In this document: piece after piece, positions 1 to 64,000 of the stretch
Numbering within the stretch: position 1 is the stretch's first letter
How the letters are laid out: every line of letters starts with the position of its first letter
Source of the DNA: Deltaproteobacteria bacterium
GTDB lineage: Bacteria; Desulfobacterota; Desulfuromonadia; Geobacterales; Pseudopelobacteraceae
Direction: 5' to 3'
DNA length: 64,000 nt
NCBI GenBank assembly: GCA_021778115.1
Contig: JAJYCS010000003.1
Span: 13,156-77,155, forward strand
Translations under genes and position numbers: made by a program
The notes under the pieces: model-generated
The model's database searches: none
Told to the model about the DNA's origin: nothing
Seen by the model: the letters and a program-made list of their open reading frames with translations, nothing else

Positions 1-44
1 GGCATGGATTACTAACCGGCGTCCATCGGTTGCACGGTCAGTTG

Positions 45-78
45 CAGACGGGCGGGGGAGCGATTCCCCGCCCGTCTG
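45..78 (+). terminator. GC-rich hairpin, probable terminator of the upstream (out-of-window) gene
   Basis: 13-bp stem CAGACGGGCGGGG (45-57) / CCCCGCCCGTCTG (66-78), 30 nt after a TAA at 13-15; only a weak T-tract follows. Confidence 0.45.
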
Positions 79-184
79 TCGTTTCACGGCACGGGTCAAC
101 ACCCCGCAAACCCCCATTTCATCTGGACAGCAGGTTTTTTTTACGGTAAGTAGACAGCTTATTACGTACTGTCAGCCAATCGGG

Positions 185-1543
185 GTGGGGATGCCACAGA
201 TCACGGCCGTAAGTTTCGATGCCGATGGGGTCCGGGTCGTCACAGGACGACGTACCGGCACCGGTTTTACGGTTGAGCGGACCCTCTCCCTGACGGCTGA
301 CGAACTGGACCCCTTCCTGGCACTTGACCGTGCTGACGGGTACCTGGTGGCGGCAAACCCCGTTGATGCCCTGTTTGAGACCATCACCATCCCGCCGGTG
401 GGGCCGAAACTCGAGGCCCCCCTGATCCGCGCCGAGACGGCTCGCCTCCACCCCGAACTGCTCCCCTTCTCCTGCGGCTGGCATGTCCTGGGGGACACCC
501 CCCTCGAAGGGCGCACGGTCCGCAGGATCGCCTGCTGTCTGGTGCCCCACCGGAGCCTCGAACCGCTGCTGGAACCGTTCATCCGCCACCGGAAGCGCAT
601 CAGGCAGCTGGTGGCCGCCCCGGTGGCCCTGGCAACCCTGGTCAAAACGGTGGAGGCCACCGACGAACCGCTGCTCTGCGTCCACGACAGCGGCTCAAGC
701 AAGCTGCTGTTCCTGTTGGAGGGGGGGGCCGTCACCTTCAGCCGGGCCATCTCCTCCAGCGAACGGGGCTGGGATGCCTTTGACCGGCAGAACGTAGCCA
801 TGACCCTGGACTACTGCTTCCAGTCGCTGCGGGTCCGGCCGAACCGGGTGCTGGTCCTGAACCCCTCCCAGCCCCTTGACGACTCGGCCCCGCCGCCGCG
901 CCTGGAGCCGCTCTCCCTGCCGCCGCAGTTCCAGGGGGGGAAGCACGCCACCCTCATGACCGATTATCAGGCGCCATTTCTGCTGGCCGCCTGGCCGATG
1001 CCGGCCACCGCAGACCTGCTCCCCGAGCGCTATCGCACCGCACAGCTCCAGCAGCTATTCCTCCAGCGCAGCTGCCGGATCGCCGCAGCCTTCTCCGCCC
1101 TCCTCCTGCTGCTCGTGCTCCTTGAGGCGGTATCGCTGCAGCGGACGGAGCGGGAGATCGACACCCTCCGCCTCAGGGAAAAAAACCTCTCCGCCATCGT
1201 CCAGGCCCACCAGCAGGCCCTTGCCCAGCGGGACCGGGTCCAGCCCCTCATCAGCGCCGTCAGCACCCTGGTGACCGGCCCCGACATCCCGGCCACGCTG
1301 GTGGCGTTAAACGGACTCAGCGCCCCCCCGGCCCGCCTGCAGTCGTTGACCGTCAGACATGGCCAGGGGGGGATCACCCTGCACCTGGCCGGCAGCGTGG
1401 CCGCCCCCGGCTTTGCCGCTGCCGAGGAACAGTTTGAGGCGGTATCCGCGGCGCTGCGGCGCTGCAGAGGGGTCACCCCCACCGCCAGCCATCTGGACCC
1501 GAAGAGCCAGACCTTCACCATCGAGGCCACGGCCACGCCATGA
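185..1543 (+). CDS. Pilus/T2SS alignment protein (PilM/PilN- or GspL/MshI-like)
   Basis: 452 aa; cytoplasmic N-terminal domain, single TM (IAAAFSALLLLLVLL), coiled coil; first gene upstream of a secretin/ATPase cluster. Confidence 0.7.
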   Translation: MGMPQITAVSFDADGVRVVTGRRTGTGFTVERTLSLTADELDPFLALDRADGYLVAANPVDALFETITIPPVGPKLEAPLIRAETARLHPELLPFSCGWHVLGDTPLEGRTVRRIACCLVPHRSLEPLLEPFIRHRKRIRQLVAAPVALATLVKTVEATDEPLLCVHDSGSSKLLFLLEGGAVTFSRAISSSERGWDAFDRQNVAMTLDYCFQSLRVRPNRVLVLNPSQPLDDSAPPPRLEPLSLPPQFQGGKHATLMTDYQAPFLLAAWPMPATADLLPERYRTAQLQQLFLQRSCRIAAAFSALLLLLVLLEAVSLQRTEREIDTLRLREKNLSAIVQAHQQALAQRDRVQPLISAVSTLVTGPDIPATLVALNGLSAPPARLQSLTVRHGQGGITLHLAGSVAAPGFAAAEEQFEAVSAALRRCRGVTPTASHLDPKSQTFTIEATATP

Positions 1544-2076
1544 TAGCCCCCCTGGAGAACAGAAACCGCTCCCTGCTGCTCCGGCTGACCGCACTGCTCC
1601 TGTGCGTGGCCCTGCTGGGGACGGCCCTGGCCCTGCTGCTGCGCAAGGAACAGGCACAACGCCGCCTTGCGGCACTCCACGGCAGGATACTGACCAACCT
1701 GCCGCTGATGGCGGCCGAGACCGCGAACCTCCAGCGGGAGGTGACCGCCTTCCGCCAGGGGCTCCCGGGAACGCTGGACCGGCGTTCCCCCGATCTGCTG
1801 CTCTATACCCGTCTGGACCAGATCAAAGCCCTGCTGCAGCCCAGCGAGATGACCATTACCGGGGTCGAAACCGGGAATGGTCGTAAGACCATCTCCTTTA
1901 ATCTGAAGGTACCCGCAGCCCGCTACAGCGCACTGGTAAACGGGATGGGGCAGCTGCAGACCGAGCTGTTCCCCTTTGTCGAGTTCCGCGAGATCACCCT
2001 GAACCCCACCGCCACGGACAGCAGCATCGCCCTCTCCGGCCGTGTGCTGCTCCCCACCGTGGGGGGCGGAGCGTAA
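1540..2076 (+). CDS. PilO/GspM/MshJ-like inner membrane protein
   Basis: 178 aa, N-terminal TM then coiled coil; 4-nt overlap with the upstream gene. Confidence 0.6.
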   Translation: MIAPLENRNRSLLLRLTALLLCVALLGTALALLLRKEQAQRRLAALHGRILTNLPLMAAETANLQREVTAFRQGLPGTLDRRSPDLLLYTRLDQIKALLQPSEMTITGVETGNGRKTISFNLKVPAARYSALVNGMGQLQTELFPFVEFREITLNPTATDSSIALSGRVLLPTVGGGA

Positions 2077-2078
2077 CG

Positions 2079-2519
2079 ATGGGGCGTCAGCAGACCACCA
2101 TCCTGTTGGCCATCGGGGCCCTGACGGCGCTCCTCCTCCCCCTGCTGGTCTACCGGCAATTCCACGCCGCGCCCCGCCTGCAGGCAACGGAACAGACTGT
2201 GGCTGCCTTCACCCCGACCTCCCTGCTGATCCCCCGCCGGGGTTGGCAGACCGTCACCCTCGCCCCGCCGGTGGGACTCCCGGCGCCGGCCGTGCCGCAA
2301 CCGGCCCCCTCGGCCAAGGCCGGCCTCCCCCTGCCGGTGGCCACGCCTCCTCCGACGGTCTCCTTTATCCTCCACGACGCCGGCAAGGATCTGGCCATCG
2401 TCAACGGGGTCATGGTAAAGGTGGGGGACCGCTACCAGGAGTGGCAGGTAACGCGGATAGAACGCAATCGGGTACTTTTACACGGAAGAAAGGGGCCGTT
2501 ATGGATCGCCCTGCAGTAA
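2079..2519 (+). CDS. MshK/GspB-like single-pass protein
   Basis: 146 aa; TM, Pro-rich linker, C-terminal AIVNGVMVKVGDRYQEWQVTRIE beta motif; lies directly before the secretin. Confidence 0.5.
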   Translation: MGRQQTTILLAIGALTALLLPLLVYRQFHAAPRLQATEQTVAAFTPTSLLIPRRGWQTVTLAPPVGLPAPAVPQPAPSAKAGLPLPVATPPPTVSFILHDAGKDLAIVNGVMVKVGDRYQEWQVTRIERNRVLLHGRKGPLWIALQ

Positions 2520-4228
2520 GGATACACCTCGCCACCGGCAAACGCTGCGCCCTGTTCCTCGTGGCGCTCTCCCTGGTCGCCGGCTGCGCAAACCAGCCGC
2601 CGCTGGCCCCCCGTGACGCCTCCAGCCAGCCCCTGGCCCCCCCCGTGACGAGCCGGGAACCGTTCGTCAAGGAGAACCTGCAGGAGATGCAGCGCCGCTC
2701 CACCCCGCCCCCCCCCCTCACCACCCCGGCCTACCAGCCGGTCAGTGACGACGTCTCCCCGGCCCACACCCGCCTGGTGAGCATCCAGGCCCGTAATACC
2801 GCCCTGGGTGACGTCCTGCAGGTGATCGCCGATGCCGCGGGACTGAACCTGATCATCGGCGACGGGGTCCGGCAGGAACGGCCGATCACCATTACCCTTA
2901 AACGGGTCACCGCCGACGACGCCCTGGCCACCATCCTCACCTCTGCCGATTACTTCTACACGATCAAGAACAACATCCTCTCGGTGCAGGCCACCGGCAC
3001 CAAGGTCTTCGAGCTGGGACACCCGGCCCTGGTGCAGGGGTACCAGGTGGATGTGGGGGGTGATATCCTGGGGAGCGCCGCCGGCCTCACCGCAGCCGGC
3101 TCCGGCAATACCGGCAACGCCACCACCAGCTCCGGCTCATCCGGCAACACCGGCTCCGCCAATATCAAGGGGAGCATCAACCAATCGGTCAGAAACGACG
3201 GCAAGGCCTTCGACTTCTGGGAATCGCTGGAGAAATCGCTCCGCGCGCTCCTCCTCGCCCCTCAGGATTCCGCCCCAGCTGCCGGCGCTGCAGCCGCCGG
3301 CCCCCAGCCGCCACGCAGCGAGGAGCGGGGGGTCAGGCAAAACGTGGTGATCAACCGCCTCACCGGCACCATCGTGGTCACCGCCACCCGGCGCAACCTG
3401 TCAACGATCGAGGAGTATCTGGACCGGCTCAAGGCCGCCTTGAACCGTCAGGTGCTGGTTGAGGCGCGGGTCATCGAGGTGCAGCTCAATGCGGGGATCA
3501 AATACGGGATCGACTGGTCCTTCCTCTCCAACATCAACAACTACGGCCAGCTGGGCGGAGGATTCGGCGCCGTCGCCTCAAGCGCCGACTTCAGCGGCTC
3601 CTTAAACAGCGCCGCCCCCAACTTCCGGATCGGCACCATCACCAGCGGCTCCAAGGGGGAGATCAAGGCGCTCCTCACCGCCCTCAAGACCCAGGGGGAC
3701 GTGAAGACCCTCTCCAACCCCCGCATCAACGTCATGAACGGTCAGACCGCCCTCCTGACCGTGGGGAGGAACACCAACTTCGTCTCCAAGGTCACCTCCA
3801 CCATCAGCAACGCCGGCACCGCCAACACCATCACCTACACCGTGGACACCAGCAACGTCCTCTCCGGCATCATGATCGGCATCGCCCCCACCATCAACAG
3901 CAAGGGGGAGATCAGCATGGCCATCACCCCGATCATCTCCGATCTGGTAAGCCTCACCCCCACCAACATCGGCTCCGGCAGCAACCAGACCACCATCCAG
4001 ATCCCGGTGGTAGACCTGCGGGAGCTCTCCACCACGGTGAAGGTCCATAACGGCGAGATGATCGTCATCGGCGGTCTGATCGCCAACAAACGGGACCAGG
4101 AGGATGAGAAGATCCCGTTCATCGGGGAGCTACCCTGGCTGGGGGCCCTGTTCTCCCGCAAAAACTACCAGGACACCCGGACAGAGCTGGTGGTGGTGCT
4201 GCAGCCCTATCTGGTGGGGAACGACTAG
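2501..4228 (+). CDS. mshL: Lipidated secretin (MshL/GspD family)
   Basis: Start re-called at ATG 2501 (MDRPAVR); lipobox LVAGC; STN-like domain; secretin motifs KTLSNPRINVMNGQTA and EKIPFIGELPWLGALF. Confidence 0.88.
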   Translation: MDRPAVRIHLATGKRCALFLVALSLVAGCANQPPLAPRDASSQPLAPPVTSREPFVKENLQEMQRRSTPPPPLTTPAYQPVSDDVSPAHTRLVSIQARNTALGDVLQVIADAAGLNLIIGDGVRQERPITITLKRVTADDALATILTSADYFYTIKNNILSVQATGTKVFELGHPALVQGYQVDVGGDILGSAAGLTAAGSGNTGNATTSSGSSGNTGSANIKGSINQSVRNDGKAFDFWESLEKSLRALLLAPQDSAPAAGAAAAGPQPPRSEERGVRQNVVINRLTGTIVVTATRRNLSTIEEYLDRLKAALNRQVLVEARVIEVQLNAGIKYGIDWSFLSNINNYGQLGGGFGAVASSADFSGSLNSAAPNFRIGTITSGSKGEIKALLTALKTQGDVKTLSNPRINVMNGQTALLTVGRNTNFVSKVTSTISNAGTANTITYTVDTSNVLSGIMIGIAPTINSKGEISMAITPIISDLVSLTPTNIGSGSNQTTIQIPVVDLRELSTTVKVHNGEMIVIGGLIANKRDQEDEKIPFIGELPWLGALFSRKNYQDTRTELVVVLQPYLVGND

Positions 4229-4236
4229 GAGACGCC

Positions 4237-5892
4237 ATGGCGGCACCGATCAAGATAGGCGAACTCCTCAGGAACAACGGACTGATCAGCGACAAGCAGC
4301 TCCGGATCGCCCTGGAGCAGCAGAAGGTGACCGGCGCCATCCTGGGTGACCTGCTGATCCGCCTCGGCTTTGTCACCGCCGCCGAGTTCGCCCGGACCAT
4401 CGCCCTGCAGTCGGGGATCGACTTCATCGACCTGGCCGAGATCCAGCCGGAGGAGGAGGCCCTGCGCCAGGTGCCGAAAGACACGGCCGAAAAGGCCGGC
4501 TTCATCCCCCTGGCCGTGGTTGAGGACGGCCGTCTGGCCATCGGCATCACCAACCCCAGCAACATCGTGGCGGTGGATACGGTGACCAAGCTGACCGGCA
4601 GACAGCCCAGGGTCTTTCTGGTGGACAGCGACTACTACCAGGAGACCCTGGAAAAGGCCTACTTCTTCATCGCCCACCCGGTGCAGCAGCGGATGGAGCG
4701 GCTGATCGGCGTCATCCGGCAGACCGCCGGGGCGATCCCCGGCGCCACCATCGCCGAGCTGATCGAACTGATCATGGTGGACGGGGTACGCAAACAGGCC
4801 ACCGACATCCATATCACCCCGGCCGATGACGTAACCAACGTCTTCTACCGGATCGACGGCGTCCTGCAGCACGGCCACTGCCTGCAGAAACAGGTCCACG
4901 GCGGTCTGGTCTCACGAATCAAGGTCCTCTCCCAGCTGGATATCGCCGAGCAGCGCCTCCCCCAGGACGGCTCCTTCAGCTACGAGTTCCTCTCCAAACG
5001 GTTCGACATCCGGGTCTCCACCGTCCCCACCATCTTCGGGGAGAACCTGGTACTGCGCCTGCTGGCCGGCGCCGGCCCCCTGCTGCGCCTCGAGGCCCTG
5101 GGGATGAGTCCGGATACCACCCGGCAGATCCGCCGTCTCTTCCAGAAGTCCTACGGCATCATCCTGATCGCCGGTCCCACCGGCAGCGGCAAGACCACCA
5201 CCCTCTACGCCGGCCTGCGGGAACTGGACCGCCTGGAGCGGAACATCATCACCGTGGAAGACCCGGTGGAATACCGCCTGAGCTTTATCCGGCAGAGCCA
5301 GGTCAACGAGCGGGCCGGCTTCGACTTCGCCCTGGCCGCCCGCAACTTCATGCGTCAGGACCCGGACGTGATGCTGCTGGGGGAGATCCGGGACGAAGAG
5401 ACCGCCCAGATCGCGGTCCGGGCCGCCATCACCGGCCACCTGGTGTTGTCCACCATCCACACCAACGACGCCGTCACCGCCATCCCCCGCCTGCTCGACC
5501 TGAAGCTGGACGCCTTCCTCCTCTCCTCCGCCCTCACCGCGGTACTGGCCCAGCGGCTGCTCCGCAAGATCTGCCCCCACTGCCGCCAGGAATACCTGCT
5601 CACCGAGGAGGAACAGGAGCTCTTCAGACAGCACGGCTTCGAGCTGACCCACGGTAACCGGGGGATCGGCTGCAGCAAGTGCAACGATTCAGGCTACCTG
5701 GGCCGTCTCTCCATCTGCGAGGTCCTGGTGATCGACGACGAGATCCGGCAGATGATCTTTGACGGCTCCTCCACCGCCGCCATCGCCGAGGCGGCCCGCA
5801 AGCGGGGGATGCGGCCGCTTCTGGAGGACGGCATCCTGAAAGCCGCCGAAGGGCTCACCACGATGGCTGAAGTCATGCGGGTCGCCGGATGA
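4237..5892 (+). CDS. mshE: Pilus assembly ATPase (GspE/PilB/MshE)
   Basis: Walker A GPTGSGKT, MRQDPDVMLLGEIRD, GHLVLSTIHTND, CxxC pair; N-terminal MshEN-like repeats. Confidence 0.93.
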   Translation: MAAPIKIGELLRNNGLISDKQLRIALEQQKVTGAILGDLLIRLGFVTAAEFARTIALQSGIDFIDLAEIQPEEEALRQVPKDTAEKAGFIPLAVVEDGRLAIGITNPSNIVAVDTVTKLTGRQPRVFLVDSDYYQETLEKAYFFIAHPVQQRMERLIGVIRQTAGAIPGATIAELIELIMVDGVRKQATDIHITPADDVTNVFYRIDGVLQHGHCLQKQVHGGLVSRIKVLSQLDIAEQRLPQDGSFSYEFLSKRFDIRVSTVPTIFGENLVLRLLAGAGPLLRLEALGMSPDTTRQIRRLFQKSYGIILIAGPTGSGKTTTLYAGLRELDRLERNIITVEDPVEYRLSFIRQSQVNERAGFDFALAARNFMRQDPDVMLLGEIRDEETAQIAVRAAITGHLVLSTIHTNDAVTAIPRLLDLKLDAFLLSSALTAVLAQRLLRKICPHCRQEYLLTEEEQELFRQHGFELTHGNRGIGCSKCNDSGYLGRLSICEVLVIDDEIRQMIFDGSSTAAIAEAARKRGMRPLLEDGILKAAEGLTTMAEVMRVAG

Positions 5893-7109
5893 CCCCCTTC
5901 CTTTACCGCGCCGTGGATGCCGCCGGCAAACAGGTAAGCGGCCAGATCGAAGCCGATTCGGCCGAGGCCGCCGGGGACGAACTGGCGGGCCGCGGCTACT
6001 ACCTCCTGAGCATCTCCCCCGGCACCGGACTCCTCTCCAGGGTGAAGAAGCAGCTGCAGAAGCAGCGGGTCCGCCGGATTGAGATCATCGAGCTGGCCAG
6101 CAACCTCTCGGTGATGGTGGGGGCCGGGATCCCGATCACCATGGCCCTGGGGGATATCATCGCCTCGGTGACCAACAGCACCCTGCAGACCACCCTGGCC
6201 GCCGTCAAACAGGAGATCGAACAGGGCTCCACCTTCTCCGACGCCATCGAACGGTACAGCACCCTGTTCCCCGACATCTTCATCCGCCTGGTGCGGGTGG
6301 GGGAAGAGACGGGCCGTTTCGAGAAGAGCCTCGCCGATGTGGCCGAGCACCTGCAGCGGATGGAAGACCTGGCATCGGCCATCAAGCGGGCCCTCATCTA
6401 CCCCGCCTTTGCCATCGTCAGCACCTTCGGCGCCCTGATCTTCTGGCTGGTCTACGTGCTCCCCAAGATCATCGGCACCCTGAAGGGGATGGGGGTCAAA
6501 CTGCCCCTCCTGACCCGCCTGCTGATGGGGGCCAGTGACCTGACCCAGCGGTTCTGGTATCTGGCCCCGATCATCCTGGTGCTGATCCTGGTGCTGCTCA
6601 AGCTGCTGAAACGACACGAGCCGAGCCGCTACCAGCTGGACCGCCTGAAACTCAAGCTGCCGATCTACAGCCTGGTGGAGTACAACCGCCTGCTGGCCCT
6701 GCTGACGGAACAGCTGCGGATCCTGATCGTTGCCGGCCTCACCTTCGACCGCACCCTGGGGATCATCGCCCAGGTGATACGGAACCGGGTCTTCCAACGG
6801 GCCCTGGAGACGGTGCGTGAGGAGATCACCTACGGCAGCGGCATCGCCGAGGCCCTGCGCAAGCACCCGGTCTTTCCCCTGCTCCTGGTCCGCCTGGTGG
6901 CGATCGGCGAGACCAGCGGCTCACTGGACAGCCAGTTCGAGTTCCTGGCCACCCACTACCTGAAAAAACTGGACGACATCTCGGAGAAACTGGGCAAGAT
7001 CATCGAGCCGTTGGTGATCGGCTTCATCGGCATCATGTTCGCCCTCATCATCATGGGGCTCCTCTTCCCGGTCTACGACCTGATCTCCGCCGTTGGAAAG
7101 GGGCGCTGA
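5889..7109 (+). CDS. mshG: Inner membrane platform protein (GspF/PilC/MshG)
   Basis: 406 aa; two GspF repeats with GEETGRF / GETSGSL motifs and three TMs. Confidence 0.92.
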   Translation: MTPFLYRAVDAAGKQVSGQIEADSAEAAGDELAGRGYYLLSISPGTGLLSRVKKQLQKQRVRRIEIIELASNLSVMVGAGIPITMALGDIIASVTNSTLQTTLAAVKQEIEQGSTFSDAIERYSTLFPDIFIRLVRVGEETGRFEKSLADVAEHLQRMEDLASAIKRALIYPAFAIVSTFGALIFWLVYVLPKIIGTLKGMGVKLPLLTRLLMGASDLTQRFWYLAPIILVLILVLLKLLKRHEPSRYQLDRLKLKLPIYSLVEYNRLLALLTEQLRILIVAGLTFDRTLGIIAQVIRNRVFQRALETVREEITYGSGIAEALRKHPVFPLLLVRLVAIGETSGSLDSQFEFLATHYLKKLDDISEKLGKIIEPLVIGFIGIMFALIIMGLLFPVYDLISAVGKGR

Positions 7110-8033
7110 ATGGGCAGTTCATACCTCGACTTTTACTCCCTGACGGAAGACCCGTTCCGTCTCACCCCTGATCCGGCCTACTACTACCCCTCCAGCGGCC
7201 ATGCCAACGCCCTGCTCTCCCTCGATTACCTGATGAACAACCGGGAGGGGTTCTGCCTCCTCACCGGTGAGCCGGGGACCGGCAAGACCACCCTGCTGCG
7301 GATCTTCATCAACAAGTGGCAGGAGCGGGCCGAGATCGCCCTGATCATGACCCCCCGTCTCCGGCCGGAGGAGTTCCTCCAGGCACTGCTTGAGGACTTC
7401 GCCGTCATCTATCCCCTGTCGGGCAACAAAAACGATATGATCAAGGAGTTCCGCGACTTTCTGCTGAATCATGCCGGTCAGGGGCGACCGGTGGTGATCG
7501 TGGTGGACGAGGCCCAGCAGCTGCCGGACGACACCCTGGAGGAGCTCCGGCTGCTGTCAAACCTGGAGACGGAGAAGGAAAAACTGCTGCAGATCATCTT
7601 GGTGGGGCAGCCGGAACTGGCCGCAAAGCTGGCCCACGAGCGGTTCCGCCAGCTGGACCAGCGGATCTCGGTGCGGGCGGGGCTCACCCACCTCACCGCC
7701 CAGGCCACCGCCGATTACCTGGCCACCCGGCTCCATCGGGCCGGGGCCCGGGTGGCAACCCTGTTCGAGCCTGCCGCCAGTGAGGCGATCTACCGCAGCT
7801 CCGGCGGGGTGCCGCGGCTCATCAACCTGATCGCCTCCCGCAGCCTGATGGTGGGATTTCTGGAGGGCAAACCGATCGTGCAGGCCCGTCAGGTGGAACT
7901 GGCAGCGGCCGAGGTGGTGCGGAGGGAGGCCCGGCAGCAGCGGAGGCAAGCGGCGGCGCGCTGGTGGTGGGTGGCGGCGGCAGGGGGGGCGCTGCTGCTG
8001 GCGCTGGCGGCGCTGGCGGCAGGACGGTGGTGA
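7110..8033 (+). CDS. ExeA/MshM-family AAA ATPase
   Basis: DPFRLTPDP, Walker A GEPGTGKT, VVDEAQ, QIILVGQPEL, SGGVPRLIN; C-terminal TM. Confidence 0.9.
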   Translation: MGSSYLDFYSLTEDPFRLTPDPAYYYPSSGHANALLSLDYLMNNREGFCLLTGEPGTGKTTLLRIFINKWQERAEIALIMTPRLRPEEFLQALLEDFAVIYPLSGNKNDMIKEFRDFLLNHAGQGRPVVIVVDEAQQLPDDTLEELRLLSNLETEKEKLLQIILVGQPELAAKLAHERFRQLDQRISVRAGLTHLTAQATADYLATRLHRAGARVATLFEPAASEAIYRSSGGVPRLINLIASRSLMVGFLEGKPIVQARQVELAAAEVVRREARQQRRQAAARWWWVAAAGGALLLALAALAAGRW

Positions 8034-8036
8034 CGC

Positions 8037-9062
8037 CTACTCCTGCTCCAGGGCCCTGATCCGCCCCCGGGCCTCATCCCGGGCCTGCTGACCGACATCC
8101 GGCAGGGCCAGCAGATCGCGGTATACCCGCAACGCCTTGTCCCGCGCCCCCTGGCGCTCATACAGCCGCCCCTGCCCCAGATATCCACGGGGGTCCCCCC
8201 CCTCGGCAAGGCGGCGGTAACTGCCGGCGGCGTCATCCAGGGCGCTGGCCCGCTCCTGGGCCAGGGCCAGGTTATAGAGGGCGCTCCGGTTGGCCGGGTC
8301 CAACGCCGCAGCCCGGCTGAAACTCTTCACCGCCGCCCCCCCCTGTCCCAGGTTCCCCTGGGCAACCCCCCGGTTCACCAGGGCCGAGACATACTCCGGC
8401 TTCAGGGTCAGGGCCCGCTCGGTCAGGGTCAGGGCCTGCCGGTACATCCCCAGCCGCAGCTCCATATCGGCGGCGTTGTTCATGATCCGGTAGTTGTACG
8501 GATCGGCCTCCAAGGCCTGCTGATACTGGGTGAGGGCGGTCAGGTAATCCCGCCGGGCCTCGGCGTTGCGGGCCGCGAAGAGGTGGGCATCAATGGCGGT
8601 ACGATCCTTCGGGGCCGGCGTATGGGACGGAGGGGCGGCTGACGATGCAGGGGCGGTCCGGCCGGCCGGACGGGAATGGCGAACAGGCGCCGCAACGGCA
8701 CGGGCCGGGCGGACCGGGGGATGGGTGGGAGGCTGCGGGGGGCGCTCCACCACCTGCCGCACTGCCGGGGCCGACGGCGCGACGGGCCGCTGCGCCGGGA
8801 GCGGCGGCGCTGCAACCGCCTGCCGGGCAGGGGGTGGTGGCGCTGACAACGGCTGCCGGTGGAGGGGACGGCTGTCCAGATACCACCCCAGCCCCCCCCC
8901 CACACAGACGGCCGCTGCGGCAATGCCGCCGATGAGCAGCAGACGGCGCCCCCTGGAGGCGGAGCCACCGGCGCTTCCCACCGCCTGCAGCACCCCCGGC
9001 GGGATCTCCGCCGGCGCCTGGTTGGTCTCGGTCTTTTTCAGCAGATTGGCGAGGATGCTCAT
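8037..9062 (-). CDS. TPR protein (MshN-like)
   Basis: Start re-called at ATG 9062 (MSILANLLKK); TM, Pro/Ala-rich linker, several TPRs. Confidence 0.75.
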   Translation of the reverse strand: MSILANLLKKTETNQAPAEIPPGVLQAVGSAGGSASRGRRLLLIGGIAAAAVCVGGGLGWYLDSRPLHRQPLSAPPPPARQAVAAPPLPAQRPVAPSAPAVRQVVERPPQPPTHPPVRPARAVAAPVRHSRPAGRTAPASSAAPPSHTPAPKDRTAIDAHLFAARNAEARRDYLTALTQYQQALEADPYNYRIMNNAADMELRLGMYRQALTLTERALTLKPEYVSALVNRGVAQGNLGQGGAAVKSFSRAAALDPANRSALYNLALAQERASALDDAAGSYRRLAEGGDPRGYLGQGRLYERQGARDKALRVYRDLLALPDVGQQARDEARGRIRALEQE

Positions 9063-9319
9063 GGAGGCCCTTACGCGGAGATACCATTCTCTGCTATGGC
9101 GAATAGCAGGCCCAACCGGGGCTGTCAACAGATTTTGCCGCCATTAACCGGGGTTTATCTGCCTGTTTTGCAGGCAACGGTAAAAAATAAGGGGCTACGG
9201 CCGTTTTTCCCCTTGATTTTTCCCCCCATCTCACCGAAAGTTATCCAAAGTAACCCGTCATCATCCGGCACGAAACGCCGTGTCATCCTACACTGCACAG
9301 AGAGAGACAGGAGGAGCAG

Positions 9320-9856
9320 ATGCACAACAGCAACAGAGGTTTCACCCTGGTGGAGATGGCCATCGTGCTGGTCATCATCGGTATCATCCTGGGGGCGGTC
9401 ATCAAGGGACAGGACCTGATCCAGGGGGCCCAGGCCAAAGCGGTGCTGCAGATCCCGGCCAAGTGGGAGGTGCCGATCTGGGGCTTCTACGACAAGATGG
9501 GCTACCTGCCGGGTGACAGCGGCCGGTCCGGTAACATCCAGAGCTTTGCCCAGCTGCAGTCCGACCTGCAGAACAACAGCTTCACCCTGCCGGCATCCAC
9601 CATCAGCGGGGTCAACAACACTGTGGAATCATTAACAACTGTTTGTGGCCAAACCATAACCCGCAACGTCATGCTGCTGACCAACGTCCCCCTGGCCACG
9701 GCCAAGGCGCTGGACGCCAACATCGACGGCACCGAGGACGGTAAAACCGGACGAGTGAGGTACTGTGGCACAGGTACTACTGGCGCCACTGCAGCAAATG
9801 TTTGGCCGACCACCGATCCGGTGGATGTGGTCTACTTCTTCGACAAGCTGCCGTAA
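9320..9856 (+). CDS. Type IV major pilin candidate (MshA-like)
   Basis: Class III signal RG|FTLVEMAIVLVIIGII with E5; strong RBS; own terminator downstream. Confidence 0.85.
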   Translation: MHNSNRGFTLVEMAIVLVIIGIILGAVIKGQDLIQGAQAKAVLQIPAKWEVPIWGFYDKMGYLPGDSGRSGNIQSFAQLQSDLQNNSFTLPASTISGVNNTVESLTTVCGQTITRNVMLLTNVPLATAKALDANIDGTEDGKTGRVRYCGTGTTGATAANVWPTTDPVDVVYFFDKLP

Positions 9857-9880
9857 CCACGGCCCACGGGACAACCCAGG

Positions 9881-9908
9881 ACGGGGAGGAGAACGCCTCC
9901 CCGTTTTT
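9881..9908 (+). terminator. Rho-independent terminator after the pilin gene
   Basis: ACGGGGAGG-loop-CCTCCCCGT followed by TTTT. Confidence 0.75.
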
Positions 9909-9910
9909 CC

Positions 9911-11614
9911 ATGCCCCTACCCCTTCCCCCCCTGCGACGCCTTACCACTCCGCTGCAGCTCCTCCTGCTGCTGGCGGTCATCACCACGGTCTTTGCCCCC
10001 CTCTTCCGGGCCGAGCCCTGCCTGCTGGATGACCTGAGCCTGGTGCGGACCTGGCTGGCAGCCCCCCACAGCGGACTGCCGGACCTCTTCCCCGGCAACG
10101 GCATCACCTACTACCGCCCCCTGATCTGGGCCGGCTACTGGCTGGACGGCGCCCTCTGGCAACTGAACCCCCGGATCATGCATGCTGAGAACCTGCTGCT
10201 GCACCTGCTGAACTGCCTGCTGCTCTTCGCCCTGCTCCGCCGCCTGCTCACCCCCCCCGGCTGGTGGCCCCTCGTGGGGGCCCTCCTGTTCGGGCTGCAC
10301 CCGATCGTCACCGAATCGGTCTGCTGGATCTCGGGCCGCACCGACCTGCTGGCCGCCACCGGCCTGCTGGCTGCCCTCTGGTGCCTCCTGCAGGGGCAGG
10401 CGACCGGGCACCGCCGCTGGTTCCTCCTGGCCCTGCCGGCGCTGCTCGCGGCCGGACTGGCCAAGGAGGTGGCCTGGGGTGCCCTGCTCGGATTGCCGCT
10501 ACTCCTCACCCCCCGCACCGCCCCGTTGCCGCCTCATCAGACCACCTCCCGCCATTACTATGCCGTGGGATGCTGCCTGGCCGGTGCCTTCCTCCTGGCC
10601 TCCCTCACCGCCTCATTCTGGCCGGTGCTGGCCCTGGCCCTGGTAAGCTGGGGGATCTGGCACCACCGCTACGCCGCCCCCGACCGGAGCCTGCGGCGCT
10701 CTGCACTCCTGACCCTGCTGCTGGCCGGCAGCCTCCTGGCCCTGCTGTTGATCGGCCTGGCGTTCTGCAGGCGGCTGGCCCTGCAGAACCCGTTCAGCCC
10801 GGTGGGGCAGACCCTGCTGGCCATGGTGACCCACCCGGACCACGCCCTGCAGGTGACCGCCAGCGCCGCCGCCTTTTACCTGAAGAAGTACCTCCTGCCG
10901 CTCCCCCTGGCCCTGGCCATCACCGCCATTGACGGCCGCTACGTCTTCGGTGGCATCCTGGCGCTGTTCCTCATGGCCTGGCTGGCGGCCCGGCGCACCC
11001 AGGCAACGGCCCTGGCCTTCACCGGCATCTGCCTCCTGCTGCCGGTGCTGCCGCTGGCCTTCGGCACCATCGCCTGGACCCCCTACGCCGAACGCTACCT
11101 CTACCTGCCGGCGGCCTTCTTCACCCTGGCCCTGGTGCAAGGCTGCGCCACCCTGCCCCACCCCCGGCTGCGCACCGCCCTGCTGTGCGCCCTTGCGACG
11201 CTCCTCCCCCTGGCCGCCTGGATCAGCCACCAGCGCGCCCTGGTCTGGCAGCGCAACCTGACCCTCTTTGCCGACACCGTGGCCAAGGCCCCCAACCATC
11301 TGGAATCCCGCAACGGGTATCTGATCGCCCTGGCCCAGGCGGGGCGGCTTGACCAGGCCAAGGGGCAGTTTGAGGCGATCCAACGGCTGGTGAAGGGGCC
11401 GGATGAGATGAAGTACGCCTATAACCTGGTCTACTTCACCTACCACGCCGGCCAGAAACGGGAGGCCTACGATCTGCTGACCGCCATCGTCCACAAGTGG
11501 CGGATCATCCCCGAGCGGATGCCGCAATCCTTCTACAGTACTGAGTGGCGCAAGCTTTACGAACTGCAGCAGCAGTTGGGGCGGGAGGTGGGGCAACCTC
11601 CGGAAAAACCGTAG
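9911..11614 (+). CDS. TMTC-like GT-C integral membrane glycosyltransferase with C-terminal TPR
   Basis: LLDD acidic motif, YYRPL, HxxNLLLH, LFGLHPIVTESVCWISGR, AERYLYLP; multiple TMs; C-terminal TPR-like region. Confidence 0.8.
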   Translation: MPLPLPPLRRLTTPLQLLLLLAVITTVFAPLFRAEPCLLDDLSLVRTWLAAPHSGLPDLFPGNGITYYRPLIWAGYWLDGALWQLNPRIMHAENLLLHLLNCLLLFALLRRLLTPPGWWPLVGALLFGLHPIVTESVCWISGRTDLLAATGLLAALWCLLQGQATGHRRWFLLALPALLAAGLAKEVAWGALLGLPLLLTPRTAPLPPHQTTSRHYYAVGCCLAGAFLLASLTASFWPVLALALVSWGIWHHRYAAPDRSLRRSALLTLLLAGSLLALLLIGLAFCRRLALQNPFSPVGQTLLAMVTHPDHALQVTASAAAFYLKKYLLPLPLALAITAIDGRYVFGGILALFLMAWLAARRTQATALAFTGICLLLPVLPLAFGTIAWTPYAERYLYLPAAFFTLALVQGCATLPHPRLRTALLCALATLLPLAAWISHQRALVWQRNLTLFADTVAKAPNHLESRNGYLIALAQAGRLDQAKGQFEAIQRLVKGPDEMKYAYNLVYFTYHAGQKREAYDLLTAIVHKWRIIPERMPQSFYSTEWRKLYELQQQLGREVGQPPEKP

Positions 11615-11693
11615 CCAGCCCCATCTTCACCCTTTCTTCTGGCCGGATTCGTGCTATACAATCATCGGAAACGACCGTTGGTGGAGGAGTCCC

Positions 11694-12677
11694 ATGAAAG
11701 CTGCCAAAGGGTTTACCCTGGTTGAACTGGCCATCTCCCTGGTGGTGATCGGGCTATTGATCGGCCTCGGGGTCACCCTGGTGGGCCCCCTGGCAACCGC
11801 CACCAAGGTGCGGGAGAGCAAGGAGAACCTTGACGGGGCCGTTGAGTCCCTGAACAGCTGGGCAGCGGGGAACAACTCACTCCCAAATGGGGCAGGGTTC
11901 CCCGCAGTGGTGAAGAGCCCCCAGGATGCGTGGGGGCACAATTTCGTCTATCTGTATGACGCCACCCTCTTCAGCGCAACCCCCAGTAACGACACCCTCT
12001 GCGGCCGCAAGACCACCTCCCTGACCCTCCAGACCACCAACCCCCCGGCCACCATCGCCAATGTGGCCTATGTCATGCTGAGCCCCGGTGACGACAGCAC
12101 CATACAGACCACCCTCGCCACCACGGCGACGGTGCCGGCCATCCCCCCCACCCTGAACGGGACCCCCGTGACCTCGGGGAGCGCCATCCCCCTGAACACC
12201 CTCGCCTCGGCAACCGGTACCGTTGTCCTTGACACGAACAACAGCGACATCGTCCGTTGGGTGACCCTGGATGAACTGCGCACCAAGGTGGGGTGTGAAG
12301 GGGCGCAGATGCGGATCGTGAATAACGAGCTCCCCTATGGCTACGTGAGCAGCAAATACGTGGCCAAGCTGCTGCTAAACGGCGGGGTCACCGATTACAA
12401 ATGGTGCGTAAGCGGCCTCCCCCCGGGGCTTGTGGCCGTTGCCCTGCCCGGTGGCGCCACCATGGGGAGCTGCACGGTCCCCGCGAACTGCGCCGGCCTC
12501 ACCTCAGACAGCAACTGGGTGACGGCAACCCCGCCGGTCTTCCTCAACATCTCCGGCATCCCCACCGCCCAGGGGAGCTACCAGATCAACCTGATGGCCC
12601 ACGACAGCCAGGGGAGCTCACTATCCCAGAACAACTGCAGCAGCAAGACCTTCGCCCTCACCATCAACCCGCAATAG
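11694..12677 (+). CDS. Minor pilin with C-terminal putative Ig (He_PIG-like) domain
   Basis: KG|FTLVELAISLVVIG class III signal; DAWG motif; NNELP...GG...YKW...GLPPGL Ig-like segment. Confidence 0.8.
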   Translation: MKAAKGFTLVELAISLVVIGLLIGLGVTLVGPLATATKVRESKENLDGAVESLNSWAAGNNSLPNGAGFPAVVKSPQDAWGHNFVYLYDATLFSATPSNDTLCGRKTTSLTLQTTNPPATIANVAYVMLSPGDDSTIQTTLATTATVPAIPPTLNGTPVTSGSAIPLNTLASATGTVVLDTNNSDIVRWVTLDELRTKVGCEGAQMRIVNNELPYGYVSSKYVAKLLLNGGVTDYKWCVSGLPPGLVAVALPGGATMGSCTVPANCAGLTSDSNWVTATPPVFLNISGIPTAQGSYQINLMAHDSQGSSLSQNNCSSKTFALTINPQ

Positions 12678-12685
12678 CCCGTCTT

Positions 12686-12720
12686 CTTTGCGCCTTTGCG
12701 CCTCTCTTTTCGTCTTTGCG
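12686..12720 (+). repeat. Short CTTTGCG repeat cluster at the left edge of the TA island
   Basis: CTTTGCG at 12686, 12694 and 12714, plus the variant CTTTTCG at 12706. Confidence 0.5.
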
Positions 12721-12743
12721 TTAAAAAGCCTCTTAAAACCCCA

Positions 12744-12787
12744 TTGACACCCATGCTTCTACAGCATAAAGTAGTGTTTAACACTAC
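12744..12787 (+). promoter_or_regulatory. Sigma70 promoter and palindromic operator of the phd-vapC pair
   Basis: TTGACA (12744) -17 bp- TAAAGT (12767); perfect 8-1-8 palindrome GTAGTGTT-T-AACACTAC at 12771-12787; ATGCT-N5-AGCAT at 12753-12767. Confidence 0.75.
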
Positions 12788-12799
12788 CAAGGAGCAAGT

Positions 12800-13036
12800 A
12801 TGCAAACGCTACGCGCCACAGACGCAAACCGTCAATTATCCAGTGTATTAAGACAGGTATCCAAGGGCGAAGAATTTCTTGTTATTTCAAGAGGTAAGCC
12901 GGTAGCGACCATCCTCCCGGTTAAACAGGCTGATACCTCTCATCGAGCTTCACGCGAGTTGCTGCTTAAACGTCTGTCCAGCCAGGAAGTAACCGGAACC
13001 CGCTCATGGACGCGCGATGAGCTGTACAGATCATGA
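12800..13036 (+). CDS. Phd/YefM-family antitoxin
   Basis: 78 aa; ANRQLSSVLRQV..GEEFLVISRGKPVATI; 4-nt overlap with a PIN toxin. Confidence 0.88.
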   Translation: MQTLRATDANRQLSSVLRQVSKGEEFLVISRGKPVATILPVKQADTSHRASRELLLKRLSSQEVTGTRSWTRDELYRS

Positions 13037-13476
13037 GGATTGCCATTGACACCAATGTGCTTGCGTACGCAGAAGGGATCGGTGATAGCGCACGGCGGGA
13101 CACCAGCCTTTTACTGCTGGAGCGTTTGTCGGCAGACGACGTGATACTCCCGGCACAGGTAATGGGAGAACTGTTCCGTGTGTTGACCGGCAAGGGGAAC
13201 TGTACACCTGATATGGCCCGTGCCCGTGTGATGCAGTGGAGCGATAGCTTTGAGGTAGCCAATTCTACGTGGTCAGCCTTTCAGTCCGGTTTTGATTTGA
13301 CGGTTGACCACAACCTCCAGATATGGGATGCGCTGATTCTATCGGTTGCTGCTGAAAGTCGCTGCCGGATTCTGTTTTCTGAAGATATGCAGCATGGTTT
13401 TACCTGTCGCGGAGTAACGGTGGTAAACCCCTATAGCGATCCAATCCACCCGCTGCTTTTGCCACTGATGCGCTGA
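13033..13476 (+). CDS. vapC: PIN-domain (VapC-like) toxin
   Basis: IAIDTNVL, QVMGEL, IWDALI, LFSEDM acidic PIN residues intact. Confidence 0.9.
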   Translation: MRIAIDTNVLAYAEGIGDSARRDTSLLLLERLSADDVILPAQVMGELFRVLTGKGNCTPDMARARVMQWSDSFEVANSTWSAFQSGFDLTVDHNLQIWDALILSVAAESRCRILFSEDMQHGFTCRGVTVVNPYSDPIHPLLLPLMR

Positions 13477-13595
13477 AAAGAAAAAACAAGACCTCCTTTG
13501 CATCATCTAACCTGATGATATACAAGCGTGATCTGCTTTCTGAAGAGATGGTTAGGTAGTCGCCGCCATAGATCGCTTGTTACGGTGAATCCTCC

Positions 13596-13625
13596 TTGAC
13601 GCAACAGACGCAATGCGCATAACAT
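13596..13625 (+). promoter_or_regulatory. Putative sigma70 promoter of the second TA pair
   Basis: TTGACG (13596) -18 bp- TAACAT (13620); palindrome ATGCGCAT next to the -10; GGAGG RBS downstream. Confidence 0.5.
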
Positions 13626-13643
13626 ACACACAGGAGGCGTACC

Positions 13644-13898
13644 ATGTATAAATCACGACTTAACCTTACCGTTGACAGCGATCTGCTGGATTTTATCAAG
13701 GAGTATGCGGAAACCCAACGGACAACGGTTTCTGAGCTTTTTACCCAGTTTGCCCTGCGTTTAAAACGATCAAAAGAAAATGACCCAACCGAGACCATTC
13801 TGGCTGACCCTGATTTCACCGCCTCACTTATGGAGAGTATGGAGCGGGTACGAAGCGGCAGTATGGGTTGGAAAAGCTATGATGAGGTATTCAAGTGA
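13644..13898 (+). CDS. Ribbon-helix-helix antitoxin-like protein
   Basis: 84 aa; KSRLNLTVDSDLLDFIKEYA RHH-like start; C-terminal WKSYDEVF typical of RelB-type partners; overlaps the next gene by 4 nt. Confidence 0.65.
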   Translation: MYKSRLNLTVDSDLLDFIKEYAETQRTTVSELFTQFALRLKRSKENDPTETILADPDFTASLMESMERVRSGSMGWKSYDEVFK

Positions 13899-14206
13899 CG
13901 TTGCTTTTCAGTGATGACTTTATCACCTCATTGCATAAGCACGCAGCCATCAAGGAATCGGTGCGCAAAAAAGTGGATATGATCGCCGCCAACCCTGTTG
14001 CCTTGGGCGAACCGCTGCAAGGAAACTTCAGGGGTTATTACAGTTGTCCGGTCAAACGGAACTTTCTGATTATCTTTCTGTACTGCCGTTCGTGCAGAAA
14101 GCGCGGAAATGATGGCTTTGTAAGCTGTAGCGACTGCAGCACCCGCACTGACGAAACTATCAAGCTTGTCAGTCTTGGACCGCACGACAAGGCATATTGG
14201 GGATAG
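13895..14206 (+). CDS. RelE/YafQ-like toxin with a CxxC...CxxC insertion
   Basis: GTG start; GEPLQGNFRGYYSCPV..NFLIIF and C-terminal LGPHDKAY are RelE-like. Confidence 0.6.
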   Translation: MTLLFSDDFITSLHKHAAIKESVRKKVDMIAANPVALGEPLQGNFRGYYSCPVKRNFLIIFLYCRSCRKRGNDGFVSCSDCSTRTDETIKLVSLGPHDKAYWG

Positions 14207-14209
14207 GCC

Positions 14210-17080
14210 ATGCAACCTTGCTGTCAACGCGCCATACGCTGTTTTTCCCGTTCCCGCGCCGGCATGGCACTTTTGAACGTCATCCTGCTCCTGATCCTGA
14301 TCGGCGCCCTGGTGATCGCCGGCTACAAGATGGTAGGGCCCCTGGTGCAGCGGGGGAAGATCGACGACACCAAGACGATCATCAAGAGCGATGTGGATGC
14401 GATCATCAGTTGGAGTGTGGCCCGCTGCAGGATACCCGATACCGGCAGCTCAGCCACCCCCCCCACCGATTTTAATCACGTGGTGCAGAACCCCAATGAT
14501 GCCTGGGGGGGGCAGCTCTCCTATCTGTACGCCCCCGAGCTTGCCGGTAACACCTCCTGCGCCCAGATCTGCGGCCTGTCCACAACCCGTTTCTTCGTGA
14601 GCGGCGTCAGCGATTCAGTGGCGTTTGTCATCGCAAGCTCCCAATACTCCCCTGCCTTCCACAACCAGCTGCCGGTCGGCACCACCTTAAACGGTACGAC
14701 CCTCACCGCCACCACCCCGGTCAACGCCGCCGGCGGCAGTGTCGTCGGTACCCTCACGCAGCAGTTCACCGACCCGCCCGATATCCTGCGGGTGGTCACC
14801 CTGAACGAACTGAAGGCCCGCATCGGCTGCTCCGGGTACACCTGGGGGCAGCTACGGATACTCAACAATGAGCTGCCCAGCGTCTATACCGACAGCTATG
14901 CGGCATACGCCGGGACCTTGTTTGCCGAAGGAGGGGCCCCTGCCTACACCTGGCAGACGGCACCTGCCGTCACCCCCTCCAGCGGCCTGAGCATCGCCGT
15001 CAACCCTACCAGCGGGGCCATCACGATCACCGCCCCCCCCACCGCCGGGACCTACACCGTCACCATCACGGTTACCGATCAAAACGGCGCCACCGCCCAA
15101 CGGACCTACACCCTGAAGGTCTTGACCCACGGCTCCGGGAACCCGCCCGGTGGTGGTGGCAGCGGCGGCATCAACAACGATAACGGCGACGCCAGCACCG
15201 GCACCGTGGTCGGCACCGGGTTCGGTTCCAACTACGGGCGGATCGCCTTCGGCTACAACCAGGGCAATACCGGCGGCTGTTTCTGGTATCCCTACACCTT
15301 CCCCCTGCAGGGAAAGACCCTGCGCGCCTACTGGAACTTCTGCTATTCCAGCGTTGAAGACTATGCAAACAGCACCCACTACGGCGACGGTTATACCTTC
15401 ACCCTGATGCAGGGGAGCAACCCCACCAGCTACTGCGGCACCGGTACCGTCTGGGACCAGCAGATCAACCCTTTCTACGACTGCAGCACACCGGGGCATC
15501 TGGGTGAGTTTCTGAGCTACTGCGGCCTGCCGGGGCAGAGCAGCGCCTTTGAATTCGACATCTACCCCAACGGCTACCGTAACGACCCGGTCAGCAACTA
15601 CAACCATCTGGCCGTGGTGGGGGCCACTACCAGCCACACGATCGCCGCCTATCCGAACAGTCTGTACGGCGACAACACCCACGGCGTCGGCGGCAATCCC
15701 CCCTGTGACGGCCGGGACCCGGGCTGCCTGTTCGGCACCATGTACGGTCACAACTACCCGGTCAACTGGCTGGAGGAGAACAACACAGGCTGTCCGGTCC
15801 CCGACACCAACAGCGCCGATTACAGCACCCATAACGCCCGGGTGGAGATCCATACCCGCTGCAACAGCGACTGCAGCCAGTGCGACAGCAACAGCTGCAT
15901 GACCAATCCCTACACCCTGATCAAGGTCTGGATCGACCGGAGCTGGCTGGGGAGTTGCACCGGCACCTGCAACGGAACCGCCATTAACGGCGCGAAGTGC
16001 ACCGGTTCCTGCACCGGCACCTGCGATGGGAGCAGCATCACCAATGCCCAGTGCATCGCCCTCCCCTGGCGTGGACGCTGCACCGGCAGCTGTGACGGCG
16101 TCTCGGTGACCAACGCCACCTGCGCCGGTCTCTGCACCGGCACCTGCAACGGAACCGCCATCACCAACGGCACCTGTCTGGACAGGTCGTGGTATCTCCC
16201 CTGCACCGGCACCTGCGACGGGGTCCCGATCACCAATGCGGCGTGCCGTATCGGATCGACACCCGGCACCGGCAAATGCGACGGCACCTGCAACGGCGCC
16301 CCCATCAGCAATGCCGTCTGCAACAAGGCGATCTACATCAACCTGGGGGCCAATGAAGCCCTGGCCCCGGACATCACCCACTGCGTGCAGCTTCCGGGGC
16401 CGCTGAACCAGTACAAGGTGGGCTTCACCGAGGCAACCGGCGGCAGCACCCAGTACGGCTTTATCAGCAACTTCATGCTCAAGTCCTACGGCAACTGCCC
16501 CCAGGCCACCATTGCGCCCGCCACCCTGCCGGTGGGGACGGTGGGCAGCACCTACGCGGCCACCATGACCGCCAGCGGCGGCACCCCGCCCTATAGCAAC
16601 TGGCGCTGGAGCTCTTCCGCCATCCCCGGCATCGCGACAAGCGCCCTGCCACCGGGATTGACCATCAGCAACGCCGGGGTCATCAGCGGCAGACCAACCA
16701 CCAGCGGCCGCTACAACACCGTCCTTATATCGGTTGACGACGCCTGCACCGCGGACAACTGCACCAACACCGTGGCCGGAAGCTATACCCTGGATGTAGG
16801 CTGCAGCCGCTACCAGGTTGATAACGTCACCGGCAGCCGGTACGACTTCCGCGGCCCGACGGGTAACTGCGTCCGGGTTTGGGACGGCTCCACCATCACC
16901 AACAGCCTGGGCCCCGGCCAGACGATCAGCCGTTACAGCAGCACCAACGGGAGATGCACCGGTACGCCGCTGGGTACCATCGGCTACGCCGACGCGGTGA
17001 ACGCCGACCTGGGGGGGGCGCAGAACTATAACGACTGTACCGTAGGATATGGCCTGCCCGACGGGGCGGTGGACCAGTAG
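14210..17080 (+). CDS. Large pilin-anchored adhesin: pilin N-terminus, Ig-like domains, L-type lectin domain, Cys-rich repeats (MshQ-analogous)
   Basis: AG|MALLNVILLLILIG class III-like leader without E5; lectin motifs GDGYTF, AFEFDIY.N, NHL, LP...VGFTEATGG; He_PIG-like LPVG...Y...ASGGTPPY..W...LPPGLTI. Confidence 0.75.
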   Translation: MQPCCQRAIRCFSRSRAGMALLNVILLLILIGALVIAGYKMVGPLVQRGKIDDTKTIIKSDVDAIISWSVARCRIPDTGSSATPPTDFNHVVQNPNDAWGGQLSYLYAPELAGNTSCAQICGLSTTRFFVSGVSDSVAFVIASSQYSPAFHNQLPVGTTLNGTTLTATTPVNAAGGSVVGTLTQQFTDPPDILRVVTLNELKARIGCSGYTWGQLRILNNELPSVYTDSYAAYAGTLFAEGGAPAYTWQTAPAVTPSSGLSIAVNPTSGAITITAPPTAGTYTVTITVTDQNGATAQRTYTLKVLTHGSGNPPGGGGSGGINNDNGDASTGTVVGTGFGSNYGRIAFGYNQGNTGGCFWYPYTFPLQGKTLRAYWNFCYSSVEDYANSTHYGDGYTFTLMQGSNPTSYCGTGTVWDQQINPFYDCSTPGHLGEFLSYCGLPGQSSAFEFDIYPNGYRNDPVSNYNHLAVVGATTSHTIAAYPNSLYGDNTHGVGGNPPCDGRDPGCLFGTMYGHNYPVNWLEENNTGCPVPDTNSADYSTHNARVEIHTRCNSDCSQCDSNSCMTNPYTLIKVWIDRSWLGSCTGTCNGTAINGAKCTGSCTGTCDGSSITNAQCIALPWRGRCTGSCDGVSVTNATCAGLCTGTCNGTAITNGTCLDRSWYLPCTGTCDGVPITNAACRIGSTPGTGKCDGTCNGAPISNAVCNKAIYINLGANEALAPDITHCVQLPGPLNQYKVGFTEATGGSTQYGFISNFMLKSYGNCPQATIAPATLPVGTVGSTYAATMTASGGTPPYSNWRWSSSAIPGIATSALPPGLTISNAGVISGRPTTSGRYNTVLISVDDACTADNCTNTVAGSYTLDVGCSRYQVDNVTGSRYDFRGPTGNCVRVWDGSTITNSLGPGQTISRYSSTNGRCTGTPLGTIGYADAVNADLGGAQNYNDCTVGYGLPDGAVDQ
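15956..16323 (+). repeat. Intragenic array of six 15-aa Cys-rich units (CxGxC[ND]GxxIxNxxC)
   Basis: Six units, 18 Cys; exact 29-bp DNA repeat TGCACCGGCACCTGCAACGGAACCGCCAT at 15956 and 16133. Confidence 0.85.
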
Positions 17081-17195
17081 GAGAGGACCGGCGCATGAGG
17101 GGAGACGACGGCATGACACCGTCCCGGGGCATGCCGACCGGCACGGGATCGACAAACGCCCCGCCCCTGTGCGCCGTGCAGCCTGAGGGGCCGCC

Positions 17196-17378
17196 ATGAA
17201 CCGGATTCTCTGGAGTTTCCTGCTGCTGAACGGCCTCCTGCTGGTGGTCGCAGGGTATCACCTGCTTGCGGTGCCGCCGGAGGCTGGGTATGACGAGATG
17301 CTCCGCCGGGCCTGGGAGGGGATGTTTTCAGTGGCCGGCGGCGGGGGCCTACTGATGGTCTGGGTGGCGAAGCGGTGA
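17196..17378 (+). CDS. Small two-TM hypothetical protein
   Basis: 60 aa, two hydrophobic segments, GAGG upstream; fills the gap before the convergent gene. Confidence 0.5.
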   Translation: MNRILWSFLLLNGLLLVVAGYHLLAVPPEAGYDEMLRRAWEGMFSVAGGGGLLMVWVAKR

Positions 17379-17386
17379 TCCGTCCC

Positions 17387-18565
17387 CTACCCTTCCTGCT
17401 TACGCATCTCCTCAATCTCGGTGTGATTCTCCAGATAATCGGCCAGCCGTAAGAAATCAGTGCGGGGATGGTTTTTGCCCCGCTGTTCGGAAAAGGCCAG
17501 TTGCGGTTTGGTGCCGTCAATCAGGTGGAAACCCCAGTATTGCAGGGTGGTACTGAAGCGGATCACCGCGTCGTCGGGATGGATAAAGCGGCACAACGGG
17601 TCGGTCTGGATGTAGGCACTTAAATGGCGCGCCAGGTGCTGCAGCAGCTTTTCGTTCTTCCTAGCCAGGGCCTCGGAGGGATCAAAGACGTTGATCAGGG
17701 CGAACAGCTCGGCGGTGCCGTTTATCTGCCTGATGTGACGGAAGGTGCGGGTGATCACATCGGCGTTCTTGGCGATCCCCAACGGGGTGAGGGTGGTGGG
17801 GACGATGCAGTAGTCAAACCGTTCCACCAGGCTGCGGGGATTCTGCTCCAGCACCGGTGAGCAGTCGCAGATCACGATCTGCTGATCGCGATACTGGGAC
17901 GGTTCCCACTCATCGTGGTTTAAGACGGTGATGGTGGCGCCGGGACGCCCCTTGGTCTGGGACGGCACGTAGAGCGACGGCGCCTCGTCATCGGGCCCCT
18001 GCATGAACAGTTTGCGCAGGTTTTTCTCCGGGTCCAGGTCAAGCAGCACCACGTCATACCCCATCAGGGCAAAGGCTCCGGCGAGGTGGGCGGCAATGGT
18101 GGTCTTCCCCACCCCTCCCTTGCAGGTAAAGATGCCGAAGTACTTCTGGCGGGCCGATCGCGGTGCGGATGCCTGTTCCCCACCAGGCTGTTCAAGGGGT
18201 GGATAGGTGCGCTGCAACTTGGTGTCGATGTGGGTCCAGAGGGTAAGACGCTTCGATTGCAACGCCTCCAGATGGGTGATGGCAGGACGGCTGAAACCGC
18301 TGGTAGATACCAGCCAGCCGCCGGCAAACCGGTCCCCACCGGGGGCATCCAGCAGGTCCAGAAACTTCTCCACCTGGGCCACATTGCACTTGGCCTTGTG
18401 GTTTTTCAGCAAGACCGCAAACCGTTTACCCTCCCGTTCGATCTCAAAGCTGTGGCCCCGGTTGCCCTCCGGGGGGAGATGTACGGTGAATCCGTAACGG
18501 GTCAGCATACGGGAAACCAGTTCGGCGTACTGCTCGGGATCGGCGGGAATAACGATGTCTGCCAT
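17387..18565 (-). CDS. Mrr-like restriction-endonuclease-fold domain fused to a ParA/MinD ATPase
   Basis: N-terminus resembles Mrr_cat (ELVSRML..YGF...LVSTSGFS); C-terminus has KGGVGKTT, LDLDP, ICDCSP. Confidence 0.75.
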   Translation of the reverse strand: MADIVIPADPEQYAELVSRMLTRYGFTVHLPPEGNRGHSFEIEREGKRFAVLLKNHKAKCNVAQVEKFLDLLDAPGGDRFAGGWLVSTSGFSRPAITHLEALQSKRLTLWTHIDTKLQRTYPPLEQPGGEQASAPRSARQKYFGIFTCKGGVGKTTIAAHLAGAFALMGYDVVLLDLDPEKNLRKLFMQGPDDEAPSLYVPSQTKGRPGATITVLNHDEWEPSQYRDQQIVICDCSPVLEQNPRSLVERFDYCIVPTTLTPLGIAKNADVITRTFRHIRQINGTAELFALINVFDPSEALARKNEKLLQHLARHLSAYIQTDPLCRFIHPDDAVIRFSTTLQYWGFHLIDGTKPQLAFSEQRGKNHPRTDFLRLADYLENHTEIEEMRKQEG

Positions 18566-18652
18566 GGAGACCTCACTAAAAAGTGCGTGGCGCTATGGAC
18601 GTTATAGGATATATTGGGCCGACTGACAACCGCCGGAATAAAGGTCGAACCG

Positions 18653-19603
18653 ATGCCCGATACCGCCGTACTGCTGCTCCAGATGGGCGGCCCCGATTCC
18701 CTTGATGCGGTGCGGCCGTTCCTGCTCAACCTGTTCACCGACCGGGAGATCATCAGGATCGGCCCGGCCTGGCTGCAGCCGTTTATCGCCCGGATGATCG
18801 TGAGGCGCCGGACACCGGTGGTGATGGCGAAGTACCGGGAGATCGGCGGCAAGTCACCGATCCGGGAGCTGACCGAGGGCCAGGCGGCGGCCCTGCAGCA
18901 GGAACTGGGCATCCCCTGCGCTGTCGGGATGCGCTACTGGCACCCCTTTACCGGCGATGCCCTGCGTCAACTGCAGCAACGTGGCGTCGCGAGGATCGTG
19001 GCCCTCTCCCTCTACCCCCACTACTCCCGCGCCACCACCGGCTCCAGCTTCAACGACCTGGACCGACGACTGGCCGAGCTGGGCGGCGCCTTCGAGCTGA
19101 TCCGCATCTCCCATTTTTACGACCACCCCCGCTACATCGAGGCGTTAGTTGAGCAGATCAGGCAGGGGCTGGCCGGATTTCCCGACCCCGGCCAGGTGGA
19201 GCTGCTGTTTTCGGCCCACTCCCTCCCCCAGGCGTTCATTGATCAGGGGGACCCCTACCTCGACCAGATCCGCTCCACGGTGCGGCTGGTCATGGCACGG
19301 CTGGGCGATATCCGGTATCACCTGGCGTTCCAGTCACGGGCCGGACCGGTGAAGTGGCTGGAGCCGGCCACCGACGAAAAACTGCGCGAACTGGCGGCAA
19401 GCGGCTGCAATCAACTGCTGGTAGTGCCGCTTTCGTTTGTCTCCGATCATATCGAAACCCTGCACGAGATCGATATCGAGTATGCTGCCGAGGCCCGTGC
19501 GCTGGGGATCGCCACCTTCCGGCGCGTCCCTTCCCTGAACAGTTCCCCCACCTTCATCCGCTGTCTGGCAGAGCTGGTGGAGGCGGCCCTGCATTCTTCA
19601 TAA
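18653..19603 (+). CDS. hemH: Ferrochelatase
   Basis: [55 protein letters not shown]. Confidence 0.96.
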
Positions 19604-19715
19604 TCATTCACACAACCTTCATCACTCCTCCCCGAGAGGCTGGTATGGTGGAATCATCACGCAGACGGTTAACCGGATGGCCGCCTGCAGTCACCAGACC
19701 AGGGAGGAATGAGTC

Positions 19716-20162
19716 ATGAAAAAGGGGATTATCGCACTGTCCGTTGTTGTCGCTGTTGCCGCTGCCGGTTCGGCCCTTGCCCAGCCCGGCATGGGGGGGA
19801 TGGGTCCCGGCATGGGGGGTCCGATGATGGAGCAGCGCCTGCTGCAGGGGCCGTACGCGGCGCAGTATAAGAAGTTCCTTGCCGATACGATGCCGCTCCG
19901 CGAAGAGATGCACCAGAAACATATGGCCCTGCAGCGAGAGTACATCAAGGACAAACCGGATACCGCGCGCATCGCCAAACTGCAGGGCGAACTGCTGCAG
20001 CTGCGGCAGCAGATGTACCAGGCACGGGTGAAATCAGGCCTGCCGATGGGCCGGATGGGCGCCAAGGGGATGATGGGGGGGAAACGGTGCGGCATGGGTA
20101 TGGGCAAAGGCATGGGCGCCGGCATGGGGCCGATGACACCACCTCCGGCACCGGCTCAATAA
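19716..20162 (+). CDS. Periplasmic Spy/CpxP/ZraP-like protein
   Basis: Signal peptide, Gly/Met-rich ends, helical core; directly upstream of a two-component system. Confidence 0.75.
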   Translation: MKKGIIALSVVVAVAAAGSALAQPGMGGMGPGMGGPMMEQRLLQGPYAAQYKKFLADTMPLREEMHQKHMALQREYIKDKPDTARIAKLQGELLQLRQQMYQARVKSGLPMGRMGAKGMMGGKRCGMGMGKGMGAGMGPMTPPPAPAQ

Positions 20163-20187
20163 GGCTGCCCGGCAACGCAGGGGATCG

Positions 20188-20220
20188 AGGGGCGGGTTGC
20201 GGACCCGCCCCTTTCCGTTT
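20188..20220 (+). terminator. Terminator/attenuator after the Spy-like gene
   Basis: AGGGGCGGGT-loop-ACCCGCCCCT then TTCCGTTT. Confidence 0.65.
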
Positions 20221-20233
20221 ATAAGGTAACCCT

Positions 20234-20935
20234 ATGCAGCGACCGATCCTGATAGTTGAGGACGATCTGAAGATCGCCCGGATCATCAAGGCCTATCTCG
20301 AAGGGGCCGATTTCCGGGTCTGCCATGCCGACAGCGCAGCTGCGGCCCGTGCCGCCCTCGATCGGGAGCCCCCCCTGGCGGTGATCCTTGACCTCGGCCT
20401 ACCGGACGGAAACGGCGAGGAGCTGTGCCAGGAGATCAAGGAACGGGCCGATATCCCGGTGATCATCCTGACCGCCAAATCGTCGGAGGAGGAACGGATC
20501 ACCGGTTTTGCCCTGGGGGCCGACGACTACGTGGTGAAGCCCGCCTCCCCCCGGGAGCTGGTCTACCGGGTCCGGGCCGTACTGAAACGCTATGACACGC
20601 CCGACGGTATGGACCGGCCCCTCAGTTTTGCCAACGGCGCCCTGGTGCTGGACAACCTCAGGCACAGCGTTACCCGGGACGGACAGCCGGTGGCCGTCAC
20701 CCCCTCCGAATTCAAGCTACTGGAGACCCTGGCCGCTGCCCCCGGCCGCACCTTCACCCGTGACGAACTGGTCTCCCGTGCCCTGGGATACCGGTTCGAA
20801 GGGTATGAGCGGAGCATCGACGCCCATATCAAGAACCTGCGCCAGAAGATCGAGCCCGACAGCCGACGGCCGACCTACATCAAGACGATCTACGGCATCG
20901 GCTACCAGTTCTGCGGGGTCCGGGATGCGCTTTAA
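20234..20935 (+). CDS. OmpR/BaeR-family response regulator
   Basis: ILIVEDD, VILDLGLP, GADDYVVKP, winged helix with IKTIYGIGY. Confidence 0.92.
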   Translation: MQRPILIVEDDLKIARIIKAYLEGADFRVCHADSAAAARAALDREPPLAVILDLGLPDGNGEELCQEIKERADIPVIILTAKSSEEERITGFALGADDYVVKPASPRELVYRVRAVLKRYDTPDGMDRPLSFANGALVLDNLRHSVTRDGQPVAVTPSEFKLLETLAAAPGRTFTRDELVSRALGYRFEGYERSIDAHIKNLRQKIEPDSRRPTYIKTIYGIGYQFCGVRDAL

Positions 20936-22280
20936 CCTGCAGCGGAAGCTGCTGCTCATGCTGCTGGCGGTCTGCCTGGTGGCGCTGGGGGCCGCCTTTA
21001 CCCTGCGGGGGCTCCTGCTCCATGACTTCAAGGCGCTGAATGCGGCGCGGGATCAGGAGCATATCTACCGGGTCCTGACCTCGCTGGAGGGGCAGTTCGC
21101 CCGGCAGCGGGGCTGGCAGCGCCCGGCGGTGACCGACGAGCTGCTCCGTGCCCTCCAGAGCGGTATCGAGGCCAGACTCTACGATACCGACGGCAATCTG
21201 CTCATCGATACCGATCAGGCCCTGCAGAGCCTGCCGCTCTTGAACCGGCGCCGCCTCCTGGTCACCACCGGCTACGGCCGCGACGCCCGTCCCAAAGGGC
21301 CGTTCAGCACCTACTCCATCACCTTCCACAGCCAGGTGATCGGCTGGCTGGCGGCACGGCAGCTCCGTCCCCTGGACGAGCAGCAGTTTCTCCTGTCGGC
21401 AAACCGGTTTCTGCTGGCCTCGGTGGTCGGCCTGGGACTCCTCTCCCTGGGGCTCGGCGCCTTTTTCGCCCGACGTCTGACCAGGCCGTTGCAGCAGCTC
21501 ACCGACGCCGCAGAACGGATCGCCGGCGGCGACCTGGGGCAACGGGTGCAGCTCGTGAGCGGTGACGAGCTCGGCCGTCTGGGAAACGCCTTCAACCGGA
21601 TGGCCGACTCACTGGAACGCCACGAAGGGCTGCGGAGGCAGCTCCTCTCCAACGCCGCCCACGAACTCCGTACCCCGCTGATGGTGATACGGGGCGAACT
21701 GGAAGGGATGATGGATGGCCTCTTCCCGGTCACCCCGGAGGAGCTGCAGTCGCTGCATCAGGAGGCGACCCGCCTCACCGCTATCCTGGATGGCGTTGAC
21801 GAACTGACCCGCGCCGAAGCGAGCTTTGTGACCCTGCAACGGGAAACCCTCAGGTTGGCCCCCTTCCTGGCGGGAATTGCCGGCCGTTTCGGCCGCCTGG
21901 CCGATGAGGGACGGGGCGTCATCACGGTGGTCTGCCCTGACGAGCTTACGGTCTGGGCCGACCCGGACCGGCTGAGCCAGATCCTGATAAACCTCCTGAG
22001 CAACGCGCTGCGGGCGCTACCCGACCAGGGGCGCGTGGAACTGCAGGCAGCCGCCGCAGCTGGCGATACGGTCATCGAGATCGCGGACAACGGGGGCGGC
22101 ATACCGCCTGAGCTGCTGCCCCACATCTTTGAACGGTTCTGCAAAGGGAGAGACGGGGGGCTGGGACTGGGGCTGACCATTGTACGGGAGCTGGTCCAGG
22201 CCCACAACGGCGCCATTGCGATCGAAAGCCGTCCCGGCGCCGGCACCACCGTCACCCTGCGATTCCCTGCACCACCATAA
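20925..22280 (+). CDS. HAMP sensor histidine kinase (BaeS-like)
   Basis: Start re-called at ATG 20925; two TMs, HAMP, AHELRTP, N/G boxes. Confidence 0.92.
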   Translation: MRFNLQRKLLLMLLAVCLVALGAAFTLRGLLLHDFKALNAARDQEHIYRVLTSLEGQFARQRGWQRPAVTDELLRALQSGIEARLYDTDGNLLIDTDQALQSLPLLNRRRLLVTTGYGRDARPKGPFSTYSITFHSQVIGWLAARQLRPLDEQQFLLSANRFLLASVVGLGLLSLGLGAFFARRLTRPLQQLTDAAERIAGGDLGQRVQLVSGDELGRLGNAFNRMADSLERHEGLRRQLLSNAAHELRTPLMVIRGELEGMMDGLFPVTPEELQSLHQEATRLTAILDGVDELTRAEASFVTLQRETLRLAPFLAGIAGRFGRLADEGRGVITVVCPDELTVWADPDRLSQILINLLSNALRALPDQGRVELQAAAAAGDTVIEIADNGGGIPPELLPHIFERFCKGRDGGLGLGLTIVRELVQAHNGAIAIESRPGAGTTVTLRFPAPP

Positions 22281-22296
22281 CGAGAAGGAGGATACC

Positions 22297-22950
22297 ATGC
22301 ATCTGACAGAAAGCCTGACCAGCTGGAGCTGGGAACAGAAATGCCGCAAGGCGGTGGCGGCCCTGGAACTGAACGGTTTTACCGCCCGCTACTGCCCCAC
22401 CCCCGACGATGCACGTCGCCACATCCTTGAACAGGCAGCCGATGCCCGCTCCGTCGGTTTCGGCGGTTCCCTGTCCATTGTCGACCTTGCGGTGCAGGCC
22501 GATCTGGCCGCTGCCGGCAAGGAGATCCTGAACCACGCCAATCCCGGTCTTTCCCCGGAGGAGAAGGTGGCGGTCCTGCGACGTCAGCTGACCTGCGACC
22601 TCTTCCTCTGCGGCACCAACGCCCTGACCCTGAACGGTGAGCTGGTCAATATCGACGCCACCGGCAACCGGGTGGGGGCGATGCAGTTCGGCCCGAAAAA
22701 GGTGATCGTGGTGGCGGGGCGCAACAAGCTGGTTGACGGCACCATCCAGGATGCGATCCAGCGGGTGAAACAGTGGGCGACCCCCCCCAATGCCAAACGC
22801 CTTTCCTACAAGACCCCCTGTGCCAGTACCGGCTTCTGCAGCAACTGCAACGCGCCGGACCGCCTCTGCCGGGTGACCACCATCATCGACCGCAGACCGC
22901 GCCTCACCGACCTGCAGGTCCTGGTGGTGAACGCCGCCATGGGTCTTTAG
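22297..22950 (+). CDS. LUD-domain (LutC/YkgG-like) protein
   Basis: Start ATG 22297 with GGAGG RBS; VGFGGS, NALTLNGELVNID.TGNRV, GRNKLV. Confidence 0.8.
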   Translation: MHLTESLTSWSWEQKCRKAVAALELNGFTARYCPTPDDARRHILEQAADARSVGFGGSLSIVDLAVQADLAAAGKEILNHANPGLSPEEKVAVLRRQLTCDLFLCGTNALTLNGELVNIDATGNRVGAMQFGPKKVIVVAGRNKLVDGTIQDAIQRVKQWATPPNAKRLSYKTPCASTGFCSNCNAPDRLCRVTTIIDRRPRLTDLQVLVVNAAMGL

Positions 22951-22959
22951 GGGCGCAAC

Positions 22960-23703
22960 GTGCTGACGGCGTTCAAAGGGCTGGGCAAGGCCCTCCTGGA
23001 CCTGGCCTTGCCCCCCCGCTGTCACCTCTGCCGCTCCTACATCCCGGCTGCCGGGCCGATCCACCTCTGCCCCGCCTGCCGCGATGGCCTGATGCTTGTA
23101 CCGTCCCCCCGCTGCACCGTCTGCGGCCGCCCCTTTGCCGGGGCTGGGGGGGATCATCCATGCGGCGCCTGTCTCCGGCAGCCGCCCCCCTGGGAAACGG
23201 CCCGGGCCGCATTCCTGTATGACGGCGGCTGCCGTGACCTGATCCAGGCGTTCAAGTACCGCAACCGGTATCATCTCCGCCGACCCCTCGCCCTGCTGAC
23301 CGCCGAGCTGCTGTTCCCCTACGCCGCCGCCAGCCGTGCCGACCGTCTGCTGGCGGTGCCCCTCCACCCGCGCCGCCTGCGGCAGCGGGGGTTTAATCAG
23401 GCCCTGCTGCTGGCCGAGACCCTCTCCCGTGAGTGGCAGCTGCCGCTCCTGCGCCAGGGACTGCGTCGGACCCGGCAGACCACCGCCCAGACCACCCTGA
23501 CCGCTGCAGAACGGACGGCGAACCTGCGCAACGCCTTTTCCGTTCCTGACCCTGCCGCCGTGAACGGCCGACGCCTCCTGCTGGTGGATGATGTCTTCAC
23601 CACCGGCGCCACCCTGACCGAATGCGCCCGTGTACTGCGCGCGGCAGGCGCTGCCGCGGTCTGCTGCGTCACCGTGGCCAGAACTCCGGAGCCGGGCTGG
23701 TGA
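22960..23703 (+). CDS. comF: ComF-family protein (double zinc ribbon + PRTase)
   Basis: CxxC pairs, VPLHPRRLRQRGFNQA, LLVDDVFTTGAT. Confidence 0.92.
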   Translation: MLTAFKGLGKALLDLALPPRCHLCRSYIPAAGPIHLCPACRDGLMLVPSPRCTVCGRPFAGAGGDHPCGACLRQPPPWETARAAFLYDGGCRDLIQAFKYRNRYHLRRPLALLTAELLFPYAAASRADRLLAVPLHPRRLRQRGFNQALLLAETLSREWQLPLLRQGLRRTRQTTAQTTLTAAERTANLRNAFSVPDPAAVNGRRLLLVDDVFTTGATLTECARVLRAAGAAAVCCVTVARTPEPGW

Positions 23704-23826
23704 TCCAGCAGGTGATCTGCAGGGAATTACACCTGTTTTTGCGGCATTTTTCTTGACAGCAACGCTATTGTATCCTATATCAGATCAGTATGTTCGGCTA
23801 GCTATCAAGTAGCAAGGGAGGACCGC

Positions 23827-24300
23827 ATGCGGTTGTCAACCAAGAGTCGCTATGGCCTGCGGGCGTTGTTTGACATCGCCTACAACGGCAACGGTACCCC
23901 GGCCCAGATCCAGGACATCTCCCGCCGCCAGGAAATCTCCCCTCGCTATCTGGAACAGATCTTCCAGAACCTGAAGAAGGCTGGGATACTGAAGAGCAAG
24001 CGAGGCCCGCAGGGAGGCTATGCCCTGGCCAAAAAGCCGGAACAGATCACCGTGCTTGAGATCATCAAGGCCACGGAACAGGATCTGCTGATGGTGGACT
24101 GCGCTGGTGAGGGGAAGAAGCGGCGGCGCAAGAACGAGTGTCCCTTTGAAGGGAACTGCGTCACCCAGACCGTCTGGAAGGACGCCAACGACCTGCTCTC
24201 GGAACTGTTCGGCTCGATGACCCTCCAGACCCTCTGCGAACGGGGCCAGGATATGGGGGTCAAGAAGGAACAGGACCACCGCTTCATGTACTACATCTGA
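23827..24300 (+). CDS. Rrf2-family transcriptional regulator with three Cys (IscR/CymR-like)
   Basis: [20 protein letters not shown]...SKRGPQGGY; C..C..C in the C-terminal half. Confidence 0.92.
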
Positions 24301-24322
24301 CAACCGTCGGGATCGAACCGCT

Positions 24323-25243
24323 ATGAACCGTATCTACGAAACCTGCCTCCCCGCCATCGGCAATACCCGCCTGCTGCGACTGCACCGGATGGAGGAACCG
24401 GGCATGGCGGCCATCTATGCCAAGGTCGAGGCATCCAACCCCGGAGGGAGCGTCAAGGACCGGATCGCCCTGGCCATGATCGAGGCTGCCGAGGCCGATG
24501 GCCTGCTGAAACCCGGCGCAACGGTGGTTGAGCCGACCAGCGGCAATACCGGCATCGGTCTTGCGCTGGTCTGCGCCGTCAAGGGCTACCATCTGGCGCT
24601 GACCATGCCTGAAACCATGTCGCTGGAACGCCGCCGTCTGCTGGCTGCCTACGGGGCCGAACTGGTGTTGACCCCCGGCAACCTGGGGATGAAGGGGGCG
24701 GTACAGCGGGCGGAGGAGATTGCGGCAGAACGCCGCTGCCTGCTGCCCCAGCAGTTCAAGAACCCGGCCAATCCGGAGACGCATCGGCGCACCACCGGAC
24801 CGGAGATCATCCGCGATATGGGCGAGCGTACCATCGACGCCTTGGTGGCCGGCGTCGGCACCGGCGGCACCATCACCGGCACCGGCGAGGCGCTACGCCG
24901 GCATAATCCGGCTATCCATATCGCCGCCGTGGAGCCCGCCGAATCGCCGGTCCTTTCCGGTGGCCCCCCTGCACCGCACCGGATCCAGGGGATCGGCGCC
25001 GGCTTCATCCCGGATGTCCTCAACACCGCCATCTACCACGAGGTGATCACCGTCTCCGGCGACGATGCCGCTGCCCAGACCCGCCGTCTCGCCCGTGAGG
25101 AGGGTATCCTTGCCGGCATCTCCGGTGGCGCTGCCGTGACCGCCGCCCTGCAGCTGGCCCGGCGCCTAGGGAGCGGCAGACATCTGGTGGTCATCCTGCC
25201 GGATACCGGCGAACGGTACCTCTCCACCGGTCTCTTTGACTGA
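24323..25243 (+). CDS. cysK: Cysteine synthase A
   Basis: NPGGSVKDR (PLP Lys), [34 protein letters not shown]. Confidence 0.95.
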
Positions 25244-26006
25244 TCATGCGCGGCTGATAGCGCTCCTCGCCACCATCCCCCGGATCGCCGTGGCCTTCTC
25301 CGGCGGGGTGGATTCTACCCTGCTGCTGCGGGTTGCCCGCGATATCCGGGGGGCGGACTGTTGTGCCGTAACGGCGATCGCCCCCTACCACCTCCGCCAG
25401 GAGCTCGACGAAGCGACACAGCTGGCGGACCAGTTCAATATCCAGCATCTACGCTGCCCCTTCGACCCCGCCACGGTGCCCGGCCTGCTGAACAATCCCC
25501 CCGAACGCTGCTACCTGTGCAAAAAGGCGCTCCTTGCACGCTGCCGGACCGGTCTGCCGCCAGGCGCCTGGACCCTGGTTGACGGCAGCACCCTGGACGA
25601 CCGGAGCGACCACCGTCCTGGTCTGCGGGCAGTCGCCGAACTGGGGGTCCGCAGCCCCCTGGCGGAGGCCGGTCTCACCAAACAATCGGTACGGGAGATC
25701 AGCAGGCGGCTGGGGCTCTCCACCTGGAATAAACCGGCCCAGAGCTGCCTGTTGACCCGCTTTCCCCATAACCATCGGATTGAACCCCCAGCGCTGCGCC
25801 GGGTTGAGGCAGCGGAGACGGCCCTCATCGGGCTTACGTTGGGAACGGTGCGGGTGCGCAGCCTGGGAAACCGGGCGAGGGTGGAATGCGAATTGCTCGA
25901 GCGGGCCATCTCCCTGGCCCCACAGATTACGGCAGCCTGCCTGGCGGCGGGATTTGAGACGGTAGAGATCGATCCGGCCGGTTACCGGAGCGGCAGCATG
26001 GACTGA
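25236..26006 (+). CDS. larE: LarE-family PP-loop sulfur insertase
   Basis: [10 protein letters not shown]-loop, [29 protein letters not shown]. Confidence 0.85.
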
Positions 26007-26016
26007 GCGGGGTTGG

Positions 26017-26895
26017 CTAAAACTGGTAGATCATCAGCAGTCCCCCACCGGCTGCAGGACTGGCGTCGGTAAAGCCGGCAAGGCCATATACCTCCCAGGC
26101 GACCCGCCGTGACTGCAGAAAGTTGCATCTGAGCCGTCCCTCCAGGGGGTGGGCGCCCCCCTCAACCCGTGCCGACATCCCTTTCAGATAGGTGGAGACG
26201 AACAACCGATCAGTGGCCTGCAGCCCCACCCCGCCGCTGTAGGAGAGGTAATCGAGGCCCCGGTAGGTGGCGGTGTGGTCCTGGAAGAGATAGGAACTTT
26301 CGGCAAACAGCTGGAACCGGCCCAGCCACTTGGCCAGGGAGAGCCCCGGCCCCCCTTCAAAGGTGCCGGTTCCCAATCCCCGGCCATCATCACCGGTGGG
26401 CGCCTTCAGATAGAGCATCGGCCGGATCCTCGGCAACCAGTCACCCTCCTCGCGCAGGGTCCAGCCAGCGGTCAGGCTGATATCACCCAGACCCGCCTCG
26501 CTGATCTGCCGGGAGACCTTTCTTCCCCCGGTCCCGGTTCCCGCGCCATTGCCTGTTCCGTTACCGCGGCGTTGGCCCACCCCTCCCCCCTGGGTCACCA
26601 CCATGCCGCTACCGCTGCGGTTACTCAGGTAGAGGAGGGGGAGCTCAAGACTAAGATCCACTGCAGGGGTTGGATTCAACAACACCAGCAGCGGCACGGT
26701 AACCACCGTGGCATCGGCGTTGACGCCGTAATCACCATGGGTGACCTCGGCGCCGATACCGACGGCACAGGGGACATCGGGCAGCGCCAGGCGCTGCCGC
26801 TGCTCCGCCTCGGCCATGGCGGCCGGGATCGCGAACGACGCGACAACCGCCAGCACGACACCCCCTATGCAACCACGCAGAGATCCCACAGCCAT
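26017..26895 (-). CDS. Outer membrane beta-barrel protein, unknown family
   Basis: Signal peptide, alternating beta-strand pattern, C-terminal YQF; internal Gly-rich loop. Confidence 0.6.
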   Translation of the reverse strand: MAVGSLRGCIGGVVLAVVASFAIPAAMAEAEQRQRLALPDVPCAVGIGAEVTHGDYGVNADATVVTVPLLVLLNPTPAVDLSLELPLLYLSNRSGSGMVVTQGGGVGQRRGNGTGNGAGTGTGGRKVSRQISEAGLGDISLTAGWTLREEGDWLPRIRPMLYLKAPTGDDGRGLGTGTFEGGPGLSLAKWLGRFQLFAESSYLFQDHTATYRGLDYLSYSGGVGLQATDRLFVSTYLKGMSARVEGGAHPLEGRLRCNFLQSRRVAWEVYGLAGFTDASPAAGGGLLMIYQF

Positions 26896-26913
26896 CCTTT
26901 CATACCCGGCGGT

Positions 26914-27411
26914 TCACCGTCCCCGTCGACCGGCGGCGCCGCCACGCTGCAACTGCAGCCCATCCCCCTGGGTACCGCCCCGGTAGCCGCCGGACCAGCC
27001 GGGACGACCGGTGTCGCTTCGCAGCACCAGCTGCCTGCCGCCGGGCATGGTCACCCACTGGGCCAGCAGATAGCTGCGACCATCTCTCCCCTGGGCGAGG
27101 GAACCGCGGACGGTCACGGTATCCCCCGCCTTCCAGGAGAGGTCATCGTCCTGCAGGTACCAGCGAGGCCCCAGAACCGTCACGATCCGCTCACTGCCGG
27201 CAACGATCTCGAACTGCACCGGATCCATCCCCTGATCGGGGGAGGCGGTCACGCGACCGGTCACGGTGGTCACGGTATTGCGGTCGTACCCCTGAATCAG
27301 GTTCAGACCGCTCCCCTCACCGGCGCCGAACCCCCAGAACGCCTCTGCCGTAGAGGAGAGCAGCAGCGCAACCAGCGCTGCTGCTATGACGGTGGCTAGA
27401 GGAGGGCGCAT
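26914..27411 (-). CDS. Exported OB-fold protein (MamS/MamX-like domain suspected)
   Basis: Signal peptide; YDRNTVTTVTG...VLGPRWYL...GDTVTVRGS...LR...GRPGW; Gly/Arg tail. Confidence 0.55.
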   Translation of the reverse strand: MRPPLATVIAAALVALLLSSTAEAFWGFGAGEGSGLNLIQGYDRNTVTTVTGRVTASPDQGMDPVQFEIVAGSERIVTVLGPRWYLQDDDLSWKAGDTVTVRGSLAQGRDGRSYLLAQWVTMPGGRQLVLRSDTGRPGWSGGYRGGTQGDGLQLQRGGAAGRRGR

Positions 27412-27420
27412 GGCATCACG

Positions 27421-28281
27421 TCAGTACGGCCAGGGGCTGTACGGCACGGCGGCCGCGGTCACCGACGCCGTGGTTGTGGTCGTGGAGGTGCTCTGGGTGG
27501 CCAGGTAGTTCTGCAAGCGGGTACGCATCGCATACATGAAGCTGCTCTGCATCCCGGCATTGCTCCGTACATTCTGGGCGATACCGTTCAGGTTGGCGTT
27601 CAGACCGTTCAGCATGGCCCGGTACCGGGTTGCGTTCACCATCTGGCCGGTCATGAACTGGCTGCTCTGTTCCGCCATCAGCCCCACCATCTGCTGTGCC
27701 ATGGTATGCAGGGCCAGGCAGTCGGCCTGATACGGCTGACCGGCCTGGGAACCGGCAACGTAGTCACCAAGAGGGTTCATCCCCGCCGGCAGCCCCAGCT
27801 CGGTCCGCACCTGCGCCAGGGCATCGGTGAGGGTCGCGCCGGCGGCCATCTTCTCCTGGACCAGGGACGAAATCGGGCTGATCACGTTGCTGACCGTGCC
27901 GGAGAGCGTACTCGAACTGCCGGCGACCACCGACAACGCATGGAGGCAGAGCACGTAGCTGGCGGTGACCGGGGTCCCGGTATCCTTGTCCACGGTCACC
28001 CCCTGGGTGGCCAGGGCCACCAGGGGGTATTTGCCGACGTCGTTCGGGTCAACGGTGAGGGTGAAACCGCCGTTGGCATCGGTCACCGCCGAGGGTTCAC
28101 CGGGGTCCAGCTGAAAATTGAGATTCTTGTCAAGAAACACCGTGGCCTTTTCCAGATAGCCATCGGCAACGATGCCGCTGACCGAGGCGGTGCCGGCGGT
28201 GGACGAAGTCGAGGTGCCGCCGCCGCACCCTGCCAGGAGGGCCAGGGCACTACAGAGGATGATGCGCGGTATCTTTTTCAT
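27421..28281 (-). CDS. Lipoprotein of unknown function, Met-rich C-terminus
   Basis: Lipobox LLAGC; SGIVADGYLEKATVFLD..N..LD.GEP..VTDANGGF beta-sandwich. Confidence 0.7.
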   Translation of the reverse strand: MKKIPRIILCSALALLAGCGGGTSTSSTAGTASVSGIVADGYLEKATVFLDKNLNFQLDPGEPSAVTDANGGFTLTVDPNDVGKYPLVALATQGVTVDKDTGTPVTASYVLCLHALSVVAGSSSTLSGTVSNVISPISSLVQEKMAAGATLTDALAQVRTELGLPAGMNPLGDYVAGSQAGQPYQADCLALHTMAQQMVGLMAEQSSQFMTGQMVNATRYRAMLNGLNANLNGIAQNVRSNAGMQSSFMYAMRTRLQNYLATQSTSTTTTTASVTAAAVPYSPWPY

Positions 28282-28324
28282 GGTCGTCTCCTCCTTTCGG
28301 GATGGCCGAAGCCATCAGCCCTGG

Positions 28325-28627
28325 TTATGGTGCGGTGGTGGTGGCGGTCACGGCGTTCGGACCGGAGCCGTCCATGACACCCCGTCCGTTGGCAGGACGG
28401 GTAGTGGAGCCGTTGGCCGTGACGCCGGTGGTGAGGAAGGTGCCGTCACGGCGCTGGGACCCGGCAGGACGCACCTGGGTTGTTGCGGTGCCGGTTGAGG
28501 GCTGGCTGTGCACCTGGGCACCCTGTCCCCTGCCGGCGCCTGCGCCGCCGCGCGCGAACGATTCGCCGCCAACGGCCAGGATTGCGGTCAATACTGCTGC
28601 GGTTGCCAAAAGATGCGGTCTGTTCAT
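28325..28627 (-). CDS. Small exported Gly/Thr/Arg-rich protein
   Basis: Start re-called at ATG 28627 with AAGGAG RBS; signal peptide ending SFA; low-complexity mature part. Confidence 0.65.
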   Translation of the reverse strand: MNRPHLLATAAVLTAILAVGGESFARGGAGAGRGQGAQVHSQPSTGTATTQVRPAGSQRRDGTFLTTGVTANGSTTRPANGRGVMDGSGPNAVTATTTAP

Positions 28628-28682
28628 CGGTTGTGTCTCCTTATCGGTATGATGGTGAGATGCGCACTCACCCGGCAGGAGG

Positions 28683-28699
28683 TACAGCAACCGTGCCAA
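28683..28699 (-). promoter_or_regulatory. Putative sigma54 promoter
   Basis: TTGGCACGGTTGCTGTA: perfect -24 element, deviant -12 (GT instead of GC). Confidence 0.5.
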
Positions 28700-28772
28700 C
28701 GGTCAGCACAGGTACAACATTATGATATTGTTGCTATAATTTTCAAGCGCCCCCCATACGTGCAATCCCGGC

Positions 28773-28814
28773 GGTGCAAATGCTGCACCGGTGGTGTCGA
28801 TCTTGCACCACCGG
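28773..28814. promoter_or_regulatory. Tandem enhancer-like sites overlapping a hairpin
   Basis: GGTGCA-N5-TGCACC (28773) and GGTGTC-N5-TGCACC (28793), 20 bp apart; 9-bp stem CCGGTGGTG/CACCACCGG at 28788-28814 just after the response regulator stop. Confidence 0.55.
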
Positions 28815-28815
28815 T

Positions 28816-30165
28816 TCACGGCTCCACCAGCCCGTACTCCTTGAGGCGATACTGGAGGGTACGGCGTGAAATACCCAACTTTTCAGCGGTCAGACGTCGA
28901 TTGTTGCCGCAATCGGCCAGGGCCTCCATGATGACGGCCCGTTCCCTCTCCTTCAGACTGAGGGCCTGCTCGTCGTCGATGAACTGCACCGGGGACCGGA
29001 CCGCCTCCGGCAGTTCGGCGGTGGTGATCTCGCCCCTGGCCAGGATGAGCGCCCGCTCCAGCACATTGCGGAGCTCCCGGATATTGCCCGGCCAGCTGTA
29101 GCGGTACAGGGCGGCCAGGGCCGCCGGCGTCACCACCGGGGCTCCTGCGCCGTTGGAAACAGCGGCCCGCTCCAGCAGGTGGGCGACCAAAAGCGGCAGC
29201 CCGTCACGGCGCTCACGCAGGGGGGGGAGATGGAGCGGAAAGACGTTCAGGCGATAGAAGAGATCCTCACGGAAACGGCGCTGCCGCACCTCATCGGCCA
29301 GATCGCGGTTGGTGGCGGCCACCACCCGCACATCGGCCGTCAGTACCCGACTTCCCCCCACCCGCTCGAAGATCCGCTCCTGCAGCACCCGGAGAAATCG
29401 CGACTGCAGCGACAAGGGAAGCTCACCGATCTCGTCCAGAAAGAGGGTGCCGCCGGCGGCCAGTTCGAACTTCCCCTGACGGGCCTGGGTGGCACCGGTA
29501 AAGGCCCCCTTCTCGTGGCCGAACAACTCGCTTTCCAGCAAATTTTCCGGGACCGCAGCGCAGTTCAGGGCCACAAACGGCCCTTTGGCACGGCGACTCG
29601 CCTGGTGTACGGCCTGAGCTGCCAGTTCCTTACCGGTGCCGGATTCTCCGGTGATGAGCACCGTGGCCTCGGTGGGGGCCACCTCATGCAACATCCGGCG
29701 CACCTCCTGCATCACCCCCCCGGCGAACAGCACCTGATCGGGTGGAAGGCCCGACACCGTCCGTTCTCCGGCCGGTACGGCGGCAGACGGTATGGAACCC
29801 GCCAGGGTGCGCCGCACCAACGCCCGGAGCGATTCCGGATCCTTCAGCGGCTTGGTGAGAAAATCCGCCACCCCCTCCTTCATGGCCGCCACCGCCTCTT
29901 CCACCGTTCCGAAGGCGGTGAGCAGGATAAACGGTGTGACGCATCCTGTCTCACGTGAACGACGAAACAGCTCCAGGCCGTTCAAGCCGGGCAGGCGCAA
30001 GTCGGAGAGCACCAGGTCGAAGGACTGACGCTGCAGGGCCATCAGGGCCGCCTTGCCGTCATCCCGGGCGGTCAGCTCATACCCCGCCTCCTCAAGGATA
30101 TCGCTCAACAGGGAGCAAAAGGTGGGGTCATCCTCCACCAGCAGTATCCGGTTACCTGTGCTCAT
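28816..30165 (-). CDS. Sigma54-dependent response regulator (NtrC/ZraR family)
   Basis: REC domain, [22 protein letters not shown], Fis HTH. Confidence 0.94.
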
Positions 30166-31415
30166 CGCCTGCCTTCCTGAGAGAGCGGCAGCTCCAGGGT
30201 GATCTCTGCACCGCCGTTGCCGCCGTTTTCAAGCCGGATGGTGCCACCGCAGGACTCCACCACCTTCCTGCAGATGGCCAGCCCCAGGCCGCTTCCCCTG
30301 GCACGGGTGGTATAAAACGGATCAAAGGCCCGTGTCAAACCCTCCGGCGAAAAACCGCTCCCGTCATCCCGGATCACCACGCGGGCACGGTCCTGTACCG
30401 TGTCCAGCAACACTTGCACCGTCCCCCCTGACGGCATCGCCTGGCGGGCGTTGCCCAAGAGATTGAGCAGTACCTGGCGTAGACGGGCCGGCACACAGGC
30501 CACCTCACGCTCCAGCTCCCCGGAGAGCTGCAGGACAAAGTGCGGAGAGCCGGGAGGGGCGGCGGCGCTCAGGTCCTCCCAGGCCCCCCGCACGAGCCCG
30601 GCAAGCTCGGCGGTCCCGATGGCGGCAGATTCCTGGACGGCATAGGTAAGCAGGTCGTTTACCAGTTCTTCCAGCCGTTCCGATTCCGCGACGATCCGCT
30701 GGGCATAGCGCCGTTCCCGATCACCGACGGGACGCTCCGCCAACAGCTGGGCATACCCCTTGATACCGGCCAGCGGTGTACGCACCTCATGGGCCAGCAC
30801 CGCCCCCAGCTCCCCCAGCCGGGCCAGATGTTCCCGGCGGGCAAGCTCCTCGCGGCGGCGCAGATCACGGCGTTGCAGCCGCAGCGACCAGAGCCCGAAA
30901 CCCCAGGCGGCCACCAGCAGCAGCATCATCATCGCCCCACCGGCCCTGGTCCGGCGCAATATCCGATCCGCCTGCCAGGTATGGAGCGCCAGACGCAGGA
31001 TCAGAGGACCGCCGGCGATATGCAGCTGCTGTTGGAATTCGTAGACCACCTCGCCGGTCCCCAGCCTTATGCGTCCCTCGGTGACCGTGGGAGCCCCCAG
31101 CAGGGCCTGATAACGGCGGTCTTCCAACCGTTCACCGACCAGGTCCGGGTTGGTGTGGAAGAGGATGGTCCCCCGGCGGTCGACAATGCAGAAATAGGCG
31201 ATATCGGGTGATCTGAAATCAGCGAGCAGCTTCAGGGAGGGATCGCGTGAGGCGATGGTTTCGATGGCCTGCCCCAGCGACAGGGCGATGCCGCGCAGAT
31301 AGCCGCGGGTGACCGGTACGGCGCTCCGGCAGTTGATGTAGGCAAACCAGATCAGAAGGGCGCTCAGGAGCAGAGCGCCCAGGAGGATGAGATGTCGTAC
31401 TCCGGGGCGTGACAT
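30162..31415 (-). CDS. Sensor histidine kinase (ZraS-like)
   Basis: Start re-called at ATG 31415; two TMs, periplasmic domain, [15 protein letters not shown]. Confidence 0.9.
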
Positions 31416-31500
31416 GATCCCTATACTACCCCGCGCCGGCCGAAGGTCAAGGGATGGTGTGCGGCTACGTGGATCACCATCGGCGCATGAGGCTTCGACC

Positions 31501-33279
31501 TCATGCCGGCGCCCCACCGCTGACGCCGGTAGCCCACTGCGCCGTACCGGTTGCTGAGACCGAGAGCCCATGGCGGTTCATCCAGCGCCACAGTGTCGTC
31601 CGATCGACCCCGAGTTCATGGGCGACGGCGTTACGATTCCCCTTAAACCGCTCAAGGAGCGCCATGATGGTCTCGGGTGTGGCGCCGCTGCGGCTGCTGC
31701 CTGCCATGGCAGCGGCTACCCGGTGAGGAACCGTCCCCCCGCGGGGAGGGGTTCTGAAGGCGCCGGGGAGCTGCTCCATGGTGATCTCCGAACCATGACA
31801 CATGATGCTCGCCTGTTCCATAATGTTCAGCAGCTCCCGCACATTACCCGGAAACGGGTAGGTAAAGAACTGCTGCATCACCTCGGCAGCCACCGTGCGG
31901 ATCCGTTTGCCGTAGGCCAGGTTGAACCGCTGCAGCGCCATCTCCACCAGCAAGGGTATATCATCGACCCGCTCCCTCAGTGGCGGGATCTGGAGGGTGA
32001 CGATATTGAGACGGAAGAAGAGATCCTGCCGGAAGCTCCCCTGACGCACCATCTCCGCTAGGTTCCGGTGGGAGGCGGCCACGAACCGTACATCGGCCTT
32101 CACCGGGCTGCGCCCCCCCAGCGGCTGAAACTCCTTGTTCTCCAGGAGACGCAAAAGCTTCACCTGCAGCGTCAGCGGCAGATCACCGATCTCATCGAGG
32201 AAGAAGGTGCCCCCCTGACACTGTTCGATCCGGCCGGGGCGGTTTTCCGCCGCACCGGTAAAGGCCCCCTTGCGTACCCCGAAGATCTCCGACTCCAGCA
32301 GGGTCTCCGGCAACGCGCCGCAGTTGACCGTCACCAGCGGGCCGTTACGCCGACGGCTTAGGTCGTGCAGCGCATGGGCGAACAGCTCCTTGCCGGTGCC
32401 GCTCTCGCCGTACAGAAGCACCGTGGCATCGCTTGCGCCCACATCCTCCATGACGGCGAACAGCTTTCGCATGGCGCTGTTACGGCTCACCAGCCGCCGA
32501 AAGGTATACTTCTCCCTGATCTCCTCCCGCATGTCCACGATGGGGGTCAGGTCCCGCAGGGTCTCCACGCCGCCGATGGCCTTCCCCGAACAGTCGTAGA
32601 GGATGGAGGCACTGGCCGCGATCAGACGTTTACCCCCCCGGCAGTCCGTAAGCTCCAGATCCCGCTGCACGGTCTGACCGGTCGCGACGGCCTCCCGGAT
32701 CGGACAGTTCTGCTGGCAGCTGGTGGTCTTGAACACCTCACTGCAGGGGCGTCCCAGGGCATCCTGATGTGCGATGCCGGTCAACTCCTCGGCGGCCCGG
32801 TTAAAGTTGGTGATCTGCATCCGCTCGTTCACGGTGAACAACCCGTCGGCCACACTGTCGATAATCGAATAAAGCCGCCGAAGACACCGCATTGACTTGA
32901 CCCCGCCGACCAGGACCCCTTCCTTGTTGAACAGCGGCGAGGCCTTGATCAGCACCGGCACGGTTGCCCCCTGACAATCCTGCATGAGCACTTCACGGGT
33001 CACCACCGACCGTTCCCGGCGCCAAATCTCCCGCACCGGACAACCGGCTCCGCACAAGGGGGTAGCGAAGATCTCATGGCACTTCATGCCCAACGCCTCA
33101 TCCCTGCTGACCCCCGACAACAGTTGGGCGGCGTAGTTGTAGGCCACTACGGTCATTTCGGTATCTACGGCGATCACCGCGTCGGACATGTTGTCCAGAA
33201 TCTCGTTATACCATTCTTCTGTGCAAGGTGACTGAAATGCAGGCACATCATCCTCCCTGTTCAGGTCTCGACGCATCAT
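31501..33279 (-). CDS. PAS-PAS sigma54 enhancer-binding protein (Fis HTH), no REC domain
   Basis: Two PAS domains, [32 protein letters not shown]. Confidence 0.92.
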   Translation of the reverse strand: MMRRDLNREDDVPAFQSPCTEEWYNEILDNMSDAVIAVDTEMTVVAYNYAAQLLSGVSRDEALGMKCHEIFATPLCGAGCPVREIWRRERSVVTREVLMQDCQGATVPVLIKASPLFNKEGVLVGGVKSMRCLRRLYSIIDSVADGLFTVNERMQITNFNRAAEELTGIAHQDALGRPCSEVFKTTSCQQNCPIREAVATGQTVQRDLELTDCRGGKRLIAASASILYDCSGKAIGGVETLRDLTPIVDMREEIREKYTFRRLVSRNSAMRKLFAVMEDVGASDATVLLYGESGTGKELFAHALHDLSRRRNGPLVTVNCGALPETLLESEIFGVRKGAFTGAAENRPGRIEQCQGGTFFLDEIGDLPLTLQVKLLRLLENKEFQPLGGRSPVKADVRFVAASHRNLAEMVRQGSFRQDLFFRLNIVTLQIPPLRERVDDIPLLVEMALQRFNLAYGKRIRTVAAEVMQQFFTYPFPGNVRELLNIMEQASIMCHGSEITMEQLPGAFRTPPRGGTVPHRVAAAMAGSSRSGATPETIMALLERFKGNRNAVAHELGVDRTTLWRWMNRHGLSVSATGTAQWATGVSGGAPA

Positions 33280-34286
33280 AGCGTATGACAGCTCTGGCAG
33301 TAGACGTTCAGATCCCCCCGCTCCCGGTTCAGCAGGTTCCGGCTGTCACCGGCGTGGGGGTTATGACAGCCGGCACAGGAGAAGGGGCGATCTTTCTTCA
33401 GCGGGTTCACAGGTCCCTTCACCGGGTGTCCCTTGGCAAAGAAACCGGCGATGACATGGAGACCGCTCTTCTTGTCGTCATGGCAGTTCACGCAGAGGTC
33501 GGTGGGGTGCATCCTGACCAGTGCAGGCCACTCCGCTCCATGGGGGTCGTGGCAGAGGGTACAGTCCCCCATCGCGGTAGGGCCATGATGCACCTTCATC
33601 CCGTTCCACTGCCTCTCCTGGGCGCTGTGACAGAGAAAACAGCCGGTGCGGTCCGGACGGCTGGTATGATACCGCCCCCCCGCACCGCCGACCAGATGAC
33701 AGAGCAGACAGGCGCCGCCAGCGGCCGGGCGATGCAGATAGCGGTTATGCCCCTTGTCGGCATGACAGGGGAGGCAGGGAGAACGCTCCGGCGTGGCCGG
33801 GAAGAGATCCGCAAGGTTCGGCGCCATCCGGTGACAGGGGCTGCAGAACGCCTCAGCGGCAGGCAGATGAAAGGTATAGGGATGGTAGCCCGCAGGAGGC
33901 TCTTGATACGGCTTCAGCAAACGGGAACGCCGGTACACGGTGAGGCCCTCCCTGGCAACCACGGCGCCGCCGCCGGTGGTGGCGGTGAGGGTGATGCTGT
34001 TGAGTCCGGGGGAGAGCGGGACCGCCAGACAGAAGAGCCGCCGCCCCTGCTGTCGCCGCAGGGTGACCTGCGACCGCTCCCTACCTGCAACCGCCAGCAG
34101 AGCGACGCCGCTCCCCGCAACCTCCCCTGCCAGGTGCAGACGATCACCCTCCACGACCCCCTTATCGGCCGGTGTCAACAACCGGATCATCCCCCCCCTG
34201 GCGACGACAGGGGCCAGCAGCACGACGCCGAACAGGACCGTGAGAAACACCGTCAGTGGGAAGCTATGGCGCAACATGCCGTTCAA
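33276..34286 (-). CDS. Octaheme c-type cytochrome with N-terminal Ig-like domain
   Basis: 8 CxxCH motifs; signal peptide; heme-free beta-rich N-terminal region. Confidence 0.88.
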   Translation of the reverse strand: MNGMLRHSFPLTVFLTVLFGVVLLAPVVARGGMIRLLTPADKGVVEGDRLHLAGEVAGSGVALLAVAGRERSQVTLRRQQGRRLFCLAVPLSPGLNSITLTATTGGGAVVAREGLTVYRRSRLLKPYQEPPAGYHPYTFHLPAAEAFCSPCHRMAPNLADLFPATPERSPCLPCHADKGHNRYLHRPAAGGACLLCHLVGGAGGRYHTSRPDRTGCFLCHSAQERQWNGMKVHHGPTAMGDCTLCHDPHGAEWPALVRMHPTDLCVNCHDDKKSGLHVIAGFFAKGHPVKGPVNPLKKDRPFSCAGCHNPHAGDSRNLLNRERGDLNVYCQSCHTL

Positions 34287-35391
34287 CGATCACCTCCAGG
34301 GCTTTCCGATAGGCCGCCGCAGCCGCGGCCGGTTCCCGGCGCGCCTCATACAGCATCCCCTGCTGGAAGAATATCCGGTAGTCGTAGGGACTCAACCGTT
34401 CGGCCCGTTCAAACCACTGCCGCGCCGCGGCCAACTCCCCCTGGCGCCCGGTGACGGCCCCAAGCAGGTAATAGGCCGGCAGATACGCCTCATCGGCGGC
34501 CAGGCAGCGTTGCAAGAGCTGCCGGGCCCCGGCCAGGTCCCCGCGGTCAAGCCGGATCTCCCCCAGGGCGCACAGGGCAACGGCATGTTCCGGTTGCCGC
34601 CTGAGCGCCTCCCCATACTGCCGCTCTGCAGCAGCCTGGTCGTGCTGCCGCGCGTACAGCTCACCCAGACTGAGGTACGGCTGGATGAAGGATGGATCGG
34701 CCGCCTCGGCCCGCTCGAACCACCCCTTCGCCTGGTCGGAGGTCCGTTGGGAACGGAGCGCCGCCACCCCCATGGACCAGAGCCGCAGGGCGCGCTTGTC
34801 TGGCTGCCTGCCCGCCAATGCCACCCCCCTGGCGACCGGTTGCCCCGTTATGGCGCTGACGACCGTACGGCTGAACGCCTCGCTCCCCACCAGGGGAAAC
34901 CCTGATAGTTCAGCCCGGATGATCCCTGTGCCGTCGATGAACACCGTGGTGGGGACCGCAATGACACCGTAGGCGTTGAAGGTGGCAAGCCCCCGGTCAA
35001 GCAGGAGGGGGAAACTCAGCTGCAGCTCCGTAGCGGTGGCCTGCACCGCCCGCAGGGTCCCCTCGGTCACCTCCTGGCGGTCCACATTGATCCCCACCAC
35101 CGACAGCCCCTCCTGCCGGTACCGCCGGTAGAGCCGCTCCATCTCCCGCAGGGCCTTTACGGAGTTCTCCCCCCAGGTGGCCCAGAACAGAAGCAGCGTC
35201 CCCCGCTTCCCGATCAGCCTCCCCAGCTCCGCTGATCCCCCCTGGGAGGCCTGCAGGCTGAAGGGGGGGGCATCCATTCCCACCTCCAGGGAACGGAGGG
35301 CCGAGGAGGAGGCACTGCTCTGCATCAGGAAGAACACGATCCAGAGCGGGATCAACCAGCGGGGACGCCCATGACCGCCGGTACCGTTCAT
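34264..35391 (-). CDS. TlpA/ResA-like thioredoxin fold + TPR, lacking CxxC
   Basis: FWATW-GENS in place of WCxxC; VPTTVFID cis-Pro motif; C-terminal TPRs. Confidence 0.8.
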   Translation of the reverse strand: MNGTGGHGRPRWLIPLWIVFFLMQSSASSSALRSLEVGMDAPPFSLQASQGGSAELGRLIGKRGTLLLFWATWGENSVKALREMERLYRRYRQEGLSVVGINVDRQEVTEGTLRAVQATATELQLSFPLLLDRGLATFNAYGVIAVPTTVFIDGTGIIRAELSGFPLVGSEAFSRTVVSAITGQPVARGVALAGRQPDKRALRLWSMGVAALRSQRTSDQAKGWFERAEAADPSFIQPYLSLGELYARQHDQAAAERQYGEALRRQPEHAVALCALGEIRLDRGDLAGARQLLQRCLAADEAYLPAYYLLGAVTGRQGELAAARQWFERAERLSPYDYRIFFQQGMLYEARREPAAAAAAYRKALEVIVERHVAP

Positions 35392-35891
35392 TGTCCCCAG
35401 TGCCTGCCCAGTTCGTGGGCCTTGATCCCCTGCTTGAAGACCGCCAGGGCCCGGGTGTGATCCCCCCGTTTTTCGTAGATCCTCCCCAGTTCCAGATAGA
35501 TCCTGGCCGGATCGGGGGTGAGGGGAAGCTGCTGGCGCAACAGCTGTTCCGCCTCATCCAGTCTCCCCTGTCGCGCAAAGACGATGGCCCGACCGATCCT
35601 CGCCGCGCTGTTGCCGGCATCAAGCTGCAACGCCTGGTCAAAGGCCGACAGGGCGCCGTTCAGGTTATTGCCGGCCAGCAGCAGATTCCCCTGCTGCACG
35701 CATTGCTTCAGTGAGAACTGCCCTCCACTCACGGGACTGTGCACGCCTGCTCCCTCCTTCCGGTTTGTTTGCGGGGTTGCGACGGCTTTCGCCGCCGGCA
35801 GGGCCGGATCACCCGCCGGCGCCGACAACGGCAGCGCCGTCACCAGCAGCGCCAGCAGCACGCCTGCCCGCCCGATCCTGATCCCGATCAT
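35388..35891 (-). CDS. Exported TPR protein
   Basis: Start re-called at ATG 35891 (ATGA overlap); signal peptide; three TPRs. Confidence 0.8.
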   Translation of the reverse strand: MIGIRIGRAGVLLALLVTALPLSAPAGDPALPAAKAVATPQTNRKEGAGVHSPVSGGQFSLKQCVQQGNLLLAGNNLNGALSAFDQALQLDAGNSAARIGRAIVFARQGRLDEAEQLLRQQLPLTPDPARIYLELGRIYEKRGDHTRALAVFKQGIKAHELGRHWGQ

Positions 35892-37258
35892 CTGTTTTTC
35901 ACCATCTTTGCCCGGTCGTATCTGAACTCCTGATGACAACCGGGCAGACAGGAACCGCCCCCCTTGTTTTTCACCAGCCCCACCGGCAGTTGCCAGGCAC
36001 CGAAGGGGACCGCATCCCGGATATGGTTCGGGTTGTTGGTGGCGTGGGCGTCATGACAGGCGCGACAGGTCCGCCCCTTGGGGGACTTGTTGACATGGAC
36101 GTAGTGCAGGTTCTGATCGCCGTTGCGGAAGCCGGTGAGAGTCATGGTCGTGGGTTCCTTCACCAGGGTGTCGTTGTGGCAGTTAAAGCAGAGCTGATAG
36201 TTCTGCGGGTCGTACTTCGCATAAAACAGGGGGGGATAATAGGCCCGCAGAATCCTGAAAAAGTTGGAACCATGGGTGTTGTGGCAGCCGGAGCAGTCCT
36301 TCTCCTTGATCGGCCCGTGGGTGTTACGGTTCGTGGCAAAAAGCTCCTTCATGTTGGCAGTCTTCTGTTCCCCATGGCTGTACTGGCGGTCATGACAGGA
36401 GAGGCAGAGGTCCATGGGGGCCATGGCCAGCTGCTTGGGAAAGAACGAGGTGTGGGGGTTGTGACAGGCAAGGCAACCGGTGGACAGCTCCAGACCACCG
36501 TGTTTCACCGTCACGGCGGCAATCTCCTTCTGTTTGTCCTTATGGCAGCTGAAACAGACCCCCTTGGTCCGCTCACCAATCAGGGTGTACTGGTAATCAC
36601 TGCTGTGGGGGTTATGGCACTGCACGCAGCCGCCCTTCATCGGGGCATGGATATGGGGACGGGTGGCAAACTCAGCCTGTTTATCCTTATGACAACCGTA
36701 GCAGGCATCGCTCCCCTTGCCGGCCAGCAGCTTGGGGAACTGCCCCGAATGGTGGGCATGACAGGCGCTGCAGTCACCAACCGCCACCGGACCGTGCTTC
36801 ACCTTACCGTTGATGATGGAGCGGGGATGGCATTTGAAGCAGAGCTCCTGTCCCCCCCCCCGCAGTTGAAACTTGTTGCCGGACTGGTGCGGACTGTGAC
36901 AGCCGGTGCAGTTCCCCTCCTTCACCGGCTGGTGCACCACCGGCCCCAACTGCAGCTTGTCGTGGCAGGCATAACAGAGGGAGGCCACATCAGTGATCGG
37001 CGTGAAGGCGTGGCGCCCCGGCGTTGCCTGCTTGTGGCAGAAGACGCAGTTACCGGTTGCCACCGGTCCATGCACATACTGATCCTTCCCCATGGTGGGG
37101 TGGCAACCGCTGCTGACACACCCCTGCCCCGCCTTCAGGGCAAAGTCGGCAGCCGAAAGCTCCGGCGCCTCCCCGACCATACCCCAGACAAGGGCCACCA
37201 GCACCCCCATCAGACCTGCCCGGAATCGCCCAAACCGACACAGACTCGCCTCAGCCAT
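35888..37258 (-). CDS. 15-heme periplasmic c-type cytochrome
   Basis: 13 CxxCH plus CVSSGCH and CLPGCH; recurring HxPV...CxxCHxPH spacing. Confidence 0.9.
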   Translation of the reverse strand: MAEASLCRFGRFRAGLMGVLVALVWGMVGEAPELSAADFALKAGQGCVSSGCHPTMGKDQYVHGPVATGNCVFCHKQATPGRHAFTPITDVASLCYACHDKLQLGPVVHQPVKEGNCTGCHSPHQSGNKFQLRGGGQELCFKCHPRSIINGKVKHGPVAVGDCSACHAHHSGQFPKLLAGKGSDACYGCHKDKQAEFATRPHIHAPMKGGCVQCHNPHSSDYQYTLIGERTKGVCFSCHKDKQKEIAAVTVKHGGLELSTGCLACHNPHTSFFPKQLAMAPMDLCLSCHDRQYSHGEQKTANMKELFATNRNTHGPIKEKDCSGCHNTHGSNFFRILRAYYPPLFYAKYDPQNYQLCFNCHNDTLVKEPTTMTLTGFRNGDQNLHYVHVNKSPKGRTCRACHDAHATNNPNHIRDAVPFGAWQLPVGLVKNKGGGSCLPGCHQEFRYDRAKMVKNR

Positions 37259-37313
37259 ACGCTCCCTCCCTTGATTGGTTGTACCTGCTCATCGCCCTCA
37301 CACACAGCCGGTC

Positions 37314-38996
37314 CTACAGTCCATGGATCTCACCATGGCAGACCAGGACGCAGGAGTTTTTGTTGACCACCGGCGGGAGATACTGAATCGGCTTGCTGCC
37401 GTTTTGGGAGACCACCCGCAGGTCGAAATTGATCATCCCCAGGTTGTACGGATTGCCGTGGGGGTCGTGACAGTAGACGCACCGGTCCTTGAGCGGATGG
37501 GTGCTGACATGGGTCTTGTGCTGCTTGAACTTGGTGTAGGTGCCGAACAGGGTAGTCACGTTATGGCAGCCGAAGCAGAGGTCGTAATCGGCCGCGTTGT
37601 AGGTGGTGGCCGGCAGCTCCGAGGTGACAAAATTACGGACCAGGATATGGGGGTAGATGGAACCGTGGGATCCTCGTATCCCGCTGGAATCGCTGCCGTG
37701 ACAATCGGTGCAATAGATGACGCTCCCCTTCACCAGCGGGGGGATCAGCATGTTATCGGATATCTTGTTAAGCGGTCCCATCACCGGATGAAAGGAGGGA
37801 TTGGCCGGATTGAACTTGATCCGGTTGTCCGTGATGGTGGTCACCCTGGGGATGGCGGTGGTGGGCATGACGTTATTGAGCAGGGACCCATGGCACTTGA
37901 AACAGACCTCATACTCATACGTTGCGGCTACAAGATAGGTATTGGCCGCGGTCACCGCCGGCACCCCCTGCAGCCTGCCGGGCACCAGCGGGGCCGGATA
38001 GAGGACGCTGTTGGCCTGGTGGGGGTTGTGGCAGTCAACACACTCCACGTGCTTGGTGACCCCGCCAGCGTAGTTCTCAGCCGGATCATGGATGCCGGTG
38101 TAGGAGGAGACCGGGTGACGGTACGGCTTATTCAGGTCGGTAAGGATGTTCTTCGCCGCCACATTGCCGTCATGGCAGACGAGGCAGTTGGTCTCCTCCA
38201 CGCTGTAGTTCAGAAGCCGCTGGGGACCGCCTGCCCCATGGGGACGATGACAGCTGCCGCACGCGTTCTCCGCCACGGTGGTATAGCTGGATCGGGGCCA
38301 GGGGTCCGGGGCTATCCCGTTCCAGCTCTTGGTGGAGACGGCATGGCTGCTGGCGCCCCAGTTGGTCTTCTGATGACAGCCGACACAGAGGGCGCCGCTC
38401 AGATTGGAGATGACCAGAAACTTGCCATACTGGTCGTTGTGGGGGTCATGGCAGGCGGTACACTGCATCTCCCCGGCACTGTCGAGCCGGATGGCCGCCG
38501 GAAGGGCGGCAGCGCTCTGCAACTGGCTGCCCGGCATGGAGGCCGCCGTGCCGTAGACGAAGGAGACCGGATGATCGTCCGCCAGATTGGTCCCCAGGTT
38601 ACTGCTGCGACCGGCCAGGGTGGCGGTAAATGGCAGCACCGTCCCCTGGGAGAGCACCGCCCCCAGGGCGATGGTGCCGTCGTGGCAGGAGAGACAGAGC
38701 CGTGATGCGCCGGTGGGTTGCCCCACGCTGCTCCTGAGGGTCGAGCTGAGATAGGGAGTATAGGGGTCACCCGGGTCCTGTCGATTCCAGAGATAGGGGA
38801 CGTCGGACCGAGCGTTGTGCGGGGTATGACAGAAGATGCAGATCTGGCTCTCCGTGGTGGCCTTTATGGCGCCGGGACCGCTCACCGAGAGGTTGTGCAG
38901 GCTGGTGACGATGCTCCCCCCCCAGGCCGCCCAAGGGGCGCCGAGCAGGACACAACAGGCCGCCACGGCTGCCCGTATCGATGCAACGCCGTTCAT
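37314..38996 (-). CDS. 12-heme cytochrome with N-terminal OmcE-like tetraheme module
   Basis: 11 CxxCH plus CVLVCH; the first four hemes align by eye to the 44667-45263 protein. Confidence 0.88.
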   Translation of the reverse strand: MNGVASIRAAVAACCVLLGAPWAAWGGSIVTSLHNLSVSGPGAIKATTESQICIFCHTPHNARSDVPYLWNRQDPGDPYTPYLSSTLRSSVGQPTGASRLCLSCHDGTIALGAVLSQGTVLPFTATLAGRSSNLGTNLADDHPVSFVYGTAASMPGSQLQSAAALPAAIRLDSAGEMQCTACHDPHNDQYGKFLVISNLSGALCVGCHQKTNWGASSHAVSTKSWNGIAPDPWPRSSYTTVAENACGSCHRPHGAGGPQRLLNYSVEETNCLVCHDGNVAAKNILTDLNKPYRHPVSSYTGIHDPAENYAGGVTKHVECVDCHNPHQANSVLYPAPLVPGRLQGVPAVTAANTYLVAATYEYEVCFKCHGSLLNNVMPTTAIPRVTTITDNRIKFNPANPSFHPVMGPLNKISDNMLIPPLVKGSVIYCTDCHGSDSSGIRGSHGSIYPHILVRNFVTSELPATTYNAADYDLCFGCHNVTTLFGTYTKFKQHKTHVSTHPLKDRCVYCHDPHGNPYNLGMINFDLRVVSQNGSKPIQYLPPVVNKNSCVLVCHGEIHGL

Positions 38997-40033
38997 CGCC
39001 CCCCCACCTTCAGGTACTGGAAGAGCTGCACCCGGTTGTTATAGGTATCCGCCACGTAGATCCGGTCGGTGGCGTCGATGCTGATCCCGGTGGGCATCCA
39101 GAATTCCCCCGCCTGCCGTCCATGGCCGCCGAATGCCAGCAGAAGCCGCCCTGCCCGGTCAAAGATCTGCACGTTGTCGAACAGGGCATCAACCACGTAG
39201 ATGTTATCGTCGCTATCCACCGCTATCCCCCGTGGCCGGCTGAAGGATCCCGGGGTATCGCCAGCCGTGCCGAAGCTGCGGAGAAAGCTGCCGTCGGGTC
39301 CAAAGAGCTGTACCCTGAAGTTCAGGGTATCGACGACCAGAATCTCGCCTTGGCTGGTGATTGCGAGATCGGTCGGGTAATTGAACTGCCCTTCGCCGTT
39401 GCCGCGGCTCCCGAAACGCCCCTTGAAGGCGAGGGTTACCCGGTCATAGCGAAAGACGGCCGCCTTGCGGCTGTCCACCACCAGGAGCTCGTCGGTCCGC
39501 CGGTTCAGGGCGATACCGGTGGGACGCTCAAGCGCCCCCCTGCCCAGTTCGCCGGGCCCGCCCCCGGCAAGGGACAGTATCCTGACGCCGCAGGCAGCGG
39601 CATCGCTCACATAGAGACGCCCGGCCCGACTGTCCACCGCCAGCCGCACCGCCACCTGCAGCGGATGGTCGTCCTCGGGGAAGATCCTGAACCGCTGCCG
39701 GGTGCGGTCATAGAGTTTGACCGTCTGGGAGGCCGCATCAATCACATACACCGTGCCGCCGGCGCCGACGCCGATGCCGGTGGGCTGCACCAGGCGACGA
39801 TCCACCCCGCCCGTCACCACCTCCCAGATCCTCGCCAGCAGCCCGTTCCGTATCCCCAGGTCGTCAGGCAGCGCAAAGCTGCCGAGATACCGTATCCTCA
39901 CCGGTTCGGCACCGGCAGGCCAGACCGGCCCCTCCGGCAGCGGTCCGCTCAGGTGGCGCTCTGCGGCGCAGCCGATGCACAGGAACAGCAGCATCGCCGT
40001 CGGCAGGTATCGACGCCAGGGCCGCGCCATCAC
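38993..40033 (-). CDS. NHL-repeat beta-propeller lipoprotein
   Basis: Lipobox CIGC; repeats F..P.GIAVD...IYVVD..NxRVQ.F. Confidence 0.9.
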   Translation of the reverse strand: MMARPWRRYLPTAMLLFLCIGCAAERHLSGPLPEGPVWPAGAEPVRIRYLGSFALPDDLGIRNGLLARIWEVVTGGVDRRLVQPTGIGVGAGGTVYVIDAASQTVKLYDRTRQRFRIFPEDDHPLQVAVRLAVDSRAGRLYVSDAAACGVRILSLAGGGPGELGRGALERPTGIALNRRTDELLVVDSRKAAVFRYDRVTLAFKGRFGSRGNGEGQFNYPTDLAITSQGEILVVDTLNFRVQLFGPDGSFLRSFGTAGDTPGSFSRPRGIAVDSDDNIYVVDALFDNVQIFDRAGRLLLAFGGHGRQAGEFWMPTGISIDATDRIYVADTYNNRVQLFQYLKVGGR

Positions 40034-42702
40034 CAGACCGCCCTGCTGAGTTCAAGCACCACCGCCTGACTGGTCCGGTCGTACCGGTTGAACAGATCGT
40101 TTTGTTGCGCGTACTTGTAGCTGAGACGGAGGGTCCAGAGGCGGTACCCGGCCTCGAGGGCGACCTTGCCGCCGCGGTTCAGACTCCCTTCGAGGTCGCC
40201 GTCGATCCGTTCCAGATACCCTTCGAGGGCGCCGTTTAACCAGGTAAAAGGGAACCAGGTAAGCCCCAGCACGCCGCCGTAGCTCTTCTTCAGATCAACG
40301 ATGCTCCGGTAACGGGTCTCGCCGTAATAGCCCCGCATGTTCCAGCGGAACCAGTTGCCGTACTGCAGCCGCAGGCTCTGATAGGCCTCCCAGCGCCCAT
40401 AGGAGAGGTCGGAGTTACTGGTGGTATCCTCATATATGCAGCCGCTCTCCCCCCATCCTTCGTCGATCCTGATGCTGGCCAGATGCATCCGGCTGTTGTT
40501 CAGCAGATCGGGGGATGGGCCGCCCAGAAGACGCTGATCCGACTGCAGGTAACGGTAGTTGAGGAACAGGGTGCGGAACAGCTCAACCGATGCCCCGTAC
40601 TGCTGGCTCACCACCAGGTCGTCATAACCGGCGTTTCGGGTATACCGGTAACTGACCAGTATCAACTGGCCGTCACCGATACTCCCCAGAGGCAGCCGAC
40701 TGATCCGGATCGATCGGCCGATCAGGTCGGCCCGGTAGTCCAGATCCTGGACGTAGATCACCGATCCGGCGCTGTTGGTGATCACGATGCTCCCGTCGCT
40801 TACGTCGCTCTGGGTAAGAAAGGTCTCGGCGCCGTTGCGCAGGGTGTGCGGTTCATTGGTGATCTGCACCGACCCTCGGGAGCCGCTCCGGGTGGTGTAG
40901 ACCGGCGTCACCCCGGCGCTCAGCCCCACCACCCCCCATCCCCCCAGGGCACGCTGATAATCGGTCTGCAGCACTCCCCCCGCCGACTGCTGACGTCCGC
41001 CGTCTGCCTCGTTGCTGGAACCGGTGACACCGGCCATGGTGGTGAGATTTTCGTATAGCCGGTGGGTCAGCCGGGCATCCAGCGAATGCCAGCTGCTGGT
41101 GGAACTGCCGGCGTTCACCCGACGGAAGATATACTGCCAGCTTGAGCGGAGATTCGGACGGTGCTGCCAGGCGAGAAGCTCGTTCAGGAACAGGGAATCG
41201 TTCTGCAGGGCGGAGCCGCTCTGCCCCAGGTACTGAAGATTGCTGGAGAGGGTGACCCGCTCGTCCTTCGTCACCGGATACCGGTTGTTCAAGACGCTGG
41301 TTATGGTCCTGATCTCGCCGGAAATGCCGTTTGTGGACTGGTTGTTCAGGCTGTAGGAGAGGGAGAGACTACTCTCGCCGGTCAGGTTGTTCCGGTTACG
41401 GGTCAGCAGATGCAGCTCCCGCCAGTCGCTGCTGGCGCCGTAGTACCCTTCCTGGTCCGACCGGCTGCTGCTGAGCCCCACGCTGGTGGGCAGCAGCTCA
41501 TATTTCAGCGTAAGGTCTGCCCCGTAACTTTCGCTGGTGGTGCTAGTCACCCCGGTAAAGATCGCCCAGGAACGGTTCTCCAGGTGCTGGCCGAATGCGG
41601 TGAGGGTATAGGGTTTCTGCCCCAGCAGGGTGACATTTGCCTGGTAGTTGGGACTGAATGCGTCGCTTGAGCCGTTACTGCTGCCGGTCAGGGCTGCGTT
41701 GCTCCTGGTGATACTCTGGGCAAACTCGGGGGAAAACTTGAGCCTGAACTGCAACAGGGCCGGATGGTACAGGTACCCCTTGCTTTCAAGGTCAAGCCGT
41801 TCGGTGACGATGTGGGAACGGTCTAACTGCTTGCCCCCGGTGACGTTCCGGTCATCCTGGTTGAATTCATACCTGACCTGGGCCCCCACCGATGGGGGAT
41901 CAATGGCGATACGATGCCGTGTTCCCGCCTTCTCTTCGTTTTTGCTCCACCGGTACCCTCGCCGGGGCGATTCATCCGCTCCCGCCTCCATGAGGGGAGA
42001 TACGCCGGCGGTAGCCTGCCAGTTCCGCTGCAGATCGCCTGCGCCGTACATCAGGCGGGCCCGCTGCACCGTCTCCGCCGGGGTAAGGGGGCGTATCTGC
42101 GCTAGGGTGTCCAGGGCGTTCACCGCATCGGCAGGGCGGTTCAGGGATTCCGCAAGCCGGGCCTGTTCCTTCAACAGGGCGGCACGCTCCCCAAAACGGA
42201 ACCCCGAGGAGAGCAACTGATAGGCCTCGTTGAGGCTCCCCAGCCGTTCACTCACCAGCAGATACTCCTTAAGCAGCTCCGAATCGCCATCACCGCTCAT
42301 CAGGATGGTCTCAAGCAGAGAACGCCGCACCGGCAGTTCGTTCATGCTCCGGGAGAGACGCAACGCCTCCTGTCGGGCCGCGCCATCCCCCTGTTTCACC
42401 AGGTAGACCCAGTAGTTCAGGGCTGTTGCGGGTTTCCCGGCCAGTTCTGCACAGCGGGCTGCACGGCGACGCCACTCCAGATCGGCGGGGTGGGCCTCGA
42501 TCGCCTGTTCAGCCATCTGAAGCGCCGCATCATATCGGTTTTTCGCCATGTTGCTGATATACGCCATACCGTAAAGTTCATCCTCAAAGAGATTTCGTGC
42601 GTCATCAACGCTTGTGGGCCCCTGCTCAACACCATGGGCCGGGCCGTGCACCACGGAAAGACCTGCACACATCGCCAACAGCAGTAACCGCCGTCTCGCC
42701 AT
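40030..42702 (-). CDS. TPR + large outer membrane beta-barrel (porin of a porin-cytochrome conduit)
   Basis: 890 aa; signal peptide, helical TPR-like N-terminal ~230 aa, long alternating beta-strand region, terminal aromatic residue (LELSRAVW). Confidence 0.75.
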   Translation of the reverse strand: MARRRLLLLAMCAGLSVVHGPAHGVEQGPTSVDDARNLFEDELYGMAYISNMAKNRYDAALQMAEQAIEAHPADLEWRRRAARCAELAGKPATALNYWVYLVKQGDGAARQEALRLSRSMNELPVRRSLLETILMSGDGDSELLKEYLLVSERLGSLNEAYQLLSSGFRFGERAALLKEQARLAESLNRPADAVNALDTLAQIRPLTPAETVQRARLMYGAGDLQRNWQATAGVSPLMEAGADESPRRGYRWSKNEEKAGTRHRIAIDPPSVGAQVRYEFNQDDRNVTGGKQLDRSHIVTERLDLESKGYLYHPALLQFRLKFSPEFAQSITRSNAALTGSSNGSSDAFSPNYQANVTLLGQKPYTLTAFGQHLENRSWAIFTGVTSTTSESYGADLTLKYELLPTSVGLSSSRSDQEGYYGASSDWRELHLLTRNRNNLTGESSLSLSYSLNNQSTNGISGEIRTITSVLNNRYPVTKDERVTLSSNLQYLGQSGSALQNDSLFLNELLAWQHRPNLRSSWQYIFRRVNAGSSTSSWHSLDARLTHRLYENLTTMAGVTGSSNEADGGRQQSAGGVLQTDYQRALGGWGVVGLSAGVTPVYTTRSGSRGSVQITNEPHTLRNGAETFLTQSDVSDGSIVITNSAGSVIYVQDLDYRADLIGRSIRISRLPLGSIGDGQLILVSYRYTRNAGYDDLVVSQQYGASVELFRTLFLNYRYLQSDQRLLGGPSPDLLNNSRMHLASIRIDEGWGESGCIYEDTTSNSDLSYGRWEAYQSLRLQYGNWFRWNMRGYYGETRYRSIVDLKKSYGGVLGLTWFPFTWLNGALEGYLERIDGDLEGSLNRGGKVALEAGYRLWTLRLSYKYAQQNDLFNRYDRTSQAVVLELSRAVW

Positions 42703-42706
42703 CCCG

Positions 42707-43465
42707 TTACCGCCTCTCCGCTACCGGTGAGGCGGTCTCGCGATACTCACTGATCAGCAGGGAACGCCCTTTCCCCAGATGGGGATTATGGCAGGAGAGA
42801 CAGGGCTCCGGGCCACGGGGATGGGGAATCAACGCGCCAATGGCCTCCGGGCTGTGACAGGAGCGGCAGAGCTGGTCAGCCGGCTTACGGAGGATCCCTG
42901 AAATCCTGCTCTGGTGAGGATCATGGCAGGCCAAACAGTCCCCCTTTGCCACCGGGTTGTGCAGCCAGAGCCGCTCCTTGATGGCCCGTATGGCGGTCTT
43001 ATCAGCATGACAGCCCAGACAGAGCCGTTCCTTGGCCCCACACAACGGCCCCGGCATACCGCCGCCGGTATAGAACACCCGTTCCCCTTCTGGTGTGCCG
43101 CCACCCTTTCCCTGCTGAAACAGGAACTGGTTGTTTCCGCCATGGCAGGCGATACACTCCCCCTGCAGCCAGGGGCGGTGGGAGTAATACCGGATAACGA
43201 CCGGAACCGCTTTTCCTCCTGTCTGGGACCGTTGTGCCGGACTGCCTGACAGGGGGAGCTGCCGTTGCCCCGCCGGTTGTCTGGCACCTACCGGGGGAGC
43301 TTCTTTTTCCTGGACCTCCAGGGGAGGGACACCGGTAAAGAAGAAGGTCAGCACGGTGTGACGGCTTTGGACGGAACAGCCAGCGAGCAGCAGCCCCACC
43401 GCAATACTCCACGCGAAAACTCCCTGATGCCAGCCACTCTGCATTCTCCGCGTCACCCCCTCCAT
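42707..43465 (-). CDS. Pentaheme c-type cytochrome lipoprotein
   Basis: Lipobox LLAGC; 5 CxxCH motifs; start may be a few codons later (MQSGW). Confidence 0.85.
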   Translation of the reverse strand: MEGVTRRMQSGWHQGVFAWSIAVGLLLAGCSVQSRHTVLTFFFTGVPPLEVQEKEAPPVGARQPAGQRQLPLSGSPAQRSQTGGKAVPVVIRYYSHRPWLQGECIACHGGNNQFLFQQGKGGGTPEGERVFYTGGGMPGPLCGAKERLCLGCHADKTAIRAIKERLWLHNPVAKGDCLACHDPHQSRISGILRKPADQLCRSCHSPEAIGALIPHPRGPEPCLSCHNPHLGKGRSLLISEYRETASPVAERR

Positions 43466-43483
43466 CGGCCGCCTCCCCGCCGG

Positions 43484-44554
43484 CTAGGGGGTCCAGTCGC
43501 CAAAGCCATAGACGTTCAGCTTGTTGACACCGGCCATGTTGCAGACATAGACCAGATACTTAAGCTTGAAGCGGGGATCGGCAAAACGCTGAAAAAATGG
43601 GACGTTGTGGTAATCGATGGCAATCCCTGCGGGCAGGTACATGCTGCCGGGGGTATCCCCGGCACCGCCGAAGAACAACAGCAGTTTCCCCTCAGGGTTG
43701 AATATCTGGACATTCTCAAAGGCGGCATCCACCAGGTAGAGATTGTTGTCCCCATCAACGGCCATACCCTTTGGCCTGGCCAGACTCCCCAGGGTATTGC
43801 CGGCAGTCCCGATCTTCTGCAGAAACCTCCCGTCAGGAGCGAACTTTTGCACCCTGAAGTTGAAGGCATCGTTCACCAGCAGGTTACCGACCCGATCAAC
43901 GGTGATATGGGTGGGACGGTTTAGCTCCCCCTCCTTGTCCCCCCCCTTGCCGATGGTCAGCAGCTGTTTGCCGGTCAGGCGGTCAAACACGACAACCCGA
44001 TGCTTCATCATGTCGCAGACATAGACCCGGTCGCCGTACACCGCCACATCGCAGGGGCGTTCCAGCTGGGCGGGATCTCCCAGGGTTCCGATGAAACGCC
44101 TGTCCGGCCCGAAGACCACCACCTGCCGCCGTTTCAGATCGGCGATGTAGAGGGTTCCGTCGTCGCTCACCCAGATGCCGGAGGGCACCTGCAGCGCCCC
44201 CCGTCCGCCGGCACGCAGTGGGGAGATGCGCCGTTTCTGCAGATCGATCTCCAAGATGTCGTTGGAGACCCGATCGGTGAGATAGATACGCCCCTGGACC
44301 CCATGAACCGCGTAGGGCCGCCCCATGGTCCTGTCGGTCTCCCGCCCCCCCAGCAGAAAGTCATCCAGCTTGGAACCGGCATCGACCAGATCATCAACCG
44401 ACGAGATGGAGGTGAGAAACTGCAGGCGGGGCTTTTCAGGCAGGGGGGGATACAGCACGGCCTGCTGCTGCGGGGTGGTGGTGGCGCATCCCTGGAACAA
44501 CAGCATGAACAGCGGCATCAGCAGGATCCGGCACAGCATGACGACAATGGGCAT
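43484..44554 (-). CDS. NHL-repeat beta-propeller lipoprotein
   Basis: Start re-called at ATG 44554; lipobox FQGC; NHL repeats. Confidence 0.88.
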   Translation of the reverse strand: MPIVVMLCRILLMPLFMLLFQGCATTTPQQQAVLYPPLPEKPRLQFLTSISSVDDLVDAGSKLDDFLLGGRETDRTMGRPYAVHGVQGRIYLTDRVSNDILEIDLQKRRISPLRAGGRGALQVPSGIWVSDDGTLYIADLKRRQVVVFGPDRRFIGTLGDPAQLERPCDVAVYGDRVYVCDMMKHRVVVFDRLTGKQLLTIGKGGDKEGELNRPTHITVDRVGNLLVNDAFNFRVQKFAPDGRFLQKIGTAGNTLGSLARPKGMAVDGDNNLYLVDAAFENVQIFNPEGKLLLFFGGAGDTPGSMYLPAGIAIDYHNVPFFQRFADPRFKLKYLVYVCNMAGVNKLNVYGFGDWTP

Positions 44555-44666
44555 TACAGATCTCTCCCTTCGGTCGCAGGGCGCACGCATCACGGCAACT
44601 GCCGGGGCGACGGCCGCCATGGGTCGCCGGATCCCGGCTCGTTTGCCGCCTGCGGTGCAGGACGGG

Positions 44667-45263
44667 TTACTTCAGATGACAGGTGAGACAGAGCGCCGAA
44701 CCGGTGTTGGCCTTGTTCAGCATCTTGTCCAGGTTCAGCTTGTTGTGCACGTCATGGCAGGAGGAACACTCGAATTTGCCGCTGTTCAGCCACCCCGCCG
44801 GCAGGGTGGCGGGATCGGCCAGTTCGCCATCGGCTGTCTGCAACGTGCTGTCGTAGGTAAAGGAGACCGGGTGACTCTTTTTCAGATCGGTCCCTAGATT
44901 ACCGGCCGTACTGATCATGGTGGTGCCGGTATTGGTGCCGTAGGCATCAAGCGCCACGGTGCCGTCATGGCAGGAGAGGCAGAGCTTGGAGACCCCGGCC
45001 GGCTGGACGATGCTGCCTTTGCCGTTAAACGTGGGACTGTCGTACAGCGTGTAGGTGGCGGTAGTCAGCTTGTGGTTCCAGAGGGGGGCATCAGTGGTGC
45101 TGGTGTCGGCCTTGTGCGGTGTGTGACAGACCACACAGATCTGCGCATCGGTGCCGGTCAGGGCGCTCAAGTCGTGCTTTGATGACTTCACAGCGGCCTG
45201 GGCAAGAGAGGCAAGACCGACAGCGGCAAACAGGGCGACCAGGGGCAGGGCAATCCGTTTCAT
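44667..45263 (-). CDS. omcE: OmcE-like tetraheme outer-surface cytochrome
   Basis: Start ATG 45263 with AAGGAG RBS; KHDLS..QICVVCHTPH..LWN..LY..CLSCHDG..NLGTDL..HPVSF..ECSSCHDVH..LCLTCH, matching the OmcE motif order as recalled. Confidence 0.8.
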   Translation of the reverse strand: MKRIALPLVALFAAVGLASLAQAAVKSSKHDLSALTGTDAQICVVCHTPHKADTSTTDAPLWNHKLTTATYTLYDSPTFNGKGSIVQPAGVSKLCLSCHDGTVALDAYGTNTGTTMISTAGNLGTDLKKSHPVSFTYDSTLQTADGELADPATLPAGWLNSGKFECSSCHDVHNKLNLDKMLNKANTGSALCLTCHLK

Positions 45264-45395
45264 GATGTTCTCCTTTGTCTTTCGGGTCTCGTTTCCCGTC
45301 GTTTCCAATCGCGCCTACTGAATTTATGCAAAGACGCAGATATATAAAAAATAATATAAATGATTTCAGCAAGTTAACACATTGTGCGGGATATC

Positions 45396-45412
45396 ATCAG
45401 ATTCCGTGCCAA
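45396..45412 (-). promoter_or_regulatory. Putative sigma54 promoter of the cytochrome operon
   Basis: TTGGCACGGAATCTGAT: perfect -24 element, deviant -12 (GA). Confidence 0.5.
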
Positions 45413-45478
45413 AAAATAGATTCTTTGTTATTACAAGATGTTAATGCTTGGGCAGGGGGGATGCTGCAACAGCAGACA

Positions 45479-45513
45479 GTGCAAATCCTGCACTACCTGT
45501 GCAGGATTTGCAC
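45479..45513. promoter_or_regulatory. Perfect 15-bp inverted repeat made of two GTGCA-N5-TGCAC sites (enhancer/UAS)
   Basis: GTGCAAATCCTGCAC-TACCT-GTGCAGGATTTGCAC; sites 20 bp apart, 70-100 bp upstream of the -24 element. Confidence 0.7.
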
Positions 45514-45583
45514 CACTCCCGTCTCATCCTGACCCCTTGCAAACAGCCCCCTACCTGTTAGAGTTGCACTGAGGGAGCCCCGG

Positions 45584-46573
45584 ATGCCGCTATTCCTCTT
45601 GCCCCATAACGCCCTCGATGCGTGCCTGCAGCGCCTCCGCAGCGTCGCCGAACTCCATGGCCCACGGCGTGATACGGACGGACTCTGTCGCCTTGCCCCG
45701 CTGCCGGAGGGTGTGCGCCCTGATCTCACGACGCTGCGGACCCTGCTTCCGGCCAAGAAGTACCTGCTTCCCCCGGTAGAGACCACCCTCACCTTCCGCC
45801 CGGGAGAGGGGTACCGGCTCCCCCGGTTGCCTGACACCCCCCTGATCCTGCTGGGGCTCCACCCCTGCGACCTGGCGGCAATCGCCTACCTCGACCGGCA
45901 GTTTCTGGCCGCCCCGCCTGACCCCACCTACGCAGCCCGCCGGGCGGCAATCACCCTGGTGGGAACCGGCTGCAGCCCTGATGGGTACTGTTCCTGTCTG
46001 ACCCACCCTTCCCCCCTCCCGACCCCCTGCGACCTGTTCCTGCATCCGGTGGAGGAGGGGTTCCTGGTGACGGCTGAGAGCGACCGGGGGAAAGAGCTCT
46101 GCCGATCGCTGGCCGGGCTGCTGCAGGCGGATCGACGGTGCCCGCCTCCGTCGGCACGGGACCGGTTCGCCCCCCCCCTTCCCCCACCCTCCACCGAGGA
46201 GCTCGACCTCTCACTACCGGACTGGCGTGAGCTGGCAGATCACTGCCTCGGTTGCGGCGCCTGCTCCATCGCCTGCCCCACCTGCGCCTGTTTTGAACTG
46301 CTCGAATACGCCACTCTTGACGCTGCCGGCGCCGAACGTAGACGACGCTGGGATAGCTGCCTCTTCAAGGGACACGCCATGGTGGCCGGGGGAGAGAGTT
46401 TTCAGCAGGAGCGGTGGCAACGGTTCCGCTACCGTTATCAACACAAGTATCGGGGATTCGGCCCGCTCCAGGGTCTCCCCTCCTGCGTGGGCTGCGGCCG
46501 CTGCCGGGTTCAGTGCCCCAGTGGGCTTGACCTCCGTCCCCTGGCGGAACGCCTGGAAAGGAGGGAGGCATGA
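45584..46573 (+). CDS. Group 3b hydrogenase beta subunit (HydB/AsrA-like, 2x4Fe-4S)
   Basis: CLGCGACSIACPTC, RRWDSC, CVGCGRC..QCP. Confidence 0.88.
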   Translation: MPLFLLPHNALDACLQRLRSVAELHGPRRDTDGLCRLAPLPEGVRPDLTTLRTLLPAKKYLLPPVETTLTFRPGEGYRLPRLPDTPLILLGLHPCDLAAIAYLDRQFLAAPPDPTYAARRAAITLVGTGCSPDGYCSCLTHPSPLPTPCDLFLHPVEEGFLVTAESDRGKELCRSLAGLLQADRRCPPPSARDRFAPPLPPPSTEELDLSLPDWRELADHCLGCGACSIACPTCACFELLEYATLDAAGAERRRRWDSCLFKGHAMVAGGESFQQERWQRFRYRYQHKYRGFGPLQGLPSCVGCGRCRVQCPSGLDLRPLAERLERREA

Positions 46574-47418
46574 GCTCCGGCAGTCCCCCCTGTCCGGCGA
46601 CACTCCTCAGCATCCGCCCCCTGAGCGGGGATACCTCCCTGTTCACCCTGCAGGTACCGGAGGGGGCTCAAGTGGGAGGGGAACAGCCCTGGCAGTTCGA
46701 ACCGGGACAGTTCCTGCAACTTTCGGTGCCAGGTGCCGGAGAGGCGCCGATCTCCTACTGCGGCGTCCCCACCCCAGACCGGCGGGTCGAGCTCTGCATC
46801 CGCCGGGTCGGCCGGGTCACCACCGCCCTGCACCATGCCCTGCCGGGGGATCAGCTGGCGGTGCGGGGCCCCTTTGGTCGCGGCTTCCCCCTCAGGCACT
46901 ACCTGGGACGGGATATCCTGCTGGTGGCGGGGGGACTCGGCATGGCGCCGCTCCGCGCCCTGCTCCATACCCTCCTCGCAGAACGGCAACGATTCGGCCG
47001 GTTAACCCTCCTGTACGGGGCCAAGGCCCCGGACGCCCTGCTGTTCCGCCATGAGCTAACCGATCTGGCCGGTCGGAAGGATCTGCTCCTGCGCCTGGCG
47101 GTGGACCGGGCCGTGGCCTGCCCGGCGGCGATTCCCTCCTGCCGTGAGGCGCTGCTGCCGGAGCTCCTGGATGGCCTTGCGCTGACGCCGGGGCGCACCT
47201 TCGTCCCGGTCTGCGGGCCACCGTCGCTCTATCGGGCGCTGATACCGCCCCTGCTGGCACGGGGGGTGACGCCGGACCGGATCCACCTCTCCCTGGAACG
47301 CCGGATGCAATGCGGACAAGGGCGTTGTGGCCACTGCGCCGTCGGCAGCCTCCTCTGCTGTACTGAGGGTCCGGTGTTTGCCTACAGCACCCTCCTGGGG
47401 ATCGAGGGGGCGCTGTGA
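46570..47418 (+). CDS. Group 3b hydrogenase gamma subunit (FAD/NAD-binding, 2Fe-2S; HydG/AsrB-like)
   Basis: GEAPIS, RGPFGRGF, AGGLGMAP, CGPP, ERRMQCGQGRCGHC...C.EGPVF. Confidence 0.9.
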   Translation: MSSGSPPCPATLLSIRPLSGDTSLFTLQVPEGAQVGGEQPWQFEPGQFLQLSVPGAGEAPISYCGVPTPDRRVELCIRRVGRVTTALHHALPGDQLAVRGPFGRGFPLRHYLGRDILLVAGGLGMAPLRALLHTLLAERQRFGRLTLLYGAKAPDALLFRHELTDLAGRKDLLLRLAVDRAVACPAAIPSCREALLPELLDGLALTPGRTFVPVCGPPSLYRALIPPLLARGVTPDRIHLSLERRMQCGQGRCGHCAVGSLLCCTEGPVFAYSTLLGIEGAL

Positions 47419-48170
47419 ACCGCCCACGGTTGGCCATAACGGGACTCACCGGCTGTTCCGGCTGCCAGCTCACCCTGCTCAACAGCGAGTCCGACCTCCC
47501 GCTGCTCATGGAGAGGTTCGCCTTCGCGGCGTTCCCCCTGGCCGGTATTCCGTTGCAGCCTGACGGCCGTTATGACGTCGCCCTGGTGGAGGGATGCTGC
47601 AGCACCCCCCATGAGGAGAAACTCCTGCGGGAGCTGCGTCGGAGGAGCCTCCTGCTCATCGCCCTGGGGAGCTGCGCCGCCTGGGGCGGGGTGCCGGCCA
47701 GCTGCAACCCGACCCCCCGATCACGCCTGCAGGGGCTGGTCCATGGCGGCGCTGGGCAAAGGGGAGCGGAGTACCTCCCGCGCCCCGTAGGCAGGGTGGT
47801 GAAGGTGGACGCCACGCTACCCGGCTGCCCGCCTGAACCTGTCGAACTGCTGAGGTTTTTGGGGGATATCCAACGGGGAGTGCCGCCACTGGCCACCACC
47901 GCCCCGGTCTGCAGCGAGTGCCGTATGCTGGAGAACCGCTGTCTGTTGTCGGAAGGAGGAGTTCTCTGTCTCGGGCCGGTTACCCTGGGGGGATGCGGCG
48001 CCCGGTGCCCCGCGCGGGGAGTGGCCTGCGAAGGGTGCCGGGGTCCGGCCCCGGAGGCGAACCTGGCCGAGCTGGACCGCCTCTGCCGTGACCATCGGTT
48101 TGACCGGCAGACGGTTGAGGCTGCATTGCGGCGTTTCTGTGGGGAGTGGGACGATGAGCGGCGTGCGTAA
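47415..48170 (+). CDS. NiFe hydrogenase small (delta) subunit, group 3b
   Basis: GCSGCQ, VEG, GSCA..GG, PGCPP, C..EC, CLGPVT..GCGA.CP...CEGCRG. Confidence 0.9.
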   Translation: MNRPRLAITGLTGCSGCQLTLLNSESDLPLLMERFAFAAFPLAGIPLQPDGRYDVALVEGCCSTPHEEKLLRELRRRSLLLIALGSCAAWGGVPASCNPTPRSRLQGLVHGGAGQRGAEYLPRPVGRVVKVDATLPGCPPEPVELLRFLGDIQRGVPPLATTAPVCSECRMLENRCLLSEGGVLCLGPVTLGGCGARCPARGVACEGCRGPAPEANLAELDRLCRDHRFDRQTVEAALRRFCGEWDDERRA

Positions 48171-49416
48171 GGTAAACCAGATACCACGGGTGGAGGGGCA
48201 TGGACGGATCGAGCTGGAACGGCGCGATGGGCGAATCGTCGGGGCCCGGCTGGTGCTGTACGAACCGGTGCGGCTGTTTGAGGGTCTGCTGCGGGGACGG
48301 CTGGGGGAGGAACTGCCGGAGATCGTCTGCCGGATCTGCTCCATCTGCTCCACCGTACACAAGGTCGCGTCCCTGCGGGCCGTGGAGGGTTGCCTGGGAA
48401 TCGCCGTCAGCCGTCAGACCGACCTGCTCCGGCAGCTGGCGCTGCAGGGGGGGCAGCTGGCAAGCCATGCCCTGCACCTCTCCTGTCTGGCGCTGCCCGA
48501 TTATCGTGGGTGCAGCAGTCTTGTCGATCTCCAGCGCACCGCCCCTAAGGAGCTCCAGCGTGGTCTGGCGTTAAAGGCCTTGGGAAACCGGATACAGGAG
48601 GAGGTGGGTGGCCGGGCGATCCACCCCTTCAATCTGCTTCTGGGGGGGATCGGCAGTCCGCCGGCAGCCGATACGCTTCGACGGCTTGCCGACGAGCTGC
48701 AGAACCTGCTGCCGGCGGCCCGCGCCACCATCGCCCTGGCGACGGAACTGCCTGAGGCGCTTCCGCCCGTGCCGCCGCTGCCGGGGATTGGCGTGTCGGG
48801 AGGTCCATCCCTGGCGGATTACCATATTGTCAGCACGGACGGGAGCCGTATCGCAGCCGGAGAGGTCATGGACTGGCTGGATGAACGGCTGCCGCCGGAA
48901 GGAAACGCCAGGGTGAGCGATTTCACAGGCGCCGGTCCCTACCTGACCGGGCCGCTTGCGCGCATGAACCTCGACCCCCATCTCGAGCCGGAGGCGGCGA
49001 TGCTGCGGCAACACCACCGGGAACGGCTCCTCGGACAGCCCGTCACCGCCTCCCATCTTGCCCGTTCCATAGAGCTGCTGCAGGCCATGGCCCGTGCAAC
49101 GGCGGTGATTGATGAGTTGCTGCAGGAGGAGATGCGGCATGAGCCGGCGGCGCTGCCGACGCGGCGAGGCGGCTCCGCCACCGTCCTGATCGAGGCGCCG
49201 CGGGGGCTTCTGCTGCATCACTACGGATTCGACGATGCAGGGCGCTGCATGGCGGCCCGGGTAATCACCCCGACCGCCATCAACCAAGGGGCCATGGCCG
49301 CCTCCCTGACCGCCCTGGTAGGGATCATCGGGGGCGCCGATGAGACTGAGGTCAGGGGGCTGTCCGAACGGTTGGTCCGCTGCTTCGACCCGTGCATCTC
49401 CTGCGCCGTCCATTGA
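48154..49416 (+). CDS. NiFe hydrogenase large (alpha) subunit, group 3b
   Basis: Start re-called at ATG 48154; RVEGHG, L1 RICSIC, EAPRG.L.HHY, L2 DPCISCAVH at the very C-terminus. Confidence 0.92.
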   Translation: MSGVRKVNQIPRVEGHGRIELERRDGRIVGARLVLYEPVRLFEGLLRGRLGEELPEIVCRICSICSTVHKVASLRAVEGCLGIAVSRQTDLLRQLALQGGQLASHALHLSCLALPDYRGCSSLVDLQRTAPKELQRGLALKALGNRIQEEVGGRAIHPFNLLLGGIGSPPAADTLRRLADELQNLLPAARATIALATELPEALPPVPPLPGIGVSGGPSLADYHIVSTDGSRIAAGEVMDWLDERLPPEGNARVSDFTGAGPYLTGPLARMNLDPHLEPEAAMLRQHHRERLLGQPVTASHLARSIELLQAMARATAVIDELLQEEMRHEPAALPTRRGGSATVLIEAPRGLLLHHYGFDDAGRCMAARVITPTAINQGAMAASLTALVGIIGGADETEVRGLSERLVRCFDPCISCAVH

Positions 49417-49440
49417 AGGCGCGAGGTAGGGGACCGCTGC

Positions 49441-49896
49441 CTACCCAAGCTCCAGGGCCATGGCATTTTCATCGCAGTCCGGAAACTTGGGACACTTGAT
49501 GCAATCCCCCCAGACCTTGTGGGGCAGGGTCGCCTTGTCCACCAGGGCAAAGCCCAGGGTACCGAAAAAGGCCGGTTTATAGGTGAGACAGAAGACCCGT
49601 TTGAGCCCCAGCTGCCGGGCCTCATCGATGCAGGCGTTCACCAGGGCGCTCCCCACCCCCCGGCGTCCAGCGTCCTCAGCCACCGCCACCGAACGGACCT
49701 CTGCCAGATCGTCCCAGACGATATGCAGGGCCGCCGCCCCCAGTATCCGGCCGTCGTCAGCCACCTCCACGTAAAAATCGCGCACCGACTCGTACAGCTC
49801 CGACAGCGAGCGGGAGAGCATCGCCCCCTGGTTGGCGTAGCCGGTCAACAGTCTCTGGATCTCCTTGACATCGCCGATCTGTGCCTTGCGCAGCAT
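49441..49896 (-). CDS. GNAT N-acetyltransferase, short ArgA-like
   Basis: MLSRSLSELYE..RDF, LAEVRSVAV..RRGVG, KVWGDCIKCPKFP.CDE. Confidence 0.85.
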   Translation of the reverse strand: MLRKAQIGDVKEIQRLLTGYANQGAMLSRSLSELYESVRDFYVEVADDGRILGAAALHIVWDDLAEVRSVAVAEDAGRRGVGSALVNACIDEARQLGLKRVFCLTYKPAFFGTLGFALVDKATLPHKVWGDCIKCPKFPDCDENAMALELG

Positions 49897-49984
49897 GGCG
49901 GCTCCTTGGTATGGGGAAGTTTGATGGTGGTAGTGTAGCAGAGATGAGGGGCGGGTTACAGCTGGAAATCAGACCGGCCGACGG

Positions 49985-50725
49985 TTACGGGATCCGGCCT
50001 ATCAGGCGCAGCAGCCCCTCCAGGATGGTGGCCGGATGGGGGGGGCAGCCGGGGATATACAGGTCCACCGGCAGCAGACCGTCAACGCCGTCCGACTGCT
50101 CCGGCTCGCCGCGGAACAGGCCGCCGCTGATGGCGCAGGCGCCGCAGGCCACCACAATCTTGGGCGCCGGGATCGCCGCATAGGTGTCAAGAAGGGCCTG
50201 CCGCATGTTGTGGGTGACCGGTCCGGTAACCCACAGACCATCGGCGTGGCGGGGGGAGGCCACGAACTGGATACCGAACCGCCCCAGGTCCCAGCCGATG
50301 GTGGAGAGCACGTTGGTGTCCGCCTCGCAGGCGTTGCAACCGCCCGCGCTCACCTCACGGAACTTGAGGGAACGGCCCAGGAGTCCCAGGAGCTGGGCGG
50401 AAAGACGCTCGGCGTGATGGCGCTGGGCGTCGGGATGCAGCACCAGGTCATCCCGCTGGGAGACCGCCAGCTGGAAGTCGGTGGAGAAGCTAACCGCCGG
50501 GACCGGACAGTCGGCGCAGAAGAGGCAGCGCCCCAGGTCGAGGCTGCCGCCGGCAACAGGGTCGTAGGCCCCATAGGGGCATCCCTCTTCGGCTCCGGTG
50601 ACGCCGGCGGTCGCCAGGGCGAGGCGGGGATACCCACGCAGCCGATCCGGCATGGCAGGCTGTTCCTTCGGGTACGGCATGGTACGATGGCCCTGTCTGA
50701 TGCGGGCGAGAATGGCACGGATCAT
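49985..50725 (-). CDS. ehrS: Ehr small subunit (ferredoxin + NuoB/HycG-like)
   Basis: Start re-called at ATG 50725; CPYGA, CLFCADC, GGCNACE, SPRHAD, GACAISGG, PGCPP. Confidence 0.85.
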   Translation of the reverse strand: MIRAILARIRQGHRTMPYPKEQPAMPDRLRGYPRLALATAGVTGAEEGCPYGAYDPVAGGSLDLGRCLFCADCPVPAVSFSTDFQLAVSQRDDLVLHPDAQRHHAERLSAQLLGLLGRSLKFREVSAGGCNACEADTNVLSTIGWDLGRFGIQFVASPRHADGLWVTGPVTHNMRQALLDTYAAIPAPKIVVACGACAISGGLFRGEPEQSDGVDGLLPVDLYIPGCPPHPATILEGLLRLIGRIP

Positions 50726-50747
50726 GGCGTCACACCTTGGATGCGCA

Positions 50748-52268
50748 CTACAGGTCAACCCCACAGTACGACAGGTTGAAGCTCTTGTTGCAGAGCGGGA
50801 AATCTGATATCTGCTGCCCTCGCAGCGCCATAGCCAGTCCCTGCCAGTTGTGGAAGGAGGGATCCACGATCTTGTAACGGGCAAAACGACCATCGGCATC
50901 GGTTAACGCGACGTGACAGACCTCACCGCGCCACCCTTCAGTGAGGGCCACCGCCAGGTGATGCGCCGGCGGCGGGGCAAGCTCGCCGCGGTGAGTGCCG
51001 GCCGGGATCTGCTGCAGCTGCTCTTCCACAAAGTCCAGAGATTTTTCCGCCTCCTGCCACCGTACCGTGGCACGTGCGCAGACATCGCCGTGGAAGCCGG
51101 TGGCCACCGGCAGGTGCGTCATCCGATAGATGCCGAAGGGGTGATCGATCCGTACGTCACGCTTGATCCCGCTTGCCCTGGCCGCAGGTCCCACCAGCCC
51201 CAGTTCCAGGGCCAGTTCCCGTTCCACCTGGCCGATCCCCTCCAGCCGGGCCATGACCGACGGGGTGTTGCGCATCAGCTCCACCGCGTCGGTCAGGTCG
51301 CGCCGTACCGCCCGCAGACGGTCCAGCAGATCGCCGCACTGGTCGGGGGTAAGGTCAAACCGCGTGCCGCCGGGCGCCAGCAGCCCCCGGCCGAACCGGC
51401 TGCCGCAGAGTACCGCCGTCATATTGAGGATATCACCCCGAATCCTGCCGCAAAACGACGAGGTGGGGAGGTAACCGACATCACCGGCAATGGCCCCCAG
51501 GTCGCCGGTATGGTTGGCCAACCGTTCCAGCTCCAGCGCTATCCCCCGCAGCACCTGGGGCCGGGGGGCAACCTTGGCCTGCCCCAACGCCTCCATGACC
51601 ATGCAATGGGCCAGCCCATGACCGATGGTAGTATCGCCGGCCACCACCTCCATCAGGGCCATGACGCGGGTATCGTGGCCGCCGACGAGACGCCGCTCGA
51701 TGCCGCGATGCTGGAACCCTAGGGATATCTCAAGGTGGAACACCTCTTCGCCGTGGCACTGAAACCGGAAGTGCCCCGGCTCGATGATCCCGGCGTGGAC
51801 CGGCCCCACCGCCACCTCGTGCACCTCGTCCCCCGCCACCTGGAAAAACTCCATCACCCCCACCGTCAGCGGGTCGTCCGCCGGCCGCTGCCAGGCGTCA
51901 CGGCCCGGCGCCCAGGAACGGTGGAAGCGGAGCGGCTTGAACCAGGGGTGGCCGTCAACGACAAGGCCGCACTGCTCGGCGATCTCCCGTTCGAACAGGT
52001 GCAGCTGGGGACAGGCCGGGGTCAGGGATGGCAGCCGCTCGTCCTGGCAGACCGTGCGCAGGGCCGCCAGTCGGCTCGTCGTTCCCTCGGCCAGCAGGCA
52101 GTAGAGGGGTGTGGCAGCGGCGTCAGGCAGACCGAAGTAGGCGATCACCCGCCAACCATGACCGGTGGCGTCCAGGATCGTCTCCAGAAACCGATCCAGG
52201 GACAGTTCGGGAACCTCGGCCAGGGGGACCGATGAGCCGTTGTACAGGGTACGGGCCGCAGCGATCAT
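50748..52268 (-). CDS. ehrL: Ehr large subunit (NuoC/D-HycE-like, no NiFe ligands)
   Basis: GPVHAGIIEPGHFRF, LGFQHRG.E, EGWRGE, DPSF.NW; no RxCxxC or DPCxxC. Confidence 0.88.
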   Translation of the reverse strand: MIAAARTLYNGSSVPLAEVPELSLDRFLETILDATGHGWRVIAYFGLPDAAATPLYCLLAEGTTSRLAALRTVCQDERLPSLTPACPQLHLFEREIAEQCGLVVDGHPWFKPLRFHRSWAPGRDAWQRPADDPLTVGVMEFFQVAGDEVHEVAVGPVHAGIIEPGHFRFQCHGEEVFHLEISLGFQHRGIERRLVGGHDTRVMALMEVVAGDTTIGHGLAHCMVMEALGQAKVAPRPQVLRGIALELERLANHTGDLGAIAGDVGYLPTSSFCGRIRGDILNMTAVLCGSRFGRGLLAPGGTRFDLTPDQCGDLLDRLRAVRRDLTDAVELMRNTPSVMARLEGIGQVERELALELGLVGPAARASGIKRDVRIDHPFGIYRMTHLPVATGFHGDVCARATVRWQEAEKSLDFVEEQLQQIPAGTHRGELAPPPAHHLAVALTEGWRGEVCHVALTDADGRFARYKIVDPSFHNWQGLAMALRGQQISDFPLCNKSFNLSYCGVDL

Positions 52269-53704
52269 GACGGCACCCCCAGCAGGGCGGCCCCGTTTTT
52301 AAGAAGCGTCAACAGCGGTGCCGGGGGCCAGACCCCCAGCACCAGGATGATCGCCATGGTCACCAGGGGGGGACAGACCATCAGCAGGCTGTCCCGGTAC
52401 CCCGATGGGGTGGCCTCCTCCGGCGGAGCGCCCATCACCATCGGGAGCACCGTCAGGGCCATGCCGATAAAGACGATGGTCAGGAACAGGAGCAGCAGCC
52501 CGGCCACCAGATACCGCCCGTCGACAAAGGCGCTGCTGACGATGGTGTACTCGCTGATGAACGGGGCAAAGGGAGGAGATCCGGTGATGGCGATAAAGCC
52601 GGCGAGGAAGAGGCCGCCGGACCAGGGGAGACGGGTCAGCGCCCCCCTGACCACCTCGGTGGTCTTGTTGCCGTAGGAGCGGTGGATATTGCCGGAGGTG
52701 AGAAACAGCACCCCCTTGGTGAGACCGTTGTTCAGCAGATGGAAGAGGGCCCCAAACAGGGCCCCGTTGCCGAGGCCGAGTCCGATGGCCAGGATACCTA
52801 CGTGTTCGACGCTGGAGTAGGCCAGCATCCGCTTGAAATCGGCCTGCCGGGCCATAAAGACCGCGGCAAAGGCCATGGAGAGCAGCCCCATCCCCACCAA
52901 GGCCTGCTGAAAGAACCGCAGCTCAGTGCTGCCGGAGGCGAGACAGACCTGGTAGACCCGCAGGATCGCCAGAAAGGCGCAGTTCACCAAGCCCCCGGCC
53001 AAAAGGGCCCCCACCATGCCGGGGGCCTCGCCATAGGCATCCGGCTTCCAGGTGTGCAGCGGCGCCAGCCCCATCTTGGAGCCGTACCCCACCAGCAGGA
53101 AGATCACCGCAGCGTGGAGCCAGCCGGGGTTCAGACCTCGGGCGGTGGCGAGGAGGGCGCTGAGCAGCAGGGTGGCATCCTGCTGGGCCAGGTAGGTGGA
53201 ATAGGCGAGAAAAAGCAGGCCCAGCAAGGCCAGAGCGATCCCCACCGAGCAGATCAGCAGGTACTTCCAGGTGGCCTCGATGGAGCGGGCGTTTTTGTTA
53301 AAGTAGATGAGTGGCGCCATGGAGACCGTGGTGGTCTCCAGAGCGACCCACAAGAGCCCCAGGTGCTGGCTCACGGTCACCAGACCCATGGCGGCCAGGC
53401 AGACCAGGAGCCCCATGCAGAGAACCCGGTTGGACCGTTCCTGACGGTAGGCCAGATAACCCACCGCATAGAAGGCGCAGACCGTGAACAGGAGGCTGAT
53501 GCAGAGGAGCACCAGCCCCCCCAGGGGATCGAGCCAGATCCAGCCGTTGAGGGAGGCGGGCGGCGGATCGGCCAGCAGGAGTACCGTCAGCCCCAGATGC
53601 AGGGTGGCAATAACCGGCAACACCAGGGGGCGGCGACGGTTGTCGGGTATCACCCAGGCGGCCAGTGCGCCCAGGAGGGGGATCAGCAGCAGGGCCGTGA
53701 TCAT
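52265..53704 (-). CDS. ehrD: Ehr/HyfF-like proton-translocating membrane subunit
   Basis: Start re-called at ATG 53704; LWVALE.TT, GYGSKMGLAPLHTWKPDAY, KRMLAYSS.EH. Confidence 0.85.
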   Translation of the reverse strand: MITALLLIPLLGALAAWVIPDNRRRPLVLPVIATLHLGLTVLLLADPPPASLNGWIWLDPLGGLVLLCISLLFTVCAFYAVGYLAYRQERSNRVLCMGLLVCLAAMGLVTVSQHLGLLWVALETTTVSMAPLIYFNKNARSIEATWKYLLICSVGIALALLGLLFLAYSTYLAQQDATLLLSALLATARGLNPGWLHAAVIFLLVGYGSKMGLAPLHTWKPDAYGEAPGMVGALLAGGLVNCAFLAILRVYQVCLASGSTELRFFQQALVGMGLLSMAFAAVFMARQADFKRMLAYSSVEHVGILAIGLGLGNGALFGALFHLLNNGLTKGVLFLTSGNIHRSYGNKTTEVVRGALTRLPWSGGLFLAGFIAITGSPPFAPFISEYTIVSSAFVDGRYLVAGLLLLFLTIVFIGMALTVLPMVMGAPPEEATPSGYRDSLLMVCPPLVTMAIILVLGVWPPAPLLTLLKNGAALLGVPS

Positions 53705-53708
53705 GCGG

Positions 53709-54350
53709 TCATTCCTCCTTGAGTGCCCGCAGACGGGAGGTATCGATGGTGGAAAACTCCTGGCTGATCTGGTTGATGACGATCCCCATGACGAAGATCC
53801 CCACCAGGAGGTCCAGGAGCGCACCGGCCTCCACCATGAACGGCATCGCCTCGGTCAGCAGCAGACCGAAGACGAAGATGCCGTTCTCCAGCACCAGGTA
53901 GCCGATGACCTGTGAGATCGCCTTGCGCCGGGTGGTCAGGATCAGAAACCCGGTGAGGAGGGTGGCGATGGAGGCCGGCACCACCAGCAGGCTCCTGTGT
54001 TCCGGCGCCAAGGGGAGCCTGGCGGCAAAGACAAAGGCCAGGGCGGTGCAGACCGCGCCGAGGAACAGGGTGGGCAGGTAGCCGATGAACGGTTCCACCT
54101 CACGCCGGATATGGGCCTTGTGCACCGCATCGCCGATCAGGTAGGGGATGACGATCCCCTTGGCCAGGATGATGCTGGCGGTGATCGCAACCAGATGGAA
54201 CGACAGAGGGTGTACCAGGCTGGGGAGGATCCCCAGGATCACCCCCTGGGCCGCCACCGCCCGGATGGAGAAGATCAGCCGGCTTGAGCCGAGCATGACC
54301 AGATTGATCAGCATCACCAGCACCAACAGTTGATCGGCCAGGGAATTCAT
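53709..54350 (-). CDS. ehrC: HyfE-like membrane subunit
   Basis: 213 aa, multi-TM, QVIGYLVLENGI. Confidence 0.85.
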   Translation of the reverse strand: MNSLADQLLVLVMLINLVMLGSSRLIFSIRAVAAQGVILGILPSLVHPLSFHLVAITASIILAKGIVIPYLIGDAVHKAHIRREVEPFIGYLPTLFLGAVCTALAFVFAARLPLAPEHRSLLVVPASIATLLTGFLILTTRRKAISQVIGYLVLENGIFVFGLLLTEAMPFMVEAGALLDLLVGIFVMGIVINQISQEFSTIDTSRLRALKEE

Positions 54351-54354
54351 GAGG

Positions 54355-55263
54355 TCACCTCAGGACCAGCAACATGGCAAAGGCAGAGAGGATGGTGGCC
54401 CCCACCAGCAGTTGGGGGATCCTCACCAGCCTGAGCCGGGCCATCACCGACTCCACCACGCCGATGGCCACGGCAAGCGCTGCCATGGAGGCCAGGAAGA
54501 GGCCCCAATCGGCAAGGTCCGAACCGGTGCTGACCGGCAGGGCGATGGCGGTGAACAGCGCCCCCAGCACCAGCAGTTTCAGGGCCGCACCGTACAGGAT
54601 CAGGCCAAAGGCCGGGCCGCTGTGATCCAGCACCATCACCTCATGGATCATGGTCAGCTCCAGGTGGGTGGTGGGGTCATCAAAGGGGATACGGCAGTTC
54701 TCGGCCAAGAGGACGATGAACAGGGCCGCCACCAGCAGCAGCATGCTGGCGCCGGTGGCGCGCCACAGGGCCGGGGTCGGATAGGTGAGGATGGTGGACA
54801 GCCGCAGCGAACCGCTGATCCGGGCCAGGGTGATGAGGGCCACGAACAGGGTCGGCTCGGCCAGACAGGAAAAGGTGACCTCACGGGCGGCCCCCATCCC
54901 CTCGAAGCTTGAGCCGGTATCCAGGGCGGCGCTGGCGGTAAAGAACCGGGCCAGGCCGAACAGGTAGGCGAACAGGATCAGATCGCCGTCAAAGGAGATC
55001 AGGGCAGGGTGACGTCCCAGGGGGACCAGCAGCGAGGCGGTGAGGATGGCGGCCAGGGTCACCAGGGGACCGGCCCTGAACAGCCAGGTGGTGGTGGTGC
55101 TGAATACCGAACCTTTGCGCAACAACTTGAGGATATCGTAATACGGCTGCAGAAGCGGCGCCCCGACCCGTCCGGCAAAGGCCGCCTTGGTCTTGGTGAT
55201 GATGCCGATCAGCAGCGGCGGCAGCAGGAGTACCACGAGGCAATGGATGATGCCGTCAATCAT
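54355..55263 (-). CDS. ehrB: NuoH/HyfC-like membrane subunit
   Basis: GRVGAPLLQPYYDILKL, GSSFEGMGAARE, RIPFDDP.THLELTMIHE. Confidence 0.88.
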   Translation of the reverse strand: MIDGIIHCLVVLLLPPLLIGIITKTKAAFAGRVGAPLLQPYYDILKLLRKGSVFSTTTTWLFRAGPLVTLAAILTASLLVPLGRHPALISFDGDLILFAYLFGLARFFTASAALDTGSSFEGMGAAREVTFSCLAEPTLFVALITLARISGSLRLSTILTYPTPALWRATGASMLLLVAALFIVLLAENCRIPFDDPTTHLELTMIHEVMVLDHSGPAFGLILYGAALKLLVLGALFTAIALPVSTGSDLADWGLFLASMAALAVAIGVVESVMARLRLVRIPQLLVGATILSAFAMLLVLR

Positions 55264-55300
55264 TGAACGATCCTCTCGTCAGCCATCAGGCCACCCTGGC

Positions 55301-57286
55301 TCACCGGCCCCAGATCATCAGCACGAACAGGGTGGCGAAGATATAGAGCACATAGATATGGACCCGGCCATGCTGCAGGCGGCGCAGCCAGGAAAAGGCC
55401 TGACCGGACCAGGAAAAGAGCGGCGTCAGCACCTGCTCCAGCAACAGCTCGGCGGCACGATAACCGAAGGAGGCCCCCGGGGCGGGGAAGATGCCGGACA
55501 AACGTGGCCGGCTCCGCCGTGGCGACGCCATCGGCCCAAACAGATTCACCGCCAGTTCGCTGAATGAGGCGCCGGTGTACTGAATCCTGGGGGACGGCGC
55601 CTGGTACCCGCACCCCCAGGTGGGGACGGTCCCTCGGGGAAGCCGATGCAAGCGCATCCGGTAGAACAGGGCAAGGAACAGCAGCAACGCCAGCAGCAGG
55701 CCGTTCATCAGCAGAAGGGGGCCAAGCGGCGGCTGCAGGGGCCCCAGCAGTGACCAGTCAACGGCGCGGCCGCTGTAAAAACCGACCGCCGGTTGGACCA
55801 GCCGCACCAACCCCAGGGGGAAGAGGCCAGCGAGTAGACAAAGTACCGCCAGGAGGACCATCGGCGCGACCATGCCGGGTCCGGGACGGTGGACCTCCTC
55901 AGCTCTCCTGCTGCGTGGATTGCCGAGGAAGATGACACCGTAGGCCTTGACAAAGGTAATCACCGCAAGGCCGCCGACCAGGGCAAGGGTCGGCGCCACG
56001 AGGGCCACCAACGGCAACGGGGCGGTCATGCCGTCGTACAGGGCCCCCAGATAGAGGAACAGCTCACCGACAAAACCGTTTAAAGGTGGGAGACCGCAGA
56101 TGGCCAGCCCCCCCACCAACATCAGAAACGCCGTGACCGGCAGCCTGTCGGCGAGTCCACCCATCCGGTCCAGTTCCCGGGTGCCGACGCCGTGAATCAG
56201 CACCCCGCTGCCGAGGAAGAGCAGCGGCTTGAACAGGGCGTGGTTCACGATATGGATAAAGGCCCCCATGAGCCCGCAGAGGACCAGCACCGGCGACCCG
56301 GTACGGCTGCCGATCAGGGACATGCCGATGCCGATAAAGACGATGCCGATATTCTCGATGCTGCTGCAGGCAAGGAGACGCTTCAGATCACGCTGACCGG
56401 CGGCAAGGGCGATGCCGTTCAGGGCCGACCACCCCCCCAGGGCCAGCAGCAGCCAGCCGCACCAGGTGGGGAGATCGGTAAAAAACAGGAATACCCGCAG
56501 GATGCCGTAGACCCCCATCTTGAGCATCAGGCCGGACATCATGGCCGAGACCTGACTGGGGGCGTTGGCATGGGCGCCGGGGAGCCAGAAATGAAACGGC
56601 ATCAGGCCGGCCTTTGCCCCGAAACCGACCAGGGCGGCCACCAGCATCACCACCGCCACGGGGGAGAAGGGCGTAAGGGTATGGGATGGCGGGAAGTCAA
56701 AGGAACCGGTCACGGCCTTGAGCAGGGCGAACAGGACGAACAGGGCCATAGTGCCGGTATGGGTCGCCAGCAGGTAGATGGTCCCTGCCCGCTGCACCCC
56801 CCCGTCCCGCTGATCGGTGGTGAGGAGGAAATAGGCGGCAAGCGCCATCACCTCCCAGGCCACGAGAAACAGGACACCATTTCTGGCCAGCAGCACCAGC
56901 ATCATCCCCCCCCCAAACAGACCGCTGAAAAAGGTCAGCCTCCCGGCGTCACGCCGGGTTGCGGCAGGCCAGTAGGTGGGGGTGAACAGGGCGGCGCAGC
57001 CGCTGACCAGCAGGAGTGGGAGCAGAAACAGGGTGGAGAGAGGATCCGTTGCCAGCAGGGCCGGACCGAACGGCAACGGCCAATCAAGCTGGTAGACTGC
57101 GCCGGTGGTCCCGGTCATAAGGCGCAGCAGCCCTCCCCCCCCCAGCAGGGAGGCGGCCACCGCAAGCGTCACGGTCAGCCGCTGGCCCAAAACGGCGAAG
57201 CGGGGCAGCAGTCCCGGCAGACCGGACAGGGCGAGCAGCAGGGCGGCGGTGAGCAACAGGGCGGTCGGTTCACCGGTTAGATTCAC
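55301..57286 (-). CDS. ehrA: HyfB/NuoL-like antiporter-type subunit (EhrA paralog)
   Basis: GTG start; WEVMAL, KAGLMPFHFWLPGAHANAP, KRLLACSSIENIG. Confidence 0.88.
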   Translation of the reverse strand: MNLTGEPTALLLTAALLLALSGLPGLLPRFAVLGQRLTVTLAVAASLLGGGGLLRLMTGTTGAVYQLDWPLPFGPALLATDPLSTLFLLPLLLVSGCAALFTPTYWPAATRRDAGRLTFFSGLFGGGMMLVLLARNGVLFLVAWEVMALAAYFLLTTDQRDGGVQRAGTIYLLATHTGTMALFVLFALLKAVTGSFDFPPSHTLTPFSPVAVVMLVAALVGFGAKAGLMPFHFWLPGAHANAPSQVSAMMSGLMLKMGVYGILRVFLFFTDLPTWCGWLLLALGGWSALNGIALAAGQRDLKRLLACSSIENIGIVFIGIGMSLIGSRTGSPVLVLCGLMGAFIHIVNHALFKPLLFLGSGVLIHGVGTRELDRMGGLADRLPVTAFLMLVGGLAICGLPPLNGFVGELFLYLGALYDGMTAPLPLVALVAPTLALVGGLAVITFVKAYGVIFLGNPRSRRAEEVHRPGPGMVAPMVLLAVLCLLAGLFPLGLVRLVQPAVGFYSGRAVDWSLLGPLQPPLGPLLLMNGLLLALLLFLALFYRMRLHRLPRGTVPTWGCGYQAPSPRIQYTGASFSELAVNLFGPMASPRRSRPRLSGIFPAPGASFGYRAAELLLEQVLTPLFSWSGQAFSWLRRLQHGRVHIYVLYIFATLFVLMIWGR

Positions 57287-57302
57287 CGGGACCCCAGGTC
57301 AC

Positions 57303-57371
57303 AAAAAGATATGTGTTGTAAAAAAATATGACACATGAAAAAAAGATATGGTATAAAACAAAGCACGTCAA
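57303..57371. promoter_or_regulatory. AT-rich divergent overlapping promoters with repeats
   Basis: Minus: TTGACG (57371-66) -17 bp- TATCTT; plus: extended -10 TGG-TATAAA (57349-57); AAAAA(G/A)ATATG-type repeats ending at 57313, 57330 and 57350; ATGTGT/ACACAT inverted pair. Confidence 0.55.
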
Positions 57372-57427
57372 TAAAATTATGCGCCACACAAGGACGGGAC
57401 ACCCTGTCCGCAGAGGAGAGGCCCCCG

Positions 57428-57664
57428 ATGCCCACCACCCGACTCAACATCACCCTCCCCACGCCGATTGTGGACGACATCAAGGCCCTGTTCGGGCAAC
57501 GGGGTCTGAGCCAGTTTCTGGAGGAGGCGGCACGGGAAAAACTTGCCGAGGTAAAAAAGAAGGCCTACAAGGGGTTGATCGAGGGATACAGCGCCACCGC
57601 ACAGGAGACGAAAGAGGTGCTCAAGAAGTTCGACAGCGCAGTGACGGAACAACGCGATGTTTAA
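57428..57664 (+). CDS. RHH antitoxin-like protein (MazE/NdoAI-like)
   Basis: Start ATG 57428 with GAGGAG RBS; TTRLNITLP..IVDDI RHH; LIEGYSA motif; overlaps a PemK-fold gene. Confidence 0.7.
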   Translation: MPTTRLNITLPTPIVDDIKALFGQRGLSQFLEEAAREKLAEVKKKAYKGLIEGYSATAQETKEVLKKFDSAVTEQRDV

Positions 57665-58022
57665 GCGCGGCGGCATCTATCCGGTCCGGCTCCCCCATGC
57701 CGACGGCACCACCCCCGAAATCTGCCCCTGCCTGGTGGTCAGCAACAACATCGCCAACGAATTCTCGCCGGTGGTCACCATCATCCCGGTCAGCTACGAT
57801 GGCCTGGAAAAGGTGTACGACTTTGAGACCATGCTGCCGGCCAGTGGCAGCGGCCTGGACCGCAATGCCAAGGTCAGCTCCCATATCCTGATCACCATCG
57901 ACAAGACCAACGTCGTCGGGGAACGGCTCGGCCTGCTCACCAAGGGGCTGATGGGACAGGTAGGCAAGGCCCTCTGCCTGCAGCTGGGCCTGGAAGAGAC
58001 GCCGGGCCTCGGCAAAGGATAA
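57657..58022 (+). CDS. MazF/PemK-fold protein with degenerate active site
   Basis: KRGGIY, PCLVVSN..AN..SP, VYDFE, SGL..K, TIDK..GERLG; catalytic Arg replaced by Cys. Confidence 0.8.
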   Translation: MFKRGGIYPVRLPHADGTTPEICPCLVVSNNIANEFSPVVTIIPVSYDGLEKVYDFETMLPASGSGLDRNAKVSSHILITIDKTNVVGERLGLLTKGLMGQVGKALCLQLGLEETPGLGKG

Positions 58023-58027
58023 CCACC

Positions 58028-58714
58028 ATGCTGCTCGAGATAGAAGAGGCCGCACAGGCCCTGCACGTTGATGAACGGACCATGCTGCGCTGGATCAGGA
58101 AGGATCATCTGCCGGCATCGGTGATCCAGGGGGAGTACCGGGTCAACCCGGTAGACCTGCTGGAATGGGCAACGGAGCGGGGGATCAAGGTCAATCCGGC
58201 CCTCTACAAGATGCCAGCCCTGGATGAACAGCCCCTCCCCACCTTGAGCCAGGCCCTGGAGGCCGGCGGGGTGCACTGCAACGTGCCGGGGACCGATCGG
58301 GAATCGGTGCTCCGTGCGGTGGTGGCCCAGTTGCAGCTCCCTGCCGAGCTGGACCCCGATTTCATCCTCCAGGTGCTGCTGGCCCGGGAGGCGATGGGAA
58401 CCACCGCGGTGGGGGACGGTATCGCCATCCCCCATGTACGCAACCCGATCCTGGTGCAGCTGCCGGTACCCAAAGTCTCGTTAAGCTACCTGGCCCAACC
58501 GGTGGAGTTCGGCGCGCTGGACCACAAACCGGTACAGATCCTGTTTACCATCATCACCCCCACCATCAGGATGCACCTGCATCTGCTCTCCAAACTGGCA
58601 TTCTGTCTGCGGGACCAGCGCCTGCGCGGGATCCTCGGCCATGCATGCCGTCCCGACGCCATCATCAGCGAGGTCCGGACCATCGAACTGGATATGGCGG
58701 GCCTCTCACCATGA
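58028..58714 (+). CDS. Excisionase-type HTH fused to PTS EIIA (Ntr/Fru-type) domain
   Basis: EEAAQALHVDERTMLRWI HTH; REAMGTTAVGDGIAIPH with the phospho-His. Confidence 0.88.
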   Translation: MLLEIEEAAQALHVDERTMLRWIRKDHLPASVIQGEYRVNPVDLLEWATERGIKVNPALYKMPALDEQPLPTLSQALEAGGVHCNVPGTDRESVLRAVVAQLQLPAELDPDFILQVLLAREAMGTTAVGDGIAIPHVRNPILVQLPVPKVSLSYLAQPVEFGALDHKPVQILFTIITPTIRMHLHLLSKLAFCLRDQRLRGILGHACRPDAIISEVRTIELDMAGLSP

Positions 58715-60717
58715 CCCCTGACGCTGCGGCCACGCTCCCGACCCTGCTGATGGTGACGGCCATCATCCTGGCCGCTGTCTCCGGTCTGCCGTTCCTGGCG
58801 GGCCGTCCAGGGTCGGCGGCGGCCCAGCGGTTCTCCGCAGGGATCATGGTGGCGGCGGCCGCTGCCGGCATCGTCGCAGCCGTACTGACGCTCCTGCAGC
58901 GGATATCCGTCACCTGGGAGGTGGCCTGGCCCCTCCCGTTCGGTCCCACCCGCTTCGGGCTCGATCCCCTCTCGGCCCTGGTCAGCCTTCCGCTCCTGCT
59001 GATCGCCGCCTGCTGCAGCATCTACGGCATCGATTACTGGCCCGCCGCCGCCAACCGCCGCACGGCCGGCAGACTCTCCCTGTTCTTCGGCCTGTTGGTG
59101 GCGGCACTGCTGGGGGTGCTCATGGCCCGCAGCGCCGGCCTCTTCCTCCTCACCTGGGAGGTGATGGCACTGGCCGCCTACTTCGTCCTCATCTGCGACG
59201 ACCACCAGGCCGAGGTCCGTGACGCCGGCACAGTCTACCTGATCTGCACCCACGCCGGCACTCTGGCGCTCTTCGCCCTGTTCGCCCTCCTCAAAAAGGC
59301 CACCGGCAGCTTCCTCTTCCCCGTCATCGGCAGCATCCCGGCCGTCGGCCCCCTGGCCGTCGCCTGTTACGTCCTGATTCTGCTCGGCTTCGGTTTCAAG
59401 GCCGGTCTGATGCCCCTCCATGTCTGGCTGCCCGGCGCCCATGCCAACGCCCCCAGCCATATTTCAGCCTTCATGTCCGGGGTGATACTCAAGATCGGCA
59501 TCTACGGTATCATCCGCCTCCTTTCCTTCTTTACCGGTATACCGCTCTGGTGGGGAGTCCTGCTCCTCTGCCTCGGCATCGCCTCCGGCATCCTCGGGGT
59601 GGCCTTCGCACTGGGCCAGCACGACATCAAACGGCTTCTGGCCTACCACAGCATCGAGAACATCGGCATTATTGTCATGGGGATCGGGGTGGCGCTGATC
59701 GGTAGGAGCTGTGGATCGCCGGTTCTGATCCTGTTGGGGATGGCGGGGGCGCTGCTGCATCTGGTGAATCACGGACTGTTCAAATCACTACTCTTCCTTG
59801 GCGCCGGTTCGGTCATCCACGGCACCGGCAGCCGCAACCTGGAGCGGATGGGGGGGCTTCTGCGTCGCCAGCCCTGGACCGGCCTTGCCTTCCTGACTGG
59901 GGCGGTGGCCATCTGCGGCCTGCCCCCCCTAAACGGCTTTGTCAGCGAGTGGCTCCTCTACCTGGGGTTCTTTCACGGGGTGACCGGCCAAACCGGCGCC
60001 GGCGCCGTTGTCAACGCCCTGGCCGCGCCGTCACTGGCGCTGATCGGCGGTCTGGCGATCGCCTGCTTCGTCAAGGTGGTGGGAGTGGCCTTCCTCGGGG
60101 CTCCCAGGAGCCGGGAGGCGGCCCAGGCCCACGAATCGGGGCTGCTGATCCGCCTGCCGATGGGTCTGCTGGCCCTCTGCTGCCTGACCATCGGTCTTGC
60201 GCCGCGCACCATGGCCCCCCTTCTGGATGGAGCGGTTGCCACCTGGCTGCCCGCCTCGATCCCCCTGCCGCTGCTGACAGCGCTGGCCCCTTTCGGATGG
60301 CTGACCATCCTGGCCCTGGTCCTGCTCACCTTCATCCTCGGGGGAGCCGCCTGGCTCCACACCCGGCTGAGCCCCTCCGCCGCTACCTCTGTCCCCACCT
60401 GGGGCTGTGGCTATCAGGCCCCCACCGGCAGGATGCAGTACAGCGCCTCATCCTTTGCCGGGATGCTGGTGGCGCTGTTCGCCGTTATCCTCCACCCCGA
60501 ACAGCACCGATCGGACCTGCGCGGCCCCTTTCCCGCGGCGACCCGGTTCGCAAGCCATCTCCCGGAGACGACGCTGGAGCGGCTTTACCTGCCGCTGCTC
60601 ACCTGGGCCAACGGCAAATGCGGGACATTGCGCCGCCTGCAGCACGGTCAACTGCACCTCTACATCCTCTACACCTTCCTGACTCTGGTGGTGCTGCTGA
60701 CCGTCAGTCTCTCGTGA
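58711..60717 (+). CDS. ehrA: Second HyfB/NuoL-like subunit (EhrA paralog)
   Basis: ATGA overlap with the upstream gene; KAGLMPLHVWLPGAHANAP, KRLLAYHSIENIG. Confidence 0.88.
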   Translation: MTPDAAATLPTLLMVTAIILAAVSGLPFLAGRPGSAAAQRFSAGIMVAAAAAGIVAAVLTLLQRISVTWEVAWPLPFGPTRFGLDPLSALVSLPLLLIAACCSIYGIDYWPAAANRRTAGRLSLFFGLLVAALLGVLMARSAGLFLLTWEVMALAAYFVLICDDHQAEVRDAGTVYLICTHAGTLALFALFALLKKATGSFLFPVIGSIPAVGPLAVACYVLILLGFGFKAGLMPLHVWLPGAHANAPSHISAFMSGVILKIGIYGIIRLLSFFTGIPLWWGVLLLCLGIASGILGVAFALGQHDIKRLLAYHSIENIGIIVMGIGVALIGRSCGSPVLILLGMAGALLHLVNHGLFKSLLFLGAGSVIHGTGSRNLERMGGLLRRQPWTGLAFLTGAVAICGLPPLNGFVSEWLLYLGFFHGVTGQTGAGAVVNALAAPSLALIGGLAIACFVKVVGVAFLGAPRSREAAQAHESGLLIRLPMGLLALCCLTIGLAPRTMAPLLDGAVATWLPASIPLPLLTALAPFGWLTILALVLLTFILGGAAWLHTRLSPSAATSVPTWGCGYQAPTGRMQYSASSFAGMLVALFAVILHPEQHRSDLRGPFPAATRFASHLPETTLERLYLPLLTWANGKCGTLRRLQHGQLHLYILYTFLTLVVLLTVSLS

Positions 60718-61606
60718 CCTCCCCGACCATCCGGCTCCCCACCCAGTGGCTGGCGAACTGCAACGCGATCCGGCCGCTGTTGTCCCCCTTCTGACGGCAC
60801 CAAAGGATAGCGGCCTGCCGCGCCTCCTCGCTCCAAAGCCCTGGTCTGCCATGCTGTGCCGCAAGCCGTTCCACCCACTGCCGGGCCACCTCAAGGAACT
60901 GATCCTGGCTGAACGGATGGAAGCCGACCCAGAGACCAAACCGGCCGGAGAGGGAGATCTTCTCCTCCACCGCCTCGCCGTGGTGGATCTCGTTATTGAC
61001 GAGCATCGCCCCCCGGTTGTCGCTCTCATACTCCGGCAGCAGGTGGCGTCGGTTGGAGGTGACGTAGATCAGGACATTGGGTGGCGGAGCGTACACCGAG
61101 CCGTCCAGGGCGCTTTTCAACATCTTGTAGCTGGATTCGCCGGTCTCGAAGGAGACGTCGTCGGAAAAAAGGAGGAAGCGGTACGGCTGGCGCTTGATCA
61201 GATCCACCATGGCCGGTAGATGGATCAAATCATCCTTGTCCACCTGGATCACCCGCAGCCCACGGGGGGCGTAGCTGTGCAGCAGCGCCCGTACCAGGGA
61301 GGACTTGCCGGTGCCCCGGGTCCCCCACAGCAGCACATTGTTGGCCGGCGCCCCGGCCAGGAACTGGCAGGTATTCTGTTCCACCACCCGCTTCTGCTCA
61401 TCAATCCCCAGCAGATCGTCGAGGCGCATCGCCTCGATCTCCGGCACCGGTTCCAGATAACCGGCGGCACCCCGACGACGCCAGTTGGCGGCGTGGGTGA
61501 CCGCCCAGTCCACAGCGGGAACAGGTTGGGGCAGGATCTGCTCCACCGCAGTCAGGACACGGCGCAGCTGTTCAAGCATTTCTTTGTCAACGGTCAGTGA
61601 CGGCAT
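60704..61606 (-). CDS. DUF815-family AAA+ ATP-binding protein
   Basis: NNVLLWGTRGTGKSS, LKSALDGS, YVTSNRRHL, EEKISLS.RFGLW. Confidence 0.88.
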   Translation of the reverse strand: MPSLTVDKEMLEQLRRVLTAVEQILPQPVPAVDWAVTHAANWRRRGAAGYLEPVPEIEAMRLDDLLGIDEQKRVVEQNTCQFLAGAPANNVLLWGTRGTGKSSLVRALLHSYAPRGLRVIQVDKDDLIHLPAMVDLIKRQPYRFLLFSDDVSFETGESSYKMLKSALDGSVYAPPPNVLIYVTSNRRHLLPEYESDNRGAMLVNNEIHHGEAVEEKISLSGRFGLWVGFHPFSQDQFLEVARQWVERLAAQHGRPGLWSEEARQAAILWCRQKGDNSGRIALQFASHWVGSRMVGEVTRD

Positions 61607-61627
61607 CGGTCCTCTCCCTCTCGCATA

Positions 61628-62116
61628 TCATGACGCACTGGCGGCCCGTACCGGGGTCGGATGCAGTATGCGGCACAGCTCGTCCGGGGCCATCCCCACC
61701 AGATACCCCCGCTTGCCGCCGTTGATATAGATCTTCGGCAGCATCAGGATGCTCTCCTCGATGTAGATCGGCATCTGCCGCCGCGTCCCGAACGGTGAGG
61801 TTCCCCCCACCAGGTAGCCACTATGCCGCTGGGCCACCTCGGGACGGCACGGTTCCACCGACCGGACGCCGATCTGACGGGCCAGCTCCCGGGTGGAGAC
61901 CTGCCGGTCGCCATTCATCAGTATGATCAGCGGTTCTCCCCGATCATCCTCCATCACCAGGGTCTTGATGACGCAATGCTCGTCAAACCCCAGCTCACGG
62001 GCAGAGACCGCCGTCCCACCCCGCTCCTCATAGCTGTAGAGATGGTCGGTATAGGGCACGCCCGCTGCCCGCAGCACTCGGACCGCCGGGGTGACCGGCG
62101 TCTTCTCCCTGCTCAT
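61628..62116 (-). CDS. ybaK: Cys-tRNA(Pro) deacylase YbaK
   Basis: Start re-called at ATG 62116; TPAVR.L, VIKTLV, GYLVGGTSPFG, INGGKRG. Confidence 0.9.
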   Translation of the reverse strand: MSREKTPVTPAVRVLRAAGVPYTDHLYSYEERGGTAVSARELGFDEHCVIKTLVMEDDRGEPLIILMNGDRQVSTRELARQIGVRSVEPCRPEVAQRHSGYLVGGTSPFGTRRQMPIYIEESILMLPKIYINGGKRGYLVGMAPDELCRILHPTPVRAASAS

Positions 62117-62126
62117 GGCATCTCCC

Positions 62127-63137
62127 TCAGCAGATTCTCGGCAACTGTTCCCCTGCCAGCATCTCCACGACCCTGGCACCGCCAACGGCGGTTCTCATCC
62201 GCACCCTCCCCGGCGTGCCCGCCTCCACGACGCCGATAATGGCGGCATCAGCACCGGCAGGATGACGGCGTAGCGCCGCCAGGGCTTCATCGGCCCGTTC
62301 CGGGGCAACGCAGGCCACAAGCTTCCCCTCGTTGGCGACATAGAGCGGATCGAGCCCCAGAATGCCGCACAGCCCACGCACCGCTGGCCTGATCGGAATG
62401 GCAGCCTCGTCGATACTGAGACTCACCCCGGACTGTCGGGCTATCTCCACCAGGGTGGTGGCAACCCCCCCCCTGGTGGGATCACGCAAGAGATGGAGAC
62501 CGGCGCCTGCCGCCTCCATCAGGGCCTCCACCAACCCCCAGAGGGGGGCCGAATCGGAAGGGAGTCCACCTGCGTCAAGCCCCTCACGGGCCGCCATGAC
62601 CGCCATCCCGTGGTCTCCCATGGTCCCGGAGAGGATAATCCGGTCTCCTTCCTGCCCATTGGCGCCGTGGATGACCAGATCGTGTTCCAACACCCCCACC
62701 CCGCTGGTGGTGATATAGACCCGATCCGCCTTGCCGCGGGGCACCACCTTGGTGTCACCGGTCACCACCTGCACGCCGCAGATATCGGCAGCCCGGCGCA
62801 GATCGGCCAGGATGGCGGCCAGGGAGTCCCTACGGAACCCCTCCTCGATGATCAGGGCGCAGGAGAGCCAGAGGGGACGCGCCCCCATCATGGCCAGATC
62901 GTTCACCGTGCCATGGACCGCCAGGGAGCCGATGGTGCCGCCGGGGAAAAACGGGGGGTCGACCACATAACCGTCGGTGGTGAAGGCCAGCCGGCGCCCT
63001 CCCGCCTCCAGCAGGGCGGCATCGTTCTGTTCCCGGTCGCTCAGACCGGAGAGGGTCGGCACAACAAGTTCGTCCAGCAACCGGTGGCTCAAGGCGCCGC
63101 CGCTGCCGTGTCCCAGCAGGATCAGATCATCAGGCAT
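62127..63137 (-). CDS. hypE: Hydrogenase maturation carbamoyl dehydratase HypE
   Basis: Start re-called at ATG 63137; LGHGSGG, TTDGYVV.P.FFPGG, RDPTRGG, VANEGK, C-terminal PRIC. Confidence 0.95.
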   Translation of the reverse strand: MPDDLILLGHGSGGALSHRLLDELVVPTLSGLSDREQNDAALLEAGGRRLAFTTDGYVVDPPFFPGGTIGSLAVHGTVNDLAMMGARPLWLSCALIIEEGFRRDSLAAILADLRRAADICGVQVVTGDTKVVPRGKADRVYITTSGVGVLEHDLVIHGANGQEGDRIILSGTMGDHGMAVMAAREGLDAGGLPSDSAPLWGLVEALMEAAGAGLHLLRDPTRGGVATTLVEIARQSGVSLSIDEAAIPIRPAVRGLCGILGLDPLYVANEGKLVACVAPERADEALAALRRHPAGADAAIIGVVEAGTPGRVRMRTAVGGARVVEMLAGEQLPRIC

Positions 63138-63290
63138 GGCTTCCCTCCCTTGGGGCCGAAAGAGTAGCACGTACCCCTCCAGCTGTCACCACCCGATCGC
63201 TGCCGGCCTGTTTTCTGTTCCCAAAGCGCCCTCATTCGTGGTAAAAAATCGATTTGTCTGCCTGTCCACACCACCTGACTGGAGGTCCCG

Positions 63291-64000
63291 ATGTCCGACT
63301 ACCGCCCAATGACCACCCTGCCGCCACTGCCCGGCTATCATGCCGGTGACGTCTTGGTCCTGTTCGGCGAGCTCTTCGGCCGAGGCTATGCCAACGGTCT
63401 GGTGGCCGAGGCTCGGCGTCTGGGGATGACCATCCTGGGGACCACCGTAGGCCGCCGGGACAGCGACGGTTCCCTGCGCCCCCTCACGCCGGAGGAGCTT
63501 GCCGAGGCCGAGACCCTGCTGGGAGGGACCATCATCAACATCCCCCTGGAGGCCGGTTTCGATATGGAGACCCCTGACGGGCAGCCCTCCATCAGCGACC
63601 GGCTGAAGAAGGCAAAACCGGACGAATGGGAACAGGTCTCCTTCCCTGACGGCTTCATATCGCAGGCCCAGGCCGCTGGCCAGGCCCGTTTTACCGCCGC
63701 CGTGGCCCGGCTGGCGGATGAACTTGCAGATCGGGTGCCGGCAGGGGCCGACCTCCTCCTTGCCCACACCATGGCCGGCGGTATCCCCCGGGCACGTTTC
63801 TTCATGCCCCTGCTGAACCGGGTATTCAAAGGTATCGGCGACAAACACCTCCCCTCGGCCCCCTTCTGGCAGAGCCAGGTGGGGCAACTGTGTGACGCAA
63901 GCTTCAACGAGGTGACCGCCGACACCTTCCGTTATCTCCTGGAGGGTACCGCCGGACTCCGTAACCGGATCGAAGCCGCCGGAGGCCGGACAGCCTACAG
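63291..64000 (+). CDS. Partial CDS, probable FabMG-type enoyl-ACP reductase family protein (runs off the window)
   Basis: GGAGG RBS, ATG 63291, no stop to the window end; translates GDVLVLFGELFGRGYANG...VGRRD...INIPLEAGFD...HTMAGGIP; family assignment is from memory. Confidence 0.6.
   Translation, partial: MSDYRPMTTLPPLPGYHAGDVLVLFGELFGRGYANGLVAEARRLGMTILGTTVGRRDSDGSLRPLTPEELAEAETLLGGTIINIPLEAGFDMETPDGQPSISDRLKKAKPDEWEQVSFPDGFISQAQAAGQARFTAAVARLADELADRVPAGADLLLAHTMAGGIPRARFFMPLLNRVFKGIGDKHLPSAPFWQSQVGQLCDASFNEVTADTFRYLLEGTAGLRNRIEAAGGRTAY

What the first reader, a model, noticed from the sequence alone, without database searches (positions are those of the whole stretch)
14210..17080. Pilus-tip lectin with a six-unit Cys-rich array inserted inside the lectin fold
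Legume-lectin motifs (GDGYTF, AFEFDIYxN, NH, ...IKVWID) resume after the insert as LP...VGFTEATGG. About 125 aa of CxGxC[ND]GxxIxNxxC repeats (18 Cys) therefore sit in a loop of the beta-sandwich. An exact 29-bp DNA repeat points to recent duplication and possible copy-number variation. The array could be a disulfide-knotted protrusion or a metal/mineral-binding element. I do not recognise the repeat as a named family.
Basis: partly seen in the sequence, partly recalled or inferred. Interest (0 to 1): 0.7.

Follow-up and report, generated by a model that had tools for sequence, protein, structure and literature searches.

The report
Pilus lectin with cysteine-hairpin loop insert
This gene encodes a large pilus subunit carrying a legume-type sugar-binding domain, one loop of which holds an old, well-conserved array of six cysteine-rich hairpins of no named family; relatives carry similar arrays in other loops or none.

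Summary
ORF 14210-17080 (+) encodes 956 aa. It consists of a prepilin-like leader and pilin module, an Ig-like domain, an L-type (legume-like) lectin domain, a He_PIG Ig domain and an unnamed C-terminal domain.

Six C-x-G-x-C-[ND]-G-x-x-[IV]-x-[NG]-x-x-C units (18 Cys, residues 583-704) sit between the IKVWID and KVGFTEATG strands. Orthologues without the array have 31 residues there instead of 160. The AF2 model matches only legume lectins across both flanks. One family member passes Pfam's Lectin_legB cut-off. The ConA-type metal motif E-D-Y-N-D-H is intact.

The gene closes an MSHA-like type IV pilus locus, and its pilin module has Asn where Glu5 normally sits. It is therefore best read as a tip-type modular pilin adhesin, like Streptococcus sanguinis PilC.

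"Recent duplication" is not supported. Two orthologues keep all six units and all 18 Cys despite saturated synonymous divergence, and the array has the lowest dN in the gene. Across the family, Cys arrays occupy four different loops, always add an even number of Cys, and were gained or lost repeatedly.

The repeat matches no Pfam, NCBIfam or PDB entry. Whether it forms disulfides or binds metal is unresolved: the genome shows no DsbA, DsbB or VKOR.

The parts
14210..14263 (+). Prepilin-type leader (MQPCCQRAIRCFSRSRAG), ending in Gly-1. The database gene call starts at M19 (14264).
   Evidence: The leader motif [RK]-x-G|M-A-L-L-N is conserved in homologues. It aligns on the G|FTLVE of the neighbouring prepilin.
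14264..14884 (+). Pilin module (residues 19-225): hydrophobic alpha1N MALLNVILLLILIGALVIAG with Asn at +5 instead of Glu, and a conserved Cys pair (C121, C207).
   Evidence: BLASTP against the pilin at 11694-12677 gives 32% identity, E 8e-30. That neighbour carries N_methyl/TIGR02532.
14885..15124 (+). Ig-like domain 1 (residues 226-305).
   Evidence: Weak PKD/He_PIG/Big_9 hits at 240-304, all below cut-off.
15125..15169 (+). Gly-rich linker (GSGNPPGGGGSGG).
   Evidence: Read directly from the sequence.
15170..15940 (+). L-type lectin domain, N-terminal part (residues 321-577). It includes GDG (D393), the loop-B-like GEFLSYCGL, and the metal/sugar motif E448-D450-Y452-N454-D459-H466.
   Evidence: Foldseek matches; PF18483 at E 0.0026; homologue P0030 passes PF00139; alignment to 2fmd residues 123-151; motif positions.
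15956..16321 (+). Cys array: six 15-aa hairpin units (C583-C704, 18 Cys), arranged as three 6-Cys super-modules. Relative to array-less orthologues the insertion is about 129 aa (residues about 578-712).
   Evidence: AF2 predicts six beta-hairpins with [ND]-G at each turn.
15956..15984 (+). Copy 1 of the exact 29-bp repeat (in unit 1).
16133..16161 (+). Copy 2 of the exact 29-bp repeat (in unit 4).
16346..16504 (+). L-type lectin domain, C-terminal part (residues 713-765): PDITHC strand, KVGFTEATGGSTQ (the VGFSATTG equivalent plus loop D) and the last strand.
   Evidence: Alignment to 2fmd residues 208-229 and to P0030 residues 517-560; Foldseek.
16511..16798 (+). He_PIG Ig-like domain (residues 768-863).
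   Evidence: PF05345, E 7.7e-8, 33.1 bits against a cut-off of 24.
16799..17080 (+). Conserved C-terminal domain of about 90 aa with 4 Cys and no named family, plus the stop codon.
   Evidence: Conserved in most family members. No Pfam hit.
2042..9128 (.). MSHA-like pilus machinery: secretin 2042-4228 (+), MshE-type ATPase 4237-5892 (+), platform protein 5889-7109 (+), AAA_22 ATPase 7110-8033 (+), TPR protein 8037-9128 (-).
   Evidence: Pfam hits. The same gene order is seen in L012 and L013.
9320..9856 (+). Likely major pilin (178 aa, G|FTLVE).
   Evidence: N_methyl and TIGR02532 hits.
11694..12677 (+). Second pilin (327 aa, G|FTLVE plus an Ig-like tail), a paralogue of the target's N-terminal 250 aa.

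Best explanation
The gene encodes a modular minor type IV pilin of an MSHA-like pilus.

Assembly (inferred). A prepilin peptidase would cut after Gly18. The hydrophobic N-terminal helix would anchor the subunit in the filament. About 730 residues of extra modules cannot fit in the filament body, and position +5 is Asn rather than Glu, as in the capping subunits GspK and PilX. The subunit most likely sits at the pilus tip.

Binding head. The head is a Cys-stapled L-type (legume-like) lectin domain with an intact ConA-type Ca/Mn and sugar-binding signature. It probably binds a glycan on a surface, in a matrix or on another cell.

The array. One beta-hairpin of the lectin is the turn between IKVWID and the strand that leads to KVGFTEATG and specificity loop D. 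In this protein that turn has been replaced by three tandem 6-Cys modules, each made of two [ND]-G beta-hairpins. I infer that these form a rigid, disulfide-bonded finger projecting from the lectin. The finger would extend or add a binding surface, or act as a spacer. It is kept by purifying selection.

Shown here: the domain anatomy, the lectin homology and fold, the insertion site, the conservation, and the family-wide gain and loss of arrays.

Inferred: tip position, sugar binding, disulfide state, and what the array binds.
For: Locus:
- Secretin, MshE (T2SSE + MshEN), T2SSF, AAA_22, TPR protein and two canonical prepilins lie upstream.
- The order is syntenic in two orthologous contigs.
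- A prepilin peptidase is present in the genome.

Pilin module:
- 32% identity, E 8e-30, to the neighbouring prepilin, with G18|M19 aligned on G|F and N23 aligned on E5.

Lectin:
- The top 50 Foldseek PDB hits are all legume lectins (2pel E 1.4e-4; 7elv TM 0.62 on the target). The alignments span about 450 query columns, so they cover both flanks.
- Homologue P0030 aligns to both flanks (E 6e-48 and 9e-8) with only 11 residues between the blocks. It passes the PF00139 cut-off at 32.4 bits against 26.3.
- A profile of the family aligns the EFD..NH and VGFTeaTG blocks to lectin 2fmd.
- E, D, D and H of the metal motif are invariant in the family.

Insertion:
- The loop is 31 aa with 1 Cys in 19 homologues and 160 aa with 19 Cys here.

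Constraint:
- All 18 Cys and all six units are kept in L012 and L013. Array dN is 0.14-0.18, the lowest of all regions, while pS is 0.66-0.72.

Hairpins:
- Two AF2 runs both give six hairpins with [ND]-G at the turns.

Pairing:
- Every array in the family adds an even number of Cys: 2, 6, 8, 12, 14, 16 or 18.
- The mature protein has 42 Cys.
- Conserved Cys pairs also occur in the pilin and lectin cores.

Precedent:
- S. sanguinis PilC is pilin + Ig-like + ConA-like lectin, binds glycans, and is modelled at the tip (PMC9934059).
Against: - The target itself does not pass any Pfam lectin cut-off: PF18483 scores 18.1 bits against 78.3.
- No N_methyl hit is found on its N-terminus.
- AF2 confidence is moderate for the domain (pLDDT 69.9) and low to moderate for the array (55-76 in context, 63 alone; pTM 0.38 alone).
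Disulfide pairing and the position of the array relative to the sugar site could not be inspected.
- No DsbA (PF01323), DsbB or VKOR was found in a genome that is 99% complete. Only two DsbC/G-like proteins were found, so the route to disulfides is unclear.
- The Asn14-equivalent is Ser in many homologues, so sugar binding may not be universal in the family.
- There is no experimental or expression evidence.
Confidence: 0.7

Rival explanations
1. The array is a thiol-based metal- or mineral-binding element. In an anaerobe without a DsbA/DsbB pathway the 18 Cys would stay reduced. Together with the Thr/Asn ladders they would bind Fe, Mn, Zn or sulfide/oxide mineral surfaces, so the pilus tip would attach to minerals rather than, or as well as, glycans.
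For: - No DsbA, DsbB or VKOR is detected in the genome.
- Relatives are labelled Geobacteraceae, Desulfuromonadales and Nitrospirota, groups known for living on mineral surfaces (general knowledge).
- The units are Thr-rich, regular hairpins.
- No known fold or family accounts for them.
Against: - Every array adds an even number of Cys, and the counts are not multiples of 4 (6, 14, 18). This fits pairwise disulfides better than tetra-thiolate sites.
- There are no His or acidic ligands in the units.
- The rest of the protein, and the neighbouring pilin, also have conserved Cys pairs typical of structural disulfides.
- Two periplasmic CxxC thioredoxin-fold proteins exist.
Confidence: 0.15
2. 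The array is a functionally neutral or purely spacer-like expansion. Slippage of a 12-nt C-T-G-T motif would have produced it, and the loop tolerates it without the array having a ligand of its own.
For: - A 12-nt periodicity TGCACCGGCACC lies inside the array.
- There is a weak sub-threshold match to the Cxxx-repeat model TIGR04114.
- Arrays come and go in four loops: at least 6 changes at one site and at least 3 at another on the family tree.
- Many orthologues do without an array.
Against: - The array has the lowest dN in the gene, and all units, Cys, [ND]-G turns and flanking aromatics are conserved across saturated synonymous divergence.
- Arrays at the other site are as conserved as the core or more so (0.78 against 0.68 for P0017/P0018).
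Confidence: 0.1
3. The array is a rapidly varying cassette whose repeat number changes between cells or strains.
For: - An exact 29-bp repeat links units 1 and 4; P is about 0.017 under codon resampling.
- Species of the same genus differ: no array in G014 and G015, an array at another site in G009.
Against: - Six units are conserved one-to-one in three lineages.
- Units match their orthologous units best.
- There are no silent copies elsewhere in the genome.
- No reads could be examined.
Confidence: 0.05

Closest known systems
Streptococcus sanguinis PilC, and the 'modular pilin' concept that also includes PilB (PMC9934059; PMC8179133)
   Same: Same order of modules: a type IV pilin module, then an Ig-like module, then a ConA-superfamily lectin module. 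PilC is a minor pilin encoded in the pilus locus, and its bulky modules point to a tip position.
   Different: - PilC's lectin resembles galectin/LamG rather than a legume lectin with a Ca/Mn site.
- PilC comes from a monoderm host.
- PilC has no Cys-rich array, no second Ig domain and no C-terminal domain.
- The target has Asn at +5 and lies in an MSHA-like diderm locus.
Legume (L-type) lectins: ConA, peanut lectin 2pel, the M. jannaschii lectin domain 7elv, and the SraP L-lectin module (PMC4047093)
   Same: Beta-sandwich fold. The motifs xDG, EFD-x-Y-x-N-x4-DP..H and VGF[ST]xxTG are in the same order and spacing as in ConA (E8, D10, Y12, N14, D19, H24). The ConA numbering is from memory; the alignment to 2fmd is.
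   Different: - About 450 aa instead of about 235.
- Twelve conserved core Cys, whereas plant lectins have essentially none (from memory).
- A family-specific excursion of about 50 aa between the NH strand and the WLE strand.
- The 129-aa Cys array.
- The target scores below the Pfam cut-offs.
GspK / PilX-type capping minor (pseudo)pilins
   Same: A class III signal-like N-terminus that lacks Glu5, combined with a bulky globular part.
   Different: No sequence similarity to GspK was detected. The similarity is one feature plus inference.
CXXX-repeat peptides (TIGR04114) and disulfide-stapled beta-solenoid antifreeze proteins such as Tenebrio TmAFP (resemblance recalled from memory)
   Same: Short Cys- and Thr-rich repeats. 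C-x3-C spacing occurs at the junctions between units.
   Different: - TIGR04114 scores 17.4 bits, below its cut-off of 20, and no radical-SAM maturase context was seen.
- The period is 18-25 aa with 3 Cys, not 12 aa with 2 Cys.
- There is no PDB sequence hit and no fold hit.

Membership tests
Type IV pilin (class III signal peptide) | Short basic leader ending in Gly-1, followed by about 20 hydrophobic residues | tested here: met
   The sequence reads ...SRSRAG|MALLNVILLLILIGALVIAG. It aligns on the G|FTLVE of the neighbouring prepilin.
Type IV pilin (class III signal peptide) | Glu at position +5 of the mature protein | tested here: not met
   Position +5 is Asn23. In homologues it is mostly N, also Q, H, Y, I or F; only the outlier P0029 has E. 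This is as in GspK/PilX-type capping subunits (general knowledge).
Type IV pilin (class III signal peptide) | Match to N_methyl (PF07963) or TIGR02532 | tested here: not met
   There is no hit on the target. One homologue and both neighbouring pilins do match.
Type IV pilin (class III signal peptide) | Encoded with pilus assembly genes, and a prepilin peptidase present in the genome | tested here: met
   Secretin, T2SSE, T2SSF and pilins lie in the locus. Peptidase_A24 is on contig C94.
Legume / L-type lectin domain (PF00139, PF18483) | Profile match above the curated cut-off | tested here: not met
   In the target, PF18483 gives E 0.0026 and 18.1 bits against 78.3, and there is no PF00139 hit. 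Homologue P0030 (39% identity) passes PF00139 at 32.4 bits against 26.3.
Legume / L-type lectin domain (PF00139, PF18483) | Legume-lectin beta-sandwich fold | tested here: met
   The AF2 model has pTM 0.70. The top 50 Foldseek PDB hits are all legume lectins, with probability up to 1.00 and target-normalised TM 0.43-0.62.
Legume / L-type lectin domain (PF00139, PF18483) | Ca/Mn site residues E, D, Y/F, N, D, H, and the sugar-binding Asp of xDG | tested here: met
   E448, D450, Y452, N454, D459, H466 and D393 are present. E, D, D and H are invariant in the family. This rests on sequence only.
Legume / L-type lectin domain (PF00139, PF18483) | Carbohydrate binding | not testable with these tools
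   Needs a glycan array or ITC.
Modular pilins (S. sanguinis PilB/PilC type) | A pilin module with one or more functional modules grafted C-terminally, encoded in a pilus locus | tested here: met
   The concept is from PMC9934059.
MSHA-type type IV pilus system | Extension ATPase with an N-terminal MshEN domain, plus an AAA_22 (MshM-like) protein, a TPR (MshN-like) protein and a secretin | tested here: met
   PF05157 + PF00437, PF13401, TPR and PF00263 hits. Orthology to the Vibrio msh genes was not tested.
CXXX-repeat peptide family (TIGR04114) | Profile match above cut-off | tested here: not met
   17.4 bits against a cut-off of 20, and only at the C-x3-C junctions.

The most novel reading that the evidence does not exclude
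The CxGxC[ND]G hairpin units are a new, independently folding Cys-rich mini-repeat that acts as a movable loop cassette. Recombination or slippage would place it in different surface loops of one lectin scaffold, here at four sites. It would retarget a pilus-tip adhesin to new ligands, possibly mineral or metal-sulfide/oxide surfaces in Geobacter-type and Nitrospirota bacteria. This would be a natural loop-grafting system on a lectin.
Probability: 0.12. Interest if true: 0.8.

Novelty: new variant of a known kind. Interest (0 to 1): 0.5.

Why it matters
Modular pilins that carry lectins are known from one well-studied streptococcus. This family shows the same design in environmental diderm bacteria, labelled Geobacteraceae, Desulfuromonadales and Nitrospirota. 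Here it sits on an MSHA-like pilus and uses a true legume-type lectin.

The unusual part is the loop arrays. A single beta-sandwich tolerates conserved Cys-hairpin arrays of 40 to 130 residues in four different loops, and these have been gained and lost repeatedly.

If the arrays prove to be binding elements, three things follow:
- They would define a new disulfide-rich repeat family.
- They would be a natural example of retargeting an adhesin by loop insertion.
- They would give a handle on how these bacteria attach to partners, matrix or minerals.

If the arrays are only rigid spacers, the finding is a tidy addition to the catalogue of modular pilins.

Tried and rejected
- A direct PDB sequence search with the lectin region found nothing meaningful.
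- A PDB sequence search with the array gave only a chance hit to cyanovirin-N at E 1.4.
- Pfam at E up to 10 found nothing for the array or for the C-terminal domain.
- NCBIfam gave only a sub-threshold hit to TIGR04114.
- A database search restricted to the array (5.8 billion proteins; candidates of 0.55-1.75 times the query length) found only the window's own protein, two orthologues and one 2-unit relative.
- An AF2 model of the array alone was of low confidence (pLDDT 63, pTM 0.38). Foldseek then found no PDB match, so no known fold can be claimed or excluded.
- I considered a reservoir of silent cassettes and rejected it: the unit pattern occurs nowhere else in the genome.
- I considered heme binding (CXXCH) and rejected it: the units contain no His.
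- I considered N-glycosylation sequons as the reason for the N-G-T motifs. They are not conserved between orthologues. The conserved feature is [ND]-G at the predicted hairpin turn.
- Literature searches for Geobacter pilin with legume lectin, and for the archaeal lectin domain, found nothing in the held library.
- Earlier scan notes describe other modular pilins with lectins and Cys-rich stalks in unrelated genomes. None is this family.
Full report
**1. What is there**

The ORF at 14210-17080 (+) is real and encodes 956 aa.

The six units C-x-G-x-C-[ND]-G-x-x-[IV]-x-[NG]-x-x-C lie at residues 583-704 and hold 18 Cys. At DNA level there are six 58-nt copies at 15942-16320 with start-to-start spacing 54/69/54/69/75 nt. 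The real building block is therefore a two-unit, six-Cys module of about 41-44 aa, each ending in an aromatic residue (..LPW..SWY..AIY), present three times.

The exact 29-bp repeat is at 15956 and 16133.

The unit is not a chance pattern. Its degenerate DNA pattern hits five times in this gene and nowhere in 400 other genomes sampled across the phylum, nor with the control pattern.

**2. Architecture and context**

Pfam finds He_PIG at 768-863 and weak Ig/PKD signals at 240-304.

The first 250 residues are 32% identical (E 8e-30) to the neighbouring 327-aa prepilin, which has a canonical G|FTLVE and an N_methyl hit. In that alignment G18|M19 of the target falls on the cleavage site and Asn23 falls on Glu5.

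Homologues conserve the leader motif [RK]-x-G|[MI]-[AT]-L-L-N. The upstream ATG at 14210 is therefore the likely start, not the M19 used by the database gene call.

Upstream of the target lie:
- a secretin;
- an MshE-type ATPase (T2SSE + MshEN);
- a T2SSF platform protein;
- an AAA_22 ATPase;
- a TPR protein;
- a 178-aa pilin.

The same gene order, ending with the lectin-pilin followed by ferrochelatase, is seen on two metagenomic contigs that carry the closest orthologues. A prepilin peptidase is present elsewhere in the genome.

**3. The lectin claim**

The target does not pass Pfam cut-offs: PF18483 gives E 0.0026. Four independent lines still point to a legume-type lectin.

- The family member P0030 passes PF00139 at 32.4 bits against 26.3. 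It aligns to the target on both sides of the array (E 6e-48 and 9e-8). Only 11 residues separate the two blocks in P0030, against 139 in the target.
- A profile of 30 family members aligns the EFD..NH block and the VGFTeaTG block to residues 123-151 and 208-229 of lectin 2fmd. ConA-type lectins dominate the weak hits.
- An AF2 model of residues 320-770 (pLDDT 69.9, pTM 0.70) gives only legume lectins as its top 50 Foldseek PDB hits. The alignments span about 450 query columns, so both flanks are in one sandwich.
- The motif E448-x-D450-x-Y452-x-N454-x4-D459-P-x6-H466 has the order and spacing of the ConA Ca/Mn and sugar site (ConA numbering from memory). D393 sits in xDG. E, D, D and H are invariant in the family.

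**4. The array is an insertion in a hairpin**

Between the VWID and GFT anchors, 19 homologues have 30-35 residues with 1 Cys (two outliers have 3). The target and its two closest orthologues have 160-161 residues with 19 Cys. Three others have 69-77 residues with 7 Cys, which is one six-Cys module.

By register with legume lectins this is the tight turn before the strand that leads to VGFSxxTG and specificity loop D. Counting strands up and down suggests it points to the same end of the sandwich as the sugar site. I could not inspect coordinates, so this remains an inference.

**5. Age and constraint**

The two orthologues (68-70% identical overall) keep all six units, all 18 Cys, the [ND]-G pairs and the inter-module aromatics.

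Synonymous sites are saturated (pS 0.66-0.72). Array dN is 0.14-0.18, the lowest of any region of the gene. Units match their orthologous units best.

The array is therefore old and under purifying selection, not a recent duplication.

A 29-bp identity arises in 1.7% of codon resamplings, and the orthologues reach only 15 and 20 nt. A short gene-conversion tract or chance would explain it.

**6. The family-wide pattern**

Cys-rich arrays occur in four loops of this lectin:

| Loop | Baseline | Arrays seen |
|---|---|---|
| VWID>GFT | 31 aa, 1 Cys | +6 or +18 Cys |
| NTH>WLE | 28 aa, 2 Cys | +2, +8, +14 or +16 Cys |
| WNF>ADGYTF | 12 aa, 0 Cys | +12 Cys, a CPxC-type array |
| EFD>NTH | about 33 aa, 0 Cys | +8 Cys |

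- Every addition is even.
- The NTH>WLE arrays contain the same 15-aa unit, for example CTGTCDGVSVTSSTC.
- A tree built almost without array columns needs at least 6 changes for the NTH>WLE arrays and at least 3 for the VWID>GFT arrays.
- P0018 carries an array and is sister to the array-less P0006 (core identity 0.78). Its array is 0.78 identical to that of the more distant P0017 (core identity 0.68). This points to loss or to recombination.
- Among 201 species genomes of relatives, only 8 have the gene and none has the site-B array. Within the genus, two have no array and one has the other-site array.

**7. Is the repeat known?**

- Pfam gives no hit at E up to 10.
- NCBIfam gives only a sub-threshold Cxxx-repeat hit.
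- There is no PDB sequence hit.
- The array-only AF2 model shows six hairpins with [ND]-G at the turns but is of low confidence, and it has no Foldseek match.
- A region-restricted search of 5.8 billion proteins finds only the family.

I conclude that it is an unnamed repeat.

**8. Redox state**

For disulfides:
- The even Cys counts.
- A mature protein with 42 Cys.
- Conserved Cys pairs in the pilin and lectin cores.

Against an easy answer:
- The genome is 99% complete and shows no DsbA, DsbB or VKOR.
- It has only two tandem DsbC/G-like CxxC proteins, each with a CXXCH motif. They lie next to a PilY1-like gene and near the prepilin peptidase.

I favour disulfides and keep a thiol/metal reading as the main rival.

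**9. Comparison and verdict**

The closest characterised analogue is S. sanguinis PilC. It is a pilin + Ig-like + ConA-like lectin, binds glycans and is modelled at the tip (PMC9934059). The SraP L-lectin module is a bacterial legume-type lectin adhesin (PMC4047093).

Earlier notes of this scan show that modular pilins with lectins and Cys-rich stalks recur in other lineages. These are leads only, and none is this family.

The gene is a new variant of a known kind. What is unusual is the conserved Cys-hairpin array placed inside lectin loops, and its repeated gain, loss and relocation.

Noticed in passing
window 12800-14206: Two small toxin-antitoxin-like pairs sit between the two pilin genes: Phd/YefM + PIN at 12800-13476, and DUF6364/RHH + a 103-aa ORF at 13644-14206. 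The orthologous loci L012 and L013 lack them. The second pair ends 4 nt before the target's ATG.
   Followed up: partly
window 9911-11614: A 567-aa multi-pass membrane protein with a C-terminal TPR region lies between the major pilin and the second pilin. The syntenic loci L012 and L013 lack it. It has no Pfam family beyond a weak TPR_19 hit. Its layout suggests a possible pilin-modifying (glycosyl)transferase.
   Followed up: partly
window 17387-18565 (-): A 392-aa fusion of an Mrr_cat restriction-endonuclease-like domain with a ParA/MinD-type ATPase lies between the lectin-pilin and ferrochelatase. The orthologous loci lack it.
   Followed up: no
L014 275-1066 and 1117-1908 (own genome contig C94): Two tandem 263-aa periplasmic DsbC/G-like proteins (CPFC / CPYC) each carry an N-terminal CXXCH heme-type motif. 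A PilY1-like ORF follows them and the prepilin peptidase is nearby. The genome otherwise shows no DsbA, DsbB or VKOR.
   Followed up: partly
window 16799-17077: A conserved C-terminal domain of about 90 aa with four Cys (CxxYxVxNxTG..YDF..C...) ends most family members and has no Pfam match. Some relatives replace it: P0016 and P0019 have a beta-helix-like tail, and P0022 has VTGPG repeats.
   Followed up: no
P0027, P0028 (homologues): A different Cys array of CPxC/CxxC type (CPTCPNCTTCPWCTTC...) sits in the loop just before the sugar-binding ADG motif. P0028 has a further array after the NH strand.
   Followed up: partly
window 15998-16024 and 16117-16156: A 12-nt periodicity (TGCACCGGCACC, encoding C-T-G-T) lies inside the array. 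It could be the slippage seed from which such arrays grow.
   Followed up: no
L020 (genome G119, same family): The homologous 957-aa frame contains one in-frame TAG. It may be a pseudogene or a sequencing error.
   Followed up: no

Follow-up and report, generated by a model that had tools for sequence, protein, structure and literature searches.

How nanowires are exported from the cell, anchored and wired to it is an open question, and the locus described here raises it for a relative of the filament-forming cytochrome OmcE. The locus lies in a window of 64,000 nt (contig JAJYCS010000003.1, positions 13,156–77,155 of the forward strand; assembly GCA_021778115.1, Deltaproteobacteria bacterium, Pseudopelobacteraceae). 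Petersen et al. (2026, mBio; preprint October 2025; PMC13712944) described a conserved omcE cluster (OmcE, two multihaem cytochromes, two beta-propeller lipoproteins and a large beta-barrel), proposed the barrel as a secretion pore or an anchor, and found no anchor or tip candidate in the OmcE operons examined there. Dedicated export and assembly of OmcE has therefore already been proposed in print, on genomic grounds, and the statement in an earlier sequence-only reading of this DNA that no such machinery had been defined does not hold. What the locus offers is a different architecture, here called type B, with a subunit from a sister clade, a barrel of ~30 strands without detectable sequence similarity to that of Geobacter, and two added cytochromes, c5 and c12. 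Searching the literature for OmcE combined with Bacteroidota, Ignavibacteria or Calditrichota returned no paper describing this architecture.

A conserved operon built around an OmcE relative

Eleven minus-strand ORFs, all co-directional, span positions 31501–45263 of the window (Table 1). The sequence-only reading had placed every one of them correctly, and its count of 44 haem motifs was confirmed (41 CxxCH, distributed 4+5+11+13+8, two CxxxCH and one CxxxxCH). Consecutive genes overlap by 4 nt at ATGA or GTGA stop/start junctions, as had also been noted, at five junctions instead of the four counted earlier (barrel/NHL-2, NHL-2/c12, c15/TPR, TPR/Trx-TPR and c8/activator). Every operon product bears a Sec or lipoprotein signal. 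None of the operon genes encodes an inner-membrane quinol dehydrogenase, and the earlier description of the operon as a complete route was therefore too broad. An ORF at 57794–58435, considered as a second OmcE-like copy for its identical ORF length and GC3, was rejected as unrelated and devoid of haem motifs.

Table 1. Features of the type-B locus and its surroundings (window positions).
Feature	Position	Strand	Description
Sigma54-type promoter-like element TGGCACGGAATCTGAT	45396-45411	-	-24 GG, atypical -12 TGA; 148 nt before start codon
Pair of perfect 15-nt inverted repeats GTGCAAATCCTGCAC n5 GTGCAGGATTTGCAC	45479-45513		Candidate upstream activating site (UAS) for sigma54 activator
OmcE-family tetrahaem cytochrome	44667-45263	-	198 aa, Sec signal; clade-B free subunit, presumed filament monomer
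NHL beta-propeller lipoprotein 1 (NHL-1)	43484-44620	-	Pfam NHL / DUF5128; lipobox FQGC
Pentahaem lipoprotein c5	42707-43465	-	5 CxxCH; lipobox LAGC; Paired_CXXCH_1
Outer-membrane TPR-barrel protein, 890 aa	40030-42702	-	TPR-like solenoid and ~30-strand barrel
NHL beta-propeller lipoprotein 2 (NHL-2)	38993-40033	-	Pfam NHL 113 bits; lipobox CIGC
12-haem cytochrome c12	37314-38996	-	N-terminal OmcE module and 8-haem extension; candidate filament base/anchor
15-haem MtrA/DmsE-like cytochrome c15	35888-37258	-	Homologue of GSU0615 and D. soudanensis counterpart
Small secreted TPR protein	35388-35891	-	Pfam TPR_16, TPR_19, weak TPR_CcmH_CycH match; ATGA overlaps on both sides
Trx-TPR	34264-35391	-	ResA-like thioredoxin fold without CxxC, TPR repeats; AhpC-TSA / ResA matches
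8-haem cytochrome c8	33276-34286	-	8 CxxCH, N-terminal non-haem domain; homologue of GSU0616
PAS-PAS-AAA+-HTH sigma54 enhancer-binding protein	31501-33279	-	Pfam Sigma54_activat 222 bits, PAS_4 x2, HTH_8
Histidine kinase (30162-31571) and response-regulator sigma54 activator (28816-30165)	28816-31571	-	Pfam HisKA/HATPase_c; Response_reg and Sigma54_activat

The ten structural genes occur in the same order in metagenomic relatives whose OmcE-like proteins are 56–71% identical, which argues that the arrangement is not due to chance. Related loci were found in genomes labelled Bacteroidota, Calditrichota, Ignavibacteria/Chlorobiota, Nitrospirota, Gemmatimonadota, Beta-/Gammaproteobacteria, Desulfobulbaceae and others, and the G. 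sulfurreducens PCA genome also has a type-B cluster. Among the 43 loci of adequate length, to which all locus counts refer, NHL-1 is present in 42, NHL-2 in 40, c12 in 40 (in many phyla) and c5 in 32; NHL-1, barrel, NHL-2 and c12 occur together in 34/43, again in many phyla. The lineage-specific extras are c15, c8, the small TPR protein, the Cys-less ResA-TPR protein (Trx-TPR) and the putative sigma54 promoter with its palindromic upstream site. We conclude that the locus is a genuine and conserved electron-export operon with an OmcE relative at its centre; that the cluster forms a unit with NHL lipoproteins, a barrel and its own sigma54 activator, as first read, is supported.

The tetrahaem subunit belongs to a sister clade of the known filament formers

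The OmcE-like gene starts with ATG and has an AAAGGAG ribosome-binding site. Its 198-aa product aligns from end to end with the two OmcE filaments of known structure (PDB 9YUQ, E=8e-26; 7TFS, E=1e-22) at 36–37% identity, and all eight Cys and all eight haem-ligand His, from four CxxCH motifs and four distal His, align with both. It thus has the features of the family (secreted, ~200–230 aa, four CxxCH, four conserved distal His), and the OmcE-like identity assigned from sequence alone was upheld by the alignments, which mark it as a true OmcE homologue. It is not the orthologue of GSU0618: in the tree it falls in clade B (support 100/99), whereas the OmcEs of G. sulfurreducens and D. soudanensis, the validated filament formers, fall in clade A (98/87). 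The 198-aa protein is a presumed filament monomer. Clade-B subunits carry a ninth invariant His (LWNH), and by the counting argument applied to c12 below they could instead be self-satisfied monomers.

A TPR-barrel flanked by lipoproteins

The barrel gene is flanked by those of the two NHL lipoproteins and the pentahaem lipoprotein c5. The AlphaFold2 model of its product (mean pLDDT 87.8) bears out the TPR-beta-barrel architecture that had been read from the sequence, with an N-terminal TPR-like solenoid (residues 32–232), a barrel (271–887) and a conserved 57-aa insert (622–678); in other phyla the protein is ~650 aa long and is without the TPR. A PDB sequence search with the barrel gave no match. 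Foldseek with the model retrieved generic large barrels only, MtrB second (E=9e-10, TM 0.29–0.37), with ushers and BcsC also among the matches. The type-B barrel is not detectably related to the barrel of the Geobacter omcE cluster (GSU0619 position): hhalign with the type-B family profile gave a probability of 9%, and tblastn in the G. sulfurreducens and D. soudanensis omcE clusters gave no match at 1e-4 or 1e-5. NHL-1 is 32–36% identical to the omcE-adjoining NHL genes of D. soudanensis and G. sulfurreducens; c5 has no counterpart in the GSU0618 or D. soudanensis cluster.

Putative periplasmic cytochromes and TPR proteins

c15 is 40% identical to the first cytochrome of both published omcE clusters and matches MtrA (6R2Q chain A, E=1.7e-11); against the DmsE-family profile TIGR03508 it scores 119 bits, below the cut-off of 192. 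c8 is 29–30% identical over its full length to GSU0616 and to the D. soudanensis 8-haem protein. The small TPR protein was detected in close relatives and in Desulfobulbaceae/Desulfocapsa loci but nowhere else. Trx-TPR has an AhpC/TSA-ResA fold (PDB ResA 4NMU, E=1e-14) with FWATW-GENS in place of the CxxC site. All 7 orthologues have G[ED]NS or SRQS at this site, in agreement with the earlier description of a Cys-less thioredoxin-TPR protein; having lost the catalytic motif in all orthologues, Trx-TPR cannot reduce apocytochrome disulfides. Several Desulfuromonadia genomes encode an orthologue 3–4 kb downstream of c12. The protein shares with ResA/CcmG and the CcmI TPR chaperone a ResA-like fold and TPR repeats with weak similarity to the CcmH/CycH TPR family, but the loss of the redox CxxC sets it outside the class of ResA/CcmG oxidoreductases.

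An MtrA-like cytochrome next to a large barrel recalls the outer-membrane crossing of MtrCAB (PDB 6R2Q) and suggests an alternative to a filament: a porin-cytochrome conduit in which c15 (or c12) sits inside the barrel as MtrA does in MtrB, the tetrahaem protein and c5 act as monomeric cytochromes at the surface or in the periplasm, and the NHL propellers serve the barrel as structural partners. Besides the resemblance of c15 to MtrA and the rank of MtrB among the Foldseek matches, the nine invariant His for four haems in clade-B subunits speak for this reading, as does the report of OmcS, OmcE and OmcZ as the only G. sulfurreducens filaments (PMC13712944, abstract), with no fourth for the type-B cluster. 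We nevertheless consider it rather unlikely. The tetrahaem protein has retained every OmcE haem ligand and the OmcE length, both solved family members (9YUQ, 7TFS) are polymers, and the TM-scores to MtrB are low; moreover, c12 contains a paralogous OmcE module that appears to co-evolve with the free subunit (see below), which is hard to explain without a subunit–subunit interface. The locus also does not classify as an MtrCAB-type conduit: c15 falls short of the profile cut-off, the barrel, which carries a TPR domain and an insert, has ~30 strands as against 26 in MtrB, and a profile search of the locus found no MtrC/OmcA-type surface decahaem cytochrome.

An OmcE module in the 12-haem cytochrome

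The most interesting feature of the locus, missed by the sequence-only reading, is at the N-terminus of c12, where residues ~27–210 form a complete OmcE module fused to an 8-haem extension. The match to 7TFS (E=2e-26 over residues 13–210) reaches the OmcE C-terminus. The 12 haem motifs (11 CxxCH and one CxxxCH) are accompanied by 25 invariant His across 42 sequences, one more than two per haem, and an invariant extra histidine, H218, lies shortly after the OmcE module. At least 150 50%-identity clusters match c12 at E<1e-99. The tree places free subunits and c12 N-modules in two distinct clades, each well supported, with roughly matching internal branching, which suggests co-evolution.

These features make c12 an in-operon candidate for the filament anchor called missing by Petersen et al. 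(2026), who predicted that an anchor would show a surplus of His (PMC13712944, Discussion); the count of 25 for 12 haems is such a surplus, and we take it as support for an anchor role. The predicted c12 model is of moderate quality (pLDDT 69) and had no Foldseek match at E<1, so any docking geometry is hypothetical.

c12 could also itself be the polymerising or tip unit, as a homopolymer or as a distal cap whose extra, more exposed haems touch minerals, with the 198-aa protein as an accessory. Its N-module matches Geobacter OmcE slightly better than does the free subunit (2e-26 vs 1e-22), and a tip protein with more solvent-exposed haems is what Petersen et al. sought (PMC13712944). The 350-aa C-terminal extension after the last haem of the OmcE module, however, would presumably prevent subunits from stacking head to tail there. 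The first gene after a promoter is the usual place of the most abundant product, and in this operon it is the gene of the free subunit. We regard such a role for c12 as very improbable and retain that of a candidate anchor.

Comparison with known systems

The omcE clusters of G. sulfurreducens (GSU0615–0619) and D. soudanensis WTL (Wang et al., 2022; PMC13712944) share with the window locus the haem-ligand positions of the tetrahaem subunit, the NHL lipoproteins, both cytochromes (c15 ~40% and c8 ~30% identical) and a large outer-membrane barrel; all components by which Petersen et al. define the cluster occur together in the window. The window locus differs in that its presumed filament subunit belongs to the sister clade, its barrel is not detectably homologous, and c12, c5, the small TPR protein, Trx-TPR and an in-operon sigma54 activator are added. 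It lacks the glycosylation gene block and does not occupy the published omcE location between purHDE/resB-ccsB and ffh.

As summarized in PMC13194489 and PMC13712944, the osc cluster that accompanies omcS follows the same logic, with a filament cytochrome, paralogous cytochromes and proteins proposed for its folding and for its secretion by a porin-like route; OscEFG were assigned to OmcS secretion (Shen et al., 2025, as summarized in PMC13194489). NHL-repeat genes adjoin omcS in G. sulfurreducens. OmcS differs in being a hexahaem protein of an unrelated sequence family. Chaperone-usher pili (FimD/PapC), BcsC and PgaA resemble the type-B locus by architecture only, pairing a periplasmic TPR protein or chaperone with a large barrel that assembles or exports a polymer and using a variant subunit as anchor; sequence homology is absent, TM-scores are low, and the cargo here would be a folded, haem-loaded cytochrome.

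Regulation

The sigma54 activator is translationally coupled (ATGA) to c8, and ~20 loci from other phyla encode a related AAA+ activator immediately upstream of the OmcE-like gene. The genome contains rpoN. Upstream of the OmcE-like gene, TGGYAY-N5-YTGAW occurs at −122 to −152 in 5/5 close relatives (background frequency, 0.0115 per kb per strand). At −12 the element reads TGA, as opposed to the canonical GC, and the canonical TGGCAC-N5-TTGCW shows no enrichment in the window (30 occurrences with up to two mismatches, 32.5 expected); the promoter call therefore rests on conservation in relatives, not on consensus enrichment. The palindrome GTGCA-N5-TGCAC occurs three times in the window (0.09 expected), and 4/5 close relatives have an equivalent pair upstream of omcE, making the repeats a candidate binding site for the activator.

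A model for the type-B locus

We think it probable, though well short of certain, that the locus encodes, in the variant type-B architecture, an extracellular electron transfer system of the OmcE nanowire type under sigma54 control. In this model, c15 and c8 would relay electrons across the periplasm, and the barrel with its two lipoprotein propellers would provide outer-membrane passage and a mounting point. The tetrahaem subunit would be exported and form a head-to-tail polymer through the His–haem interface known from OmcE. c12 would dock by its OmcE module on the cell-proximal end, its eight extra haems wiring the polymer to the barrel or the periplasmic chain. The small TPR protein and Trx-TPR would hold cytochrome subunits in the periplasm before export, and the PAS activator, bound at the palindromes, would switch the operon on.

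The model is supported by the OmcE homology, the kept gene order, the core genes in 34/43 loci, and the homology of c15 and c8 to GSU0615/0616 and to the D. soudanensis pair, which flank validated OmcE genes. The c15–MtrA match, the barrel model, the sign of co-evolution and the c12 His surplus also support it, as do the conserved active-site loss in Trx-TPR, the promoter and upstream site kept in relatives, the presence of rpoN, and published proposals of the barrel as pore or anchor and of a porin route for nanowires (PMC13712944). Against it stand the type-B cluster of G. sulfurreducens PCA, an organism from which no filaments but OmcS, OmcE and OmcZ are reported, the ninth His of clade-B subunits, the barrel's lack of detectable sequence relation to that of Geobacter/Desulfuromonas, the moderate c12 model with no structural match, the non-canonical −12 TGA, and the lack of canonical consensus enrichment in the window.

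A more specific version, which we offer tentatively as a possibility, makes c12 the filament base: its N-module, acting through the conserved His–haem interface, would start or end the polymer, H218 would satisfy the module's own last haem, and the eight C-terminal haems would run into the ~30-strand barrel held by the two NHL lipoproteins, with Trx-TPR and the TPR protein as chaperones against premature polymerisation. Together these would constitute a dedicated pathway, not yet described, by which folded cytochromes are assembled into polymers, and many phyla as well as G. sulfurreducens itself would have it. Type B supplies an anchor candidate (c12), proteins that may act as chaperones, a giant barrel of its own kind and a switch for regulation. 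Should type-B loci produce wires, electron transfer over long range would be much more common than the Geobacter model suggests, and the copy in G. sulfurreducens PCA opens each proposed role to ordinary knock-outs.

Multihaem electron chains are reversible, and the same machinery might work mainly inward, taking up electrons from minerals, partner cells or reduced iron/sulfur species. Carriers of the cluster include lineages not known as metal reducers (Rhodocyclales, Thiobacillaceae, Acidiferrobacterales, Chlorobiota/Ignavibacteria), and in the window the cluster adjoins a cytoplasmic NiFe hydrogenase operon. Direction, however, is not set by anything in the sequence, and the validated relatives are metal- and electrode-reducing bacteria (PMC13712944); we consider uptake as the main function improbable and prefer respiratory disposal. 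The cytochromes GSU3218–3233, which we do not equate with the G. sulfurreducens type-B ORFs, are described in the literature as induced by iron oxides. Two-component regulators also flank the cluster in the window, and the histidine kinase and response regulator directly downstream are possibly part of the same regulatory unit.

Composition of the cluster and its OmcE-family subunit

The eleven abutting or overlapping genes that the sequence-only reading had taken for a self-contained OmcE nanowire/porin-cytochrome operon are present, and Pfam and NCBIfam bore out the domain assignments of their products. A recount of the haem motifs gave the same total of 44 (41 CxxCH, two CxxxCH and one CxxxxCH), while the ATGA/GTGA overlaps between the genes number five instead of the four reported. 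That observation is confirmed; its interpretation is partly supported.

Coordinates of the cluster, its surroundings and related loci
Feature	Position	Strand	Remark
Eleven-gene cluster	31501-45263	minus	genes abut or overlap
Gene 1 in transcription order, 198-aa tetrahaem cytochrome (subunit)	44667-45263	minus	
Genes 2-6		minus	NHL lipoprotein (NHL-1); pentahaem lipoprotein c5; 890-aa TPR-barrel protein; second NHL lipoprotein (NHL-2); 12-haem c12
Genes 7-11		minus	15-haem c15; small TPR protein; thioredoxin-fold-TPR fusion; 8-haem c8; PAS-PAS sigma54 activator
Activator (gene 11)	31501-33279	minus	
Region with third palindrome	28560-28830	minus	
Third palindrome copy	28774-28788	minus	
Accompanying element	28698-28683	minus	
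Small secreted-protein/lipoprotein gene	28325-28626	minus	after third palindrome
Small secreted-protein/lipoprotein gene	27421-28281	minus	after third palindrome
Small secreted-protein/lipoprotein gene	26914-27411	minus	after third palindrome
Cytoplasmic NiFe hydrogenase operon	45584-49416	plus	4Fe-4S, FAD/NAD, small and large subunits
Large membrane-protein genes	50748-57286	minus	beside NiFe large-subunit-like gene
Type-B cluster, G. sulfurreducens PCA chromosome	3,532,405-3,539,994		far from omcE
ResA-TPR paralogue with in-frame stop	G113:C12:281371-282450		example
ResA-TPR paralogue with in-frame stop	G129:C10:46690-47763		example
ResA-TPR paralogue with in-frame stop	G159:C10:47496-48566		example

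The subunit aligns end to end with the solved OmcEs of D. soudanensis (9YUQ, E=8e-26) and G. sulfurreducens (7TFS, E=1e-22) and is 36-37% identical to both; these two validated OmcEs are 41% identical to each other (PMC13712944). All eight haem Cys and all eight ligand His match positions in the solved proteins, and the proposed OmcE homology stands. Among the candidates scored, this very large family comprises at least 6,997 proteins at E <1e-10. Loci from a scan of species-representative genomes were labelled Bacteroidota, Calditrichota, Chlorobiota/Ignavibacteria, Gemmatimonadota, Nitrospirota, Planctomycetota, Omnitrophota, Bdellovibrionales, Beta- and Gammaproteobacteria, and Desulfobulbaceae.

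A maximum-likelihood tree resolved three well-supported groups: A, the validated OmcEs; B, free subunits including that of the window; and N, the N-terminal OmcE modules of c12 proteins. The internal branching of B and N is roughly congruent. A ninth His is invariant in the alignment of free clade-B subunits (LWNH; H64 in the window protein); LWNR takes its place in the validated OmcEs and in the c12 N-module.

Relation to published OmcE and OmcS clusters

Petersen et al. (2026; mBio, PMC13712944) solved the D. soudanensis OmcE bundle, suggested that the barrel of the omcE cluster may serve as secretion pore or anchor, and reported homologues in five phyla. They credit Shen et al. (2025) with a porin-like pathway by which OmcS is mounted; PMC13194489, in summarising Shen et al. 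(2025), assigns OscE/F/G to secretion, OscH to folding and OscD to morphology. The central idea of the sequence-only reading, an assembly machine thought to be undefined for OmcE, had therefore already been published, for OmcE as a proposal on genomic grounds.

We located the reference genomes of G. sulfurreducens and D. soudanensis through proteins identical to the PDB sequences and compared their omcE regions with the window proteins. Both reference clusters encode two cytochromes homologous to c15 (~40%) and c8 (29-30%, full length), together with NHL proteins 30-36% identical to those of the window; c15 also matches MtrA of the MtrCAB structure (6R2Q chain A, E=1.7e-11). Neither c12 nor c5 was found in the two reference omcE regions, and their barrel (755-775 aa) has no detectable relation to the barrel family of the window (hhalign probability 9%). 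To the published omcE parts the window thus adds a second set, made up of c5, c12 and another type of barrel. It seems best to class the cluster as a variant of the OmcE nanowire cluster described in 2026. The chief features not yet published are c12 as a candidate anchor, a distinct barrel of 30 strands, the Cys-less ResA-TPR protein and a sigma54 control region that is conserved.

Distribution of the type-B genes

The second set is the widespread one. Core genes recurred across 43 species-representative loci (at least 18 kb of sequence each) that were chosen by similarity to the window's subunit and are therefore biased towards type B, the architecture of the window (clade-B subunit, ~30-strand barrel, c5 and c12). 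NHL-1 occurs in 42 of these loci, NHL-2 and c12 in 40 each, the barrel in 37, c5 in 32 and a protein resembling c15 in 29, against only 3 for the TPR and thioredoxin-TPR genes. The source genome, a 2.29-Mb assembly of 107 contigs, belongs to the same order as G. sulfurreducens and to a different family. The cluster is accessory, since only 4 of 22 sampled genomes of the source genus have an OmcE-family gene.

G. sulfurreducens PCA has a type-B cluster of its own, consisting of subunit, NHL, c5, barrel, NHL and c12 (39% identical to the window c12), so that all proposed roles can be tested in a standard laboratory strain. According to PMC13712944, the filaments reported from G. sulfurreducens are only those of OmcS, OmcE and OmcZ, which weakens the reading of the type-B subunit as a filament; the ninth invariant His of clade B calls for further caution on this point. 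The PCA cluster is followed by a gene for a 991-aa protein with seven CxxCH motifs.

The barrel, c12 and ResA-TPR proteins

The AlphaFold2 model of the TPR-barrel protein (pLDDT 87.8) begins with twelve helices in a TPR-like solenoid (residues 32-232), followed by a disordered linker and ~30 beta-strands (residues 271-887). Strands 18 and 19 are separated by an insert of 57 residues in which most invariant residues of the family lie; judged from strand parity, this insert would face the periplasm provided that the TPR domain is located there, like those of BcsC and PgaA. Foldseek returned only generic large barrels with low TM-scores (TonB-dependent receptors, MtrB, LptD, usher proteins and Deinococcus SlpA). 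Only the window's lineage has the TPR extension, and the barrel protein of other phyla is ~650 aa long.

Residues 13-210 of c12 align with the entire G. sulfurreducens OmcE, as far as the CHKK at its C-terminus (E=2e-26), with all haem ligands kept, and are followed by 350 further residues bearing eight more haem motifs. Across 42 aligned c12 sequences, drawn from many phyla, all twelve haem motifs and 25 His, two per haem plus one, are invariant. One of the spare His positions, H218, follows the OmcE module's last haem motif by ten residues. Petersen et al. (PMC13712944) expected a filament anchor to be OmcE-like with one extra His, found an anchor candidate only outside the cluster, and noted that OmcE operons encode no tip candidate. 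From His counting and homology, c12 fits their anchor description and lies within the operon, making it a candidate anchor. The c12 family comprises at least 150 clusters at 50% identity, with near full-length matches at E <1e-99. No structural neighbour was found for the c12 AlphaFold2 model, which is of moderate confidence (pLDDT 69).

The thioredoxin-fold domain of the TPR fusion is nearest to ResA, a cytochrome-maturation reductase. In 7/7 orthologues G[ED]NS or SRQS stands in place of the CxxC, and a ResA fold that is redox-dead and joined to TPR repeats points to a protein that may bind or chaperone cytochrome subunits. The closest orthologues in the class map 3-4 kb downstream of c12 genes; among the more distant paralogues are copies that contain an in-frame TGA, in keeping with the NCBIfam match to a selenocysteine ResA-like family. 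In other Desulfuromonadia, paralogues of the ResA-TPR protein, often in tandem pairs, have one in-frame TGA or TAG, and among them may be selenoproteins belonging to the ResA-like WAxxUGC family.

Control region and flanking genes

Two perfect 15-nt palindromes, GTGCAAATCCTGCAC and GTGCAGGATTTGCAC, lie in the 320-nt region 5' of the first gene, and the motif occurs three times in the window (0.09 expected). A promoter-like element, TGGCACGGAATCTGAT, is located 148 nt before the subunit start codon. Among five relatives with otherwise unalignable upstream regions, this element is present in all five and the palindrome pair in four; rpoN was found in the source genome. A sigma54 promoter is likely but not proven, because the -12 part reads TGA and not the canonical GC. 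The operon is probably self-regulating, as the activator gene overlaps c8 by ATGA. In ~20 loci from other phyla, the gene immediately upstream of the subunit gene encodes a related AAA+ activator. Each PAS domain of the window activator, which has 14 Cys in total, is followed by a repeated motif, C-x-E-[IV]-F...C-x3-C-P-[VI]-R-E (residues ~60-90 and ~175-200), that could serve to sense metal or redox state.

The operon is followed on its 3' side by genes for a histidine kinase and a response-regulator sigma54 activator. Just downstream of these regulator genes are the third palindrome copy, GTGCAAATGCTGCAC, with an TGGCACGGTTGCTGTA element, and the three small genes, which gave no family match and may share a regulon with the cytochrome operon.

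The hydrogenase operon, of four genes, is divergent from the cytochrome operon, with a control region common to both. It is missing at the corresponding position in close relatives, where a GNAT gene adjoins the cluster; in the window it separates the two. The more distant block of membrane-protein genes resembles those for a membrane-bound hydrogenase or a complex of the Mrp type.

Follow-up and report, generated by a model that had tools for sequence, protein, structure and literature searches.

An OmcE-like head on a dodecaheme cytochrome: a candidate terminator or anchor for OmcE nanowires, encoded in a widespread gene cluster

The window analysed here is a stretch of 64,000 nucleotides from contig JAJYCS010000003.1 of a deltaproteobacterial genome (assembly GCA_021778115.1). 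Its reverse strand carries a gene for a secreted dodecaheme cytochrome, T12, which lies beside a free OmcE, two NHL propellers and a large β-barrel (Table 1). The 346-residue propeller gene and the T12 gene share 4 bp, the stop codon of the former overlapping the start of the latter. The OmcE of the window, 198 residues long in its database version, is the single free OmcE of the genome; in a search of the PDB it matched 9YUQ (E 7.7e-26) and 7TFS (E 1.3e-22), with no other significant match. The barrel gave a confident AF2 model (pLDDT 90.5) with about 30 long strands, for which the top Foldseek match in the PDB is MtrB (6R2Q_B, E 1.6e-9). The cytochrome encoded directly downstream of T12, cyt456, matches the DmsE family TIGR03508 with E 2.2e-34 and 119 bits, under the cut-off of 192; its homologues occur in most related loci and also in Geobacter omcE clusters. 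The interior of the operon showed no convincing pattern of a terminator or a promoter, and the one weak match to a sigma-54 promoter upstream of omcE (45396-45411, minus strand) is at chance level (30 found against 32.5 expected).

Table 1. Genes, domains and selected histidine codons of the T12 cluster, in window coordinates.
Feature	Coordinates	Strand	Basis or remark
OmcE-type tetraheme nanowire subunit, 198 aa from Met16; longest ORF (213 aa) to 45308	44667..45263	(-)	PDB matches
Second NHL β-propeller, 378 aa, lipobox-like LFQGC	43484..44620	(-)	Always adjoins OmcE
Pentaheme lipoprotein cytochrome (cyt252), 252 aa, lipobox LLAGC	42707..43465	(-)	c5 gene here in most related loci
Outer-membrane protein, 890 aa: N-terminal TPR (~250 aa) and ~30-strand β-barrel with small inserted domain	40030..42702	(-)	Pfam TPR; AF2; Foldseek
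NHL β-propeller, 346 aa, lipobox-like LCIGC	38993..40033	(-)	Pfam NHL E 1.9e-33; synteny
T12, secreted dodecaheme cytochrome, 560 aa	37314..38996	(-)	ORF and heme motif count
T12 signal peptide (predicted), residues 1-26	38919..38996	(-)	Homologue N-termini: signal peptide, then SIVxSxHNLS
M1, OmcE-homologous tetraheme domain, residues 27-212	38361..38918	(-)	E 3e-35 to 2.4e-66
His34 codon, N-terminal arm	38895..38897	(-)	Invariant 194/194; arm alignment
Octaheme tail, residues 213-560; seven CxxCH and one CX3CH; generic paired-CXXCH units	37317..38360	(-)	Motif count and profile matches
His218 codon	38343..38345	(-)	Invariant; 10 residues past last M1 heme histidine in 193/194
His558 codon, near C-terminus	37323..37325	(-)	Conserved 99%; 4 residues past last heme histidine in 191/194
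MtrA/DmsE-like multiheme cytochrome (cyt456), 456 aa, 13 CxxCH and 2 longer motifs, about 30 aa/heme	35888..37258	(-)	55 bp downstream of T12
TPR protein	35388-35939	(-)	Downstream accessory gene
Thioredoxin-like/TPR protein	34264-35391	(-)	Downstream accessory gene
Octaheme cytochrome (cyt336)	33276-34286	(-)	Downstream accessory gene; homologue in Geobacter omcE clusters

A motif count in the open reading frame gives twelve heme sites in T12: the OmcE-like part has four of them, the rest of the protein eight. The preliminary description had arrived at the same four plus eight hemes and needs only a small correction: eleven sites are CxxCH, and the twelfth is a CX3CH motif (C549-VLV-C553-H554). 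All twelve are kept in the full-length homologues (n = 194). The signal peptide is probably of type I, with cleavage near AWG-GS. T12 is not a lipoprotein; C14 and C15 are conserved in just 2-3% of homologues. The AF2 model, heme-free and built from 73 sequences, has a mean pLDDT of 69.9, falling below 50 over residues 56-145 of the OmcE-like part. A Foldseek search of the model against the PDB returned no match. Against the MtrA/DmsE decaheme family (TIGR03508) T12 scores 45.2 bits, under the cut-off of 192.2.

The N-terminal domain of T12, M1, is homologous to OmcE far beyond chance. The first reading of this DNA had proposed that the N-terminal ~200 residues repeat the motif order of the neighbouring OmcE, and the comparison upholds this: HNLS/HDLS, QICxxCHTPH, LWN, CLSCHDG, NLGTxLxxxHPVSF, CxxCHDxH and LCxxCH are all present and in the same order. 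The pairwise alignment proposed as a check gave 43% identity with an E value of 3e-35 (BLASTP, T12 residues 48-210 against the 213-residue OmcE reading frame). In a PDB search, T12 residues 13-210 matched 7TFS (E 2e-26) and 9YUQ (E 2.6e-21), with no other significant match. An OmcE profile built from 118 free homologues matches T12 residues 23-210 (E 2e-51), and a profile-profile comparison of M1 with OmcE reaches E 2.4e-66. The heme sites of M1 begin at C53, C101, C179 and C204, and their four OmcE-type contexts (CxxCHTPH, CLSCHDG, CxxCHDxH and LCxxCH) are invariant and kept in order among the 194 homologues. Equally invariant are its non-motif histidines: H60, H142 and H186, which correspond to the three internal distal histidines of OmcE, and H34, which corresponds to the histidine of the OmcE arm. 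M1 thus shares with the OmcE subunits of G. sulfurreducens (7TFS) and D. soudanensis (9YUQ) the four heme motifs, their order, and the whole set of three distal histidines plus the arm histidine.

M1 also differs from these filament subunits. The N-terminal arms are similar, SIVxSxHNLS in T12 and TIVGSKHDLS in OmcE, each with its histidine at mature position about 7-9; the arm motif is fixed as HNLS in T12, however, and as HD(F/L)S in OmcE. Within genomes the arms of T12 and OmcE do not co-vary (3.78 identities in 12 positions, against 3.85 in 12 for permuted pairs). In a tree of 55 M1 domains and 75 free OmcE sequences the two groups fall on opposite sides of one branch (SH-aLRT 92), so that M1 stands outside the free-OmcE clade as a clan of its own. 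Free OmcE always ends two residues past its fourth heme motif (118 of 118 homologues), whereas T12 runs on for 350 residues and eight hemes; it therefore falls outside the OmcE family as defined by stand-alone tetraheme proteins of ~200-230 residues that end at CH+2.

The octaheme tail is of a more generic nature. T12 residues 213-372 give a co-linear alignment to the OmcE profile (E 3.5e-13), and T12 was considered as three tandem OmcE modules. A control led to the rejection of this idea: the tail scores equally well or better against unrelated cytochromes of the cluster, namely cyt456, cyt252 and cyt336 (E 1e-13 to 5e-19), and in profile comparisons it matches the MtrA-like cyt456 family at least as well as OmcE. 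Only the first module of T12 is therefore specifically OmcE-like.

The histidines of T12 bear on how it might interact with a filament. The 194 homologues share, without exception, the 12 heme motifs and another 16 histidines, where 12 distal ligands would suffice. The hemes of T12 can therefore all be ligated without His34, and the count leaves this residue free to ligate a heme of another protein. In OmcE, the equivalent of His34 probably reaches across to ligate a heme in the adjacent subunit of the filament, and His34 may likewise be an inter-subunit donor. His218 is proposed as the in-cis ligand for the heme of M1 that would otherwise be open. His558 is a candidate in-cis cap for the end of the heme chain; its equivalent is also present in the split form of T12 found in Geobacter (CHGVDHNPKxY; see below). 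All histidine-to-heme assignments, together with the OmcE contact, the capped filament end and the cellular location of T12, are those that we infer from sequence.

T12 was identified in the genomes of at least 365 species, which belong to more than 15 phyla. DFE_449 of D. ferrophilus and the D. soudanensis anchor candidate Dsoud_2415 may also be members of the T12/M1 family. Clusters that contain it are found in Nitrospirota, Pseudomonadota, Bacteroidota, Ignavibacteria, Planctomycetota, Verrucomicrobiota and other phyla, with the recurring core order E-N-(c5)-B-(c13)-N-T12. Wherever a related locus includes sequence upstream of T12, an NHL propeller gene directly precedes it. Usually T12 also stands beside OmcE, the second propeller and the ~30-strand MtrB-like barrel, and often beside the MtrA-like cytochrome; free OmcE is encoded within 7.6 kb of T12 in 51 of the 59 loci with enough flanking sequence. 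Geobacter-type omcE clusters are organised differently, and no T12 was found within 10 kb of them. (Relatives were retrieved by protein query; a degenerate DNA pattern for the G. sulfurreducens omcE locus gave nothing.) These clusters are the only ones with solved filaments, so OmcE filaments can evidently form without a T12 encoded in the same cluster.

In seven Geobacter/Desulfuromonadales genomes, T12 is instead split into two genes, an M1-like tetraheme gene and an octaheme gene, located away from omcE. Identity to T12 is 45-51% for the M1-like product (over T12 residues 32-212) and 34-38% for the product of the next gene (over T12 residues 245/280-558). Like T12, the pair is preceded by a propeller gene of the 346-residue type. 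The octaheme half has a signal peptide of its own, and in the six pairs examined in detail it carries a conserved histidine at mature position about 6-12 (xHLD; SHGD in one pair), an N-terminal histidine that seems to resemble the arm of a filament subunit. An identification of the split pair with OmcP/OmcO was considered; OmcO is excluded, since the OmcO homologue Gmet_0558 has 27 hemes.

The minimal omcE cluster of Desulfuromonadia has been described by Petersen et al. (mBio 2026; PMC13712944). Like the cluster in the window, it comprises OmcE, two β-propeller lipoproteins, a large β-barrel and multiheme cytochromes; the two cytochromes of the Geobacter clusters are homologues of cyt456 and cyt336. 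T12 and the pentaheme lipoprotein are additions of the window-type cluster, which extends over more than 15 phyla. In the same study, published in August 2026 with the second OmcE structure, the start, stop and cell attachment of cytochrome nanowires are explicitly left as an open question (PMC13712944). Its authors predict an OmcE-like anchor with an extra histidine, call for a filament tip that resembles OmcE and has more of its hemes exposed, and draw the analogy with chaperone-usher terminators, PapH not being named; they report that the omcE operons of Desulfuromonadia encode neither an anchor candidate nor a tip candidate (PMC13712944). The more widespread form of the omcE cluster does encode an OmcE-like protein with additional histidines, within the cluster, fused to an eight-heme tail and beside an MtrB-like barrel. 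T12 makes the question of how these nanowires start, stop and attach concretely testable, and is probably the best in-cluster candidate for the missing cap or anchor piece of the conductive OmcE filament.

In P pili, which are chaperone-usher pili, the minor subunit PapH donates its N-terminal element and accepts none; it thereby stops the fibre from growing further and holds it at the usher. T12 might act in a comparable manner. The likeness is one of function, with no relationship in sequence or fold, and the link would be of a different kind, a histidine-iron bond in T12 as opposed to the donated β-strand of PapH. In the mechanism proposed, T12 would be exported with its type I signal peptide and would serve as the end-piece of the OmcE nanowire. 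Because its fold, four hemes and N-terminal histidine arm are those of an OmcE subunit, M1 could bind to whichever end of the filament presents a heme without a sixth ligand, where His34 would supply the ligand as the next OmcE would. The open heme of M1 itself would receive His218 in cis; beyond it the chain would run through eight more hemes and end with His558. As a donor without an acceptor site, T12 would allow no further subunit to add behind it, and would thus end and anchor the filament while lengthening its heme chain by eight hemes. The tail would lead toward a conduit made up of the ~30-strand MtrB-like barrel and the adjoining MtrA-like cytochrome, with T12 either sitting on top of this conduit or partly threaded through the barrel. 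The translationally coupled NHL propeller lipoprotein may be the dedicated assembly partner of T12.

We regard it as an even call whether the core of this proposal is right, namely that an OmcE filament has the open heme at one of its ends plugged by His34 and is linked to an outer-membrane conduit by the eight-heme tail, T12 being a terminator or anchor like PapH. In its favour count, besides the homology, the synteny and the histidine pattern, that the M1 domains form one clan and diverge in correlation with their partner OmcE (r 0.5), and that the octaheme half of the split form has its own signal peptide and N-terminal histidine. Against it count the generic tail, the arms' lack of extra similarity within a genome, and the Geobacter-type clusters without T12. 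The fully specified version, with His34 on the last OmcE's open heme, His218 filling T12's own in cis, the tail wired to an MtrAB-like conduit in the 30-strand barrel, and a donor-but-no-acceptor logic working through histidine-iron bonds in more than 15 phyla, is more tentative and rather falls short of even. If it is true, a termination logic like that of chaperone-usher pili has been built from histidine-iron bonds and conserved across those phyla. The earlier suggestion that T12 is a nucleator or adaptor joining filament to porin survives in part. A genuine OmcE domain with its arm histidine, synteny over many phyla, the MtrB-like barrel and a His34 left free by the histidine count all speak for it; against it stand the Geobacter-type omcE clusters that lack T12, and cyt456, which has no weaker a claim to the barrel-threaded position. 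With a peptide-minimised MtrA-like cytochrome of that kind at hand, T12 need not cross the membrane, and may be an adaptor on the conduit rather than the conduit itself.

Comparison with MtrCAB and other porin-cytochrome conduits suggests another reading, in which T12 is an ordinary conduit member of OmcE ancestry, periplasmic like MtrA or at the surface like MtrC, that has no histidine-linked contact with a filament and uses His34 for a heme of its own. The window resembles such systems in its MtrB-matching barrel, in the MtrA/DmsE-like cytochrome adjoining T12 and in the paired-CXXCH units of the tail, which matches the MtrA/DmsE-like cytochromes of the cluster no worse than OmcE; T12 itself has weak Pfam and NCBIfam matches to the MtrC/MtrF, DmsE and NrfB families. 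The Geobacter equivalent of T12 is encoded away from omcE, and the arm motif of T12 is unlike that of OmcE and shows no co-variation with it. A cytochrome with 12 hemes from Desulfovibrio ferrophilus, a putative counterpart of T12 encoded in a comparable cluster with NHL genes, was predicted to be periplasmic and MtrA-like, in keeping with this reading; its recovery in the outer-membrane fraction speaks for the anchor reading (PMC5815863). There are, however, marked differences. T12 falls below the DmsE cut-off, has an OmcE head, and spends ~47 residues on each heme, against ~30 in peptide-minimised conduit cytochromes such as cyt456. The barrel of MtrB has 26 strands, fewer than that of the window. 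The retention of the whole OmcE ligand set and arm over more than 15 phyla, the four invariant histidines beyond what the hemes require, and the tight synteny of T12 with OmcE also argue against this reading, which we consider unlikely though a serious contender.

Two further arrangements would keep T12 within a filament. An OmcE-type donor arm might let T12 polymerise with itself, the His34 of each copy serving as ligand to the last module of the following copy in a nanowire with twelve hemes per subunit; new nanowire families have been postulated for OmcE relatives that carry additional hemes. Such a filament is unreported, free OmcE is almost always encoded alongside T12, and the surplus of invariant histidines, His558 at the C-terminus included, suggests that all T12 hemes are filled in cis; self-polymerisation is thus very improbable. 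Alternatively, T12 might be the distal tip of the OmcE filament, exported first, with OmcE added beneath it and the eight extra hemes in contact with minerals or partner cells. Donor-only polarity cannot tell base from tip, being compatible with both, and an OmcE-like tip with more exposed hemes is what was sought in the mBio study (PMC13712944). Even so, a tip role appears quite improbable: in chaperone-usher pili the subunit that donates without accepting is the terminator and not the tip, and T12 is last in the operon and translationally coupled to the barrel-NHL genes. Surface-contact cytochromes, moreover, evolve fastest (PMC12977616), whereas M1 is somewhat better conserved than its partner OmcE (53% against 48% identity). 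For surveys of metagenomes, T12 is in this respect a better conserved marker than OmcE.

T12, the secreted 560-residue cytochrome under study, contains 12 heme sites, 11 CxxCH and one CX3CH (C549-VLV-C553-H554), which bears out the eight further hemes that the preliminary description had placed beyond an OmcE-like four. The motif order noted there also holds: its N-terminal head (M1, residues ~27-212) has all the listed motifs of the neighbouring OmcE in the same sequence, and a check by pairwise alignment pairs residues 48-210 with that protein at 43% identity (E 3e-35). Against the PDB, residues 13-210 match the two solved OmcE filaments, 7TFS (E 2e-26) and 9YUQ (E 2.6e-21), and nothing else; the neighbouring OmcE matches the same two entries. 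An HMM built from 118 free OmcE homologues covers residues 23-210 (E 2e-51), and profile-profile comparison of OmcE with the head gives E 2.4e-66. The ligand set is likewise that of OmcE, namely arm His34 plus three internal distal histidines for four hemes, and the mature N-termini are alike (SIVxSxHNLS in T12, TIVGSKHDLS in OmcE), with a histidine at position ~7-9 in both. The OmcE-like head is confirmed as real and highly non-random. Two features set the proteins apart. The arm always reads HNLS in T12 and HD(F/L)S in OmcE, and all 118 free homologues end two residues past the fourth heme motif, whereas T12 goes on, with an invariant His218 at +10. Its length, C-terminus and clade exclude T12 from the OmcE subunit family, strictly defined.

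The tail (residues 213-560) is of a different nature. Residues 213-372 align co-linearly with the OmcE profile (E 3.5e-13), and residues 213-372 and 373-560 were considered as two more OmcE modules. This was refuted by a control: other cytochromes of the cluster match equally or better, namely the MtrA/DmsE-like cyt456 (E 5e-16 and 5e-19) and also the pentaheme lipoprotein cyt252 and the octaheme cyt336. Since the tail segments match unrelated cluster cytochromes as well, T12 comprises an OmcE head and a generic paired-CXXCH octaheme tail. Nor is it a member of the MtrA/DmsE family (45 bits, cut-off 192). An AF2 model reached pLDDT ~88 in the tail and <50 in the head; a Foldseek search of the PDB gave no match. 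Other families, from Aromatoleum, Sedimenticola-like Gammaproteobacteria and Gallionellaceae, also begin with an OmcE-like module but carry a far longer extension (470-640 aa) with 7-8 additional hemes; their genes are often found in tandem pairs. Larger cytochromes with an OmcE head thus recur, and T12 is not the sole case.

At least 365 species-level genomes encode full-length homologues (41-50% identity), and metagenomes add thousands of matches. The 80 fetched loci span >15 phyla; phyla and classes include Nitrospirota, Alpha-, Beta- and Gammaproteobacteria, Bacteroidota, Ignavibacteria, Calditrichota, Planctomycetota, Verrucomicrobiota, Myxococcota and Acidobacteriota. Across 194 aligned sequences, none of the 12 heme motifs varies, and 16 further histidines are likewise invariant (34, 60, 142, 186, 218, 253, 294, 303, 316, 326, 403, 444, 493, 496, 513 and 558, with three at 99%). 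The His208-His218 spacing is 10 residues in 193 sequences, and that of His554-His558 is 4 residues in 191. Signal-peptide cysteines are unconserved, so T12 is not a lipoprotein. In a tree, a single branch (SH-aLRT 92) divides 55 T12 heads from 75 free OmcE sequences, consistent with one ancient duplication and fusion. Heads are slightly better conserved than partner OmcE (53% vs 48%), and the divergences correlate (r 0.5). The window's genome (2.29 Mb, 99% complete) encodes no OmcE-like sequences other than the free OmcE and the T12 head.

In the window, omcE, T12 and their partners form a closely packed minus-strand operon, with 4-bp overlaps at both the barrel/second propeller and the second propeller/T12 junctions. 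A sigma-54-like match, TGGCACGGAATCTGAT, ~90-130 bp upstream of omcE is single, weak and not above chance.

Features of the window and related segments elsewhere (L, loci of T12 relatives; G, Geobacter genomes)
Feature	Position	Strand	Remark
OmcE-type tetraheme cytochrome	44667-45263	-	first in transcription order
NHL beta-propeller	43484-44620	-	second in operon
Pentaheme lipoprotein cytochrome (cyt252)	42707-43465	-	third in operon
890-aa TPR-plus-barrel protein	40030-42702	-	fourth in operon
Second NHL propeller	38993-40033	-	fifth in operon
T12, 560 aa	37314-38996	-	sixth in operon
MtrA/DmsE-like cytochrome (cyt456), 13-15 heme sites	35888-37258	-	after T12
Two TPR/thioredoxin-like proteins and octaheme cytochrome (cyt336)	33276-35939	-	operon end
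Two sigma-54 activators	28816-30165, 31501-33279		directly downstream of operon
Sigma-54-like match	45396-45411	-	
Hydrogenase-like and Mbh/Mrp-type genes	45584-49416	+	adjoin operon
Hydrogenase-like and Mbh/Mrp-type genes	50748-57286	-	
Secretin-family protein	2042-4228	+	~35 kb from cluster
OmcE-headed long families	L139:9563-12478, L144:2823-5744, L148:4682-7411, L159:9830-12346, L138:9878-12058, L153:9983-12643		
Segments of large Geobacter frames	G001:C16:38005-38340, G005:C1:110658-111029, G002:C46:59673-59879		match T12 residues 13-115 (part of head)
Segment of large Geobacter frame	G004:C63:111268-112080		matches T12 tail residues 243-490

An NHL propeller gene directly precedes T12 in all loci with upstream sequence, and free OmcE lies within 7.6 kb in 51 of the 59 loci with enough flanking sequence. 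With E for free OmcE, N for NHL propeller, B for barrel and cN for a cytochrome with N hemes, the recurring order is E-N-c5-B-N-T12; it is E-N-B-N-T12-c8-c7 in Gammaproteobacteria, E-N-c5-B-c13/14-N-T12 in Bacteroidota, and N-T12 followed by E-N-c5-B-c13 in Ignavibacteria and Calditrichota. The cluster type is already known, both from the NHL-containing cytochrome clusters of D. ferrophilus (PMC5815863) and from the omcE cluster of Desulfuromonadia (PMC13712944); similar "porin-scaffold-cytochrome" systems have been reported in peat Acidobacteriota. A literature search found no paper noting an OmcE head on a 12-heme protein or reading it as an anchor.

For the 890-aa protein, a model of the C-terminal 640 residues (40-sequence alignment, pLDDT 90.5) shows a barrel of ~30 long strands plus a small inserted domain. 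Its best PDB match is MtrB of the Mtr complex (E 1.6e-9); other large barrels, pilus ushers among them, rank below, so the porin proposed earlier is real. Residues 1-250 form an extra N-terminal TPR region (~250 aa); homologues in other loci (~650-700 aa) lack it and align only to residues ~265-890. The insert (residues ~622-678; 372-428 in the model) is small, well conserved and beta-rich, lies between strands 18 and 19, has the consensus SIxVxDxxGxxxYxEGxDYxL...TVLVDY, and could be a plug or docking domain.

In OmcE, one heme of each subunit takes its sixth ligand, a histidine, from the next subunit; which histidine is unstated (PMC13712944). By analogy with OmcS, we infer that it is the N-terminal arm histidine. 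In T12, His218 would then fill the head's open heme in cis and the remaining invariant histidines, including C-terminal His558, would serve the other eight hemes; His34 would stay free and could ligate the heme left open where an OmcE filament ends. With a donor and no acceptor, T12 would stop filament growth and stay at that end. PapH is the terminator in chaperone-usher pili, and T12 would likewise end growth and remain at the fibre end. The adaptor or filament-end reading, thus sharpened, is plausible on sequence grounds. An OmcE-like anchor with an additional histidine was predicted in mBio in 2026, by authors who saw no candidate for it in the Desulfuromonadia omcE operons (PMC13712944).

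Polarity alone fits either end of the filament. The cell-proximal end is favoured, because T12 is better conserved than OmcE and exposed cytochromes evolve fastest (PMC12977616). Its translational coupling to the barrel and propeller genes, its position next to the MtrA-like cytochrome, and the pilus analogy, where a donor-only subunit is the terminator, argue in the same direction. T12 itself might be threaded through the barrel, or it might be seated on a barrel-held cyt456. At ~30 aa of peptide per heme against 47 aa in T12, cyt456 is peptide-minimised and therefore the more conventional barrel insert. Against any T12-OmcE link stand the differing arms, which show no co-variation when compared within genomes, and the existence of OmcE filaments in organisms with no T12 in the omcE cluster.

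In Geobacter-type omcE loci, OmcE is accompanied by NHL genes and by homologues of both cyt456 and cyt336, and T12 is absent within 10 kb. Seven Geobacter-type genomes have T12 away from omcE, split into a pair of neighbouring genes that follow an NHL propeller gene. The first encodes an M1-like tetraheme protein with 45-51% identity to T12 residues 32-212; its partner, an octaheme protein, shares 34-38% identity with residues 245/280-558. This octaheme half carries a separate signal peptide and retains the CHGxxH ending; in the six pairs examined in detail, it bears a conserved histidine at mature position ~6-12, within xHLD (SHGD in one pair). On its own, the tail thus starts with an arm that carries a histidine, as filament subunits do; this would be expected if the arm supplied, in trans, the ligand for the head's open heme. 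Geobacter open frames of 1342-2331 aa also contain a stretch sharing 35-49% identity with part of T12; some may be 27-heme OmcO-type proteins.

Secretins of type II and type IV pilus systems are discussed as another export path for cytochrome filaments, and the window encodes a secretin-family protein (Pfam Secretin, E 5e-38). Adjoining the operon are a soluble NiFe hydrogenase-like gene set (Fe-S, FAD/NAD-binding and NiFe large subunit) and a membrane-bound Mbh/Mrp-type complex (Complex1_49kDa/30kDa fusion and two antiporter-like subunits), which may reflect a hydrogen-linked electron economy of the organism.

Follow-up and report, generated by a model that had tools for sequence, protein, structure and literature searches.

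Which regulator switches on the nanowire cytochrome gene omcE? To our knowledge, the switching of nanowire cytochrome genes is poorly understood, and no regulator has been assigned to omcE. The stretch of DNA analysed here (64,000 nucleotides, "the window") encodes an OmcE-family cytochrome. Upstream of its gene lies a pair of palindromes with a counterpart about 17 kb away, next to the gene of an NtrC-family response regulator. The unit at omcE is called A and the one at the regulator gene B. Our reading, to which we give a probability of about 0.7, is that A and B are RpoN-dependent promoters sharing one type of enhancer, which would be read by this response regulator. Within this reading, the sequence comparisons strongly support a shared enhancer serving two sigma-54-type promoters, both with a good -24 and a -12 without C.

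Sites and promoters at the two ends of the omcE cluster

A sequence-only reading had described the two units as a two-locus sigma-54 regulon. The shared enhancer held in the genome comparison, and the separate loci did not: A and B mark either end of a single co-directional cluster, which continues unbroken on the minus strand from the omcE operon through a PAS-domain sigma-54 activator ("PAS activator"), a histidine kinase and the response regulator to a module of exported proteins (Table 1). The translated OmcE-family gene had a signal peptide and matched PDB entries 9YUQ (E 8e-26) and 7TFS (E 1e-22). The gene order of the cluster was NHL, cytochrome, 890-aa TPR protein, NHL, two large multihaem cytochromes, TPR, AhpC/TSA-TPR and cytochrome. 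The response regulator had the domain architecture of a bEBP (Response_reg 7-116, Sigma54_activat 151-311, HTH_8 404-444), and the GAFTGA motif was intact in both activators.

The kinase ORF as listed has 469 aa from 31571 and overlaps the PAS activator gene. Kinases of relatives have 414-421 aa, and the true start is probably the ATG of MSRPGV... near 31415. Directly upstream of this start is a sigma-70-like TTGACC-N16-TAGTAT (31450-31423), and therefore the kinase-regulator pair probably keeps a sigma-70 promoter of its own. For the B operon proteins, no family was assigned by comparison with Pfam and NCBIfam; the third gene of the relatives' operon matched Phenol_MetA_deg. The small target protein was Gly-rich, with RDG[ST]G repeats. 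Elsewhere in the window, at 19716-22280 on the plus strand, the gene of a small Met/Gly-rich periplasmic protein that looks Spy/CpxP/ZraP-like precedes those of an OmpR-type regulator and a HAMP histidine kinase, and the three may form a separate envelope or metal stress module.

Table 1 Features of the omcE cluster and its two enhancer-promoter units, in window coordinates.
Feature	Position	Strand	Remarks
UAS-A distal site, GTGCAGGATTTGCAC (+ strand letters)	45499..45513	-	Exact palindrome, PWM 21.1
UAS-A proximal site, GTGCAAATCCTGCAC	45479..45493	-	Start 82 bp upstream of the -24 TGG
Weak IHF-like box (putative), minus strand TAACATCTTGTAAT	45430..45443	.	Between UAS-A and promoter A; conserved block
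Promoter A, sigma-54 type, TTGGCACGGAATCTGAT	45396..45412	-	-24 GG; -12 is TGA, without C
OmcE-family tetrahaem cytochrome	44667..45263	-	First gene 3' of promoter A; ATG at 45263
Rest of omcE cluster	33276..44620	-	Tightly spaced, co-directional; syntenic in G015, G039, G069
PAS-PAS-AAA+(GAFTGA)-HTH_8 sigma-54 activator	31501..33279	-	Pfam
Sensor histidine kinase	30162..31415	-	Weak periplasmic sCache-like region, HisKA, HATPase_c (Pfam)
NtrC-family response regulator, REC-AAA+(GAFTGA)-HTH_8	28816..30165	-	Pfam; orthologue of GSU0470
UAS-B distal site, GTGTCGATCTTGCAC	28794..28808	-	Degenerate, PWM 15.5; 2 mismatches in left half
UAS-B proximal site, GTGCAAATGCTGCAC	28774..28788	-	Exact palindrome; top PWM match in genome; 90 bp upstream of the -24 TGG
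IHF-like box, minus strand TATCATAATGTTG	28715..28727	-	12/13 matches to WATCARNNNNTTR
Promoter B, sigma-54 type, TTGGCACGGTTGCTGTA	28683..28699	-	-12 is TGT, without C; 75-109 bp from palindromes
Stem-loop GGUGAG-UGCGCAU-CUCACC	28654..28672	-	At predicted 5' end of B transcript
B operon	26017..28627	-	Four exported proteins (translations)
B operon gene 1, small Gly-rich secreted protein, GSU0469-like	28325-28627	-	Homology
B operon gene 2, extra 286-aa lipoprotein	27421-28281	-	Absent from the operon of relatives and G. sulfurreducens, which has three genes (GSU0469-0467 type)
B operon gene 3, 165-aa secreted protein	26914-27411	-	
B operon gene 4, 292-aa probable outer-membrane barrel	26017-26895	-	

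Site A reads GTGCAAATCCTGCAC-tacct-GTGCAGGATTTGCAC (45479-45513). Both palindromes are exact GTGCA-N5-TGCAC with a spacing of 20 bp, and the two 15-mers are exact reverse complements of each other, forming a 35-bp palindrome capable of folding into a hairpin. The pair, its spacing and the perfect 15-bp inverted repeat are as the sequence-only reading gave them, and so, closely, are the distances to the promoters: it placed the pairs 70-100 bp (A) and 76-112 bp (B) upstream, and we measured 67-101 bp from TTGGCACGGAATCTGAT and 75-109 bp from TTGGCACGGTTGCTGTA. It had also described the same motif pair at B. There the 20-bp spacing recurred and the pair was imperfect, the distal GTGTCGATCTTGCAC being degenerate. 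The first site of UAS-B starts 8 bp past the stop codon of the response-regulator gene. The consensus of the enhancer is 19 bp long, TGGTGCA-N5-TGCACCA, with two sites 20-22 bp apart.

Both promoters fire leftward, with predicted transcription starts near 45385, giving omcE a 5' UTR of ~122 nt, and near 28672. The -24 is TTGGCACG at both, and its TGG and A were invariant in 19 B and nine A orthologues. The canonical GC at -12 (TTGCW, 10 bp after GG) was absent from A and B: the T and G of the -12 were invariant, and the C was replaced by A in promoter A and by T in promoter B. This confirmed the perfect -24 and deviant CTG-type -12 proposed earlier for both promoters. Among ~39 promoters of this enhancer family, just two had the -12 C, and the others read TGT, TGG or TGA. 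Canonical TGGCAC-N5-TTGC promoters occurred elsewhere in the same genome, which also encodes RpoN (Sigma54_DBD at G000:C94:2451-2927, E 2e-65). The published RpoN promoter consensus of G. sulfurreducens is TTGGCACGGTTTTTGCT (PMC2725144). Reading the -12 of promoter B as a TTGC three bases too close was rejected, as that TTGC was not conserved in the orthologues. A search of 26-46 kb for TGGYAY-N5-NTG on the minus strand gave, besides the A and B promoters, a single match at 27701, within the lipoprotein gene of the B operon.

Between UAS-B and its -24 lies a match to the IHF consensus WATCARNNNNTTR, kept as ATATCAGnTnGTTA with an invariant GTT in 19 genomes. An alternative reading of this box is a sigma-70-like TTGAAA-N16-CATAAT (28746-28719), which overlaps it. 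At A, we infer an IHF-like box at 45430-45443, with reserve because the conserved match to the consensus is partial and inverted; the TAACA in this block was invariant across the A-type alignment. At the predicted start of the B transcript, the pairing of the 5' stem was kept by compensatory changes in 15 genus genomes (CGAG/CUCG, CGGG/CCCG, GUGAG/CUCAC), and the stem-loop may be an mRNA-stabilising 5' hairpin. Within the omcE 5' UTR (45264-45385), 3' of promoter A, an AT-rich block (ATCATTnATATnTTTATnTATATATC ... CAAATAATCGCATT) was common to two genera. This block might act as an additional promoter, of sigma-70 type, or as an RNA element of the leader. An Rfam scan of 26-46 kb of the window, this leader block included, found no known RNA.

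Site A lies in a divergent intergenic region, ~70 bp from a plus strand gene, where a hydrogenase-like operon starts at 45584. Near the start of this operon and beyond UAS-A, at 45536-45568, we observed GTGCAA-N21-TTGCAA, and the word CAGGTAG from the centre of site A recurred there.

The genome of the window (G000) comprises 2.29 Mb and is 99% complete. The sequence-only reading had proposed scanning it for GTGCA-N5-TGCAC pairs. The exact motif occurred three times in the whole genome, always at A or B. Base composition alone would give about 2.7 occurrences, and therefore the clustering, not the count, is the signal. No second pair with at most two mismatches per site came near A or B anywhere in the genome, in which TTGGCACG occurred 46 times on both strands. 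A PWM was built from 36 B-orthologue sites of 18 other genomes, leaving out the window's genome. Its three top matches in the window's genome scored 22.1 (proximal B site), 21.1 and 20.9 (both A sites), followed by a match of 17.9. The control maxima were 17.2 in the reversed genome and 19.1-20.3 in block shuffles. Two weaker matches (C32:330 and C105:1974) were rejected as regulon members, since the closest TGGCAC elements do not lie on the side where a promoter would be expected.

Conservation of the two units

Each of the 30 relatives searched had an orthologue of the regulator (59-74% identity), and an exact palindrome stood directly 3' of the gene in 15 of 20 loci. We aligned the B units of 19 genomes from four families. 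Two GGTGCA..TGCA sites, the IHF-like box, the -24/-12, the 5' stem-loop and the start of the Gly-rich gene were all kept, with a promoter consensus of TTGGCAYGGTTGCTGTAA in which TGG, A and TG were invariant. The distal site was the weaker one in most orthologues too. A pattern search for paired sites in the 28 genus genomes gave 18 matches (reversed control, 0), and every match checked had TGGYAY-N5-NTG 99-113 bp downstream of the pair start.

UASs are usually paired dyads 70-150 bp upstream of the -24 and on a fixed helical face. In this family, the two sites were 20-23 bp apart and the distances from the proximal site to the -24 clustered at 68-69, 78-82 and 89-92 bp, about one helical turn per step; two genus genomes had longer gaps of 181 and 288 bp. 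The B architecture tracked the GSU0470-type regulator gene over at least four Geobacterales families, UAS and activator gene being inherited together. In G030, the genome of G. sulfurreducens PCA or of a strain almost identical to it (omcE ORF <=3 bp from the published GSU0618 coordinates), the order was GSU0471 (kinase), GSU0470 (regulator), promoter, GSU0469, GSU0468, GSU0467 and the peroxidase gene macA (GSU0466). Additional paired sites with sigma-54-type promoters were seen in two genus genomes, G012 (C217, L040 3222-3380) and G011 (C14, L030). The pair in G012 precedes, as its apparent target, a lone gene for a 52-aa secreted Thr/Gly-rich peptide, and the contig of G011 ends ahead of the gene.

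B appears to be the ancestral, widely conserved target of the GSU0470-type regulator family. The idea that the enhancer architecture of omcE is repeated at B was thus half right: the enhancer type is shared, and neither unit need be seen as the other's duplicate, B being no copy of A's. B would be the ancestral unit, and A is the conserved omcE promoter.

The omcE cluster was found in only three of the 28 genus genomes (G000, G015 and G039). In each of them it was inserted, PAS activator included, directly upstream of the kinase-regulator pair, and each had the site pair 20 bp apart together with TTTGGYAYGnATTnTGAT. Pair and promoter were the sole conserved island in the otherwise diverged DNA upstream of omcE. 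The PWM scores of the G039 sites were just 14.5 and 14.9. The same pair recurred in a sister genus (g9): each of the six complete omcE orthologues there (59-70% identity) had it, spaced 20-21 bp and located 79-80 bp upstream of TGGCAC-N5-NTG, and upstream of these genes, too, pair and promoter formed the sole conserved island; a seventh genome, with contig-end fragments only, was left out. The flanks of the A sites (AGTGCA..TGCACT) were closer to the A-type of g9 than to the B-type GGTGCA..TGCACC. Upstream of omcE in G. sulfurreducens we found no GTGCA-N5-TGCAC pair; this region has TTGGCGTGCTGGTTGCA, with a canonical -12.

The perfect complementarity of the 15-bp arms was restricted to G000, and G015 and g9 kept the contact bases GTGCA/TGCA, which argues for a protein site and not a hairpin. 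That site A is a structural palindrome (a cruciform, a terminator or a mobile repeat) resembling B by chance is therefore very improbable, even though the perfectly complementary 15-mers of G000 could form a 35-nt hairpin. The N5 spacers were not complementary between the arms in G015 and all g9 genomes, so the long hairpin is specific to G000. The site has no T-run and lies in a divergent intergenic region, without a transcript to terminate; it had no further copies in the genome and no match in Rfam.

A protein site might still belong to another protein. The palindromes could be operators of a repressor or of a regulator of the hydrogenase-like operon, with transcription by sigma-70 and TTGGCAC unused. 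The non-canonical -12, the position of site A in the divergent region, the sigma-70-like element over the B IHF-like box and the room for a sigma-70 promoter in the conserved AT-rich block fit this explanation. We consider it improbable, though a stronger candidate than the hairpin. The neighbours upstream of the UAS are co-directional, unrelated genes in G015 (tRNA_edit, DUF815 and GNAT) and an RluA-like gene in g9, and therefore the pair, which travels with omcE, belongs to omcE and not to the operon at 45584. Further points against foreign operators are that TGG..A...TG was invariant at a fixed, helically phased distance in ~39 promoters, that the sites always adjoined a sigma-54 activator gene, and that GSU0468 responds to RpoN overexpression (PMC2725144).

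The candidate reader of the sites

Two sigma-54 activators are encoded between A and B, and the sequence-only reading had named both as candidate readers. The response regulator kept this place, as the motif follows its orthologues, and is the likely reader of UAS-A and UAS-B. Its HTH (GIS[RK]...) was conserved from the window's genus through GSU0470. The PAS activator lost its place: it is unlikely to read GTGCA-N5-TGCAC, because its recognition helix DRTTLWRWMNRHG (HTH ELGVDRTTLWRWMNRHGL / ELGVDRTTLWRWMNRHG) differs from that of the regulator and because it is absent where the motif persists. The B site was present without a PAS activator nearby in G003 and G. sulfurreducens, and the A pair persisted in the g9 omcE clusters, which lack the activator; only in the window's genus was it part of the cluster.

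Control might nevertheless be split, with the regulator reading B only and the PAS activator driving A through the GTGCA pair or another site. In each of the genus's three cluster-bearing genomes the activator is part of the omcE cluster, its GAFTGA is intact, and no other sigma-54-type promoter is near it, the sole further TGGYAY-N5-NTG at 26-46 kb on the minus strand being the intragenic one at 27701. Inserts of ~100 bp (G015) and ~200 bp (G039) between UAS and promoter could hold other sites. Besides the unlike helix, three observations make split control unlikely, if less so than foreign operators. In six g9 genomes, the A-type pair was kept at omcE although the cluster contains, instead of a PAS activator, a paralogue of the regulator with a QYRLKE helix. 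The PWM trained on B sites alone selected the A sites among the best of the genome. A comparison of 9-mers (<=1 mismatch) across the three genomes revealed no further conserved motif in the DNA preceding omcE. The PAS activator may add a second input to the cluster, probably a separate one with a different DNA site.

Two PAS-activator paralogues in G000 (C22:32159-33832 and C89:333-1751, ~61-62% identity) had the same ELGV[DE]RTTLWRWM helix, and both adjoined further clusters of multihaem or porin-cytochrome type, as if a family of PAS-bEBPs were dedicated to cytochrome operons. A motif could not be derived from the paralogues' upstream regions, which had no clear sigma-54 promoter.

For the response regulator as reader of both units, the g9 genomes add a qualification. 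There, omcE is preceded by its own kinase, a paralogous regulator (53-55% identical, helix GISLRT[ML]QYRLKELG) and an RluA-type pseudouridine synthase gene (e.g. G069:C1:1549000-1556000). In a maximum-likelihood tree, the window's regulator fell inside the B-type clade of its genus (support 100/100), and the omcE-linked regulators of g9 grouped apart from it, in a paralogous clade within this family. Therefore the omcE enhancer may have evolved for a different member of the family, and the affinity of the B-type regulator for A is a prediction. G000 has a single member of this regulator family, its next best regulator being 47% identical. The simplest reading is that in the window's genus one B-type regulator serves both promoters.

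The proposed switch would work as follows. The histidine kinase (30162-~31415) would phosphorylate the response regulator (28816-30165), which would assemble on the paired enhancer sites. A DNA bend at the IHF-like box, clear at B and weak at A, would bring it to the RpoN-holoenzyme held at TTGGCAC-N5-NTG, and ATP hydrolysis would open the promoter. B would then drive the small Gly-rich secreted protein and envelope proteins (GSU0469-0467 in G. sulfurreducens), and A the OmcE-family nanowire cytochrome cluster. What sequence and comparison show directly is the motifs, their restriction to A and B within the genome, their conservation and fixed phasing, and their inheritance together with the regulator gene; from these we infer the binding by the regulator, the dependence on RpoN, the signal, and any read-through from A into the regulator genes.

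A more tentative proposal concerns the promoters. GSU0470-family activators could conceivably serve a distinct subclass of sigma-54 promoters that systematically avoids the -12 C. About 37 of 39 promoters from at least four families lack it, in genomes that also have canonical TTGC promoters, and the distances of the enhancer step by about one helical turn. If true, an activator family would be paired mechanistically with a promoter type, for example one with a weakened -12 fork-junction lock. This would also explain how the regulon, including the capture of the OmcE nanowire operon, escaped standard RpoN promoter scans. The regularity with which the -12 C has been lost makes these promoters a small but clean set of natural data on how sigma-54 promoters vary.

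Relation to known systems

GSU0470 and GSU0471 have been called ZraSR homologues and are uncharacterised (PMC10599522); in biofilms of the gsu1771 and csrA mutants, the expression of both was raised (PMC10599522, PMC11934962). In G. sulfurreducens overexpressing RpoN, GSU0468 was 3.2-fold and macA 2-fold up (PMC2725144 supplements). A PromScan RpoN site was listed for omcE, and GSU0469 and GSU0470 were absent from these 2009 promoter lists (PMC2725144 supplements). The expression of GSU0469 was altered in ihf mutants (PMC7962754), and GSU0468 is among the cobalt-responsive genes (PMC7726332).

Our analysis names a two-component system as a candidate omcE regulator and provides an enhancer consensus and promoter coordinates. 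The mechanism is ordinary, a standard NtrC-type enhancer on RpoN promoters, and the wiring is new. GSU0470/GSU0471 gain a predicted direct target, the GSU0469-0467 operon beside macA. Its predicted promoter would account for GSU0468 being RpoN-responsive without a listed promoter in the 2009 study (PMC2725144).

In Geobacter, BccR-cbcBA resembles the present system in having a sigma-54-dependent regulator adjoining a respiratory cytochrome operon (bioRxiv 10.1101/2021.04.15.440034). Unlike here, BccR is divergently transcribed, and the gene set is different. The identification of locus B with BccR/cbcBA was rejected: the genes at B are other than cbcBA, and BccR and its operon are divergent.

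The best NCBIfam matches of the regulator were AtoC, NtrC and ZraR, all below cut-off. It scored 459 bits against 714 for the AtoC equivalog (PRK11361) and 388 against 760 for ZraR (PRK10365), and the kinase was below the ZraS equivalog cut-off. The regulator shares superfamily and architecture with AtoC and ZraR and is a member of neither equivalog. Used as query against a collection of genome contigs, it matched only generic bEBPs, at 39-49% identity. AtoSC/atoDAEB of E. coli is similar in that AtoC was the best match (459 bits) and binds two inverted 20-bp sites with TGCA...TGCAC (PMC3118216), as site A consists of two inverted 15-mers. The published motif GCkATrCrrnnATTTrCwCA holds the TGCA...TGCAC half-sites (PMC3118216). 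Counted from it, the TGCA repeats of the AtoC sites are 10 bp apart, compared with 9 bp here. The targets also differ, fatty-acid catabolism there and envelope proteins and cytochromes here.

In NtrC (NRI) enhancers such as that of glnAp2, too, dimer sites stand in tandem ahead of the -24/-12, at a distance of about two helical turns from each other. The NtrC consensus TGCACCA-N3-TGGTGCA uses the same heptamer words, TGGTGCA and TGCACCA. The half-sites are everted here, however (TGGTGCA-N5-TGCACCA vs TGCACCA-N3-TGGTGCA), the recognition helix differs, and there is no link to nitrogen genes.

ZraSR-zraP of E. coli shares a periplasmic-sensor kinase, an NtrC-family regulator, a sigma-54 promoter and an adjoining gene for a small periplasmic protein. 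In contrast to the divergent zraP, the target here is co-directional and downstream of the regulator. The small target protein also differs, being Gly-rich with RDG[ST]G repeats and outside Pfam and NCBIfam families, and in this lineage a cytochrome nanowire operon appears to have joined the regulon.
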